Positions 1 to 64,000 are shown, numbered from the stretch's first letter. The stretch is DNA of 64,000 nt from Geosiphon pyriformis uo1 (GCA_016748015.1 JAAOMT010000420.1:62001-126000); one strand, 5' to 3'. The notes: a model not told the origin generated them from the letters alone. Made by a program: numbers and translations.

Positions 1-1626
1 AAAGCCCATAAACACTTCAAAATCCCCATCCACAACCCAACAGAAGATGTCATTGAAATCCCCAAAGGGACTCTCGTTAGTTTCATATCCGCAGATAGTC
101 AGAATCCTGAAAAACTCCAGTCTATTCCAGATTTCGCACAATTATTCTTATTCTGTAACATTACCTCACAAGTATGGAATTTGCCAAAAAAAAGTTACTT
201 GTTTACATCAGAAGAGATCAATAAATTGAATTTAGGAAATTTAAGTACCCTGTAACAAATGCAACTCAAAGTTCTTCTGAATCAGTATGCTAATGTCTTT
301 GCCAGCAAAAATGAGTTCAGATGTACCAACATTGTGAAGCATCAGATTGATACAGGAGATGCTCGACCAATTAAGCAACGAGCTTACTGCGTACTCCCAT
401 CTGGCGATAACCTAATTAAGCAAGAAATGCAATGGATGCTTGATAACGGCCTAATCAAAGAATCGTTAAGCCCTTGGTCCTCGCCAGTAGTCTTGGTCAC
501 CAAGAAAAATGGAAAAATGCAATTCTGCGTAGATTATCGAAAACTAAATAGCATCATGTGAGGAGATAGTTATCCCACTCTCCTCATTCAGAAAATTCTG
601 GACAATCTAGGGAAAAAGAAATGGTTCTCGTCATTAGATTTAGCAAGTGGTTACTGGCAAGTTGAAATGGCCCCCAAAGACAAAAGAAAAACAGCATTTA
701 CCACTCGAGACGGAAACTTCGAGTTTAACATAATGCCTTTTGGACTTTGTAATGCTCCTGCCATGTTTCAACGTCTGATGGATGTAGTATACAAAAGAAT
801 TCTTTGGAAATCAGTAGTAGTCTACCTAGACGACACAAACGTGTTCTCCGAAACATTCGAAGACCATTTGCTCCATCTGCAACAAGTCTTCGAACACCTT
901 CATAGTGCCAGATTGAAACTCAATCTCGAGAAGTGCTTCTTTGGAAAAACCGAGTTAAAATTCCTAGGACATGTAATCAGCAAGGACGGAGTTAAACCTG
1001 ATTCAGATAAAGTACAAAAAGTTAAGGATTTTCCAGCCCCAATTAACCTCAGAGAATTACGAGAATTTCTAGGATTAGCAGGATATTATTGTCGATTTGT
1101 CAAAGATTTCTCAAACATTGCAAAACCACTCCATCAATTGTTGTCTAAATACGTACCGTACTTGTGGAAGGAAGATTAACAGAAAGTATTCGACTATCTC
1201 AAGCAGCGATTGATTATATTCCCAATCCTGATTTACCCAGATTTCACTAAATAGTTCATTGTCACTACAGACACCTCGAAAAATGCTTTAGAAGCAGTCT
1301 TATTACAGATAGGACTGGACAATAAAGAACACCCAGTTGCCTATGCTAGTCGCAGCACTAGTCCAGCAGAAAAGAATTACAGCACAACAGATCTGGAATG
1401 TTTTGCCATTTATTGGGCTATACAGACTTGGAAACATTACTTCAGTCAACTATTTGATCTATATACTGACCACAAAGGACTTATTTGGTTACTCAACAAT
1501 CCACAACTAGAAGAAAAATATGCGAGATGGAGTACTTATCTGCAAAAATTCCCACTCAAAGTCTATTACAAGGAAGAATCCAAGAATACCAATGCTGACA
1601 GTTTGTCGAAGATGCCACAAATCTAA
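1..1626 (+). pseudogene. Element A pol (pre-RT spacer, RT, RNase H), one frame with premature stops, terminal TAA at 1624-1626
   Basis: ORFs 259-561 and 667-1179 and the RNase H end NADSLSKMPQI* share one frame. Confidence 0.9.
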
Positions 1627-1636
1627 TCCCAGACTC

Positions 1637-3004
1637 ATGGATACACTCACTTATCAACAACTACATCAGTACCTATCGACACTATGTTTCAAGGAGATAT
1701 TATCTCAACAGGAACAGAGTACCATACAAAAACAAGCCCGAAATTATTTTATTCAAGACAACCAACTATATCAATGAGAACACCAAAACCACCCCAACCC
1801 ACAACGACTAATTACGAACAGTGAAAAAGAAACTATACTATATAGCGTGCACTCAGATCTGACTGCAGGACACTTTAACAAAGACACTATCCTTGAAAGA
1901 ACACTAAACTTATACTATTGGCCAATGATGCACAAAGACATTTTCGAATATATGCTCAATTGTGACACATGCCAGCAAAGAGGAGGAGCAAGATTAACAG
2001 AACCACTTCGACCCATTCCAGTTGGAAATCCATTTGATAGAATTGGAATTGATTTGGTTGGACCTCTTTCAATTACATCCCAAGGAAATCACTATATCGT
2101 TGTAGCCATAGACTATCTTATAAAATGGCCAGAAGCCAGAGCAATCCAAGTGGCCAATGCCAAAACAGTCACCGAATTTGTGCATTAAGACCTAATTTGC
2201 TGACATGAATGTCCGAAAGAATTATTATCTAATCAGGAAACACACTTTGTTAATAATATGCTGACTGAACTAAGCCAATGGTTTGGAATAAAGAGACCCT
2301 TATTGTCACCATACCACCCACAAACAAACGGACTGGTAGAACAGTTTAACAGAACACTGTGCAAAGCACTAGCAAAAATAAGTCATGAAAACAGACAAGA
2401 ATGGGACTTATTCATATCTTTTGTATTCTTTGCATACTGAACATTGAAACAAAATACGACTCAGTTTACACCGTTTGAACTAGTCTATAGAAGAAAAGCT
2501 ACGTTACTGATTGAACGAGTGATACCGTCATACTCAACAGAAACAATCAATGAAGAGAATTTTGAGGCTACCTTACACCAAGGAATGTACCAGCTAATGG
2601 AAACATTGGAAAACAATCAAAGAACAGCAGCTGACAATATTAGTTATGCTCAAGAACAACAAAAAGAAAGACATGATAAACACCTGCCAGAACAACCAAT
2701 AGAATTCAAGATTGAAGACCAAGTACTGTTACATTGTACAAAAGCTGAGAAACAGTGGAGTGGAAAGTTCAACCCAAAGTGGGACGGTCCATTCCACATA
2801 CATAAAGCATTAGGAAATGGAGCTTACAAATTACGATTAGAAGACAGGATTTTAAAGAAAGTAGTGCATAGAAATCAGTTAAAAATTTATCATGTAAAAC
2901 AGAAATTATTGTCATTAGTACCTCAACTAGGAACACAAATTTCATTAATCAGACCAGAAGATATACCACAAGATCTAGAACCAATCATCGTCATCGAAAT
3001 GTAG
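1637..3004 (+). pseudogene. Element A integrase as a separate ORF (MDTLTYQQL...DLEPIIVIEM*)
   Basis: ATG 1637 is in frame with ORFs 1847, 2258 and 2444; HHCC, DDE core and GPF motifs; +1 frame relative to RT-RH. Confidence 0.9.
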
Positions 3005-3084
3005 ACAACAGGCAGCAAATTAAATTGGGGAATTCAAATATATATAGCATCCGAAAAGCAGCAAAAAACAATAGAAATTTCAAC

Positions 3085-3819
3085 ATGGACCTTTTAGATC
3101 AAATTTTAAAATTATCTAAACAATTATTTGAAACAATTCAAAAATCAACATCTTAAATAGAAATAACAATTGATAAAAAAGAGATATGGTACAAAGATAA
3201 GAGCAGGAGAGGGAAAAATGAGAGTTCAATTAGAACTAAACGTTTTCTTTTCTACCCACCACCCGAAAGGCAATGTGGGAGGAAAAATTGCCTTTGGACA
3301 GGGGATGGAAAAAAAGGAGGCAAAAAACAAGAAAAAGGTTACAAAAGAAGATACTTGGTCCCTGAGCTCAAAGAAATAAAACAAGCTTTAGCTTATAGGA
3401 CCAAACTTTCTGAAACAGAGGAGTGGACACCTGACAATGCCCAGGAATAGAAAGAAAGACTTTCTCCAGCTTATTGGTTCTACAAAATTGGAGAACAGCT
3501 TGACTTGAAAACACCATATGAAGATCTCAGCCAGAAAACATTCAACAAAAAAACAATACAACAAGTAGAAAAATTTGTAGAGAAAAACAACCTGACCTTA
3601 CATTACAAAGCAGCATACCGACTATACGCCACCTTCCAACATTGTCCAAATGTACTACTAAACGAATCTATAAAAACCATAATAGTTAACAGCATAAGAT
3701 GAATAACCAATCAACAGTTTGAAGACCTACAAAAGGCAATACTCGAGGCAACAATCAAACATTACATGAACGAAGCCACGATAACAGATACATATGGTTT
3801 CGCAGGAGCTCAATTTTAA
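3085..3819 (+). pseudogene. Element A ORF3, 244 codons, unknown basic/helical protein with three internal stops
   Basis: Single frame from ATG 3085 to TAA 3817-3819, abutting the PPT; homologous to element B 50142-50840. Confidence 0.8.
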
Positions 3820-3833
3820 AAAGAGGGGGATAA

Positions 3834-4943
3834 TGTTACCCAAGTAGAAAAACCGATCCAAAGTTATGAAGAAACATGACCAAAACGTGACATAACACAG
3901 AATAACGCACAATAACGTTGGATAATGTGTTATAATATTGGATAATGTGTTATAATGCAGGATAACACAGAATAATGTGCAATAATGTAGGATAACGTGT
4001 TATAATGCAGGATAACACAGAATAACACAGAATAACATGTAATAACATCAGATAATGTGTTATAACATAGGATAACTAGCAATAATGTAGAAAAACGAAG
4101 CAATAACAAAAACAACAAAGCAATAGCTAGCAATAGTGAGACAATTGAAAGCAATCCTGTAAAACCAAAAGAATGTATAAAAGCAAGTAGTTGTAGAAGT
4201 GAGAAAAGGCAGAGAAAAAAAAATTAGATAGGAACTTCTAGACCAGAAATTAAAATATCTATACCTCTTTATCCTTTATTATCTTCCCTATTTCATCTCC
4301 TGAAATAAACCAATTATTAAAAGAAATCAGAATCACGAATTTATGTTCTTAAACTTCATGGAATTTATGTGAATTAACCCTTGTCTCGTACCTCCATTCT
4401 AGAACAGATGCTCTTAGCATAACCGCCTTGAACCTATTAACAATTTGGACCAATTGCTTTTGATCACAGTGATTGACGATACTAATTTATCTTTTCTCTC
4501 TTTTTTTTTCTTTTTTTTTCTTTTTCTTTTTTTTTCTTTTTCTATCTTATTTTTTTTGTGAAGCGACAACATAGTAAAATCGACTGTTTGGGAATAGACT
4601 TCATGATAGCCTGGTAAAAAAAGAAAGCTTCTCCTAAGTTTTAGATATTAACATTATCTTGTTAGCTTACCAGAAGGGCAAAAAGACAACACCACACCCT
4701 AATGACTGCATTTGTTAACTTGGAGAAAAAAGCTCACATTTACGAAAAATGTTGTAATCGACGAAAGACAAACTCTGTGTCTTATAACCAAAGAACTCAA
4801 CGGGTAAAATTCACATCTAGGAATAGACCTTTAGAGACTAATAATCAAGATTAAGCCAACAGAATTATGCAGAAGACATATCATCAATAATTGAGAGCAC
4901 CAAACATTATTATTTCCCATATCCACCAAGTTTACTCATAACA
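3834..4943 (+). repeat. 3' LTR of element A
   Basis: Starts TGTTACC three nt after PPT AAAAAGAGGGGGA; ends CATAACA; shares colinear blocks with the element B LTR up to its end. Confidence 0.8.
3881..4090 (+). repeat. Tandem 10-bp array (NATAAYRYRN) in the U3 region of LTR A
   Basis: About 20 phased units, e.g. gataacacag, gataatgtgt, aataacgcac, tataatgcag. Confidence 0.9.
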
Positions 4944-6106
4944 CCAGCAACAATTACTATAAGATATTTAATAACAATAGTCAAATAATTAACAGCAATA
5001 TACAAATCAGTAGAAATAATAATTAAATTAACAACAATAATATTAAGTAATAAATACTATTGAAAAAAAATTAAAAAAAATCAAGAAAAATGTTATTAAA
5101 TAATATATATAAAAAATTAATAGTTTTTTAAAAAGTATTAAGTCTTATTTCATTAACTTTTAGATTTCTTTAGTTAAAATTTTAACCAATAAGATAATGT
5201 TTTTTTTTGTTTTTTTTATATTTATTTCTTTATTAATTTTTTTAATAAGATAATAATAACCAAAACAATATGCTATACAATATTGTTAACTTATCTACTG
5301 GCTATTACAAAATACATTAAATTGTCTATGACCAATATTTTGATAATACCAAAAAAATGCTTCATAAAAATGCTTTATAAAAAATAAAGTAAAAAATATC
5401 TTATAAAACTAAAAATTTTATGTAAATTGGGATTTCAAAAATTAATTGTTCAGATACAGATAGAAAGCTTCTTATATGTAAAGTAATTAGAATTATTAAT
5501 AACAGACTATACAGATTAGGATACAAGTTAGGAATTTTGAATAATTCTTATCATGTGACAGAATTAATGTCTATTAAGATAATTGATTTTTTAAAATTGC
5601 GAAAAATACCAAATATCTTTATTTCTTTGCATAAAGCAGTTTTATGTTAAAGTTAAAAAGAAATAACAAGTTATTAATACAATTGTAAGGAAAGTTGTAA
5701 AACTAATTATTGTAATTTTAAAAAAGCTGGGATTTTATGTGGTACACAATATCATGGTGATAGTAACAATAGTTGTGAAAATCGAAAAGAATAGTGCCAA
5801 AATTACAATAAATAAATGCTAGTATTATACATATAACGATAACTAAAAGCGCGTCAAATATCAATTATTTGATTGATAAAAGGATTTTTTTTATTGGTGA
5901 ATATCATAAAGAATATGATTGGTTGTGTTGAATTGAGGATTCTAAACTAACTCAAGTTGGAATAGAATCCCAAATCAACTTGAGTTGATTCCGAATCAAC
6001 TTAAATCCCGTTCCAACTCACGATCACGTTATTGAGGGTTGCCATTATGTAACTGGTTAATTATGCTTGATAAAATATGATCAAGCCCCACTCATAAGGG
6101 TTTTCA

Positions 6107-6907
6107 ATGTCATTTACTCCTTCCCAAGCGGCTACACCAAATGGTCAAGCAATAATCCTACAAGAACATGCACAAGCTTTAGCACATTACCCACACGCAC
6201 GTTTAGCAGGGGGTTTGATTTTCATTTCAGGAATATCATCGAGAAGGCTTGACAATACGTAAGTAGTATAGCTGGGAGGGAAAGTCTGAAATCAGTTTTA
6301 AGAAGTGGTTCTTCTTTGTCCTCTTGCTTCTCTGGGTGATTATTTCTTGCTTCTTGGCTCGTTCTATTGGTTTTGCTTCAATTATGTGGACAATTGAATT
6401 TGTTGAGCAGATATGAAGGGGTAATTAATGTTTCCTTTTTCCTTTTTTTATTGCTAATATTTTTCATCTACAATATATATTAAGTATACTATTCTTCCCT
6501 CTTGCACTGCCACAGGTAACAACCTTGGAAAACGGAACCTACCAATTAGACATTCGCCTACAAACACGTGCCGTTCTCGAAAATATTAAAGCGATTCTAG
6601 CATCAATAAATGGGGCTACATTAAGAAATCTTGTGGATTTGACCGTGTTCATGGTGAACATGTCAGATTATGCAGCATTTAACGAGGTTTATAATGATTA
6701 TTTTGATCAGGCTGAAACTGGGCCTTCTAGGACTACGGTTGCCGTGAAAGAGCTACCATCGGTGAGTTTACGGAAAATAAGGAATTTATTTTCTTACAGG
6801 GCTAGACTTAATCTAAAAGCTCTTTAATTTTGGTTTATTTCACTTTTTTTAACACCAAATAGCCGAAACTTTTAATTGAGATCAAAGCTGTTGCTTTGGC
6901 TCCTTGA
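6107..6907 (+). CDS. Rid/YjgF family imine deaminase, 2-aminomuconate deaminase (AmnD)-like; exons 6107-6258, 6411-6420, 6516-6761, 6863-6907
   Basis: YPHARLAGGLIFISGISSRR...DIRLQTRAVLENI...FNEVYNDYF...PSRTTVAVKELP...LIEIKAVA; GT-AG introns keep frame. Confidence 0.9.
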
Positions 6908-7106
6908 AAACTACTTGGTCTTGATTAGGGTGTTGTTTGATAATTAAATGATCTCATTTTTGTCTAGTTTTTTTTTTACAGAAAATCAATGAAGGAAATA
7001 AACTTGTTTATTTGAGAACCCAAAATAGACTGTTAAAATTAAGTTTTCAATAGATTCTATCTATCTACATAATTTACAATTTGATAAAACTCCGAAATCA
7101 TCTCTA

Positions 7107-8858
7107 TTAGAATGTTTTTTTACCATTAACTAATTTTGTTGATAGATCAAGCTTTCTTCGACGTCTATCTATTTTTGTAATTAAGATGGATATTCCAAGA
7201 AAAGTCCACCATATTACCCAAGATAAGAGGACAAGTAGATCCACAACAGCGACAACCCAGGGGATATGACTAATTACAAATGGACACGATGAATAGTGAT
7301 ATTCATAATCTAGAAAACATAAGAATTCTTCAGATATTCGGTTTTGAAAAGATGAATGACTTTTCATTCTTCTTTACCTTTCTCGCTCTTCTGGTCGCCC
7401 TTGCGAATTTCAAACAATCCCGCATTACCTCCATATGCACCCATCATCGATCTTACTGTCACTTCTCGTACCACAAATTCCTGTTCAACTTTCCCTGAAA
7501 AATTTGATTTCTTTCCTAGCTCAAACTCCTCAGTTCGATACGATTCAATTTGGTACTTACCTGTTTCTTCGTTTATAACGCGTACTACATGTGTCACGTC
7601 ACAACCTTCATGATCGTGTCCTGCAAATATAAATCGGGGTCTAAGACGAGTCAAAATGAATTCGCTAGCATTCAGTGATAAATGATTTTGTTCCTCGATA
7701 TAGGATCTTTCAAGGTTAATAAATTTGTCAGTAATTTTAAATAATTTATCAATTTAGGGTTGTGAGTTCTTTGAAATATTGTTATTTGCTTACTGGTTGT
7801 ATATCGTCATTGGTCCGTCAACGCATAGTCCTTCTGGTTTATATATTGGGATATGAGATACGAGTATAAATGGGGAAAGGTAATCTTCTTTACGCTCATC
7901 TGCTATCCAATCAAGAAAATCCCAGGTCTCTGCACGCAAATCCTATTTAGATTCAACAAATTCCTTTAGCAACGAAATTTAGAAGATGGAAAGTTTGAAA
8001 AATATTTTACTACTTCATCCATTGCTGGTCCATCAATATTCTGTGCATTTATGATTACTAATTGATGTCCTCGCTCTTCTTCATGGGTGATATTATCTTC
8101 GGAAAGATGTATATAATCCTGGTCAAGAATCCATTCAACGAAATTCGTGGGACCGAAAACTCGCTGCCAACGATCAACACGATGACGAGTCATATCAAAA
8201 TTATAACCGATATCATGATTACCGGTTATGTTGACTAACTTGTGTGCATATTCCTGATAGGACTCAGGTTGATTAATCGGTGCTATTATATTGTAAAGAA
8301 TGAAATAATTAAACTAGCATATACTCACGCTATTAGGGTCGCCGAAAATCCACTTAAATCTATTCACCCGTTTCTCAAATTCTTGATCAGTTACCAATTG
8401 ACTCGAGAAAAGATCTCCAAGCAGAATTACATGCGTCGGTGAGGGTTTGAAGAAAGAATATCGTGATACAAAAGAGGTATATATATGCCGGAAATAGAGA
8501 TCATTTCCAAAAAGATCAATTTCACCTGGCGCAAAAGAAAAGAGGAATTTAGTTGAAAGTTATGTTTTTGGCATAAAGAACCACGTTGAATATAAGAATT
8601 AACCTCGTATTCCTTGTCTAAATATTTTTGCGTCACCTTCGATTTGTGGGTCTGCCAAAAGAAGTATTCTTGCATCGGAATCTAATGTTTAATAGACGAA
8701 ATTATTCCTTTTAAACGGTAAAAATACTCGCTACCACTGCACACCAGCAATATACCAGGCCATTTCCATTGACAAAATATCGTATAATAGAATAAATAAA
8801 GTGTCGTTCCGAGCGCGGTGAATGTTGAGGATAAAAGTATTTGAAGTATAAGTCGCAT
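7107..8858 (-). CDS. TED1: Ted1/MPPE1-like metallophosphoesterase (GPI remodelling), multi-exon
   Basis: ADPQIEG, LGDLFSSQ, GNHDIG, HIP, AGHDHEGC and EVTVRSMMG motifs; N- and C-terminal hydrophobic segments. Confidence 0.85.
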
Positions 8859-9119
8859 TCGGTTCCGTAAAGCAGTCAAAGAGTGCTCATAAAAAAAAGC
8901 TCATATATTATTAAAATTTATATACCACACCCTTCGGTTATAAAATTAAAAATATGTGATAAATTAATTAGGTTAATTACCGTGAGTGGCAGAGTGCAGT
9001 CGTATATTAATGAATCGGGTTTTTTAATTTCTCACATCTGAGAATCCAATCGAATAAGCAAACAAATAAATAAAATAACCTTTTCCAATTTTGGAATATA
9101 ATTTTTAACTTTCGAGATA

Positions 9120-10102
9120 ATGCTTCCCGGTTCGAGTTCACTCGGCCTTGTTTCTCGTGGGCTTCTTCGGCCAAGAATTTCCACTCTTATTCAACCAGGA
9201 CGTAGTGGTTTACTCAAGTTCCCCTTTAGACAAAATCCCACGTATTACGCTGCAAGGAAATATCCGTTTGAGAACGAAGGGAAAATAGAAGAAGATTTTC
9301 AACTGGGCTATCCCAACCTTCCTATTCACTATGCTCAACTAGATGCACCCTATGGCTTTTGGGATCCCCAGGGAAGGAGAAACTATGGTGATCTGGTAAT
9401 ATGTTTTTTCTTTCCACCTATCTGGTCAATAAACACTGAACTTATAAACATATTAACTGTGAGAGTCTGAAATACATTAATTGGACACATTTTGCAAGGC
9501 GAAGTTATTATGAAGCTTTTCGTAATGAGCTTTCTTTTAATCAATCAAATTCTTAAATATAATTCACATCATTAAGTCACGAACGAATATGCTTGTACCA
9601 GAGTTTATTTTTCTCACAATGTTTGTTTGATTACATGGGTAATTGTCATTGGATTTTAATTGTACTTTGACAGCTTCACCATCATGCCGATATTCTAGAT
9701 GTGTTCGGCCCCGATCATCATGAGATACCATCAAGTTTCTTTTTGAAGGGAATTGCAATTTACGCTGGATTTTGGGCCGTGGTTGTCGGCACTTTGGCTT
9801 ATTTTATTCCGCTCAAGTCTGATGCGGTGAGTAATTTTATGAAATTTCATTTTGCGTGAAATTTTTATTTCATCTGACCTTTCCAAATTTTTGGTTCAAC
9901 TAATCTGTTTTCTGGAAATTTAAAATTCATTAGATACCCAAAACAATATCCACTGCTTCACTTCCAGCTAGTTGGGAACGGTTCTACACACCGGTATGAA
10001 GCTTTCCTTTGTATGAGATCTTCAAATTTTTACCTATTGCTAATTCAATTCTACTTAAAATGATCGCAATAGCCCCACGCTCCAAAAAATGAGGAGGAAT
10101 GA
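9120..10102 (+). CDS. NDUFB8: NADH:ubiquinone oxidoreductase subunit NDUFB8 (ASHI); 3' exon frame uncertain
   Basis: Presequence-like N-terminus; GYPNLP...WDPQGRRNYGDL / LHHHADILDVFGPD, then one TM helix. Confidence 0.85.
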
Positions 10103-10403
10103 TGGCTTCTAGCTAAACGAACCTTTCGATTTAACTTTCTTCATGTGGATAACCTTTCTCATGCATTCTTCGGAAACGTGCGAAAGCGGAATAATGTTTT
10201 CAATGAGATTCCGTGCTAGTATAAATGCCGACCAATCTCAACACCAAGCTTTAGGGGTTTTATGTTATCCTAAAAAAAGCCAAGACGTCATTTGCCACAT
10301 TTAAACTAACCCATAAAAGATGTAGTTTCGAACTTGCTGATATAAGTGCAGGTCAAATTCGAGTTTTTGAGATTCTGAAGTCCTATTCTTAAAAGATTTG
10401 AAA

Positions 10404-11255
10404 ATGGTTAATATAAAATACTTTCCCTATCCACCTCGGTCCAAGCCGCATACCGCTGAAGAAGCCCAAGTTCTTTACGAGCGTATTCGAAATTGCGCCT
10501 TATGGTAGGAGCTATGAATCTAGAATGAGATTCCAGAGGGAAACGAGAACGGGAAAGGGCACGGTTGACAATTGGGTTATTAACGAATAACACTTAAAAG
10601 CCATTCAAAACTAAATCATAGATAACTGGCTTTGGATTCTGTTAAATTTTAAACTTTTGACCATAATTCGAAACTGTATCTAAAATATTATTTACAATCT
10701 GACAATAGGTTAGATTCAATTCCCGGAATTCCGCTTCCGATGGGCCTGGATTTTCTTGTGGGTCTTATTCCATATATCGGTAATCCTCAGAATGCAAAAA
10801 TCAGTTTCATGATTTTTCTAGTTTGCGGAAGCCCCTTAAACTTTTCGTTGTGATATAGGTGATCTTTCTGGGCTTGTTTTAGGAATGGTAAGATAACGTG
10901 ATTTAAAATTGAGAATTTTAACTCAGTTAATTTTTGACGTTTGCCACTCAGTACCAAATCTTCTTGGCTACCTGGTTCGATCCGCCAATATCCCTTTTGT
11001 TGTGGATGTTTGTTCACGTGATTGTGGATTTCATTATAGGAATTTTCCCCTTTATTGGTATGTGCATTCAATTTTTTGAAATTCTAGTCATTTTATCCTA
11101 AATTTACCAATCCGAAAAACTGAGTTTTTTTTTTTTTTTTTTTTTTTGAAGGGGCTTTATTGGATATGGTTTACAAATCCAATTTATACAACCTAAAACT
11201 TTTAGAACGCTGGCTGAAAACCAAATACGGCAATGAAATACGAATATATGAATAA
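10404..11255 (+). CDS. DUF4112 family membrane protein, 5 short exons, absent from the ORF track
   Basis: Spliced translation MVNIKYFPYPP...RIRNCALWLDS...GLDFLVGLIPYIGD...VDFIIGIFPFIGALLDMVYKSNLYNLKLLE. Confidence 0.85.
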
Positions 11256-11440
11256 CGTAACTTTAGAATCCTCTGCCCAGCTCTCCAGAAGCTGATCTCA
11301 AACTTTTGACGTTTAAATTTATTTTCTTTGTGATATCTTTTTATACACTGTAGACAGGCGTCCGCTCATTAGACAATATCAGATTTAACGAATCAATAAC
11401 CCACTTCGGGATGACAAAATTCCAATAAATAAGTAAAAGA

Positions 11441-14119
11441 CTATATTTTCCAGAAAGGATCTTTTTCCATGAGATCCTTTGCACTTTTATAACCCTCTCC
11501 TTTCAGAGCACGCTGACGGAGGCCCTGGATTGCGCTATAAAAGCGAAGTTGGTTTGCTATTTGAGGTTTAGATCTTTTTTTTGGTTTTTCCAAGTTCATA
11601 GCGGTCAAAAGCTTATCTGCCAGGTGATGAAGCCACTGTTTTGAAATTCAATTTTAAAATAAATGGAAAAGAAAATCGAAAAAATTTAGATATCAACTAC
11701 TCACAGATACATTAGTCTTCGGGCAAAAGGCTTTCCAGTTGCCATTTGTTTCTTCTAGCATCATTCTATAAATATCATATTGATAATCACCTAAAAAAGC
11801 AAAGTATATTTTAATTTTGCACTAGGACCTAAGAGGCATATAACCTTACCTTCCCCAGTAAAGTATCCTTCATCCTTGATATCAACATGAACAATCTCGT
11901 TATCTTGATGATGATGATGATGACGGCAATAATATGATTAATAATAGTGTTAAGTTCGAGTTGAACTTAAAAATATTTAACAATGACGGAATTTTTTGGG
12001 ACTCACCAATATCCATCCGTGAAAGTGTATAGTCAATAATATAAGCCTTTAACCCAAAACATGGAACTTGATATTCCTTTCCATTTGCAAGATCACAAAA
12101 GGAAATAATATGACTTTTACTGGTTTCCTTTATCGTGATATTACCCAAATGTAGATCACGATGCTAAAAGTAATTTATAGATAAATAAATTTAAAAGAAA
12201 CAAGTAAAGCTCGAAACCAAAGCTGCTTGAGAAATTATCACATTACCTCAAATTTTAAGGACTTTATATGAAAGATATAAAAATGTTAATCTTTAAATAA
12301 ATCAAAAATTTAAAAAATTCAATCGATTACCTCTTCAGCCAAAGCTAATGTCCAACCAATCTGTACTAAAACGCTCCAGGCTTGACGCCAATCTTTGAGC
12401 TTATATTTCTCCAAGTCAATGCCACCATGCTCCAGTACAAAAACGGCATAATTTTGATTTTCATCAAAATAGTCTAGAAAATGACTTTAAATCAGAAATG
12501 AGGTAGGGACTAAGTAGCGAGTAAGAATGATGCCTTGGTGGCTTATACCGGGGCGATCGTTCTCCGATACGTGATGCTTATCCCATTCATCCCAGGCCTT
12601 TATAAGCATTTGTGGATACTTCCCACAGCAAATTCCTATTCTGAAATTAATCATGATTAAGATAAAGGAGTAATTTTGTTGCACATTGTCAAGCAAAATC
12701 ACATACTCACCGATATACTTTTAAAAACCCTGTACGAATCCCTAAATTATGTTTTGATTGACCACCGAGTTCCATAGTAATTTTTATTTCTTGCAAAACA
12801 TCTAGTGTAGTACATTGCTCCTCCCCATTGACCAACACTTCTTTTCCTCGTCCAAAGGGTATTATTTTTAGGACGCATTTAGTATTGTTTGTGGTAAAAT
12901 TTGAAATCATTATCTCGTAAACCTCCGCGAAAGTCGATTCTCCCACTTTTTTAGCCATCTCCAAGCATCTATGGATTAAAGTGATTAGCACGTTAATTAA
13001 GTGGGCTTGAATATTGAAAGATGCTACTTACTCTATTCCCAAAAACTCTTGAAAAGAATAAAGGTTCGCTTGTTTGCAAACCTCCAAAACTGGTGGCAAA
13101 TCATTATCAGGTCCTGGTTTTTTGTTGTTCATTTTTTCCTTAAATCGCTTCCCTCTGATTTGAGTAAATTTTAGGGGTTTTTCTTCATCTAAAAATGGAG
13201 CGGTAAATCTTGAAGGCTTTTTTTCACCTAAAGATGGGGGAGAAATTATAGAGGGCTTCACTTGGTCTGAAGACAATGGGGTAGCTTTTAAAGGCTTATT
13301 TACATTTGAATATGAAAGGTTAATTATGTTCTGGGCTCTTTTTTCATGTTCTATTTTGTCAGGTAAAAAGCTTAATGGTTCCTTTGTGGTCAATTGACCA
13401 AGACCCAAACTGTTTGTTTCAGCTGAAAAGAACATATTATCTAAGGGGAACGAAGGATCACAATTATCATGGAAATTAAATGTTGAGTACAATTCGCCTT
13501 TTTTGCAGATAAAATTTTCTTTTTGATCAATTAAAGGAGTGTTAAGTTCAGATTGCAAGATTATTGATCGCAAATCAGTAGTTTGATCCTCATTTTGATC
13601 AATTTTCACAACTGAAGGAATTTGACTTCTGGGGGGCGAAAGAATTTCTTTTATTATAGTAGAATGTGCTCGGGTAATTATTTTTATTGGGCTCGGAGGA
13701 AGCTTTGAAAATCTGACAGATTTTTTAGTTTTTCCCGTAGCTTGACTATCTTCGTATTTAAGAGGGGTGCGTGGAGGGGTGTCTTCCAAGATAAACTTTG
13801 AAGGATGTAAATTCGCGTTCTTCAAAATCGGCGTTAAGGGTCCATTTTTTTGGTGTTCGGACATTTTCATAAAATCTTTTTCGGGAGAAAGATAGAGTTT
13901 TGATTTGGTGAAGCCCTTAGCAAAAGCTTTCCTATGAGGTTTGTTGTCGTTCCCAAGTCCGATCTTCCATTTCTCCAAATAAATTTCCAGATCGAAAGGG
14001 TCTTCTTGGGTCTTGAAATCGGCAGATTTAGTCCCATAAACCGAGTTACCATTTAGGTGATTTTTATCTTGCCTCTTTCGAAAATCTAGGCTTTGATTCT
14101 GATTTAATTTAGACTCCAT
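11441..14119 (-). CDS. Haspin-family protein kinase, multi-exon
   Basis: KVGESTFAEVY, VLKIIPFG, G.YP..L..AW, HRDLHLGNI, IIDYTLSR, GDYQYDIYR, TNV.WLH.L; long disordered N-terminal exon. Confidence 0.92.
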
Positions 14120-14363
14120 TGAGCCGTACTTCAGAGTGTAAAATTCTTTTGTCTAAAAAGAAAACCCGGTTACAAATGATTATTAGCTGAAATTGATCAA
14201 AATAATCTGTTGACTATTTTCAGAAAAATTTGATGACGTTTCTGGGTAACAATGATTTTCTCCTATCACGCGAAGCGATGAAGAATAAGTGGGCACCCCC
14301 ACTATCGGGCTGTCGGGAACCCATCAAGAGTTGTAAAATTCTTAACAAAACATTTTTTTAGCC

Positions 14364-16717
14364 ATGTGGTTGTCAAATGTTGCCAGCAACCTTTCAAATT
14401 CTCCCTCTGCAAACTCACTTTTGAAGCTTCCCGAATTTCTTGATCCTTCTGCAAGGACGTCACAAAACACTAACGTGACCGGAGAGCAATATATTCGAAC
14501 TCTTTCTCATTACATTCGTTCAAATGAACGACGGCTGACATCACATCAAGGTTCCCCGTTGCCTTCCGGTCATCGAAGAGCGGACAGTGGAAGTGGCAGT
14601 GGTAGCTTTTCCATATCTAATCTATGGTCTATATCAGCTGCTCTCACAGGGTCCTATTTAAAGTCGGCCATACCAGCAGCACAGATACCATCTCCAACGG
14701 GCTCAAATTCTTCGCTTCCAAAAACAATATTGCTGACATTTGATCATCATCACCTTTATTTTCTATTATCAAAGTTCGCCGAATATGGATATGACGTCGG
14801 TGCTTTTGAGGTTGACCCGGAATATGAATCGCAAGGAGATCCCAAAAATCTTTTGGAAACATCATCAATAACTTCTACTACATCTGTAAATTCTATTTCA
14901 TCCGCAATGTCATCATTATCTCTCTTTTCAGGATGGCAAGGATGGTCGATTGGGGCTCAACAAAATGAAGTCCCAATTGAAGATGATATCCGCTATATAT
15001 ATCGTACACTTTTGAAGCTGTCTGGGCTTAAACTTTCAATTTTAACACATACAAAGATTGAGGCCCCTGATGGATGGTCACCATTAGCAAGAATGATTTC
15101 ATTAGCACCATTTAAAAGTTTGGCTCATCTAGAAATATACAGGCTGCCGATTAAAATGATTGACGGATGGGACATATTGCAAGAAAAACTTGAAATATTG
15201 ATAGTGCAGAATGGAACCATTGACGATATTCACGAATTGTTTGTGGATGTTGTGGTTGAATCCATGAAAAAACGTAAAGATAAAAAAACAAAAAAGCGCA
15301 TTCAAGCCGAGGAAGAGGAACTCAAGCCTAGTTCAAAAGAATCTAAAAATGCTTTGGAAGAGCCTGCAGTAAGCATTCTTCCCCCCAAGATTTGGCCACG
15401 GCTTACCAATATCAATCTTTCCCACAATGCTTTGACCTTTGTTGCAAATGAACCTGTTTCTTTCATCACCACATGCACTCATTTAGATTTATCAAACAAC
15501 CTACTTATCGCTGTACCAATTGCTCTAGCACATTTGTATAACCTTGAATATCTTAATTTAAGTTATAACATGATAGAATCTATACTTGGGATTTATGAAA
15601 TTCTTCGAAATGTTAACAAATTAGAGTTACGAAACAATCGAATTGAAAATCTGTGCGGATTAGAGCGTGTTTTTACCCTAGAGTATGTTGATGTCAGAGA
15701 AAATCGCCTGACCGATTGGGCAGAAATTGGTCGTATGACTGAACTTTCCGGATTGAAAGACATATTTGTTGAGGGCAATCCCTTTACTCAGTATCAGGTA
15801 CGTTTTACAATTTAGTTCTATTTTAAATTCTAATTGGGTAAAATAAGCTGTAGTATTCTTATCATTGTTTCTAAATTACTTTAATTACGATTGACATCAA
15901 TTATTATCCTTTTTTTTCCTAGCCAAATTATCGTGTAAACATATTCACAGTTTACAAAGCAAACAATATCGATGTAAATTTGGACGGAAGCGGTCCCTCG
16001 ATGAAGGAACGACGATATATTTATATTACCCCATCCACACCAGATGGTTCTCAAAGAGCCCCAATAGCTTCTTTAAGCAAAGCATTGAGTTCAGAATCTC
16101 TTTTTGGTCCAAATAGTGATGGATCGATGGCATCAATTGATATTCCCGGTTTAGTAAAAAAAGGAAGAAAAAGTAGATCTAGGCGTGTAGTAGACCCTTT
16201 GGAAGACCATGGCGGGATTGAAGTTTTATCGGAATCTGGGATAGATAACGTATCGGTCAGAAGTGGAAGAATTATTAGACCAAAGAAGAAAAAGGAAACA
16301 TTAAAATCATCCTCACCCTCAAAAAATGAATCCTCTGAAACAAAAAGACCTGTGCACCGAACTATTGAAGTCACCAAGGCGGCTGCTCATGATAGTGGTC
16401 TTCGTAAAAAGAAAAGCAAAACCCATATAAATCGATCGAAAAAGTTAGAGACCCCACCTATCTCACCACCCCTTGGTGCATCAAATGTTAGTGATTCGGA
16501 AGTATTGTATTCACCTCTTAGCGGCTCACCACCAGGGGACGGTTACAAGGATCGAATGATGAACTTACGCAAAGAGGGTGGATCCGCGTGGTTAAGGGTC
16601 CTGAATGAGATGGAATACTCGCCGAACAACGAGAACAATAAATTACGCGAACGCAACATGAAGAATTTCTTGGGTCATGTATCGTCTGAAGAGAAAAAAG
16701 ATTTGGAAAGACATTGA
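14364..16717 (+). CDS. Leucine-rich repeat protein (nischarin-like LRRs); intron about 15798-15921
   Basis: Repeated LxxLxLSxNxL units and EGNPF cap; basic, disordered C-terminal exon. Confidence 0.85.
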
Positions 16718-18836
16718 ATCAATTTAAAATTTTACTCGGGACAAAAAATATCTGGCGATATGGAGGAAGTCAGTTTACTTGAGTAAATTTAACTTTGTAA
16801 ACACTGCCTTTCACGGGTTTTTTTTAATAACTTCTGAGTTTCAATTTTTAATTTATTTTTCTTCGTTACTGGTAATCTCAATCGTAGTACAAAATCCACA
16901 TCTCGTCCATTATCTCTCATCAATTTCTATAACTTCTTAAATTATAAGTTAAATTGTAAAATATATAGCTTCATAATACCAGACAATGATTGAATATTTA
17001 TTAATGACTTTTAAATTTTACCTTCATATTTGATATTTCATTTTGTCGGATAATATTTATTTGTAATCGAAAGAATTTCTGTGGCGTATCATTAGGTCAG
17101 AAGAGTTTAGAAGCTTTATTTAATTCTGAAATGAATAACATTTAGAGGATGAGGGTTTGATGGTATATGATTTTATGCAGTTGGATTTTCTAAAAGACGG
17201 AAACATGATTAAAGAGCCTTTTATTTCTTAGGATATAATAAAAAAAAATTTCACACAATTTGAGAGAAATCTTTTTGGGTTAGCGCAAAAGGGGGACAAA
17301 TTAACGCGTGATGATTTGGTAATTATTTAATGAAGGGAGAATTTTGAACAATAAAAGGCTGGGATTTTAACAATTTGATTTTCAAAAGGGACGCAGGACG
17401 CAGGACTCGGGTGAAAAAGGTAAATAATAAATGCTACACGAAAAACTGCTTATTACACGTATTATCTAACAAAATCCAATTGTAAAAAAGATCAACAATA
17501 TTATATGTATTAATAATATGATTATAAGCCCAAATAGGTGTTTCCAGATGATCAAGATCAGGCATCGATTCGTAAAATATATTGGATAGGATTAATCAAA
17601 TTCTCTTAAAAAAGCTTTCAATGGATATATTATTCTTTTGGTGAGAATAAAAAAAATTTTGATCGCGATACTGTTATTGTGTAAATTATCAATGAACACA
17701 ATCTTTAAAAGCTTTGATTCACCTGATTTCCCAATAAAAAATTGGTTGATTATACATGTACAAGTATGATTACTATAAATACTGAAGCAAGATAAGTGAG
17801 ATAAACAGATTTCAAAAATTACAGATTAAAATTGTTTTGAATTTTTGGAAACAAGAAGCAGTTGCATTTGAACAAACTAGGAATAATAATAAGCCTCATT
17901 TTATGGAGGAAAAGTTATCCCCGAATGAATTCGAGTTCTCATTTGATAATAATAATAATTAATAATTCTTTCATGAAATCTATCCAGATTTCCTTTCATC
18001 ATTGTAAAACCGTGGGGATGACATGATTTTAATATGGGATTTATAGCGAAAAAAAAAAATGTGTTATGACCTCACGTTATATCACTAGGGGCATTATCTT
18101 CGAGTAAAAACGAAATATAAAGCAATTCCCGCCACGTAATCATTAAACAATGGAAAATTGCCACGTATTTGAATTTGCTGGTTGCCACTAACGTTTTTTC
18201 TAAAACTTGTACTCTTTCCCTTCTCATGGAAATTGGCATGTGAAAAACAGAATCAATTTGGTTAGCATAAAAGTTCATCAAACATTGTTATTTGTCTTGA
18301 AACCTTTTTCTTGATTTTTCGGCAAAAAAAAAATATTTGAGCTAACGCATATTTCAAATCAAGGTGGCGTCATTTCAATGAAGTTTCATAAACTACTTTA
18401 TTTACATCATGATGACTGTTGTTTTAACTTTTTGGCGTAAAGATGACACAATCAGACTCTTTAGGATTTGCCACCACAAATAAAATAATACCTCTATCTC
18501 GAGCGTTATCATAATTGTCGCTGATTCTTTTAAAAAAAAAAATAACTTGCCGGGTCATCGATCATCAAATCACTTCTAAATTCCTTTTTTTAGTCAGGGG
18601 CAAAATTTTTCGTCAGCCACTCCTCTTATCTGACACCTTTCCCACTTTATCTTTTCCCGTAACTTTGCCTTTTTACCTTTTTCAAGAAAAAGGTAAGTAA
18701 AAAACACCTATATATTTGTTGTCTTGATCCTCATTTCTAAAAGCCTTTTTGCGAAAAATTAAAATTCTGCTCTCATTATTACTTGTGCACTTTTGTTTTC
18801 TTTGTCTTTGTAATATTCAATTTTTTAAAACTTCTA

Positions 18837-20278
18837 ATGCCCGACGTTCAAGACCAGTTAACTAGCAACAAAATGGCAAATACACAGGAAGAAACCGATT
18901 CCAACCAATTTATAAAGCCCCAGGAAACTGACTTTGAACCCTCAACAATCCATAATGAAAACTTACATCAAAATGGCTCTGCAACTACTCAAGAAAACTC
19001 TTCTCACCATAACACTAATATCTCTTACGAAGAGGAAATTTATGGAGAAGATAGTCATGTTATAGAAAGGGTTCGAAGTATGTATTTTAAAATGTGATAT
19101 ATTATGAATGAGAAATATTTCTGACCTTATGCATAAATTATTTAGCCACTGTTAACTCTGTGAATTCAAAAGGTAATAAACCATTTAAATTTATATTTCG
19201 ATCGCCATCTCCGGATCAATGGTAGAACATAAATATTGAAGTACCCAATGAAAATTTGTTTTTCGAGTTCAACTGGATTTTTGAGTCTTTGTTCTTTGAA
19301 AGTTTATTATTCCCAAATCTAACATCCTTTTTCCTCTACTCTCCTCAGTTCAACATCTTGTTGAATGGGAGAATACTCTCCATTCAGGAACCGCATTGGC
19401 TAGCATTCTTGCCTTTCTCATCTTCACAGCGTACAATTCCTTGTTCAACACTTTCTGTTTTTTAGCCCTAGCTGTGATAGGCATTGATTGGATCTATGTT
19501 TTTGCAACTAAGCAATTTAAGACCCTATTCAATCAGCCTGCTGCTAATCCACATGAGTAAGTCGGTTAAGATTTTAAAAAAAAAAAAAAAAGTTCCGCTC
19601 TAAACCTATCGCTTCTTCTTATTTAGTGATTTCATCAGAAATCCTCCACGTATTTCACGCAAATCCCTCGATCCCTATATAGACATTTGGGTTGATCTTC
19701 TCAACTTTGGATTGGCCGAAGGAACTAAAATTATCTTTGTTGAAGATCCATACAGAAGCCTCAAGGTATATTATCGAATTCTTGTTCAACCTTTCAATTT
19801 CGATCTTATTTTTTTAATTGTTATTTTTTCTGTAGTATGTTGGCATATTCTATGTTGTTTGGACTGTTGCCTCCTGGTTCTCCTTCCGCAGCATCTTTGG
19901 GACAAGTAAATATCATTTGAGAAAAAAGTGATTACCAGCTTACTCATAATTAATTATGACTTCTCTCATTCTATTTTAGTTGTGATACTCGGGTTTGCCG
20001 TGCCAAAATTATACAAACAAAATCAAGAGGTGGTTGACAGACACGTAACTCATGCTCATGGTCTTGTCCGTAGCCATCTTGATCGGTAAGTTATTCGACG
20101 GCGTTTATGTAAGGATCATTGAACTTTCAAGTTAAATTAATAACCTATTTCATTAATCTTAAAATATAGTGGCTTAGAAATTGCGTCAGCCCGCTTAAAG
20201 CCTTATATTGAGAAGGGGAAATCATTTGCCGCATCTAGCGGTGTTTTCCAGGGAGATAATACCAAGAAAGCAGAATAA
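18837..20278 (+). CDS. Reticulon-domain ER protein, multi-exon
   Basis: LLEWENTLHSGTAL...; two long hydrophobic stretches; FAVPKLYKQNQEVVD. Confidence 0.85.
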
Positions 20279-20636
20279 AGTTCTTCAGTCTATCATTGTG
20301 TGTCCGCTTGACAGAAGTTTTTGCTTTATTGAGAAATAATGTACCTAGCCATCGAAATATAGTTGAGCTCATTAAAGAGAGAAGGATGCATTGCTGGTCC
20401 TGTATCACTACCTTAATTATACCCTTTTATGAATATTTTCTCTTCTGTAAATAACGATCCCAATCTCAGGACGGAAAAAACAATCTTTATATCTTAATCT
20501 AAAAATGAACTATTTCGACCTCAATACTTTATTTTTTCAATTTACGGTCATCTAATATTTCACTTTGTTATGCTATTTGATGAATAAGAGATCGAAAGAA
20601 TATAGGGTCAAAAAGTTTAAAAAATGATCTGGGAAT

Positions 20637-23600
20637 TTACAATTCTAGGAATGTAACCATCTCAGGCAGCTTGTCATAAATTTCGCGATGAGAGATTAAT
20701 CCGGCTGCAAATCCTCGTATTGGACTATATTTTGAGACAAAGTTTTGATGGTTATTAACATTGGCTTGGTTGGAGCCGTAATCATAGTCAATTAGATTCT
20801 TTTCTTCGAAAGAGATTTGAAATTTCGACAAAATATTTTCCGAAAAATGTTGATAAAGTGTGTGATTTCGTATAGTGATGGAGGCATCAACTCGTAATAG
20901 AATATATGAAGTCATCATCCCCAAAGTCCCTCCTTGTGCATATGATTCAATTTTTTTGTCAATTGCAGATGTGAGGCAGTCTGTGAATAAAATATGTATT
21001 AGCTTGGGCGGATGCAGATGGGGATTGTCAGAGTAGGACAATTGGGTCATGATCAAGGAGGCACCCAGTTCGGCTTTTTTTAAAAAAAAATCAAGAATCA
21101 TCAGAGCTGGCAAAAAGCAAGAAATGGAAATAGTTTAGTTTCCCAATTGTTTACCTGCGCGAAGCGAAACTTTCAATTTCCCAAGGTTTAAAACCTCCTA
21201 AAAGTGGGTAAATATTTGATTTAATTGTAAGAACCCGATAATCTTCTCGAGAAAGCTTATATACCTCGACAATTAACTGCACAAACACTTGGGGTCCTCC
21301 AATCAGTAAGACGTCGCGAAATAAATTAATATCGAAATGATGCAGACCAAGAGAATTATTTCGACTATCTTCCTTTACAAATTTTCGACGGCCACTATTT
21401 ACAATAGATTTGAATATAGTACGAAAACGTCCAAATATCATCTCCGCTGGATATTTATGCTTTAACCATTCTACAAAACACAGGACAAATTTAACCTGGA
21501 AGGTGATATATATATAATCTGGAATGCCAAAATTAGAAAAATTACCCGGATGGCTTGTTACATTTAAAATTTTTTCCTCGAAAAGGGATATTATTTTGTC
21601 GTCTAATTGAGCAGGTTCTTGAAATTTTTTGATGACATCAATAACGCGATTACCGATCAACCTCAGAACTGACGAGGGAAATTTTGGACAGGATAATAAA
21701 GTTGTAATTACTTGGAAGGAGAATGATAGCGGTCTAAACATTTGACGACAATATGGGCTTACGTCTTAGATAAGTGTCTCTTTCTTCTGATTCATATCGT
21801 TTAGATAATTGATAAACTTACCCTTTCATTGACGCATCATTACATAGCCATTGAAATAATCCAACTAATGTGAATGACCAACAAGGGTGTAAAAATATTT
21901 CGAATTCCGTAAGACTTTTCCTCTTGATCCCATCAACCCCTTCAGCTTCGAGAGTCTTAATATGCTTTTGAAAGATGGTTGGTGATACCTGAATGAATTT
22001 TCGAGGTTCTGATTCTCTTTGAAGGCATTGAAAATATCAGGTTTAGCAAATGGAAAAACAGCTACTTTTAGATGTATATATCAACCTGATCAAATCATCA
22101 GGAGTATGATTTTTGCCAAGTGAAAGTACTTTAAGCCAATGTGTGACAAGAACCCTTTGATCAGTTGTGAGGCTATCAAGTGGGAAAGCAAATGAGGATC
22201 TTCGAAGCCAAGTTAAAAAGAACCCGTCTTCATTATCATCTATGTCCGAGATATTGGTGTGCAACTTTAAAGAAAGGAAAGATGGTTTAATTATTTAATT
22301 ATAGAATTTATTTATTTCAGATGATAACAGACCAAATAATCAAATTTACCTCATACCGAAAAATCACAGTATTTACAAATAAGAAGATTGCACCGAAATT
22401 TTCATAATCTTCTTGATAAGATGCTATTGAATCAAAATTGTGTTTAGATAATAATTTATCTATAAAAGATTAAGTAATATAAAGAAAGCGTTTTAACTAC
22501 CAATAGTGTTTAGACTGTTCGAGCTTCTCTTCCATGTATTGCATAGCTGTATTAATGGCCTTAATAACAACGATGGATGGCGGTATAAGTGAACTAGATC
22601 AAGTAGTACCGGGTTATCGATAAGCGCACGACAAAGCATTGCTAGCGGATGGAGGTCGAGACTAGAGGACCACGTAGTAACTAACTAATAGGTATACATG
22701 ACATAACAAGAAAAATGAATAAGGTATAAATGCTTTAATTAGGACGATGAAAAAAAACATTAAAAGACCAAAAAATGAAACATACTTTTAATTTCCAAAA
22801 GACAACCATACCTTCATCACTGTCTCCACACAAGATTCATGACTGAAATAATGTGGTACAGTGGTAACCAGATGATCGACCGTAAGTGGATCCGCTAAAA
22901 TTTTTTCAGTTAAAACATCCGAATCCTGTATTTGATAGAGATAAGATATAATAACCGATTATATCTAAAAAAACGAATTTCTAAATTACCGTAGCGTCCA
23001 TTCCTTCCCATTCTAGCTCAACAGATCGCTCTTTCAATAATCTCACTACAAATTCTCTTCTAATCAGACTTCTTTTTAAACAAACTTTTAATATGTCCAC
23101 AGATATGTCTGAGGTTTTACTGACTCTGAGTAAAATATTAAACTGTTAATTAAAGTTTTACAAGCTAAATTCTCATCAAAAACATTTATTACTTACTGAT
23201 AAGTATTTTCGGAGGTCTTTTCAATTTGCTGATTACATGCACTAATTAAACCACAAAAGCCAAACAATTGGTTGATGACCAATTCGTGACATCGATTCTA
23301 TTGGGAAGTCCGATCGTGATTAATGAATTAAACTTTTTCGTGCCACAAAAAAAATATCAATCACCTTGGTATCTTCGATCTCAGTCATATCTTTTTCCAA
23401 AATGGAATTTTGTAGTTTTCGAGATTCCAATTTTTCAATCAAATGGGGAACCTTTAATTAAATTAAATTATCTTGGTGAAAAATGAGTGATGAAAAGACA
23501 ATTTAAAAGGTTAAAATACCTTGACCAAAACGAAGCTCTTCCATAAGGTGATTTCTCCAAGGGAACTATTTTTTATAGAGGGTGAATTTGGCTTGCATTT

Positions 23601-24013
23601 AAATCCGCTGCAGGCTTCGGCCAATCCGGTCAAACCGCCGATCCATAATTGAAGGAAAAAAGCCTGATCAGATGAATTCTATTCAAAATTAAATATAGAT
23701 TGTCATTATTATAATTAGCAGTCATAGATTTTTCAAGCTTAGAGGAATCTTAGATCATTAATACCTGACTATATTGTAACTTTTTTAAGTATTCTATAGC
23801 GACCTCCTCTGCCATTACAGGGCGAAAGCTAACCTTTTGAAGAAAAATCCCAAAAAATGAATATCTATCATTTAGGCATTGAATCCATAGATTTTTGGCT
23901 TAAACCCCACTTGAAACACTCTCTTCAACACTGACCAAGTGATATGCGAAAAACATTATTGCTGTTGAAGGCAACGGCTCAACACTTGTCACTCCTGTAG
24001 ATTGCTGGAGCAT
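20637..24013 (-). CDS. Hypothetical multi-exon helical protein; family not recognised, start uncertain
   Basis: Chain of minus-strand coding segments (20637-21113, 21151-21741, 22043-22264 and others) bounded by GT-AG sites; head-to-head with L19. Confidence 0.6.
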
Positions 24014-24181
24014 GATGAAAATTATAAAAAATCAAAGTTCAAGATCAGAATTAAATGTACAATTTCCGCGGATCAAAAGAGTAAACAGACAACACAATGA
24101 TTGGACAATTAGATAGTAGATGGCACATGCTAATATCGTCTCCTCTTATGTAAAATTTTTAATTTTATTTGTTCTTAAATA

Positions 24182-24922
24182 ATGTTCCGCACTTTCAAAC
24201 GCCTTGACTACGTTTTTAATCAGCGATTCTTGAACTTCAATATAACAAAACTTCAGAGGATAGCGACAACTTCAAATAATTCTAAAAGTACTTGAAAGTT
24301 TATTTTCTTGTTTGTCCCTTGATTTCCATGCTCGCTTAACAAATGAAAGGTCTATGTTCTTTAACTCCTTTGCAAATTGTTTCTACTGGTGAAATTTTAT
24401 CGGAAAGCTCTTTCGCCAGCACCAAATCCCCCAGTGTCACCAATACAATATGTGCCACCTCCTTCAGTTTTAATACCTCAGAAGCAATTCCCTAATCCTT
24501 CGCTCAAAAATACAAATCTGATGCAATTGATTAATGACGAAGCATTAAAACGTTATCCAATCAAGCATGTTGCCCTTTTCATTAAAAGATGCGACAATCG
24601 TATGAGGCCGGGTGATGTTGTATTAGTGGAAAGCTATACAAGTATCACAAATAAGAAATCCACCTCCTCATTTGCCGGGATATGTATCGCGATTTTTAGG
24701 CGTGGCATTCATTCAAGTTTTATTCTGCGTAATATCATAATGAAACTTGGCGTTGAAATAAGATTTCGAGCATTCTCGCCGTTGATAAAGGATATAAAAA
24801 TATTGCAAAAAGCAGGGAAGGTCAGACGTGCTAAATTGTATTATTTGAGAGACCAACCTGGAAAAGCTTTCCAAGTTGCCGCATTGATGAAAAAACCCAA
24901 ACAAAAGCAAAAAAAGAACTGA
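24182..24922 (+). CDS. MRPL19: Mitochondrial ribosomal protein bL19m, one intron
   Basis: RPGDVV...FAGICIAIFRRG...SSFILRN...GVE...SPLIKDI...VRRAKLYYLRD. Confidence 0.93.
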
Positions 24923-25359
24923 ACCATGTAAGGAACACAAAGTACAAGAAAGGTGTTTTGATTTTAAAAGATGCCGAATTATTTGGCTTAAAACTTTATT
25001 GATAAACCATTTTTCTGGTAATTCCTATTTTTTCTTTTTTCAAGTATATTCAAAAATAAATTGAAAAGGATATTTTCAGGTTGGGAGCAATAAAGATTTT
25101 CAAAATATTAGTTTATAAATATAAAAATTTATATTGTTATTGCATAAATATTACTGTAAAAAAAATTATGTTTTTAAATCATATTTTTTCAAATAAAAAT
25201 TCTTATAAAAATAATATTATAATAAAATTTTATTTTACTTTAACAATTGATCGGCTTTTTTAAAGATTATTGTAACGATAATAGAATAAGACTATCTATT
25301 CAACATTTTTCTTTATTCATTTACATTTTAAAACCTTTTAGGACCTTTTCCATTAAACA

Positions 25360-28300
25360 ATGAATCGGACGCAAAATTCATCAGATAGCTGTGGGAGAAA
25401 CTATTACAGGCCTTCATCTTCAAACTCGAGAAGTAACTTTCGCCGGAATAACAAACCAAACTATCATTCTAAACAAAAGTTTCGCTCTCCTCAGAATAAC
25501 AAATCTGTTTACCAAACAGTTAATGGTTTGCTTGCTGGATCTCCACCTGCTGGAATGGCCACAAGTGGATTCTTTATAACTCATACAAGTTATGACGAAT
25601 ATGGCTATCCGGATAGCAACATTTTTGAAGCAGATTTAATCGCAAGGCTTGCCTTGTACCTATCCCATCAAGGCAATTTCGAATGTGAAAACATCACAAT
25701 TCTTACCACCACCCCTGCCCAGAAAGATATGATTTGGGAGAAACTCGATCCGACAATGAAGCATGAATACGTACTTTGGGAAGACAGATGGGGCCCAATT
25801 AAAGTCAAAACTATCATGGAAAATGACGGAGAACGAGCAAAAAATGTTCTCATATCTCTTGTTGCTCCTCCCCCCGAATCTCAAGATCAATGGTTAGAAG
25901 TTGTGGAGCGGGAAAATTTTCTGGATAAAATTTTATCTTTGTCAAAGGGCTCCCTTTATATTGTTGGAAATCGCAATGTTTTACAGGAAAGTATAAGTTG
26001 GAAATCATTTTTGGACTCACTATCTTCTCAAGGTAAAACCTTTAAGATGTAACTTATAATATAGCAATTTACATAAATAAGATTCCGAATATTTTTTCTC
26101 TTGCTTATTTAAGGATATTGTGGTGACAGCATAAAGATTATATGCCAGCGACATCCACAAAATGTTACTGAAATAAAACACCACTATGAATTTGATCAAT
26201 ATTCTCCTGATGGGGGATGTTCCGTGAGTTTAAATTTTTCATTATAAATTTTTGTGCAACTACTTTGAGATTTAGATATCGCCATATACCGTTTCTCCCA
26301 ATGTAAGAAGATTATATCTATCTAATATTTTGAAATTCTTATTTAGTTTCCATGTACTCATCCACTTTCCTGCAACCATTCCTGCCCTCTTAAATGTCAC
26401 CCTATTCCACATTCAGAGGCAGTTAGACAAACATTTGGCAAGTTGAATTGGCACAAATTTTATTGGGCGAATATATGGAAGTCATCGTCGGCTTCGCTTG
26501 CAAGAATTCTCAAATACCTGTAATTCACGAATTATATGGACTCATCGGGGAATTTTTTGATATCCCCAATTCAAACCCCTTAATTTCGTACATATATATT
26601 ATTCCCTGAAATGTGATAGTACGAAGTACTTCATTCATGGGAAAGCGGAAAATTTTAGCTTAATCTAGAAAAGGAATTGTTTCTTGTTGGTGAATTTCAG
26701 CTATCCGAGAATACTTGTAAGAATTCATCCAAGAAACGTTATGAACAGCGTTTCGAGAATGATCATAATGATGGCGCGGTATAAGCTAATCGTTCATCTT
26801 TATTCCAGTCTGCACAAAATCATGTGCTCGCGATCGGCCTGATGGCTGCAACCATACATGTCCGCGGAAATGCTTCGAGTGTACAGAGGCTGGGAGATGT
26901 CCTCCCTGCAAGTTCCCTGTCAATACACCCTTACTATGTGGCCATGAAATAAATTTTCCTTGTTCTGAAATACCGGAGAGTTTGGGAGAAGTTATTTGCA
27001 ACACGCCTGTTTCCTATAAACGAAAATGTGGACACATTACTGAAATTCTTTGCCATGAAAAGGAGCTTACTCGCCTTGAAAAGACGCATCTTCCACCCTG
27101 CTCGGAAGTCACAAATATTGTATTCATTAATTGCCGGCATTTTGCCGAATATACTTGCAATGACAGTCTGGAAGAATACCAGTGTTTGTTCGACTGTGAA
27201 GAACTGTACCCATGCGGGCATCCTTGCAAGAAAACATGTGGGAATAAAAATCATACACACGAGCGAGATGATTGTACCTATAATTGCAGGAAAAAGCTAA
27301 TATGTGGACACTATTGTGCCGAAGGCTGCAAAAATATTAACAATCATACTGCTAAATGCCAATTTGTATGCGAAAAAAAATGTGGGCATGGTTTAAAATG
27401 CCCTGCTTTATGCTATGAACCCTGTGTCGATTGTCCGGAACCATGTCCATGGAGATGTGAACATATTCAATGCCCCTTGCGTTGTGATGATATTTGTCAG
27501 AGAACCCCATGCAATGTTCCATGCTCAAAGTCTCTTAGTTGCGGGTGGGTTTCACCTTTATAATATCAACCCTCGACTGCTCTTAAAATTTTTACTAAGT
27601 CACTTAAAATTACTCTAATCAATAATAGCCACCTTTGCAGTGGACTCTGTGAAGAACAATGTCCGCCTTGCTTGAATTGCAATCCGTATATGAAGTGCCC
27701 AATTACATTACGACATTTTAAAGAGTTTGAGAAAGACGATCGACTTTATCAGCTTCCAGACTGTGGCTGTGGTAAGTGACTATACTAACTAATGTAAGGA
27801 AAGACTTTTTCATTTATTAAAAGACTTCTTTTTGCGTTTTAGTATTCGATGTGCAGGCCCTCGATCAATATTTTAATAATAATGCTAAAAATGGTGAGCG
27901 ACCATCACGCTTCAATTAAATTGGTTAAATATATACGATAAATTGAATCTTGACCCCTTACCACATATCTTTAGATGGTCACATGGCTATCAAACTTTGG
28001 GAATGTCCTCAATGCCAAGAATTTGTTCAAACGGCCCTTCGATATTATCCCATTATTAAGACACAATTATCATTATGGAATAAAGTAAAAGAGAAGACCT
28101 TCAAGAAAGCGCTCACAGAACTGGAATTTCAGCAAATCCGGATGGTAATGCAAGAGGAGACCCGTAGAGAGGGTTTATATAATACAGTTGGAGGACGATG
28201 GTTTATTTGTCCAAATTATCATCCTTATTATATTGGTAAATTCCTTTTTTCAAGACAGGTCATTTTCATCATTTTTCAAAATACTAACCCATTTAAGAAT

Positions 28301-28453
28301 GTAGGTGAATGTGGTGGTGCACAGGAGATTTCACAATGCCCTGAATGCAGAAGCACAATTGGGGGGGATCAGCACCAAATAGTTCCGGATAATCGATTTT
28401 TTGGGGAATTTGATGGAAGCTCTGCACCAGCATGGCCCCAGCGTGAAATATAA
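25360..28453 (+). CDS. ZNFX1-like protein: degenerate RecA2 (AAA_12) only, NF-X1 zinc-finger array, RING-like segment, C-terminal RZ finger
   Basis: CQRHP...PDGGC linker; repeated CGHxC units; QLPDCGCVF...CPQC; WFICPNYHPYYIGECGGA..ISQCPECRSTIGG. Confidence 0.88.
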
Positions 28454-28795
28454 AATTTTAACACGAAAATTCCTACAAAAAAATATTCTCAAGAGCGTTT
28501 TTATGTTTGCTTCACGAATATTATTATAAACCCACACAAACTAAACCATCTTTAAAAGGACAATATTGCATCAGGCAATTTATTGGAACTTTGTCCTTGA
28601 AAGTCTCTAAAAATCCTAGTATTAAGTTGTCGAAATCACACCGGAAACATATTTTTGTTATTAAAAGATCACAAATTAATCTACTCATCTAAAACATAGC
28701 GAATTTGCATAAAATCATTATTTTAACTGCCTGACAAATTTGGGTGAGGATTGCACCAGTATTCGACTTAATTTATATTGAAAAATTTAATCAAA

Positions 28796-29555
28796 TCAAA
28801 TCGCGATTGCAAATTTGAAGCCTAAAAGCCCAGCGGCCACCAAAGGGATGCTAAACAAGATCTTTCCAAATTGATTGAATTGATTGGGAGCATTGTTTTG
28901 GATTGGAGGGTTGGTATTCTTGGAATTTGAAGCTGAATCGGTACTGGCGTTGGACTTAGTAGAGGTAGGTGATGAAGCGGAAGTAGAAGAGGGAGTGTAG
29001 GTCTGAGTAATTACTGGAGCTCTGGCGCACGCATCGTCTCTATCTGCCTGTAAATATAATATATTACGTAAACAAATAAATTAATCTTTTATCTTATCTA
29101 GAGATCGTGATTTAGATTAAAAAGTTATAAATTTTTCTTACCGTTAGTGCCGGAACTTTATCTTGCACAGACTGGTCTTCTGGGCATTGGGCATAGCAGT
29201 CTACAACAGCTATTACCCGATAAAATAGAAAAAAAATTTAAACAGATAAAATAATCGAAGTAAAAGTATTGCTCTCTTGTAAACCAGAAGTTATTATGCT
29301 CTTTTTGCATCCCACTAAAGTGTTCAATCCTTGGAAAGAGGAGTTATTTAAAAAAGAAAAGTTTATACATTTCCGTCCGTTGCATAAGCAAGTAAAGTCC
29401 GTACGACCACAAGCATTTAATGTAGCTTGGGTGATGTTCAAGCAACTTGAAAATACAGGTGATTTGCAGATGGCATTGGCAACACGGATAAAGGCGAAGG
29501 CAGACATAAAGATAAAGAAAATAGTGAGAAATTGGTGGGTTTTTAAGTTTTTCAT
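28796..29555 (-). CDS. Small secreted Cys-rich, Ser/Thr-rich, probably GPI-anchored protein (CFEM-like spacing), 3 exons
   Basis: Signal peptide; C-x6-C...C...CLC...C-x3-C...C; S/T stalk; hydrophobic tail ILFSIPLVAAGLLGFKFAIAI*. Confidence 0.8.
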
Positions 29556-30476
29556 TTTCGTTTATAACTGATGGTTGAAGTTCAAGATAGTGGTTATGGA
29601 ATATAACAGGTAAAAGAGTTTGATATTCAAGACTAGTTTGAACGATATTATATTAAATTTTAAACCACAAATTTTTGAAGGTTAAAGAGGCAGAACGCGT
29701 ATGAAAAGGCGTATGTGAGATAATAGGGGAAAGAATGCCTTATTAAAAAAGAGAAATTTCATGTTGTGTAGTTGAAACATTACATTACAGCCGATAAGAG
29801 GATGCCAGTTAGCTGTGGATAGGATGTAATAGGAAAACAATATTTCTGATCGTATTAACAGGGGTGTTCTAAGAAATAAAGAACGTGGGACGACAATTTA
29901 ACTTATTTTCCTTTTTTTGTTGAAAGGGAAACTGTCCCACACGTTAACTCTTCGATATGCAAAGGTCAATATAAACCAACCTGGATAAACGCGTCTTTAA
30001 TAGGAAAAAAATAGCTTAAAAATGTAACTTTTCCTTGTGGGTTTATGGTGTAACTTTGAGCACGAATTTAGCATAGTTTCTTAATTAAATTTCCTTCAAT
30101 AAATAGAATTATAATTAATAAAAAAAGATGAAACACTAAAAGTGAAGACACAACAGTAACTGCGGTAAAAGGTAAACACAGCATTGTTGGCTCAGAATAT
30201 AAAAAAGAAGTTGTTGAACCGTTTAACCATAAAGAGTATATTATTGGAACATCAAACACTAAAACGCTCATCCATTATTATTATTATTTTTATTATTATT
30301 ACATTAATTTACAAAACATACAAAATAATAAATTTGATTTTTCAGATTTATGCTTAATCATTTATTGATATTAAATGTTTATTTAAAAAACACAATTAAT
30401 TATCCAGCTGATTAAACCAGGCTCCGATTCAAAATACATTTTATTTGACGGAACCGCCAAAGTTTCCCTGATAACG

Positions 30477-32271
30477 ATGCAACCATACCATCGAACTCTC
30501 CCTCTTAATTCTTCACCTCTGCAACCACACCAACATTCCAATTTAGGAACAACCTCTCAGCAGCCACGTACTTTCAGCCCCGCCTACTTACAACTGTCTT
30601 CGTCTCAACCTTCACACTCCGCCCGACCGCGACCACCTACATATTTTCATCATGGAACTGATGGGTTTCCTCATACAAATATCCCTCAACAATATTGGCA
30701 ATCCCAATATCCTATTCCTGTATCAACATCTAATCAATCCAGCCCTTTAAATTCCAATTTTCATTATAACCTCCCTTATCCTATAACTCGACCACTAACT
30801 TCATTCCAACAAGAAGCTCCTCCCGGGGTTGCTGAAAATCTTTCTTTCAATAAACGTGAGTGGAGGTTAAACTCTCAGACATTATGGTTGGGCTTTATTT
30901 ACGATTAATTATGATCTTTTCGTGAACATAGCCGAGCAAAATTCTACTGCAGAACAGCTTTGGTTCAAAGCGTGGCTAAAGTCGCGTAATATTCAGCTTG
31001 ACGAAAAATCCAAAGGCCTACCAAATATAGATGAGGCACGACGTAAAGTGCTCAAAGTTCAATCTTTAAAAAAAGAACTGAATCAGCTATTCGAAAATTT
31101 GAAAAAACTAAAGGAAGTTTCTCAAGATGAATGGCAATCAAATATTGCTCATTTTGAAAGTGAAATGGTAAATAATTTATATTTATAATAAAATCTTACT
31201 ATAAATTACTAATTAAACTTTATTCTTATCTTTGATCCTAGAAAAGTTGGAATTTGAAAATGCCATTTCGGAAATTTCCAATGAAAAGTTCAAAAACAAA
31301 TTGAAGCAGAAACTTTCCAAAATTAGACGCCACAAGGTATTTAAAAAAGAAACATTCATGATATTCCCTTTTAATAGTATTAAACTTCAAAATTTTACAA
31401 CTCCGTCTTAGAAATGGCAAAAAAAGCACATCAAAAAATTGCAAATGGTTCGCGATGAGCGTCGAAGGCGACGGGAAACATTGCATAAAACTATTGATGA
31501 ATGGAGAACTGAATGGATTGCCAAAGAGCTGGCCTTTAAAAGAGTAAAATTTTTGATTTTTTGGAGGGTTTCTCGTTTATGATCCCATTTACGATTTATT
31601 CTCGTTTTTCAAATTGCAAGGAACAAGCTAGAAAGGAAAATGCCGAAAAACGAGTCGAAGAAGCCGAGGCAAAAAAAACTCAGCATAAAGAACTATCGAC
31701 AATTTTAGAAAAAGTTAAAAAACTTCGTGACTTACGGCGACAAAGGCTAAAACGTGAAGGTTTGAAAATCTTATAAATGTATTTTTTGATTACTCCATCT
31801 TCTTGAATCATGTTCAAAATTTTCATATCTTCAACGCAAAATATAGGTCACTTCTTTCCAGAAGAGGATGATGAATTTTTTAATAAGGTCGCATCATTAA
31901 ACGATGTAATGAAAATTGAAGAAGAACGTTTGGAAAAGGAAAGAGACGCTGCAGCGAAGCTCAAGCGAAATGAAGCAATGGATGCTGGAATGAAAGAACG
32001 TGATCGCGAACGTGATCCCTTATTTGAATATTGGCACCAAGCTGAATTTCATTTAGATAATCTTGTTTCAATCAGGTCAGTTAATTTCAATCTAATGTAT
32101 GTTTGCTTATTTCCCACACTAACTATTTTTATTTTCAAAAGACGTCAGTGGGATGCTTACATAGTTCCACCAGGAACCCAGGGATCCACCCGCATTCCTC
32201 CTGGGTTTGTCATTCCTTCACCACCAGCAAATTACATATGGGCCTCATGTCTCGCACAAAGAGCTTCATAA
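30477..32271 (+). CDS. PDCD7: PDCD7 / U11-59K minor-spliceosome protein, multi-exon
   Basis: Pro-rich N-terminus, coiled coil, C-terminal YWHQAE..LDNLVSIRRQWDAYIVP...IPPGFVIPSPPANYIWA. Confidence 0.85.
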
Positions 32272-32873
32272 AAACTTTCTCGGTTTCCGATCATATGAAT
32301 GTGGGTGTCCAAACTTCCATCTTTTACGATCTTGATATATTATTGGGGAAAGCAGCAAAAATCGCTGCTTCCATAAATCAATAGCAGCTTCCAAAGTCTT
32401 ATTATTAATCCTTTTCCTGGTAATTTATCCACGTTACTAAAATAATTATTCGAAATGATAATAATAATTACATGATTCTATTGAAGTCTAATTTTAAACA
32501 GGTTTTTTTCTCATTTCAAATAATTAACTGTTCAAAAAATCAAAAACAACTTTAATGTATTTTTATACATTGAATAATATTGTTTATTATAAAAATATTG
32601 AATGAATAATTTAACTAGGAAATTATATAAATTAATATACTTAAACAATAAAAATTATTGTATTTTATTTTATTTTTGGGGGTAAAATTTATTAATTTTT
32701 GTTATTATTTTTAAATATATTGTTTTGTTGCAAAATTAATAAAAATTAAACAATAAATTTGTTGAATATAAAAAAGCCATTAAAATTGTAAAATATTTTA
32801 ACATATCAAGTAATTTTTTTTTAATGGTTTGACTCAAGCAATAGATGAAAGAACAAATTCTAACAAATATCTT

Positions 32874-33683
32874 TTATGATTTTTTGGAAGTTGGCTTCCA
32901 TTCCTCTGGTTCATAATCATCGCTTGGTATCATGGGTGGTCGGAAATCTTGCAATTGTGGGAACGATACTGAATTTACAAGAAATGAATGAAATTAATTA
33001 ATTCATTCATATCTCAAAAATAAATATTGAATGTCGTTTTCATTATTTTCGAATTTAATTCATAAAAATAGATACCTTTAGGTTCGGGCTTGTCAATTAA
33101 AGGTACTTCTTTTTGTTGCGCCAATTCAAGTTTCCGCTATTAATAAAATATATTGGATCAGAGCATATTCTCAAGTGAAAGTGATATCATCATTTAGAAA
33201 ATGATTTTTATAAACTTTTTTTTTTTAACCTTAGACCATTCTTTATCCAAATCTTTCGCCCGTTCAATGACCAGTTCACGCTGTTTATTGGCCATCTCCA
33301 ATTCCTACAAATCCTTTTTTTATTGAGTTTTTTGATCCCCAATCAACTAATAATCCCTCGCATTACCTCTAAAGTGGGCGAATCATATCTTGTATGCCTG
33401 AGCCAGCTCTGCCATTGTACTAAAGATCTTAAATTAATTACTTTTAATTGATACTTTAACTATTTTTTAAAATAATGCAATTATTCCTTATACCTGGTAT
33501 CTCTTTTCCTGTATAATCACTAACTATTTCATTATCCTTTAGAACAACAAGACGCCTGTGACGGTCGTTTACCACATTTTTTGTTTCGTAGTATTCGTTT
33601 CCGTCCAAGTCAGAACCTACATAGAGGCTTGGACGCCAAGGAAAAGATGCTCTCCTCCAAGCTATAGCAAGTTTTGATAACAT
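32874..33683 (-). CDS. NDUFAF2: Complex I assembly factor NDUFAF2 (NDUFA12 family), multi-exon
   Basis: YVGSDLDGNEYYE...RRLV...IPVQWQSWLRHTRYDSPTLEE...YEPEEWKP. Confidence 0.87.
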
Positions 33684-33872
33684 AATTTTTCAAAATTTTT
33701 CGAGATCTGAGTATTCCTTAAATAATATTAGTCATGTGCTAATATGAAGCAACTGTCGTTGGCTTAGATTGTTCTATAGATTATGGGAAGTCTATAGAGT
33801 AACGAGAAACCCGATATTAGAATTGTTGGCATTTTTAGGTTTTTTCGCTCTTTTAGTCAAATAAGAACCCTT

Positions 33873-34960
33873 TCATAATAAATCGATAGACCCTTCAAGC
33901 AAGTGTTGGGCAATTGAATTATAGGGTAGAGCGGCAATATCGCCTGCTTTTAAGGAGACGTATTCACTTCTAAATTTGAATAAAACAATATTAGGGAAAA
34001 ATAGTATGAAATCTTTAGCAAAATTTCGATAGAACAAAACGCTCACTCCTTGGGCAACCAGATATCTTTTATATCCTTTTTAGTACGGCAGAATATCATT
34101 CTATATAATTCTGGTTGGATAACTTTTAAATAGAATGTATTGATTTAATTAATTAAAAGATGCTAAGGATTTTAAATAAATTTTCATTTTTCCCAAAAAT
34201 TAAGATCCTACGTACTGCAATCTCTCTCCCGTTCCTTCATTTCGGCTGGTAATTGGTTCCAGAATGAATTGTCAAAGACCTTTTGTAAGATGCGCATATA
34301 GCTAAATCGGTCCTTTTAAAAGTTAGAATTGATAAAAACTTAATCCCAATATTTGAAAATGGATCAATCATTCTTATACCCGTTTGCATAAGTAAGTTCT
34401 AGACTAGAGAGCCGTTGTAAATACTTTTCTTGACTGAGAATGAGAGCACATTGTTCTTCAATCTATAACTCAATAAATTAGCATTCATGAGAATAAAAGC
34501 AAAAAGCTCTGTGACATAAATAATGAGGAAAGATCATCTGAACAAACTTTAGCCATCCTGGTCCTTAAATAATTTCTAAGCAAATAGCTCCCACGTTCCT
34601 TATCCATTAATATTATAAACTCATTTTCTTTTATTGCACTGAGGGGTCGTGTACGTAATTCTTGCTCTTTAGTGACCTGCTTACATTAACACTAAATATT
34701 ATCCATAAGATAAAATATTAGGCTCTGTAAAATAAGTCGAAAATCTTTACCAAGGTTTGTAACTGCTGATAAAGTCCGTCTACTGCTTCGGTTAAAAAAG
34801 GTAATAATTCCGGGGCTAAGCGCTCATTTATCAAGCCTAGTTTGATCTTTTCGTAGTTGGAAATTTCAACCTCTTCATCTTGCTGGCCAAAATTAAGGAG
34901 GCCCTCAATTTCTCTGGCGAATTGGTCATCTTCCGTTTCTTGTTGCCCTGAGTCACTCAT
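33873..34960 (-). CDS. SLD5: GINS complex subunit Sld5 (GINS4), multi-exon
   Basis: NERLAPELLPF; ERGSYLLRNYLRTRMAKIE; RLSSLELTYA; C-terminal GDIAALPYNSI..LLEGSIDLL*. Confidence 0.88.
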
Positions 34961-35639
34961 GATTGAAGGTGGCTTGGAGAATCATTGACTAGGACATAGA
35001 GAATGTAAAAGGTGTAGGTAACGCCCTGTTAATGTTAAATGTAACGCGTTTTTAACTGATTTTTATTTCTGATTTCATATGACTCATTATCAGAAAATGT
35101 TATGGTGTGCAAGACACCTTAAAAGTCATCAAATGTTGATGATCAGTCCGAAATTTGAAAACCGATTTTATTAATTAAAATAAAATTATATATGATTTAA
35201 TTCTTCTAATTGTAATTAAAGGCACAGATTCAAGACTTTGAAGTACAATTTGCTGGAATCCTGTCCATGAATAATCACAATTTTCTCTGGCATAACGTTT
35301 AGCTGCTCCCCAATATCTTTCAATAAAATTCAGTTCACAATAAAATTTAGGATAAAAAATAGATTTGTCTTTTCAATTATTTTTGTAATTACACTTTTTT
35401 GTGCTAAAAAATCTGATTCCAAAGAAATTACTTAGTGTGCACAACAAAAAGTGTTTTTCTTTTTGTTTTTGCATTCTTTGCATTCAGCCAAAAGTTTTTT
35501 ATTAGAATAATTTGATGAAAATACCATTGATTGATATTTTTATTATTTGGTTCAAAATATGTATTATGTATTTTTGGTTATTTTCTACCAGATTTAAAAC
35601 TCATTTACTGTGCTATTAAAACATTTTTTTGGTATATTG

Positions 35640-37500
35640 CATAATTTAAATTGTTATTAAAAGCAAAAATACCTATATAATCTGAATAAAGTACTTTAAA
35701 AATTGGAATTATTATTTTTTTTTAATTATTCAATTAAATGTTTAACAATCTAATATTTTTCATTATTTTTTTGGCTTTAAATAATAATATGCTTCTTTTG
35801 GAATTTTTAACCAATTTTAAATATTAACAAATTTAAGTTGTAATTTTTTATTTACTTTTATAAGAAATTTATTAATCATAATTAATATTTTATTTTATTT
35901 TTGACTTAAATTTTTTTTTGTTATTATTAAAATAAAATATATACTTATTATATATTACTAATATATGTTTTTTTTGTTAATTTTAAAAAATAAACAAAAC
36001 TTTAATTATATTTTCTTTTTTTTATTTTAATCTTAATTTTTAATATTTTTTTTAATTTAATAATATTTAATAATATTTGATCTTTTATAACCATTATAAA
36101 AAAAAATTTAATAATATTTTTAAAATTTTTAATATAATATATTAAATTAATATAAAACAATTCTAATTATAATAAATTTTTTGCGATTTTTATATCTATT
36201 AATAAATTTTGTTTAATGTTTTTTTAAATTTTATTAAAATAATAGCAAAGTTTTGTGTTTTTAATTATTTTTACAATATATAATTACATTTTTATTATTA
36301 ATTTATTAATTTATTTATTTTTTAACATAATATTAATAATTTGCCAAATATTTAATTTATTATATATATTTAATTTTATTATTAATAACCACTAATATTG
36401 TATCTTTTAAACTAATACTTAATTTAATTATAATTATTGTTATTTAAATAAATAATATAAATATTTTAAAATATTTACATTATAAATAAGTATATATATA
36501 AATAATATTAATTAAGTTATATTAATAAATATTAAAAATATATTTATTATATTTATTATTTTAAATTAATAATTATTGATTATAATTATTAAAAAATACT
36601 ATTTTTATTTTTTATTTTTTATTTATTTTATTATTAAATTAATTTGTGAAAAAAAATAACACAAATAATTCAATATTATAAATAATTTAATAAAAAACAC
36701 ATAAAATAAACTTAAAATTAACTTAAAAAAGTTAAATAACTTATTAAAAAAGTAAAAAACATTAGAATAAATCTGTTAAAAAAAGCAGAAAAAGTTAATT
36801 ATCAAGTATTAAAAACAATTTTCTGTTTTTTATACAAAAAACTTTATTAAAAATTTTTTAAATTCATAAAATTTTTAAATTAACCAATTATTAATTAACA
36901 TAAAAACATTAAAATTTATCTAAAAAACTTATTTGTAATATTTAATCATTTTTGTAAATTATAATTTACAAATAACAATATACTATAAATAATAATAATT
37001 AAAATAATAAAAATAAAATATATAAAAATACATTTAAAAAAATTTATATTGATTTTTAAAAAGTTAAAACAAATTATATATTTACAAATTTTAATTATAA
37101 TTCTAAAAAAACATATTATTTTTATAAAAAAACTATAAATAATTTTATTTAAAAATTTTATTATACCAAAAATTATAATACAAATTTTATTAAAAGTTAT
37201 ATTGTTTTTAACTATAAAACCAAAAAATAAACAATATATTTTTTAAAAAAACCAAAATATAAAAAAAATTTTAAAAAATACAAATTATTATGTATAATTT
37301 TAAATTATTGTTATTATTATTAAAATTATTATTACACTTTTTGAATTTTAAAACAATAAAAAATTAAAAAAATAATCAATTAAAAAATAAAAAAAAAAAT
37401 ATATATATATAAAAATCCAATTATAAATTTATTAAATTTAAAAATTAATTACCTAATTTAAAAACTTATTATAATAATTTTATTGTTTTAAACTTTTTTA
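35640..37500. repeat. Extremely AT-rich tract, probably an eroded TE relic
   Basis: G and C nearly absent over about 1.9 kb; no ORFs; abuts LINE-B. Confidence 0.55.
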
Positions 37501-40212
37501 AATTAATAATTTTTTATTTATTAACATTTTACGAATAAGATTTAAATATTATTTAGTATAATACATCAAACTAAGTAATTTAAACTAAGTACAAATCATG
37601 TATAAAAAATACATGATTAATTATTCATACCAATTAGAACAACATTATAAATATATTTTAACAGAAACTACACAATCAGTACCAAAAAAAAACTGTAGAG
37701 TTTATAAGAACCAAAACTAATGCCATATGTTTTTGTAATCCTAAACAACCAAATAACATTATCAAAAAGCAAAAACAAAGGACCACAACTTTTAGAAAAC
37801 ACAAAATTATTATGTGTAATTAAATATTTTTTCTTTATAAATGCTCTGTACTTGGCTTTTATTAATTACATATCAATCCAATAAGCTATTTTCAAACTTT
37901 GCACCAACTCAATAACTTTCTTGCTAGCAGTTTTAACACAACCAAAAACAGAAACAGTCTCCAAATACTATTTCCCAAACACAAAGTCTTTATACAATAC
38001 AGTATACATAATATTATTAGAAACATATAAGGAAAGCAATTATAAAATACAAGATAATAACAAGCTTAAATCTAACACAAAATTTTATTAAACTATACAT
38101 AAATTAATAAGTTTTTTGTGAATACCAAAGTTTATTATGTATATAAAAAAATGATCAGAAAGTTTAATTTTTTCACAATATAGATACAATATACTTGAAT
38201 ATTTTTTATCATATAAGCATTTTCAAACAACAATTGGTAAACACTGATGCAAAGCTTTTATAAAATATGAGTGCAAATTAGCAGTAAATTTACTCACAAA
38301 ACTGAATGTTATATGCAAGTTGGGATACCAAACTAACAAAGTTTAAACCCAATTCACATTCTTAATTATGTTCTAATAAATAACACTAGAATTAAGTTCA
38401 GTTTCTTAATAAGCATAATAAACAATCCTAAACATATTGTAAATAAATAACCAATATTCTCAAATACTGTTATTTTACCAGCTCTGATGTATCTCTCTTT
38501 AATAAAAACAAAAAGCAACAAATTCAAACACAAAGCTAAGTTAACTAATATATTAGTATGCTCATTATCTATAATACTTAAATGGCTTTTAATCTTAAAC
38601 CAGAAAATTAAAAGCTCTTTGTATTTAATAAAGTTTGTAATACTATGTTTCTTAAATTAACAGTAATTATAAAAGTCAAATAAAGCCATATTTAATTTTG
38701 TAATACATACATCCAAAGTGGCTTAATTATCTGAATATACTATAATACTACTAGAAACCAGAACACATTCTAAGACCAAAGCAATTATCTGTAATTCTGT
38801 CATTGTAGAAAATACTAAATTACTAACCTTAATACTAATACCTAAATTCAGGTTGGCAAAAAATACAATCATTACATCTTATCTTATATATATCCAAGTT
38901 CTTTAAAAATCTATCTGTGTAAACATCAATAATATTCAAATTAGCATTAGAAAGACATTGTTTTACTGTGAAAAAATCACTAATATTTAAAATATTTAAA
39001 AGTTGAAAGTTACTACTAAGTAGCCAGACAGCAGAATAAGAAGTAAAATTAACTAAGTAACTATACATCAATTTGAACTAAACAGATATTGGGCCTCTAA
39101 GATTAAGTTTTTTCTAATAATGAAAATTCTTCTAATTAAAAACTAACTTCTTCTTATCATACAATTGTTCAACAAAAAGAATACTAAACCTCTTAAATAA
39201 GCAAGAAACATTATAAAATATTTTATTTTTTAAAACAAAAGACATAAAAGTACCACCAGAAAAATAAAATACAAAAAAAAGATTATTGACAAGAGAAACA
39301 TTATAATCCAAAAAAATTTTTATTACACTAATCAAAAAATTGTTAACTGAACTGATCTTTAACTTCACAAAAATTTGTAAAGAATAAATAGAAAACCAAC
39401 TCAAAATCTGTAAATTTAAAGATCTATGATCAAACAAATGTCTGAAAATTCTACTAGTATTTAAAAAACTTAACACAAAAGCTAATTTACTTTTTGCTTG
39501 TACTTGCTTAAATGATTTTAAGTTATATAAAGATAGATAATAAAAAACTTTATTAAAAAATTTTTTTGGCAAGCCAGCTTTTATTTTTAAACTCTTTTTA
39601 ATCAGCATATTTTATTTGTTATACATACTTTTAAAGACAAAACTAAATTGTGTTTTATAACTAACAATAGATTAAAATATAGCCAAAACTAAATAAAAAA
39701 ACCATTTGTTTAAAATAGTTTTTTATAAGATTATATTGGCAAAAAACCTGATATTTGAATAAGTTTTTCTCAAACTAAGTTTGAATAAACTTTCAAAAGA
39801 TAAAAAAATACCAAAATATTTATAAAATTCTTTATTTTGTGCTATAAATATTAGCAGACCACTTATTAACAACAAGACATTTCTAACTCTTCAATTAATA
39901 AGAATGGCTACTGTTTTTTCATTGTTAATTAAAATATTATTAATATTAAAAAATTCACTTACAATATTCAAAATATATTAAGTAGCAGCTTAACTACTTC
40001 TTACTTAAATTGTATTATTAATAAAAATACTAGCTACCAGATATAAAGTCAATTTATCCAGATTTTCTATTCTGCCAGTTTTGACTACAAACTTAGTGTT
40101 AATATGATAATTATACAAGCTTTTATGTTTTTTGACTTTACATAAAAGAGGATTATAGAAAATTTTTCAAAGCAGAGAGAAGAAAACTTTATTCTAATTC
40201 AGACTATTATGT

Positions 40213-41169
40213 TGTTATCAGAAGTTTTTGGTCTCTTTTCTTAAATGTTGCTAATGGCTGTTTGTTGTGAATTTACGTTTTCTAGAAGTAGTTGAACCTC
40301 CAATAACTGAATTTATTTTCAAATTATTTCCTATAATTTGAACTACTGGGCTTATAAGTGAAATAGCCAATTCCATGCCAGTTACTTTTATGTAGTTATG
40401 TTGTAGTAAATGTCAACTCTTTCCCAGGAATTGCTCATCTGGAAGCTCACTAAAAATGTGTAGTTGCTTTGCTATAAAAGTCAACTCTTCTACAAGAATC
40501 TTGTTTGTAGGCTACCTTAATAATTATAATAAGAAAAAAAAATAAAAATAAAAGAATTGTAAAAAAAATAGAATTCTACTAAGGGAAACGTTTTTTATTC
40601 AGACCTGGAGTTACTAACAGATTACTGAAATTGGTAGCTAATCAATTTCAAAATATTAGTTGTGTTGAGGGAATTTCAAGTGTAATAATTAAAAGATTTG
40701 TTTTTCGAATATTTAATTTTTATTTGAGATATGTAAAAAATAATTTGTTTTAATTAAGATATCTAAAGTAAGCTACTATGATAAGATACATTTTCTTGAA
40801 AAGAGAAGCTTTTCTTTTATACAACTTGTTGAGTACTAGTTTTTGAACTTGCACTTTTCTCTTTTCTACAATTTTAGCAAACTAAAGATATATTTTAGCA
40901 AATTACAAGTTATTTTTATAAACTATTGATTATTTCGGCCAATTTTTGCTAATTTCGGCGAATTTTTGAATATTAAATGGTTCAGAGTATTGTGTGATTT
41001 AATCATCTTAATTTTTATAGTACAATCGAATTATTAATTAAATGATAATAATTGATAATTTGATTAAATAATAAGTGATAATTGAAATAATAATAATATA
41101 TACTAATTAATAATAGGAATTATAAGAGTAATTTTATGCTAATTAATAGCTAAAATTCTGCTGGTAATA
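40213..41169 (-). repeat. Solo LTR, family S, copy 1; no matching TSD
   Basis: Reverse-complement homolog of 48202-49192; flanks ATGT and CCAG. Confidence 0.85.
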
Positions 41170-42185
41170 CCAGCTTAAGCCAAGTATAATGCCAAAATAA
41201 CATTAACATACAGCCCTAAAATTGAAATGAAGAATTTATTTTTGAAAAGCAATCTGATAAACAACAGCTGACCAACAACTTCTAAAATCTTGTTTACATA
41301 TCTTACTAGCTTAGTATTTATAATAACTGCAACACCAAAACCCAAATAGCCAAAGTTTAGATCAGAAATAAACACTCAAAAATCATCAAATTTGTTAACA
41401 ATCCAAGAATAAATCTTTCTCTTTAATTTTATTTTAATAATAATAAAAATCATATTATTTATTTTTCTATGTCAACAAATAACATTTTTTTGCTTAACAG
41501 AATTATTTAAACTCTTAACATTACATGTAGCAATCTTTTAAATTAGATCTGTCATTGAAAAAAATAAAATTCCAATTCCAAAACAAAATTGTTTATTTTG
41601 GCCAAAAGACTCATAACTATGTCTAAAAAACTTATTAAATTGTCTTCTTATTTAGAAACCACTAATAAATTTACAGCTACTGCTCTCATAACAGTTCCAC
41701 TACTAATAACCACACTTGAATTCTTACTCATTACTATATTTGCCTCTTGATTCTGTAATAAAAGAGTTATCAATAATTAACATCTAAGGCTAAATTGGAA
41801 AACCATTAATTTGAGTGTATTTAATTTTTTAGTTAGTTTATCAATCTGCTTTGCAAGACTAGTAAAACTACACTCAAAAGCAGCAAACCTATTATCCAAA
41901 TTTTTTAACATAAACAAAAAGGCTTTTGTCTCCAAAAAAAACCAAAATTTGTTAAACTCTTTTGTACAAAAAGAAAAAGAAACAAGAATCTACCAACAAT
42001 CTTGGCCTAAGAGACATTACTAAAAGACACTAAATGTGTTATAGAAGCTGATTTTTTAACATAGATGGTGGCCAATCTGCTTTTATCTGCCTTAAAAAAT
42101 ACTCTATAAATTAAGCCATCAAAAGAAATGTTCTTATTTACAATACAATTTAAGAATGTGTAATCCAATTTCTTATACTTTGTAT

Positions 42186-43169
42186 TATTACCAGTAAAAT
42201 TTTAGCTATTAATTAGCATGAAATTATCTTCATAATTTCTATTATTAATTAGCATATATTATTATTATTTCGATTATTACTTATTATTTAATCAAATTAT
42301 CAAATATTATTACTCAATTAATAATTTGATTTGTACCATAGAAATTAAGATGATCAAATTACACAATACCCTGAACCATTTAATATAGTCAAAATTCGCC
42401 GAAATTAATGAAAATTGGCCGAAATAATTAATAGTTTAGTGAAATAACTTGTAGTTTACTGAAATATATCTTTAGTTTACCAAAATTATAGCAAAGAGAA
42501 AAGTGCAAGTTTAAAGACTAGTACTACTACAAGTTATATAAAAGAAGAGCTTCTTTTTTCAAGAAAATGTATCTTCTTATATCTTTTTATAATATCTTAT
42601 CATAATATCTTACTTTAGATATCTTAATTGAAACAAATTATCTTTTACACATTTCAAATAAAAATTAAATATTCAAAAACCAAATTTTTTAAATTATTAC
42701 ACTTGAAATTCTTTTAACATAACTAATATTTTGAAATTAATTAGCTACCAATTTCAGTAATTTGTTAGTAACTCTAGGCCTGGATAGAAACGTTTCTCTT
42801 GACAAAATTCTATTTTTTTTATATTTCTTTTATTTATTTATTTTTTTCTTATTACAATTATTAGGGTAGCCTACAGACAAGATTCCTGTAAAAAAGTTAA
42901 CTTTCACAGCAAAATAACTACACATTTTTAGTGAGCTCTTAGATGAGCAATTCCTGGAAAAGAGTTGACATTTATTACAACATAACTACATAAAGTAACT
43001 GGTATAGAATTGGCTATTTCATTTATAAGCCCAATAGTTCAAATTATAGAAGATAATTTGAAGATAAATTCAGTTATTGAAGGTTCAATTGCTTCCAGAA
43101 AACATGAAATTAGCAACAGACAAACAACAAACAACCTTTAAAAAAAAAGACCAAAAATCTCTAATAACA
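42186..43169 (+). repeat. Solo LTR, family S, copy 2; TSD GTAT/GTGT
   Basis: TATTACCAG...ATAACA; homologous to 48202-49192. Confidence 0.85.
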
Positions 43170-44497
43170 GTGTACTTAATAGTATCTAAATAAAACCAAC
43201 ATAAATTAACACCCCTAAGCACTAGCATTGTTTTCATAACAACATTTAAAAACTTAGCAAATCAAAACAAACAACTGCATATCTGGCTCAAATGTACATA
43301 ATTGGATAATAATTTATAATACATGTTTTCTCATTTACAAATCTAATGAAGTCCTAAATATTATGAGCATTTGTTTTTATTGGCAGTATATAAAGCAGTA
43401 TTCTATAACAATCTTTTGTATTTCATGTTTTCTTGTCCAAATTGGTCTTAATAACTCACATAGCATCTTTTTTAATCAAAATAAACTATTTTGCTATGAC
43501 CAAATTAGCATAAATAAATTGTTCAAATTTTACTACAGTCTTTTGTTACATTCTCATTAATTGCATTTTGATTGAAATAATCAATTCAAATTCAGACAAT
43601 ACAATATACACAGTCTTAATTGACATCTTAATTAGAATTTTTTTGATCATTATAGTTTAATCTGATTAGTCAATTAATTTTTTGAGATCAATATTCACCA
43701 AAATTTTCACACTCTTAGTTTTATTAAAAGCCTGTACCAAGCTCAATTCGAAAATAAATATTACTTTGATAATTCTAACAAATTTTAAGGAGGTAAATAC
43801 TTCTCTAAAATCATTAATTCCTGAAAACAATTTCTTAACTACTGAGCATTTTTTTTGAAATGTTTTTTTAATAACCTTGTTCAACCCAATATTTAAAGTA
43901 AAAAACTTCTTAATAGACACATTGACTAGATTTTTTAGAAAAAAAGAAAGAATTAGAGGAGCATTCAAAAGAATATTATTACTGTTATCATTCAAAAAAT
44001 CAATCTTTTCTAATAGTTTTTTCAAAGCTTTTTTGGTTTTTACCTACAAATTTTTTAGTATTTTATTAGAGTTTTTTCCATTAAAAGTATTTTCTTTATC
44101 ATAATTAATATTGGTTTTTTTATCAGATACTCTTTTTTTATATTAATACTATTGAATTTAGTAATGTTACTAGTTTTTGAATTCTAAAAGCAACTACTTA
44201 ATTCTTTATTAGAATCTTTTCTGTTATTAATACTATTTTCTAAAACACCACTTCTCTTTTTTTTTGAAAAAATAGGTTTAGAATTAACATTAAAGCCAAA
44301 GTTCTTAATAGATTTTTTTATAACAGTAATACTAAGGCCAATAATAGTTTCATAATTAAGCAAAAATAGTTTAAATTTATTGTATTAAATGATTAAAAAT
44401 TCTTGTTAATAAATATGCTTTTTTTTGTGAATTTTGCACATAAGAAAAAAAGAAGTTTTTTTTTTTGTATTTAATTTAATTTTATATATATATATAT

Positions 44498-47400
44498 TTT
44501 TTTTTTAAACATTTAACGAGTAAAATCCAAACACTGCCTAGTGCAATACATTATACAAATGATCTAAACTAAGTGTAAATCATGCACTTTCTACACATGA
44601 CCAGCCACTCAGACCAATTAGGACAACACTATACATCTATATGAACAGAAACTTTATTACCTATGTCTGAAAAAAACAAACAAGACTTATGAAAACTGAA
44701 ACCAATACCAATTGTCTCAGTAATACCCAGCAATCCAATCATGTCTGCTGACAGCACTGAAAAAAGCCCAGAAATCGAGATAGGAACAGATCCATTATGT
44801 AGAATAAGTCCATTTTTTTCAATGAAAGCATAGTGCTTGGCATAAACCAACCAAATGTCTTCCCAAAAAGCATGACTAAACTCATACACAAAGACCACAA
44901 TGTTCTGACTCACTACTTTGGAATTCTTGAAAACAAAGACAGACTTATGAAACCAATTCTTGAAAACAAAACCCTTGTACAGAGTAGTGCTAACCAAAAC
45001 ATCAGACGAACAAGTAAACAACAGCTATGAGACAACTAAAAAAGAACAACTCAGACTGGATTGCACTTCCCAAGCTGATACATGAGAGTTCAACAAACAA
45101 GCACAATTATCAGCATCAAATAAACAAAAAAAAACATGGTCTGAGACTTCAACATTGCCACAAAACAAACACATTACACTAAAGTAACTCTTATTATAAA
45201 GCCATTTATGCATGGCAACAGAAAGCCGAAAGTGCAATGTCTTCATAAAATACATCTAGAAAACAGCAATCTGCTTGTTAATAAAGCCAGCAGTCATGTG
45301 AGAGTCTGGATGCTATACCAATGATGATTTGATCCAATCAATATCTGCATGCAGACTATCCACCACCACCCATAAACCAGAACCGATTTCTCAATGTGCA
45401 CAATGAACTGACCAAAAAACATCCTGAACAAAATGCCTAGAATTACCAGAAATGGCAGCACCATCAACCCTAAGATAGCATTTATTGATAGAATAGGGCA
45501 GATTCTAGCTAGAGAAAGCTGCAGCTCTGGCCAACTTATCTGCATGCTCATTGTCCAAAACACCCAAATGATCTTTGACCTTATATCAATTAATATTCAA
45601 ATTCTTATAATGAATAACATTTACAATGTGGCGATGTTCAATCCAACACCAATTTCTAAAATCTGGGTGAACCAAATTCAGCTCCAATTTGCAAGCATCC
45701 AAAGCCGCTTGACTGTTCAAAAACAAGTTAATTGAGCAAGAAGAAGGGACATACTCGAGAGCTAGAGCAATGGCCTGCAACTCTGTCAAGGTAGAAGACA
45801 TCAAACCAGAAACTTCTACACCCAAACTCATACCAATGTCTTCAAAGAAAACAGCAGCCCCAGCTTTCATATTAACAGACCCCAAATTACTCAAAGATCC
45901 ATTCATATAGACAAAAAGATGATCAACATCAGAACACAGCAAATTGGTTCTAATAGCATTAAACCCACTAAAACAAAGAATATTTGAAGAGCTGCCATCA
46001 TCCAAAGGCGAGGAATAGACAAAAAGAGAGGACGCACCACCAAGAAATTGAACAGAAAGCTCAAACTAGGCAGGAACTAGACCACATGGGTCCAATTGCT
46101 TCTACCACTTGAAGGTTTTCCTATCAAAAATAGTTTCACTTCAGTCAAGCAGCTGGTCTATAAAGGCAATTCCATAACACCAAAGCAAAGAGACACACTT
46201 AAAATAAATTGATTCACCAAAAACACAAGATATAGAAGTTTTACCCCAATGACAAAAAGCATTGGTCAAGGAGCCACCCAAGAACAAATCACTTTCAGAA
46301 AAAATGTGCACCATACCAGCCAGAAAATTATTCAGAGGGTTGACCTTAACATGAACTGGGTACTGCAAAGGATAAAGTGGATGCCAGCAGAGGACCTAAA
46401 GATTATATGACCAGTAAGAGAATAAACAACCCAAAATACCAATAAAGTTTGCAAAAGAAATGACCAAGGCCGACTTATTCTTAGCCTGAATCTGCTTAAA
46501 AGTTTTTAAACCATACGGAGAAGGATGATGAATTGAATCAATAGGAAAGTCATGCAGCAGGCCAGACTTAGATTTCAAGTCCTTATAAATCAGAGTGTCC
46601 CACTTTTCACAAGCACTAACAGGAACATAACTGAATTGTGTTCTATAACCAACAATAGAAAAAAGAACTGCCGAAACCAAATACAAAAACTGCTTATTAG
46701 ATACTGCTTTCTTGAAGACCAGATTAGCAAAAAACCATGCTTTGGCCAAGCTAGGTTTGAAAAGACCCTTAATCAACAGATAAATTCCTAAATAGCAATG
46801 TGATTTCTCTTTCTTGGTAATAGAAATAGGTAACCCACTGATCAACAAGGAAGGATCCACAACCTTGCAATTGATGAAAATGGCCACAGTTTTATCATTA
46901 TTAATTGAAATATTATTGATATCAAAAAATTCACTAGCAACATTGAGAATGTGCTGTGTAGCACTTTGACTGCTGCCAACTCATATAGTATTATTAACAA
47001 AGGCATCTGTGGCAAAAAAAGAGAAGAGACCAGTCCGAAATTCAGCATGACCACACCCAAAAATAAAGTAAGAATTCAACCTATATTTATACCTATCTGT
47101 TTGTCTCTTGAACTTACACAGAAAAGGATCATAAAATATGCACCAAAGGAGCAGTGAGAACACCTCCTTCTGGTTCAAGCTGTCATGTATCCTGTATCTA
47201 TCTGTTAAACCAAAATCTGTTATAACCTTATTAACGCGATCATTATGAATACTACCAAAAAATCTAATGAATCTGCTACACATCTTTATTCTAACCAAAC
47301 TGTTTCGAAGATGCTTCCACCCAACAGAATTATAAGTCTTTCACATGTTCTGCAAGACCAATCAGAGTTTATGACTCTTTTTTAAAGCATCTTCAACCAC

Positions 47401-49277
47401 TGAATTAAAAATAGGTGACTGCATTGTTGTACCCCTAAGGACCAAAAAATTGTCCTCACACAAAACATCAAAAGTACTATATGCCAATGAAATCCTATTC
47501 AAAAAAATTTTGGAAAGAATTTTACAGGCAGTTTCAATCAAGGCAATAGGTCAGGTGTTTGTGAAAATTCTATTCCATTCATATGGCTTAGGAATTATCA
47601 AAACCCAAGCTTCCTTCCAAGCACCAGGTACTGATTTGTGGATCAAACAAGAATTCAAAAGCACCAAAAGCATATCTAAAACTGATTTATTGCAATGTTT
47701 CCAGAGTTCATTCAAAATCCCAGAGAAATTAGCAGCATTACTCTTGGAAAGATTAGAAACCACACCAAGCAATTCATCAACACCAACAGAACACATTATG
47801 CCAAAAAAGGCATCATTGAAAACATACTCCAAAGGCCAGTATTGGCAGGACCATTCATCTGAGATGTCAAACATTACCCTATGCTTCTTGGTCCAACCTT
47901 CTATAATCCTATCCATCCTAGATTTGACTAGGCTTGGCTCCAATACCAATTTATCACCTATCACCAGATGATCCAGTACCACCTTGTGAAAAGGGTGCTC
48001 CAAAACACTCCTAATGGTGTGACCCTTGTCTGATTCAAAACTTTTCATTCTCTTATTAATAGCTACCTTAATACATGCTTCCTCAGCATGCTTAGATTCC
48101 AGCAACTTAGAAAAGTGGTAAGATTTTCTCATCTTAGCCAAAGCTAAGTAAATTGTGTTGAAATTAAAACCTGAAAGAAATAAAAACTTTACCACTAATA
48201 CTGTTACCAGTAGAATTTTAGCTATTAATTAGCAGAAAAATTACCCTTATAATTTCTATAATTAATTAGTATATTAATATTATTTCAAATTATCATTTAT
48301 TATTTAATCAATTATCACATATCATAATTCAATTAAATAATCTAATTAGTATAACAGAAAGTAGGATGATCAAATTACACAATACCCTGAACTTTATAAC
48401 ATTCTAAAATTCGCCGAAATTTATAAGAAATTCACTGAAATTTACAGAAATTCACCGAAATTATGAATAGTTCACCCAAATTAATTAATAGTTCAGCGAA
48501 ATAACTTGCAGTTCATCAAAATGTATCTTTAGTTCACCAAAATTTGAGCAAAGAGAAAAAGTGCAAGTTTATAGACTAGTATTACAACAAGTTGTATAAA
48601 AGAAGAGCTTTTTTCTTTAAAAAAATGTATCTTACCATAGTAACTTACTTCAAATATCTTAATTGGAACAAATCATCTTTTACAAAATCAAATAAAAATT
48701 AAAATATTCGAAAACCAAATCCTTAAAATTATTATACTTGAAATTCCCTTAACACAACTAACATTTTGAAATTGATTAGCTACCAATTTCAGTAATCTGT
48801 TAGTGACTCCAGGCCTGGATAGAAAACGTTTCTCTTGATAAAATCCTATTTCTTTTACATTTCTTTTATTTTTCTTTTTTTTTTTCATTATAATTGTTAG
48901 GGTAGCCTACAGACAAGATTCCTGTAAAAGAGTTGACTTTTACAGCAAAGTAACTACACATTTTTAGTAAGCTTCTAGATGAACAATTCCTAAGAAAAAG
49001 TTGATGTTTACTACAACATAACCACATAAAGTAACTGGCAAGGAATTGGCTATTCCACTTATAAGCCCAGCAGTTCAAATTATAGAAGATAAATTCAGTT
49101 ATTGGAGGTTCAACTACTTCTAGAAAACGTGAATTTACAACCAACAGATAGTTACAACATTCAAGAAAAGAGACCAAAAACCTCCAGTAACAACACACTA
49201 TTAGCATTAAGCTCACACCACGTATCCAACAAAAAAGCAAATTCCACACTAGAGACCAAGCAGAAAGCCCTAACCAG
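44498..49277 (-). mobile_element. LINE-A: non-LTR retrotransposon ORF2 (RT, RNase H, C-terminal Cys/His knuckle) with A-rich 3' end; cut on the 5' side by element B
   Basis: IPKPYEW..IFTNT.PIALIET; HDSLNQKEVFSLLLW; AFVNNT (FADD equivalent); YLGIYL; VYMNGS...TELQAIALAL; CLFCGNVEVSDHVFFC. Confidence 0.88.
48202..49192 (+). repeat. Solo LTR, family S, copy 3; TSD ATAC/ACAC
   Basis: TGTTACCAG...CCAGTAACA; excising it restores the LINE-A frame ...ELNANSVLVVKFLFLSG. Confidence 0.9.
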
Positions 49278-50128
49278 TGTTACAGGTGACTATTTCTGGT
49301 GTTGGATTAAATAACAAACCCATAACTTGGTGCTAAAAGTTATTTGCATTAATGTTATTAATCTGAAGGTTTTGTATCTAAAGGTTTTGTATCTGAAGGT
49401 TTTGGTTTGAGTTCTTTGTATAATAGACAGAGATTCAATAATGGTTTTATCCGTAGCTTCCCAGAATTGCAATTTTGTCAATTCTTGTCTCAGTGTGATG
49501 GCCGGCAATCCTCTAGTAAGTATTTCATATTTTCTGTACATGTTCTCTCTCTCGCAGGGGTTTTTTACCAGACAATCTTTGACATCAGTAATCTAACACT
49601 TTATTCATTCAATTAGTGTACAACAATAAAATCAAAATAAAATAAAGAAAAGAAATAAAAGAAAATAAAGAAAGAAAAGAAATAAGCCAAGGCAATTTGC
49701 AAGTTAGTATTCTGTTAATAGCTGTGATCAAGAGCTATTGTTCCAGTATAGTTAAGTATCAATTACTATTAACATAGAGTGTTGATAGTGGAATTAGATT
49801 TGAGATACCAAATAGTTATTTATTGTGTTTGAAAGATTGTCTAGGTAAAATCTAAACTTGAAGGTCTGTTTTTTCAGCTTCTAATCCTACTGCTATATAT
49901 ACATAATTGAGATTTTTCAATTTTTCAATTTTTTACAACAGGAATCCTGCAATTTCTTTGAGAGGAATTCTGGAATTCTGGAATCCTGCAATTCTTTGTG
50001 AGAATCCTGTAATTCCTAGAATCTTGCAATTCTTAAGAGGAATCCTGAAATTCCACATTTTACTACATCTACTTCTGATTGGCTAATAACTATGCTAATA
50101 TATATTTCCTATATTTCTATAAGTAACA
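49278..50128 (-). repeat. 3' LTR of element B
   Basis: Minus strand TGTTACT...CTGTAACA just after PPT AAAAGGAAGGAA; internal GGAATCCTGCAATT-like and 14-bp tandem repeats. Confidence 0.88.
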
Positions 50129-50141
50129 TTATTCCTTCCTT

Positions 50142-50840
50142 TTAATATTGAGCTCCATCAAAATCTAACTTTGTTAATTCTCCTTCTTGAAGTATTTTTT
50201 GAATTTCATTTTCGAGAGTTACTTGTGTTATTTGAATCTGTAATTCTTCAAATTGAGCATTGGTAATCTTTCCTAATTAATTACTGGTAACCATATCCAT
50301 TGCTTTGTTGAGTAGGATTTCTGGTTGATCCTGAAATGCTGTGTGTATTCAGTATATGGCTTGGGCCTGTGTGGATAAGTTGTTCTTTCCCACAAAATGT
50401 TTTAATTGTTGTAGTATTTTTGTGTCAAATAATCACTTTGTTTTATCTGTATATAGATTCTGGATATTCATGTGTTGTCCCAAGTAAAAATAACAATAGT
50501 TTCTTGGAAATTGTTGTATCCACCAATTCCAAGTTTTTTTAGTCAACTCTTAGTATATTGACTCTTTTAATGACTCTTTTATTACTAATTTTACTTTCAC
50601 AATGATTTTGTCAATGATATTTTCTGTTTTTTTCTGTATTCTATGTGGTGATGTCTTTCTAGTGTCTTGATATCAGATGGTTTGTTGATTAATTGTAATT
50701 TCCATCTTTTGGTGTTGAATCAATTGAAAAAGTTGTTGTGCTAGTGAGTGGATGTTGTTTGTAATTTCTATTTTTCTGATATTTTTTGTCATGTCTACTA
50801 TGTCTTTATATATTCTTTTGATGAATTAATTTAACATGTT
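50142..50840 (-). pseudogene. Element B ORF3, homolog of element A ORF3; degenerate, start approximate
   Basis: YFYLGQHMNIQNLY...ILQQLKHFVGKNNLSTQAQAIY*IHTAFQDQPEILLN...ITNAQFEELQ...FDGAQY*. Confidence 0.8.
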
Positions 50841-52208
50841 GTTGTCAATGATGATGATTGGTTCCAGATCTTGTGAAATCTCCTTTGGTTGGACTAGTAT
50901 CTTCTGTACTCCTAATTGTGGAATATTACTGGTAGATAGTAATGTGATATTGTGGTATGGTTTTAGTTGATCTTCATGTGCTGCTTTGGTTAAAATTTTG
51001 TTATCCAGTCTTAATTTGTAAGTTCCATTCCCTAGAATTTCTTCTATGTGAAATGGTTCATCCCATTTGTGGTCAAATTTTCCACTCTATTGTTTTTTTG
51101 CTTTGGTATAATATAAGAGTACTTTGTCTCCAATTTTGAATTCAACTGGTTTGTCTGGTAGTTAATTATCATGTCTTTTTTTCTGTTTCTTTTGTGACTT
51201 TTGTATGTTATCAGCTGCTCTTCTTTGTTTGTTTTTCAATATTTCTATTAAGTCATATGTTTTTCTTAACAATATTTCTTGGAAATTTTCTTCTGTTATT
51301 GGTTCAGTTGGATATGTGTTAACCTCTATCTCAACTGGTAATGTTGCTGTTCTACTGTATATCAATTCAAATGGTGTTGCTTGTGTAGTGTCTTGCTTCA
51401 TTGTCCGATAAGCAAATAATATTAATGGTATAAACAAATTTCATTTGTCCTGGTTTTCTTAGCTGAGTTTCACTATTGCTTCACACAATGTTCTATTAAA
51501 TCTTTCAACTAATCTATTGGTTTGTGAATGGTATAGTTATAATAGTGGTCTCTTAATTCCGAATCTTTGGCTTAGTTCTGCTAATGTTCTATTTACAAAA
51601 TGGGTTCCTTGGTCTGATAATAGTTCTTTTGGACATCCATGTTGACAAATCAGATCTTGATGGATAAATTCGACAATAAATTCTGCATTTGCTCTTTGAA
51701 TTGCTTTGGCTTCTGGTCATTTAGTAAGATAGTCCATGGCTACTGCAATATATCTGTTGTCTCTGCTGGTAATTGTCAATGGTTTAACTAAATTGATTCC
51801 AATATGGTCAAATGATTGTTTCACTTTGATTGGTCTTAATGGTTCACTGGGTCTTGTTCCTCCTTTTCATTGACAAGCATCACAATTTTGCACATATTGG
51901 ATGATATCTGGATACATTAATGGCCAATAGTATCTCTTTCTGGTTTTTTTCATGGTTGTTTCTTTATGGAAATGTCTTGTAATTGGATTTGAGTACATGT
52001 TGAACAGTATTATCTCTTTTTCTGATTCTGTAATTACTCTGGTTGGTTAATCTGAATCTTTTCTATTTTTCTGATAAAGTATATTTTGGTGAGTGATAAA
52101 ATATTTGGATTGTTGTTTGATCTTCTTTTGTTCTGGTTGAGATAATTTTTCCTTGAACTGTTGAGTATCTATATAATGTTGAAGTTGTTAATATTTTTGT
52201 GTGTTCAT
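50840..52208 (-). pseudogene. Element B integrase as a separate ORF
   Basis: ATG 52208 lies 61 nt after the RH stop; CDAC, IGINLVKP, HGCPKELLSDQGTHF, AYRT, DLEPIII. Confidence 0.85.
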
Positions 52209-53397
52209 CTTTTGTTATATTTTTGTGAGTATTGTTTGGGTTTTGTTATATTTTTGGGTTGAAATATTCTTAAATTTGTCTCATTCGTGACAAATTGTCA
52301 GCATTTCCGTTGTCTTTTCCCTTTTTATAATGTATAATATAAATATATAGCACAAGTGCCATTTTCCATCTTGATTGTCTTCTATCTCCAAATTCTTGTT
52401 TTTGAAGTGATGTCAATTCTTTGTGATCTGTGTACACCTCAAACTTTTGGCTCAAGTATTTTTTCCATTTCATAACTGTCCAATAAATTGCTAAATATTC
52501 TAATTCTGGTGTTCTATAGTTCTTTTCGGCTGGTGTTAAATTTTGGCTGGTGTATACAACTAAATGTTCTCTTCCATCTGGTCCTCTCTGAGATAGTACT
52601 GCTCACAATGCTTGACCTGATGCATTGGTGGTAATAATGAATGGTTTACTATAATCTGAATAGATCAATACTAGAGCTTAAATAAGCTTTCTTCTTAAGA
52701 TGTCAAATGCTTTTTGTTGGGTTTCAGTCCATTTATACTTTGCATTTTTGGTTTGAAAATCATTGAGTGGTTGTGCTATCTTTCAGCTTGGTTACGTTGG
52801 TTGGTATTGGAAAGTTCTTTACTATCTCTATTTTCTTCAGATCTGTTTTTATGCCATCTTTGCTAACTATGTGTTCCAAGAATTTTAGTTCTGTTTTGCT
52901 GAAAAAACACTTTGTTGCATTCAATTTTAATTCTGCTTGTTGTAGTCTTTCAAACACTTGTTGGAAATGACATAGATGATTATCGAATGTTTTTGAGAAC
53001 ACATTGGTGTCATCCATGTATACAACTACTGATTTCCACAATAAGCCAGTATACACAATTTCTATTAGCCATTGGAAGGTTGCTGGGGCATTAGTTAAGC
53101 CAAATGACATTACTTCAAATTCAAAATTCCCTTCTTTTATGGTAAATGCTGTTTTTTCTTTGTCGGCTGGATCCATGACTACTTGTCAGTAACCACAATC
53201 CAAGCTTAATGTTAAGAACCATTTGTTTCTACCAAAAGCGTCAAATAATTCTTGTATCTGTGGAGTTGGATAACTGTCTCCACGAGTTACACCATTAAGT
53301 TTTCTGTAATTTACACAAAAGTGGATCTTTCCATTCTTTTTATAGACGAGTACTACTAGTGACAACTATGGGCTCATTGATGGCTAAATTAACCTGT

Positions 53398-54285
53398 TGT
53401 TACAGTTTAAGAATTTAGAAAAAAAGAATTATAAAAATAATACAAACTATTCAATCATAATATAGCACAGTAATAATCTTAGAAAGGTAATGATTAACAT
53501 AGTAGCAAACACCATCTCGCGATAGTGGCAAGCACCAGTTCACAATAGCAGCCAACACCAACTGGTGATANNNNNNNNNNNNNNNNNNNNNNNNNNNNNN
53601 NNNNNNNNNNNNNNNNNNNNNNNNNNNNNNNNNNNNNNNNNNNNNNNNNNNNNNNNNNNNNNNNNNNNNNNNNNNNNNNNNNNNNNNNNNNNNNNNNNNN
53701 NNNNNNNNNNNNNNNNNNNNNNNNNNNNNNNNNNNNNNNNNNNNNNNNNNNNNNNNNNNNNNNNNNNNNNNNNNNNNNNNNNNNNNNNNNNNNNNNNNNN
53801 NNNNNNNNNNNNNNNNNNNNNNNNNNNNNNNNNNNNNNNNNNNNNNNNNNNNNNNNNNNNNNNNNNNNNNNNNNNNNNNNNNNNNNNNNNNNNNNNNNNN
53901 NNNNNNNNNNNNNNNNNNNNTTGATCAAGATTATTCACGTTGTTACTAATTGATAAAAGCTTTATTGTGAGAATTAGAAAAGCGCTAAAGACCATTAACA
54001 TTCTGTGTTTCTAGATTAGAGAAACACATCAGGCAATTGCAAGAATAGCCTCAGAGAAGACTCCAAACAGTGGGTAGATTTCAGTTCAGCCTCTGAAAAG
54101 GAGTACATAAACACACACAACAATCAAGAATTAAAGAATAACTTACATCGCAACAGTAAAAAAGAAAGCCTTCAGTGTAACAGTGACATTATTACACAAA
54201 TAGAATTGAGGAACTCACGAAAGACTGATTGCAATTAAAGTGGGATATCAGCAATTAAATATAACAAAAAAACCATCCCATAACA
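53398..54285 (+). repeat. 5' LTR of element C (contains an N gap)
   Basis: 53921-54285 is nearly identical to about 60829-61193; followed by the PBS. Confidence 0.88.
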
Positions 54286-54287
54286 TT

Positions 54288-54305
54288 TGGTGAACCCTAC
54301 GAGGA
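54288..54305 (+). promoter_or_regulatory. Primer-binding site TGGTGAACCCTACGAGGA
   Basis: TGG two nt after the LTR end; complementary to a tRNA ending GGGUUCACCA. Confidence 0.8.
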
Positions 54306-54749
54306 AAGAAAATCAAAAAGGAAATAATAATTAGCAATAATTCATTGCTAAAAAGGAAAAGACAAAAGTGGAGACAAAAACCCCTAATCTTACTGTTCTT
54401 GNNNNNNNNNNNNNNNNNNNNAAATCATACTTTCAAAATAAATATCCCAAGAAACCTTTAAAATCAAAAAAAAATGAAAAAGAATATTTAAAACTGAACT
54501 ATCACAACCCAAAGTATTAAGAAACTTACTTGTATTATTTATTGAATGAAACTATCATTCATCAACTGAATCCCTTGGAAGAATAATTCTTGATCAAGAT
54601 TATTCACATTGTTATTAATTGATAAAAGCTTTATTGTGAGAATTAGAAAAGCGCTAAAGACCATTAACATTCTGTGTTTCTAGATTAGAGAAACACATCA
54701 GGCAATTGCAAGGATAGCCTCAGAAAAGANNNNNNNNNNNNNNNNNNNN

Positions 54750-57700
54750 CATCATCATCAACATCAACTCCACAAACGCCAAGAACTCCTAGTTATATTG
54801 ATAAAATTAAACAATGTAACTGGGGAGACATACCAATTACAGAAGAATATTCATCACTATTCCAAAACCCTCTTTTTCAGCCAAAATTTAGAACGGGATT
54901 TGAAAACCATGAAGAGGAGTCTGAATCGGAATCCGAAAAAGAGACCAGCGAAAAAACAATCACAAGACCAGTCACTGGAACAAGCAGCCAGTCCAGAAAC
55001 CAAGAAACTCATGATCAAGAGGAAGAACCGGATATAAGGGAAGCCACCTTTAAGAACGCTCAAGGAAATATCATCCCACCTCCTCTTAGACCAATAAACC
55101 CACCAGCAGAAAATGGCAACAAAATGACCACACCATACATTGCAAGACTAACAGATTTCTCAGGAGAGGAAGAAGAAATGGACGTGCACACATGGCTCAG
55201 AGAAGCACAAAAAGCCATCCAGGCAAATAACTGGAACGACCAAAAAGCAATTCAAACATTACCTTTCTTCCTGAAAGGCACAGCCGACTTGTGGTATCAA
55301 AGCCTGGAAACAAAACCCACGAGCTTCGCTGAATTTAAAAATGCACTCCTGGAGTATTTTAGCGACCCAAACGCCGTAATCCAACTACAAAACAAATTCA
55401 ATACTATTAAGCAAAATACTGGTGAAACTGTCACCCAATACCTTGCTCAATTCAATCGAATTCGCCGTCAGATTGAAGTGATTGAACAAGGATACTACAC
55501 TGATCCTCAGGTTTTAAATCAGTTTATTAGAGGATTAAAAAGCAGCATTTTAGGAAGAGTACGCCCTGCCCACCCTAATTCCTTACCAGAAGCCGTTACG
55601 CTTGCCAGAGCTCTTGAATTGGCTGAGAAAGAAGCTAACCATAGTCAAATGGTTAACATAGTAATGGAGGAAAATAAGACAGAAACATTAGAGAAAAGAG
55701 TAATACGATTAGGGGAGGAACTCTCTAAGAAAATAGAAAGTTACCTCATCCCAGATCCAAGAAAAAATACATACCAACCACCCCAAAGACGCAGCCAGGA
55801 AGTCAGCGACAGTCGAAATAATCGCCCGTCGTGCCAGGAATTCAGAACAGAAACACGTGCCTGCCATTTTTGCAAACGCATAAGATATTTGATTAGTCAA
55901 TGTCGAACGCGAATGATGCAGGAAGCATGCGAAAATAATTACTACGCGCCACCCCAAATGCCCAGAAACCAGTACACGCCAATACCATGCCAATATCCCA
56001 CCACGTATCAAAATCAAGGAGCTTACCAGCAACAGCCCATGATAGCCAACCCGAATTGGCGTCCCGAGGCCCGAAATCAGCCCATGTGGAACCAAAACGC
56101 GTTGGTCCAGAGGAATCCAAACCGTGCTGGAACCAATCAGCAAACCAATCCAAACTACCAAAATTATCAACAAACTTACCTTAATATACCGGAAAACCTG
56201 ATCATCGGAAACAATGACGGTAGAAACATAAACAGAACCAAAAATTCCTCCAAATTGAGCCAGACAATACCACCAGCAGTTGCCACTGAAGATAGCAGCC
56301 TCGCAGCTATTTTTTCTTTTGAATTAGAGGAAAACGAGGCTATGTTCAGTGGAGCAGCATTGGACGAAAAACGCCCAATCACTGCTATGTATATGGAAGC
56401 CACTGTAAACAATACCCCAATCAAACTTATCTTAGACAGCTGATCCGCTGGAAGCATTGTAACGCTTCAACTAGTAAACCAACTGGGTTTCAAAGTTGAT
56501 CATGCCGTGATGTCCCAAATTATAACAGCTGATGGAAGTACAAAGCTGCCTTATGGCAAAATCGACTCATTCCCTTTCGAAATTAATGGCATAGTAATAT
56601 CTACAAAAGTATTAGTAATGGATGCTACACAATATCAAGCGTTAGTAGAAAATGACTGGCTAACAAAAGCCAACACCACCCTAAACTGGACCACCCAAGA
56701 GCTTCTGATTAATTATAATGGCCACCAGGCCAAAATTCCAGCCACCTGTGGCCACTTCCAAAAACCCAGTGCCAACCAAAGATCTACCTTCGAATTTGAG
56801 GAAAATCCAGCACTACCAGCCATCGAAACCTATCAGCTCTCTTGGGCTGATGACCAAAGAACAGGACTACCAGCCGTAACAACGTGGACCAGCGAAGAAA
56901 GATCCGAATGGAACCAGGTAAGTTCACGAAGAAACCACCAGCGACGCAGACCAAAGCTAGAATGCTCAATTTGCAAGAAGAAACTCTTGTCTATAACTGT
57001 GTGCAGCGCACCGGACAAAGACCCAAGAAACCCCACCCACTACTATTGTAACCATTGTAACAAAGAAAAATACGGTTACCCAGAAAGACACGGAAAATGG
57101 GACGAGGAACCGTGCCTCGCTTGTGGAGAACTGTTACCAAGAGGGTGCGACTGGAATGACTTACCAGGCAGAGGAGGAACGTGTGACACAACTTGCCAAT
57201 ACACAATCCTCATCTGTGACTGGGTAAGAGGAAGAATGCCGTTCGAAGCAGCATTCAACAGAGCGTTAAAAAGACTACAGCACTACCCACACGATGAGAA
57301 CGAGTTGTACAACACCGCACAAGCCAAAGTAAGAGGAAGAACCGCCGAAGAAATATGACGTTGGAAAGAGTCAGCCGAAGTAGCCGACGAAGTCGCCAGT
57401 TACAACATGTTCGACCCAGTGGACAAATTCCAGGACTACTACCAACAACTATGCCCCACTCGACAAGAGCAAGAACAATACCTCGCCCAAATCAACACTT
57501 ACCTCTGTGAAAACTGTCTCATCCCGTGCCAAAGTCAGTGCTGTGAAGAGTGTCAAGACGAAAGGGACTTAGAAAGAAAAATAGAAATTGAGAATCAGCA
57601 GTCTTAAAATCAATCAATAAATTAACAAGACTCACCTGACGGTCCCGAGTCAGAAAAATTTGTAGCCTATACTGACCTAGAACAGGTGACCGACATCCGA

Positions 57701-59953
57701 TACTTCAACAACGGGCACTTAGGAATAATACCTGAAAGAGCCCATCCAACCGACGCCGGATTCGATCTATGTTATCCGGAAGACCAATCCACAATGTTAC
57801 CACCCAGGAGTATCACCAAAATCGACCTAAAAATAGCGGTTGAAATTCCGCCAGGAATAATGGTTCAAATGGCGTCGTGATCAAGCCTCGCGAAAAAAGG
57901 AATAAGCGTTCAAGAAGGAGTAATTGACTCCGGATACACTGGAAATTTGATGGTTTTGCTACAGAACAATTCAGAAAAGCCTTATACCATTGAATCTAAG
58001 GAAAAGATTGCACAAGCAATTTTCCTACCATTGGTAAAAATTGGGAAATTCGTGTCAGTGGAAAATTGTGAGGAATTGTTACAAACAACGAGAAGAACTT
58101 TTGGTTTCAGATCAACAGGAAAAGGAATTGAAGCGAATTTCACTGAAACAATAGGGGAAAAAGGCGAAGTAATTAAAAATGAGCGGTCCATCACACTCCT
58201 ACCATATGGAAAATCAGAAATAAGAATAAAAAGGACAATTAAAGAAAAAGACCTAATATTTGAGCCCTACCTAGAAACTTGCCAACAGTTTCTCATAGGA
58301 CTTACTAACCTTTTTATTCCAGCTGATAAAGCTCAATGGATAAAAATTTCTATCGCAAACACCACAGAAGAACCTGTCTACATTCTGGAAGATACCATCA
58401 TTGGATACCTCGGAACGGAGCTAGAAAACGCGTTAACACCACAAGAAATTCTAAATTTCCCAGAAATCGCCCTCTACTGTAAACTCACTTCAATAAATTG
58501 GCAACAACCAGTAGAATGCTATCAATTTACGCCAGAAGAATTGGCCAAATTAAACATTGGAACAATGGATCTCGACCAACAGCGACAATTAAAAGCATTA
58601 ATTTTAAAATACTCTGATATATTTTCAAGAAATGGCGAATTTGGAAGAACCAACTTGGTTCAACACCAAATCCCCACTGGAGACGCCAGACCTGAAAAAC
58701 AACGCGCTTACCATGTCCCACCAATGGAGCATAATTTTATCAGAGAAGAAGTCCAAAGCATGTTGGAAAAAGGAATAATACAACCATCAATGAGCCCATG
58801 GTCCTCACCAGTTGTTTTAGTAAGGAAAAAGAACGGAAAAATTAGATTTTGTGTCAACTATCGCAAACTAAACAGCAAAACAACCAAAGACTCATATCCA
58901 ATACCGTTAATTGACGAAATCTTTGACGTTTTTAGAGGAGCAAAATGGTTTTCTACACTGGACTTGACCAGTGGGTACTGGCAAGTGGAAATGGACCCAA
59001 AGGACAGGCATAAAACAGCATTCACAACACAAAATGGCAATTATGAGTTCAATGTAATGCCATTTGGATTAACAAACGCTTCCGCGACATTCCAAAGACT
59101 AATGGATGTAATTTATTCCGGAATCCTGTGGCAATCCGTTGTTGTCTACTTGGATGATACAAATGTTTTCTCGTCAAAATTCACGGATCATCTCCAACAT
59201 TTACAACAAGTTTTTGAGAGATTGAGACACGCTGGACTTAAACTAAATCTAGAAAAATGTTTCTTTGGGAAAAATAAGCTAGCATTTTTAGGACACGTAG
59301 TTGGAAAAGATGGAATAAAACCAGATCCATCAAAAATAGACAAAGTGAAAAATTTTCCAGTACCTCAAAACGTTTCAGAAATTAGAAGCTTTTTAGGACT
59401 TGTATCTTACTACCGCCGCTTTGTAGAAAACTTTTCAAACATCGCCAAACCCCTTAATTACCTACTATCTAAAAATGTGAAGTTTGAATGGACTGAAGCA
59501 CAACAAAAAACTTTTGAGTACCTTAGACAAAAGCTCATTGAATCACCAATAATGATCTATCCAAATTTCAACAAGAAATTCATTTTGGCCACAGATGCCT
59601 CTGGAACTGGACTTGGAGCCATTCTGTCACAAAAAGATGATAATGGAAGAGAACGTGTAATTGCTTATGCCAGCAGAAGTCTCAGTACGGCAGAACAAAA
59701 CTACGCAGCACATGAACTTGAATGCTTAGCAGTAGTCTGGAGTTGTGTTCACTTTGACACATATTTACGGTACCAATCCTTTGAGATTACGACAGATCAT
59801 AGAGGTCTGGTCTGGTTAAATAACAAGAAAGCGCTAAAAGGAAAATACGCCAGATAGTCATAAACGTTAGCACCATACAATTATATTATCAAATACAAAA
59901 AAGGTACCAAAAATGCTAATGTCGACTGTTTGTCAAGAATGAGACACACATAA
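54750..59953 (+). pseudogene. Element C ORF1: Gag(CCHC)-PR-Cys-rich domain-dUTPase-spacer-RT-RNase H in one frame, with nonsense mutations
   Basis: ORFs at 55124, 56507, 57407, 57686 and 57947 are all co-framed; PR LDS*SA (GGA>TGA); dUTPase AGFDL, VIDSGYTG, IAQ; YLDD; TDASG; ends SRMRHT*. Confidence 0.92.
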
Positions 59954-59982
59954 AAATCACCAACCCACCCGCCACAACAACA

Positions 59983-60119
59983 ATGAACAACCACCTTTAC
60001 AAAAACCTCAGCCAATACTTGGAAACACTACAAATAGACAAAGAAATGCCAGTAAAAGAGCTAATTAAGCTCCAAAAATTAGCAAAACACTATTTCATCC
60101 AAAATCACATACTTTATTA
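59983..60119 (+). CDS. Element C integrase N-terminus (separate ORF), cut by an N gap
   Basis: MNNHLYKNLSQYLETL...KLAKHYFIQNHILY matches element A MDTLTYQQLHQYLSTL...KQARNYFIQDNQLY. Confidence 0.8.
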
Positions 60120-60139
60120 NNNNNNNNNNNNNNNNNNNN

Positions 60140-60733
60140 TTCTCATAGGACTTACTAACTTTTTTATTCCAGCTGATAAAGCTCAATGGATAAAAATTCC
60201 TATCGCAAACACCACAGAAGAACCTGTCTACATTCTGGAAGATACCATCATTGGATACCTCGGAACGGAGCTAGAAAACGCGTCAACACCACAAGAAATT
60301 CTAAATTTCCCAGAAATCGCCCTCTACTGTGAACTCACTTCAATAAATTGGCAACAACCAGTAGAATGCTATCAATTTACGCCAGAAGAATTGGCCAAAT
60401 TAAACATTGGAACAATGGATCCCGACCAACAGCGACAATTAAAAGCATTAATTTTAAAATACTCTGATATATTTTCAAGAAATGGCGAATTTGGAAGAAC
60501 CAACTTGGTTCAACACCAAATCCCCACTGGAGACGCCAGACCTGAAAAACAACGCGCTTACCATGTCCCACCAATGGAGCATAATTTTATCAGAGAAGAA
60601 GTCCAAAGCATGTTGGAAAAAGGAATAATACAACCATCAATGAGCCCATGGTCCTCACCAGTTGTTTTAGTAAGGAAAAAGAACGGAAAAATTAGATTTT
60701 GTGTCGACTATCGCAAACTAAACAGCAAAACAA
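60140..60733 (+). other. Near-identical duplicate of about 58290-58883; probable mis-scaffolded sister copy
   Basis: Direct identity; bounded by an N gap and an adapter. Confidence 0.85.
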
Positions 60734-60752
60734 AGATGTGTATAAGAGACAG
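60734..60752 (+). other. Nextera/Tn5 mosaic-end adapter contamination
   Basis: Exact AGATGTGTATAAGAGACAG at a chimeric junction. Confidence 0.97.
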
Positions 60753-61193
60753 GTATTAAGAAACTTACTTGTATTATTTATTGAATGAAACTATTATTCA
60801 TCACCTGAATCCCTTGAAAGAATAATCCTTGATCAAGATTATTCACGCTGTTACTAATTGATAAAAGCTTTATTGTGAGAATTAGAAAAGCGCTAAAGAC
60901 CATTAACATTCTGTGTTTCTAGATTAGAGAAACACATCAGGCAATTGCAAGGATAGCCTCAGAGAAGACCCCAGACAGTGGGTAGATTTCAGTTCAGCCT
61001 CTGAGAAGGAATACATAAACACACACAACAATCAAGAATTAAAGAATAACTTACATCGCAACAGTAAAAAAGAAAGCCTTCAGTGTAACAGTAACATTAT
61101 CACACAAATAGAATTGAGGAACTCATGAAAGACTGATTGCAATTAAAGTGGGATATCAGCAATTAAATATAACAAGAAAACCATCCCGTAACA
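60753..61193 (+). repeat. 3' LTR of element C (distal part)
   Basis: Matches the 5' LTR; ends GTAACA followed by the TSD. Confidence 0.9.
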
Positions 61194-64000
61194 CTGTTAT
61201 TAAGCATTTGGTTGATCTCTTGACAGATGATTTTATGGCTGGCTAGTGGTACCCTATATGCTCACTGTTTGATTGGCATTGTATCTCCAGTCTTGATCTA
61301 ATACTGGATAATATCAGTTCTGCCAAATTTGTTTTCACTGGCAAAGATGTCATTGAAATTATTAAGTAATATTTTTAGTTGTATCTGTTAAAGTGGATTC
61401 AAATTTCTTATGTTCATCTGTTCCAATTGTTCTGGCTGTAACAGATAACATTTGTTTCGTCCGTAGATGGTTTGTAATGTAATTTCCACATATCCACAAA
61501 GCTGTGAAAAATCTGGAATGCTGCTTGGTGCTTGATCTTCAATTTCTATGGTTAAATATCTGAGAATGGTTCCTTTCAGTATCTCTACAACATTTCCAGT
61601 GTTGTTGTAAATGGGAATTTTGATATGGTTATGGCTTTTGGCTGATATATGTAGATTGATAAGTCCAATTTCTCCTAATTCACAAAGGGTTGCTTCTGCT
61701 TCAAAAATCTGGTCTTGCTCCTTCTCTTTCCTTTTTATTACTAACATGTATTGGCTATATGGTGGAATAGAAATTATTTGACTGGTTGAGATAATTTCTC
61801 CTTGGCCAATAATCTTTTTCTCCATCATATTGACTGGTACATCTATTCTACTTGTGGATCTGAATCTCTTTTGCTGTTATCCCTAATTCTTCTCTGTTTC
61901 CCACTGGCACTAATTAAGCTACTTTAACCAGAGACAGGAATATTGCCTGTGCTATCTTTTCATTTGGCTCTCTAATATAGGCCTTTTTTGAGTCATTTTG
62001 TAGCATGGTAATGATATTTCTTACATATCTCATGTCAATTATTCCTCCTCTTATATTTATCCCTCTTTTCACTAGACTACTCCTAAATGCTAATTGAACC
62101 ATTGTTGTTGCCAAAATTTTCAGTGCTATTTTCAAATCAATGCAGGTGCATAAATGTGGTTCCAATTTGATGGCATCTTTTCCTAGATACCTCAGATCAA
62201 ACCTGGCATTGGTATTATGTGCACATTCTGGTATAATACTTTCATTATTATCATTGAACCATTTAAGTTCCTGTTCCTTAGTGAGGTCAGGAAGTGCAAT
62301 ATATTGTTCATAGTTTGGATCGGGGTTTAAATCTGAGTTGGAATTGTTGTTATTGTTTTCGCCATATTGAACGGAACTGGAACCAGTGTTTTTGTTGTCA
62401 TTGTTGTTGAAGTTTGAATTGAGATTGAATGGTGATTCCAATTCCAATGCGCAGCTGCTGATTGGTTCTTCCTTTTCTGGGATTGTGTAGATCATGCGTG
62501 GTGGTAGATTGTAGATGAGGTCACACTTATTACAATACTCAAAGTCACTGGGGATTAAATAATGGCAACACAGTCTTGTATTTAATTGTTCTAGTTATTG
62601 CTCTTGCTTTTTTCTAGTAAGAGCTAATTCTCGGTAGTGTTTGTGAAATTGTTCTGGATCTAGAAGATTTATGACTGGTTCTGGGTCCCAATCAAGTTCT
62701 ATGGGTTCTGGTGAGTTGTTTTTAACTGTCCTGATTTCTTCTGGCAACACGCCTTTGATTTTGGCAAGTGTCATTTGCCATATTTTGTCGTCATTGTGTG
62801 GACAACTGTCCAATCAATATACAGTTCTTTTCCAAGTGGCTTTAATTGGTGTCCCTTTCCTAATCCAGTCACTAATGAGAATTGTGTATTGGCATGATTC
62901 ATCACACATTTTCCCTCTTTCAGGAATGTCATTCCACATTCTTTCGTTGAGAAGAGTTTCTCCACAAGCTAAACATGGTGTATTATCCCATTTTTCCACT
63001 CGTTTTGGTCTTCCAAAGTGTTCAACAAGGCATGTGTGGCAATAGAACTTAGTTGCCATCTGGTATTCCTTATCGTCACTACAGCATGCTCCCATTAATG
63101 ACAATTTCTTACCACAATCAATGCATATTAGCTTTAAATGACAATAGATAGATTGTTGTGGTATAGTGTAGGCATAGGAGTTATGAATGATAGTGGTTAC
63201 TTCTTCTTCCTTTTTCCTTTGTGTTTTCTTCCTCCCATACCCAGCTTGTTGTTGGTTTGCTTTCATCATGGTTGGTCCAGGTCAGATTGTCTGTCTCCCA
63301 GGTAGGTTCTTCTTTTTGTTTACCCTTTCTATTGTCATCCTATAAGAGTATTGGCGGCAGCTTGTTGTGTTCTTTGTTGGCCCATAAGACTTAATACACT
63401 TTCCAGGTAGGTTTTGGTTTTTTTTTTTCGAAGTCAATTAGTGGTACTGTGGTGTTAGTAGCCTTGAAGTAACCACACATTGCTAGTACTCACATGTGTT
63501 GACCATTTTGGTTCAGCTGAAGTTCTTGCATGTTCTAATCTAGTGTTGTATTAGTCTTGGACAGCCAGTCATTCCCAATAAGTGTTTAGTATTGAGTGGC
63601 TTTTATCACCAGAACTTTGATGGATACTACAATGCCATTGACTTTAATTGGGAAGTCATTGGTCTTTCCAATGGGTGTTTTGGTCATTCCATTAGCTGTA
63701 ATAATCCTGGCACTAGCAGCGCGATCAACTCAGCAACCTAATTGATCCATGAGTTGTCGTGTGATGATGCTGCCTGCTAAACCACTGTTAAGAATTAATT
63801 TGATGGAGTGGCTATCAACCTTGGCATCTGTATACAGACAGTGATCGGTTTCTCTTCAAGTACAGTTCCACTGAATAATGGCACATCTGACAGTTTTTCG
63901 AGTTCGAATGGAAAAATGGCATCTAAAGATTCATTTTCAGTGATTGTAGCAGATGGAATATTATTGGTAAGTGGTTGTTGTTGTTTGATTTCCGGATTGC

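Follow-up and report, generated by a model that had tools for sequence, protein, structure and literature searches.

A Stand-Alone Integrase Gene Behind RNase H in a Clade of Ty3/Gypsy Retrotransposons

Retrotransposons in the Window

The window, a stretch of 64,000 nucleotides from Geosiphon pyriformis, holds three LTR retrotransposons (A, B, and C) in which pol ends directly after RNase H (RH) and integrase (IN) begins as a gene of its own (Table 1). The elements resemble Ty3/Gypsy in their LTRs, primer-binding site, polypurine tract, Ty3-type capsid, the order protease-reverse transcriptase (RT)-RH-IN, and an IN built of H2C2, rve, and SH3 parts. The Pfam domains follow the Ty3/Gypsy order (PF19259, PF13650, PF00078, PF17917/PF17919, PF17921, PF00665), with RT and RNase H before the break and H2C2, rve, and SH3 after it. 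Paired LTR segments, the first followed by a TGG-type primer-binding site, were recognized in C, and paired LTRs in the metagenome locus L023 discussed below. A purine tract followed by the TG of the LTR start is present in A and B, and 20 contigs have loose ends at 3834, the start of the element A LTR. The gag-pol of element C runs through Gag (with the Ty3 capsid), protease, a Cys-rich region, dUTPase, RT, and RNase H. The IN of element A comprises an initial Met, a YPYY-type N-terminal segment, an H2C2 zinc finger, an rve core, and a Tf2-like SH3, and is followed after 80 nt without an ATG by a third ORF (ORF3).

Table 1. Positions of the retrotransposon features in the window
Feature	Coordinates	Strand	Remarks
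Element A gag-pol, 3' part (RT, RNase H)	1..1626	+	clipped by window start; ends TAA 1624-1626
Element A RH-IN spacer	1627..1636	+	10 nt, no ATG
Element A stand-alone integrase ORF	1637..3004	+	455 codons, 4 decay stops
Element A ORF3	3085..3819	+	ATG-initiated, 244 codons, 3 decay stops
Element A polypurine tract	3818..3833	+	
Element A 3' LTR start	3834..4200	+	TG at 3834; 10-nt tandem repeats
Element B RT-RNase H remnant	52270..53392	-	one frame break; TAA 52272-52270 at end
Element B RH-IN spacer	52209..52269	-	61 nt, ATG-free, one IN-frame stop
Element B stand-alone integrase ORF	50826..52208	-	ATG 52208; 9 decay stops
Element B ORF3	50142..50792	-	32% identity to element A ORF3
Element B polypurine tract, then 3' LTR		-	tract after ORF3; LTR starts near 50128
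Element C 5' LTR, 3' part, and TGG-type primer-binding site	53921..54305	+	CA end of LTR at 54285
Element C gag-pol	54752..59953	+	single frame with decay stops; ends TAA 59951-59953
Element C RH-IN spacer	59954..59982	+	29 nt, neither ATG nor any AG dinucleotide
Element C stand-alone integrase ORF	59983..60119	+	ATG 59983; first 45 codons, then assembly gap
Element C 3' LTR segment	60829..61193	+	97% identical to 53921-54285

A preliminary description had placed the pol stop just past the last RNase H motif in all three elements, with separate IN start codons after spacers of 10, 29, and 61 nt (A, C, and B) and the IN frame at +1, +2, and +1 relative to pol. All of these coordinates were reproduced. 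Pol ends in NADSLSKMPQI in A, NVDCLSRMRHT in C, and NADNLSRMRQI in B, and the stop lies at an equal codon distance past the N-x-D motif in each. The RT regions of the three elements are 66-72% identical in DNA where they can be aligned, pol of A and C shares 55% identity (tblastn), and the integrases of A and B share 56%.

All three copies are decayed. Other stops are sparse in pol (4 in 541 codons in A, 3 in 775 codons in C), and it is therefore implausible that three decay stops fell by chance on one homologous codon, each together with a homologous ATG. Element C continues past 60119 into an N gap (60120-60139), a duplicated block, and a library adapter, and is thus mis-assembled 140 nt after the junction. 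Because the copies are dead and element C is mis-assembled beyond that point, the window alone cannot show a functional split. Alignment of 18139 contigs from one DNA run on element A reveals a high-copy family (base changes were considered for 40 of about 1200 rows). No indel at ≥5% was listed, which lends weak support to a frame offset of A that is common to the family in the source genome. A search of sequencing runs listed no RNA run with the sequence, an outcome that carries no information on expression.

Conservation of the Split Among Homologs

Homologs were sought from the integrase side, from the RT side, and in DNA loci. A search with the IN of element A (proteins of 250-797 aa, E 1e-30 or better) gave 699 matches, and the best 120 were used for counts. 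These are 359-453 aa long and contain IN domains only. Met stands at the start of 116 of the 120, MD or ME at the start of 90, and in 97 the first zinc-finger His is preceded by 67-73 residues, compared with 71 in elements A and B. Two IN clusters also have longer members, which are upstream start calls or gene models that fuse IN to ORF3. Because the size range of this search could not return fusions, longer proteins were searched separately with a 47-sequence profile. Among the best 120 of 767 matches (799-2280 aa), three have ≥50% identity and the others ≤40%. The three are eukaryotic gene models, two of them fungal and joining RT-RH to IN, the third joining Gag to IN. In all three, the join removes the last part of RNase H and the first part of IN, and we read them as predicted splices across the spacer, not true fusions.

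From the RT side, the RT-RH of element C was the query (proteins of 426-1357 aa). Of the best 120 of 7627 matches, 104 were kept as single-RT proteins with full RH and ≥50% identity, while 16 that were multi-RT, <50% identical, or incomplete were dropped. The last RNase H motif is followed by no more than 10 residues in 84 of the 104 and by 11-50 in 13, so that 97 end ≤50 residues past RNase H, although a few of these ends may be contig ends; two more end at 51-150 residues and five later. Only one of the 104 (P0490) carries IN. Gag-Pol-IN fusions longer than 1357 aa were covered solely by the 47-sequence profile search described above. An RT profile search of cluster representatives was dominated by multi-RT gene models and was left out of the counts.

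Both the RNase H end and IN are present in 39 of 80 metagenome loci. In thirteen of the 39 the two parts are cleanly split, IN opening on an ATG at the homologous position. Another 20 loci are fused, and six (L049, L051, L066, L075, L078, and L080) are broken, with no Met at the homologous start. The six look like decayed distant elements and were excluded from the trees and junction statistics. The RH-IN spacers of the 13 split loci measure -8 to 727 nt, and eight of these loci have an unbroken IN ORF of 399-542 codons. One of the 13, L023, is a complete split element with LTRs 96% identical to each other and the order Gag-PR, one stop, RT-RH with an extension, IN, and ORF3; L013 has the same order with one LTR on a permuted contig. 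Together, the complete L023 with its near-identical LTRs and L013 therefore place IN inside recently mobile LTR elements. The named close relatives all belong to Glomeromycota (Rhizophagus, Cetraspora, Dentiscutata, Entrophospora, and Paraglomus); a host record exists for a minority of the matches and for none of the loci, and the members of the clade are likely all from mycorrhizal fungi. Viral contigs yielded three weak integrase matches (33-36% identity over 60-90 residues).

The layout of the clade is LTR, gag-protease-(dUTPase)-RT-RNase H, stop, a separate ATG-initiated IN, stop, a third small gene, LTR. The proposal that this lineage makes IN apart from Pol is borne out by the IN-side, RT-side, DNA-locus, and RT-tree tests, all of which agree with a conserved separate IN gene. 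The split is a trait of the lineage, conserved across the clade, and not a product of decay, and we estimate a probability of about 0.9 that IN is a separate gene. A continuous RH-IN frame was looked for in young copies, and the intact relatives, including the complete L023, stay split. In place of the canonical Ty3-type expression of IN within Pol, the three window elements and 13 loci show a split, a real and conserved, clade-wide new form of Ty3/Gypsy gene expression, for which a mechanism is proposed below. The literature searched (Repbase and GyDB entries, subscription journals, figures, and supplements lie outside its scope) gave no description of an LTR retrotransposon whose IN has a separate ORF, and none is found in the portions available of PMC3248453, 10.1101/2021.03.30.436303, PMC13465315, and PMC13468544.

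Phylogeny

A quick RT-RH tree has a branch of 18 rows, which unites the 15 split rows with two gene models and a fused row on a long branch. A careful RT tree of 65 rows places 35 split or RH-ending rows, including two gene models labelled as split, on one side of a branch with support of 88/93. The split trait needs a single change on this tree. The branch occurs in 84% of bootstrap trees; it is not starred, and the bootstrap is not fully settled. The long-branched fused row and the IN-bearing P0490 both lie outside it. In the IN tree, the split integrases share a branch (99/97) with seven fused rows, which nest among the split rows; two changes are needed here and the split integrases are not one-sided. 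Some of the seven appear to be of the plant Athila/Tat kind. All three trees are unrooted and contain no named reference elements. Judged from these trees, the split between RNase H and IN likely originated once. The IN tree lends no support to the idea that IN was captured from a Ginger1 transposon, with the Ginger1-like proteins outside the branch that holds the split integrases (99/97).

Junctions, Hairpin, and ORF3

The window elements and the 13 split loci provide 16 RH-IN junctions. The IN start codon has a purine at -3 in 22/25 sequences and G at +4 in 21/25, against a background of 205/398 (52%) and 22/91 (24%). Eight of the 16 spacers have no ATG and in one (L026) the start overlaps the stop; in the eight the IN ATG is the first after the pol stop, and at 7/16 junctions this is untrue. 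At five of the 16 junctions a small ORF ends 5-38 nt past the IN ATG. The long spacers of L011 (365 nt) and L023 (727 nt) contain 7 and 12 upstream ATGs, and the last upstream ORF ends 74-76 nt ahead of IN. The final 70 nt of the spacers hold 5 ATGs vs 14.7 expected (P=0.002), and whole spacers hold 33 vs 42.8 (P=0.055, not significant). GTA and GAT are as depleted as ATG, and the ATG deficit is therefore partly compositional. The spacers had earlier been called G-poor and A/C-rich. This holds in the window (G 10, 3, and 3%) but fails as a general rule, since G content ranges from 3 to 22% across junctions and one subclade has a structured element in place of a G-poor spacer. The IN frame relative to pol is 0 at two junctions, +1 at six, and +2 at eight. 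Overlaps of stop and start, at either the RH-IN or the IN-ORF3 junction, were found in L026, L015, L008, and L079.

The structured element, present in seven loci of one subclade, is a 43-nt hairpin that carries a conserved 11-nt bulge and whose 3' end lies 3-12 nt upstream of the IN ATG. A model built on the seven found an eighth, L036 (E 7e-10), with a new compensatory pair, and L007 matched weakly. Over eight rows 96.9% of cells are paired and 6 of 12 pairs show two-sided changes. None of 500 shuffles reached the covariation score, the significance of which is inflated by related rows. The predicted folding energy is weak (-7 to -14 kcal/mol). L018 was excluded from alignment A5. A model search did not find the hairpin in the window elements or in most split loci, the pattern had no match in viral or prokaryote contigs, and Rfam had no match to the hairpin or to the window. 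The window junctions themselves lack a conserved fold (z 1.05, 0.38, and -1.97). L023 and L070 have another short motif in common upstream of the IN ATG. The covarying hairpin before the IN ATG is a new part reported here, as is ORF3 after IN.

In A, in B, and in no fewer than 11 loci, IN is followed by an ATG-initiated ORF3 of about 145-245 aa. At all nine IN-ORF3 junctions measured, ORF3 opens at the next ATG past the IN stop or at an ATGA overlapping it, a count that is partly circular as the first Met was taken as the start; a purine stands at -3 in 9/9. The protein is predicted to be all-helical (pLDDT 91.9). It has no Pfam family. The best match to solved structures (Z 5.1, rmsd 3.2 over 69 residues) is unconvincing, and no viral match fell below E 0.1. 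An atlas lead to a closterovirus coat (0.94, 150 shared features) was likewise unconvincing. The window ORF3s were missed by a profile of seven locus ORF3s and matched it weakly (probability 20%, E 0.001), so that position and a common pattern are what ties them to the locus family.

How Integrase Could Be Made

The mechanism that best fits the sequences, at slightly better than even odds in our estimate, is translation of IN and ORF3 from full-length RNA by termination and restart. Ribosomes would finish gag-pol, stop, and restart at the next good AUG to make IN, and would repeat this to make ORF3. In the subclade that has it, the hairpin directly ahead of the IN AUG would act in cis, signalling restart or the loading of IN, and ORF3 would be an accessory factor for the restart, packaging, or loading step. 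Restart of this kind, after a long ORF, would be nearer to that of LINE-1 ORF2 than to TURBS, the signal for restart after a long ORF in caliciviruses and influenza B. The UGGGA motif is absent within 120 nt upstream of the pol stop at all 16 junctions and most spacers exceed the TURBS geometry: whereas TURBS restart within an overlap or a few bases, only 2/16 RH-IN junctions have the restart codon ≤18 nt from the stop. The sequence of fungal 18S helix 26 may differ. Ribosomes restart poorly behind an ORF of 1500 codons unless a tether or trans-activator helps them (PMC5972666), and neither was identified. The multiple upstream ATGs of L011 and L023 also speak against restart, as they are unexplained by simple scanning.

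These long, ATG-rich spacers would better suit a promoter region. Production of IN (and ORF3) from subgenomic mRNAs of their own, made from an internal promoter or by splicing of a 5' leader to an acceptor before the IN AUG, has a precedent in foamy virus Pol (PMC3705302), and the strong start contexts and ATG-poor last 70 nt would fit a short 5' leader equally well. We nevertheless regard separate mRNAs as doubtful. Each of the two downstream genes would need its own start or acceptor, the spacers of C, L018, and L035 have no AG to serve as a splice acceptor, and separate mRNAs predict neither the stop/start overlaps nor the small ORFs that end beside the IN ATG. Given two serial junctions, overlaps, and coupled small ORFs, serial termination-reinitiation fits better than separate mRNAs, though not decisively. 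Internal ribosome entry on the full-length RNA, with the hairpin as part of the entry element, would account for the position of the hairpin in eight loci and its compensatory changes, and for the motif that L023 and L070 have in common. It seems improbable to us for a hairpin of 43 nt that is weak and absent from the window elements and most split loci, and for window spacers that are unstructured. The spacer could also be an intron or a recoding site, with an RT-RH-IN fusion still being made. Plant Ogre elements have spliced pol junctions, RT-RH is joined to IN in two fungal gene models, and in A (113 nt) and C (31 nt) the IN frame runs open through the pol stop, as it does at the overlap of L026. 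Set against this are the 13/16 junctions at which the IN frame is closed within the spacer and the opposite directions of the shifts that A and C would need. Splicing fares no better: an in-frame GT..AG join (donor ≤75 nt from the stop, acceptor before IN codon 6) is absent at 10/16 junctions, including A, B, and C, where removal of the spacer had been raised as a way to restore the fusion, and a near-consensus pair exists at 1/16. The joins of the gene models delete conserved RNase H and IN sequence, and a fusion has no need of a conserved Met with a start context. A fusion is accordingly very improbable in our judgment. Almost no weight can be given to the stops and ATGs being decay or assembly artefacts of dead copies. 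Decay stops in every window copy and the mis-assembly of C would be expected of such artefacts, but an identical stop/start site in three elements only 66-72% alike, unbroken IN ORFs in relatives, the near-identical LTRs of L023, and the contigs on element A without listed indels are not.

Packaging and Comparison with Known Systems

The polyprotein is the textbook reason that integrase reaches the particle and is activated there. In Ty3, IN arrives within Gag-Pol, from which the protease frees it once in the particle (PMC4974528), whereas in the split clade it is an ORF of its own, followed by a third. A stand-alone IN would need a way into the particle that is not yet described. A diverse, recently mobile clade without IN in the polyprotein implies that another route exists, and its members are natural substrates in which to find it. 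Free IN, made from the RNA that is packaged, would bind that RNA or the Gag/RT assembling on it. By analogy, a packaging logic like that of foamy viruses may apply: there an enzyme made without Gag is packaged through RNA signals, the IN domain, and Gag contacts (PMC3705302). The foamy virus differs in that the whole PR-RT-IN precursor is separated by splicing and that cleaved IN alone is not packaged (PMC3705302), while the split clade breaks between RNase H and IN. It may also be that IN and cDNA meet late, outside the particle. The fullest reading, which we consider rather unlikely as a whole, is that the RNA of an LTR retrotransposon lineage of mycorrhizal fungi is tricistronic (gag-pol, integrase, and ORF3) and read by serial stop-and-restart, with ORF3 helping in restart or packaging and free IN loaded on the genome by a small RNA element. 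Under the tricistronic reading, the lineage may keep, or have regained, a long-postulated stage in which the recruited transposase was a separate gene.

Among non-LTR elements, LINE-1 ORF2 and SART1 likewise have a downstream ORF behind a long ORF on one RNA (PMC5972666). The inter-ORF spacer is 63 nt in LINE-1 and stop and start overlap in SART1 (PMC5972666), and both geometries occur in the split clade. In contrast to the split clade, these elements have no particle to enter and their downstream protein is RT, not IN; coupling has been demonstrated for them (PMC5972666), while in the split clade it is deduced from sequence. As a protein, the split IN resembles Ginger1 transposases, free Met-initiated proteins of about 400 residues with the order YPYY-H2C2-DDE-GPY/F (PMC2836005). 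The YPYY label is taken from that paper and was assigned to the split integrases by eye; the YPYY-bearing Gypsy integrases of Athila/Tat, Gypsy-1-I_RO, and DGLT-A1 are likewise similar (PMC2836005). Proteins that lack RT and end in OTU/Ulp1/PHD-type tails, which we take to be Ginger1-like, begin at a position that matches the split integrases. The split IN differs in lying between LTRs behind RT-RH, not in a stand-alone RT-less DNA transposon with terminal inverted repeats, and in having no protease, PHD, or C-terminal OTU/Ulp1 tail. The layout bears on the first acquisition of integrase by LTR elements from a DNA transposase, and on the possible origin of Ginger1-type transposons from LTR elements, two scenarios considered in PMC2836005. 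It also matters for annotation, as in Glomeromycota the split integrases are annotated as free transposases or wrongly spliced into fusions, and LTR elements cover as much as 41% of some Glomeromycota genomes (PMC11952901).

Fungal Gypsy elements with a dUTPase, PosPlaTy3-5 and Tmt1 of Tuber, were taken for comparison. A dUTPase domain (PF00692) was detected in element C (E 1e-22) and in D (E 1e-8). In element C it lies between protease and RT, as in PosPlaTy3-5 of Postia placenta (PMC2864245, section 5). The text of that survey, which covers 25 genomes without Glomeromycota, credits most elements with one ORF or two and mentions no IN encoded separately (PMC2864245). The dUTPase is missing from most matches of the split clade.

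Pol and Gag in the Split Clade

The split clade comprises elements in which pol stops after RNase H (RH) and integrase (IN) starts at a separate ATG. In one of its subclades, which includes several of the metagenome loci with the 43-nt hairpin just before the IN ATG, Pol runs on for 300-580 residues after RNase H. This tail is acidic and contains Cys/His residues, and neither of the two tails scanned had a Pfam match. A split-clade Pol among the protein matches (P0485) has a dUTPase-like tail following RNase H. The Gag N-terminus of three loci is a long extension with a CxxC motif, also without a Pfam match. Upstream of RT, gag-pol is interrupted by a single in-frame stop or frame change in L011, L016, L023, and L026. 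These are possible readthrough or frameshift sites.

Features of metagenome loci (L-numbers) and of the window
Feature	Location	Strand	Remark
Pol tail past RNase H	L013 3503-4441; L023 4951-6705; L009 2-544; L014 1-348; L034 189-467
Gag with N-terminal extension	L023 460-3360; L013 6801-7436; L005 3157-3781
gag-pol stop/frame change	L011 873; L016 2898-2919; L023 3361; L026 484 and 1588
Split-type IN with Mrr_cat_2 ORF ahead of it	L015 3-2436
Small ORFs between pol and IN	L017 868-1399; L024 393-548; L045 778-933
Second short motif before IN ATG	L023 about 7395-7410; L070 about 48-62
Short N gaps	window 54402-54421, 54730-54749, 60120-60139		element C
Cys/His-rich region, ~200 residues	window 56950-57600	+	element C, between protease and dUTPase
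Element D, fourth and more decayed element	window 61190-64000	-	runs from protease through a Cys-rich region and dUTPase into the start of RT
L-PSP family	window 6429		host gene piece
Leucine-rich repeat	window 14346		host gene piece
Ribosomal L19	window 24365		host gene piece
AAA_12 and RZ zinc finger	window 25357-28450		host gene piece
PDCD7	window 31807		host gene piece

Sequences Ahead of the Integrase

Directly upstream of the split-type IN of L015 is a restriction-endonuclease-like ORF (Mrr_cat_2, E 5e-9), joined to IN by an ATGA overlap and also overlapping another ORF on its upstream side. This contig carries no RT. The pol-IN interval of three other loci carries small ORFs of 51-85 codons that end just beyond the IN ATG, and a 51-codon ORF is placed identically in L024 and L045. 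The divergent loci L023 and L070 have in common a second short motif 15-25 nt upstream of the IN ATG.

Elements C and D and the Rest of the Window

Element C, a decayed Ty3/Gypsy copy, is mis-assembled downstream of its own IN start, as indicated by the N gaps, a dUTPase-to-RT block present twice (60140-60439 versus 58290-58589, 98%), and a motif at 60734 (within 60140-60753) that we take to be a transposase library adapter. Element D adjoins the 3′ LTR of element C, tail to tail, and shows no RH-IN junction within the window. The Cys/His-rich region is common to both elements and lacks a Pfam match.

Elsewhere, an AT-rich repeat of roughly 1 kb occurs in three copies at 40200-49200, one of them inverted, that are 82-91% alike. 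Pieces of host genes lie within 6429-32271.
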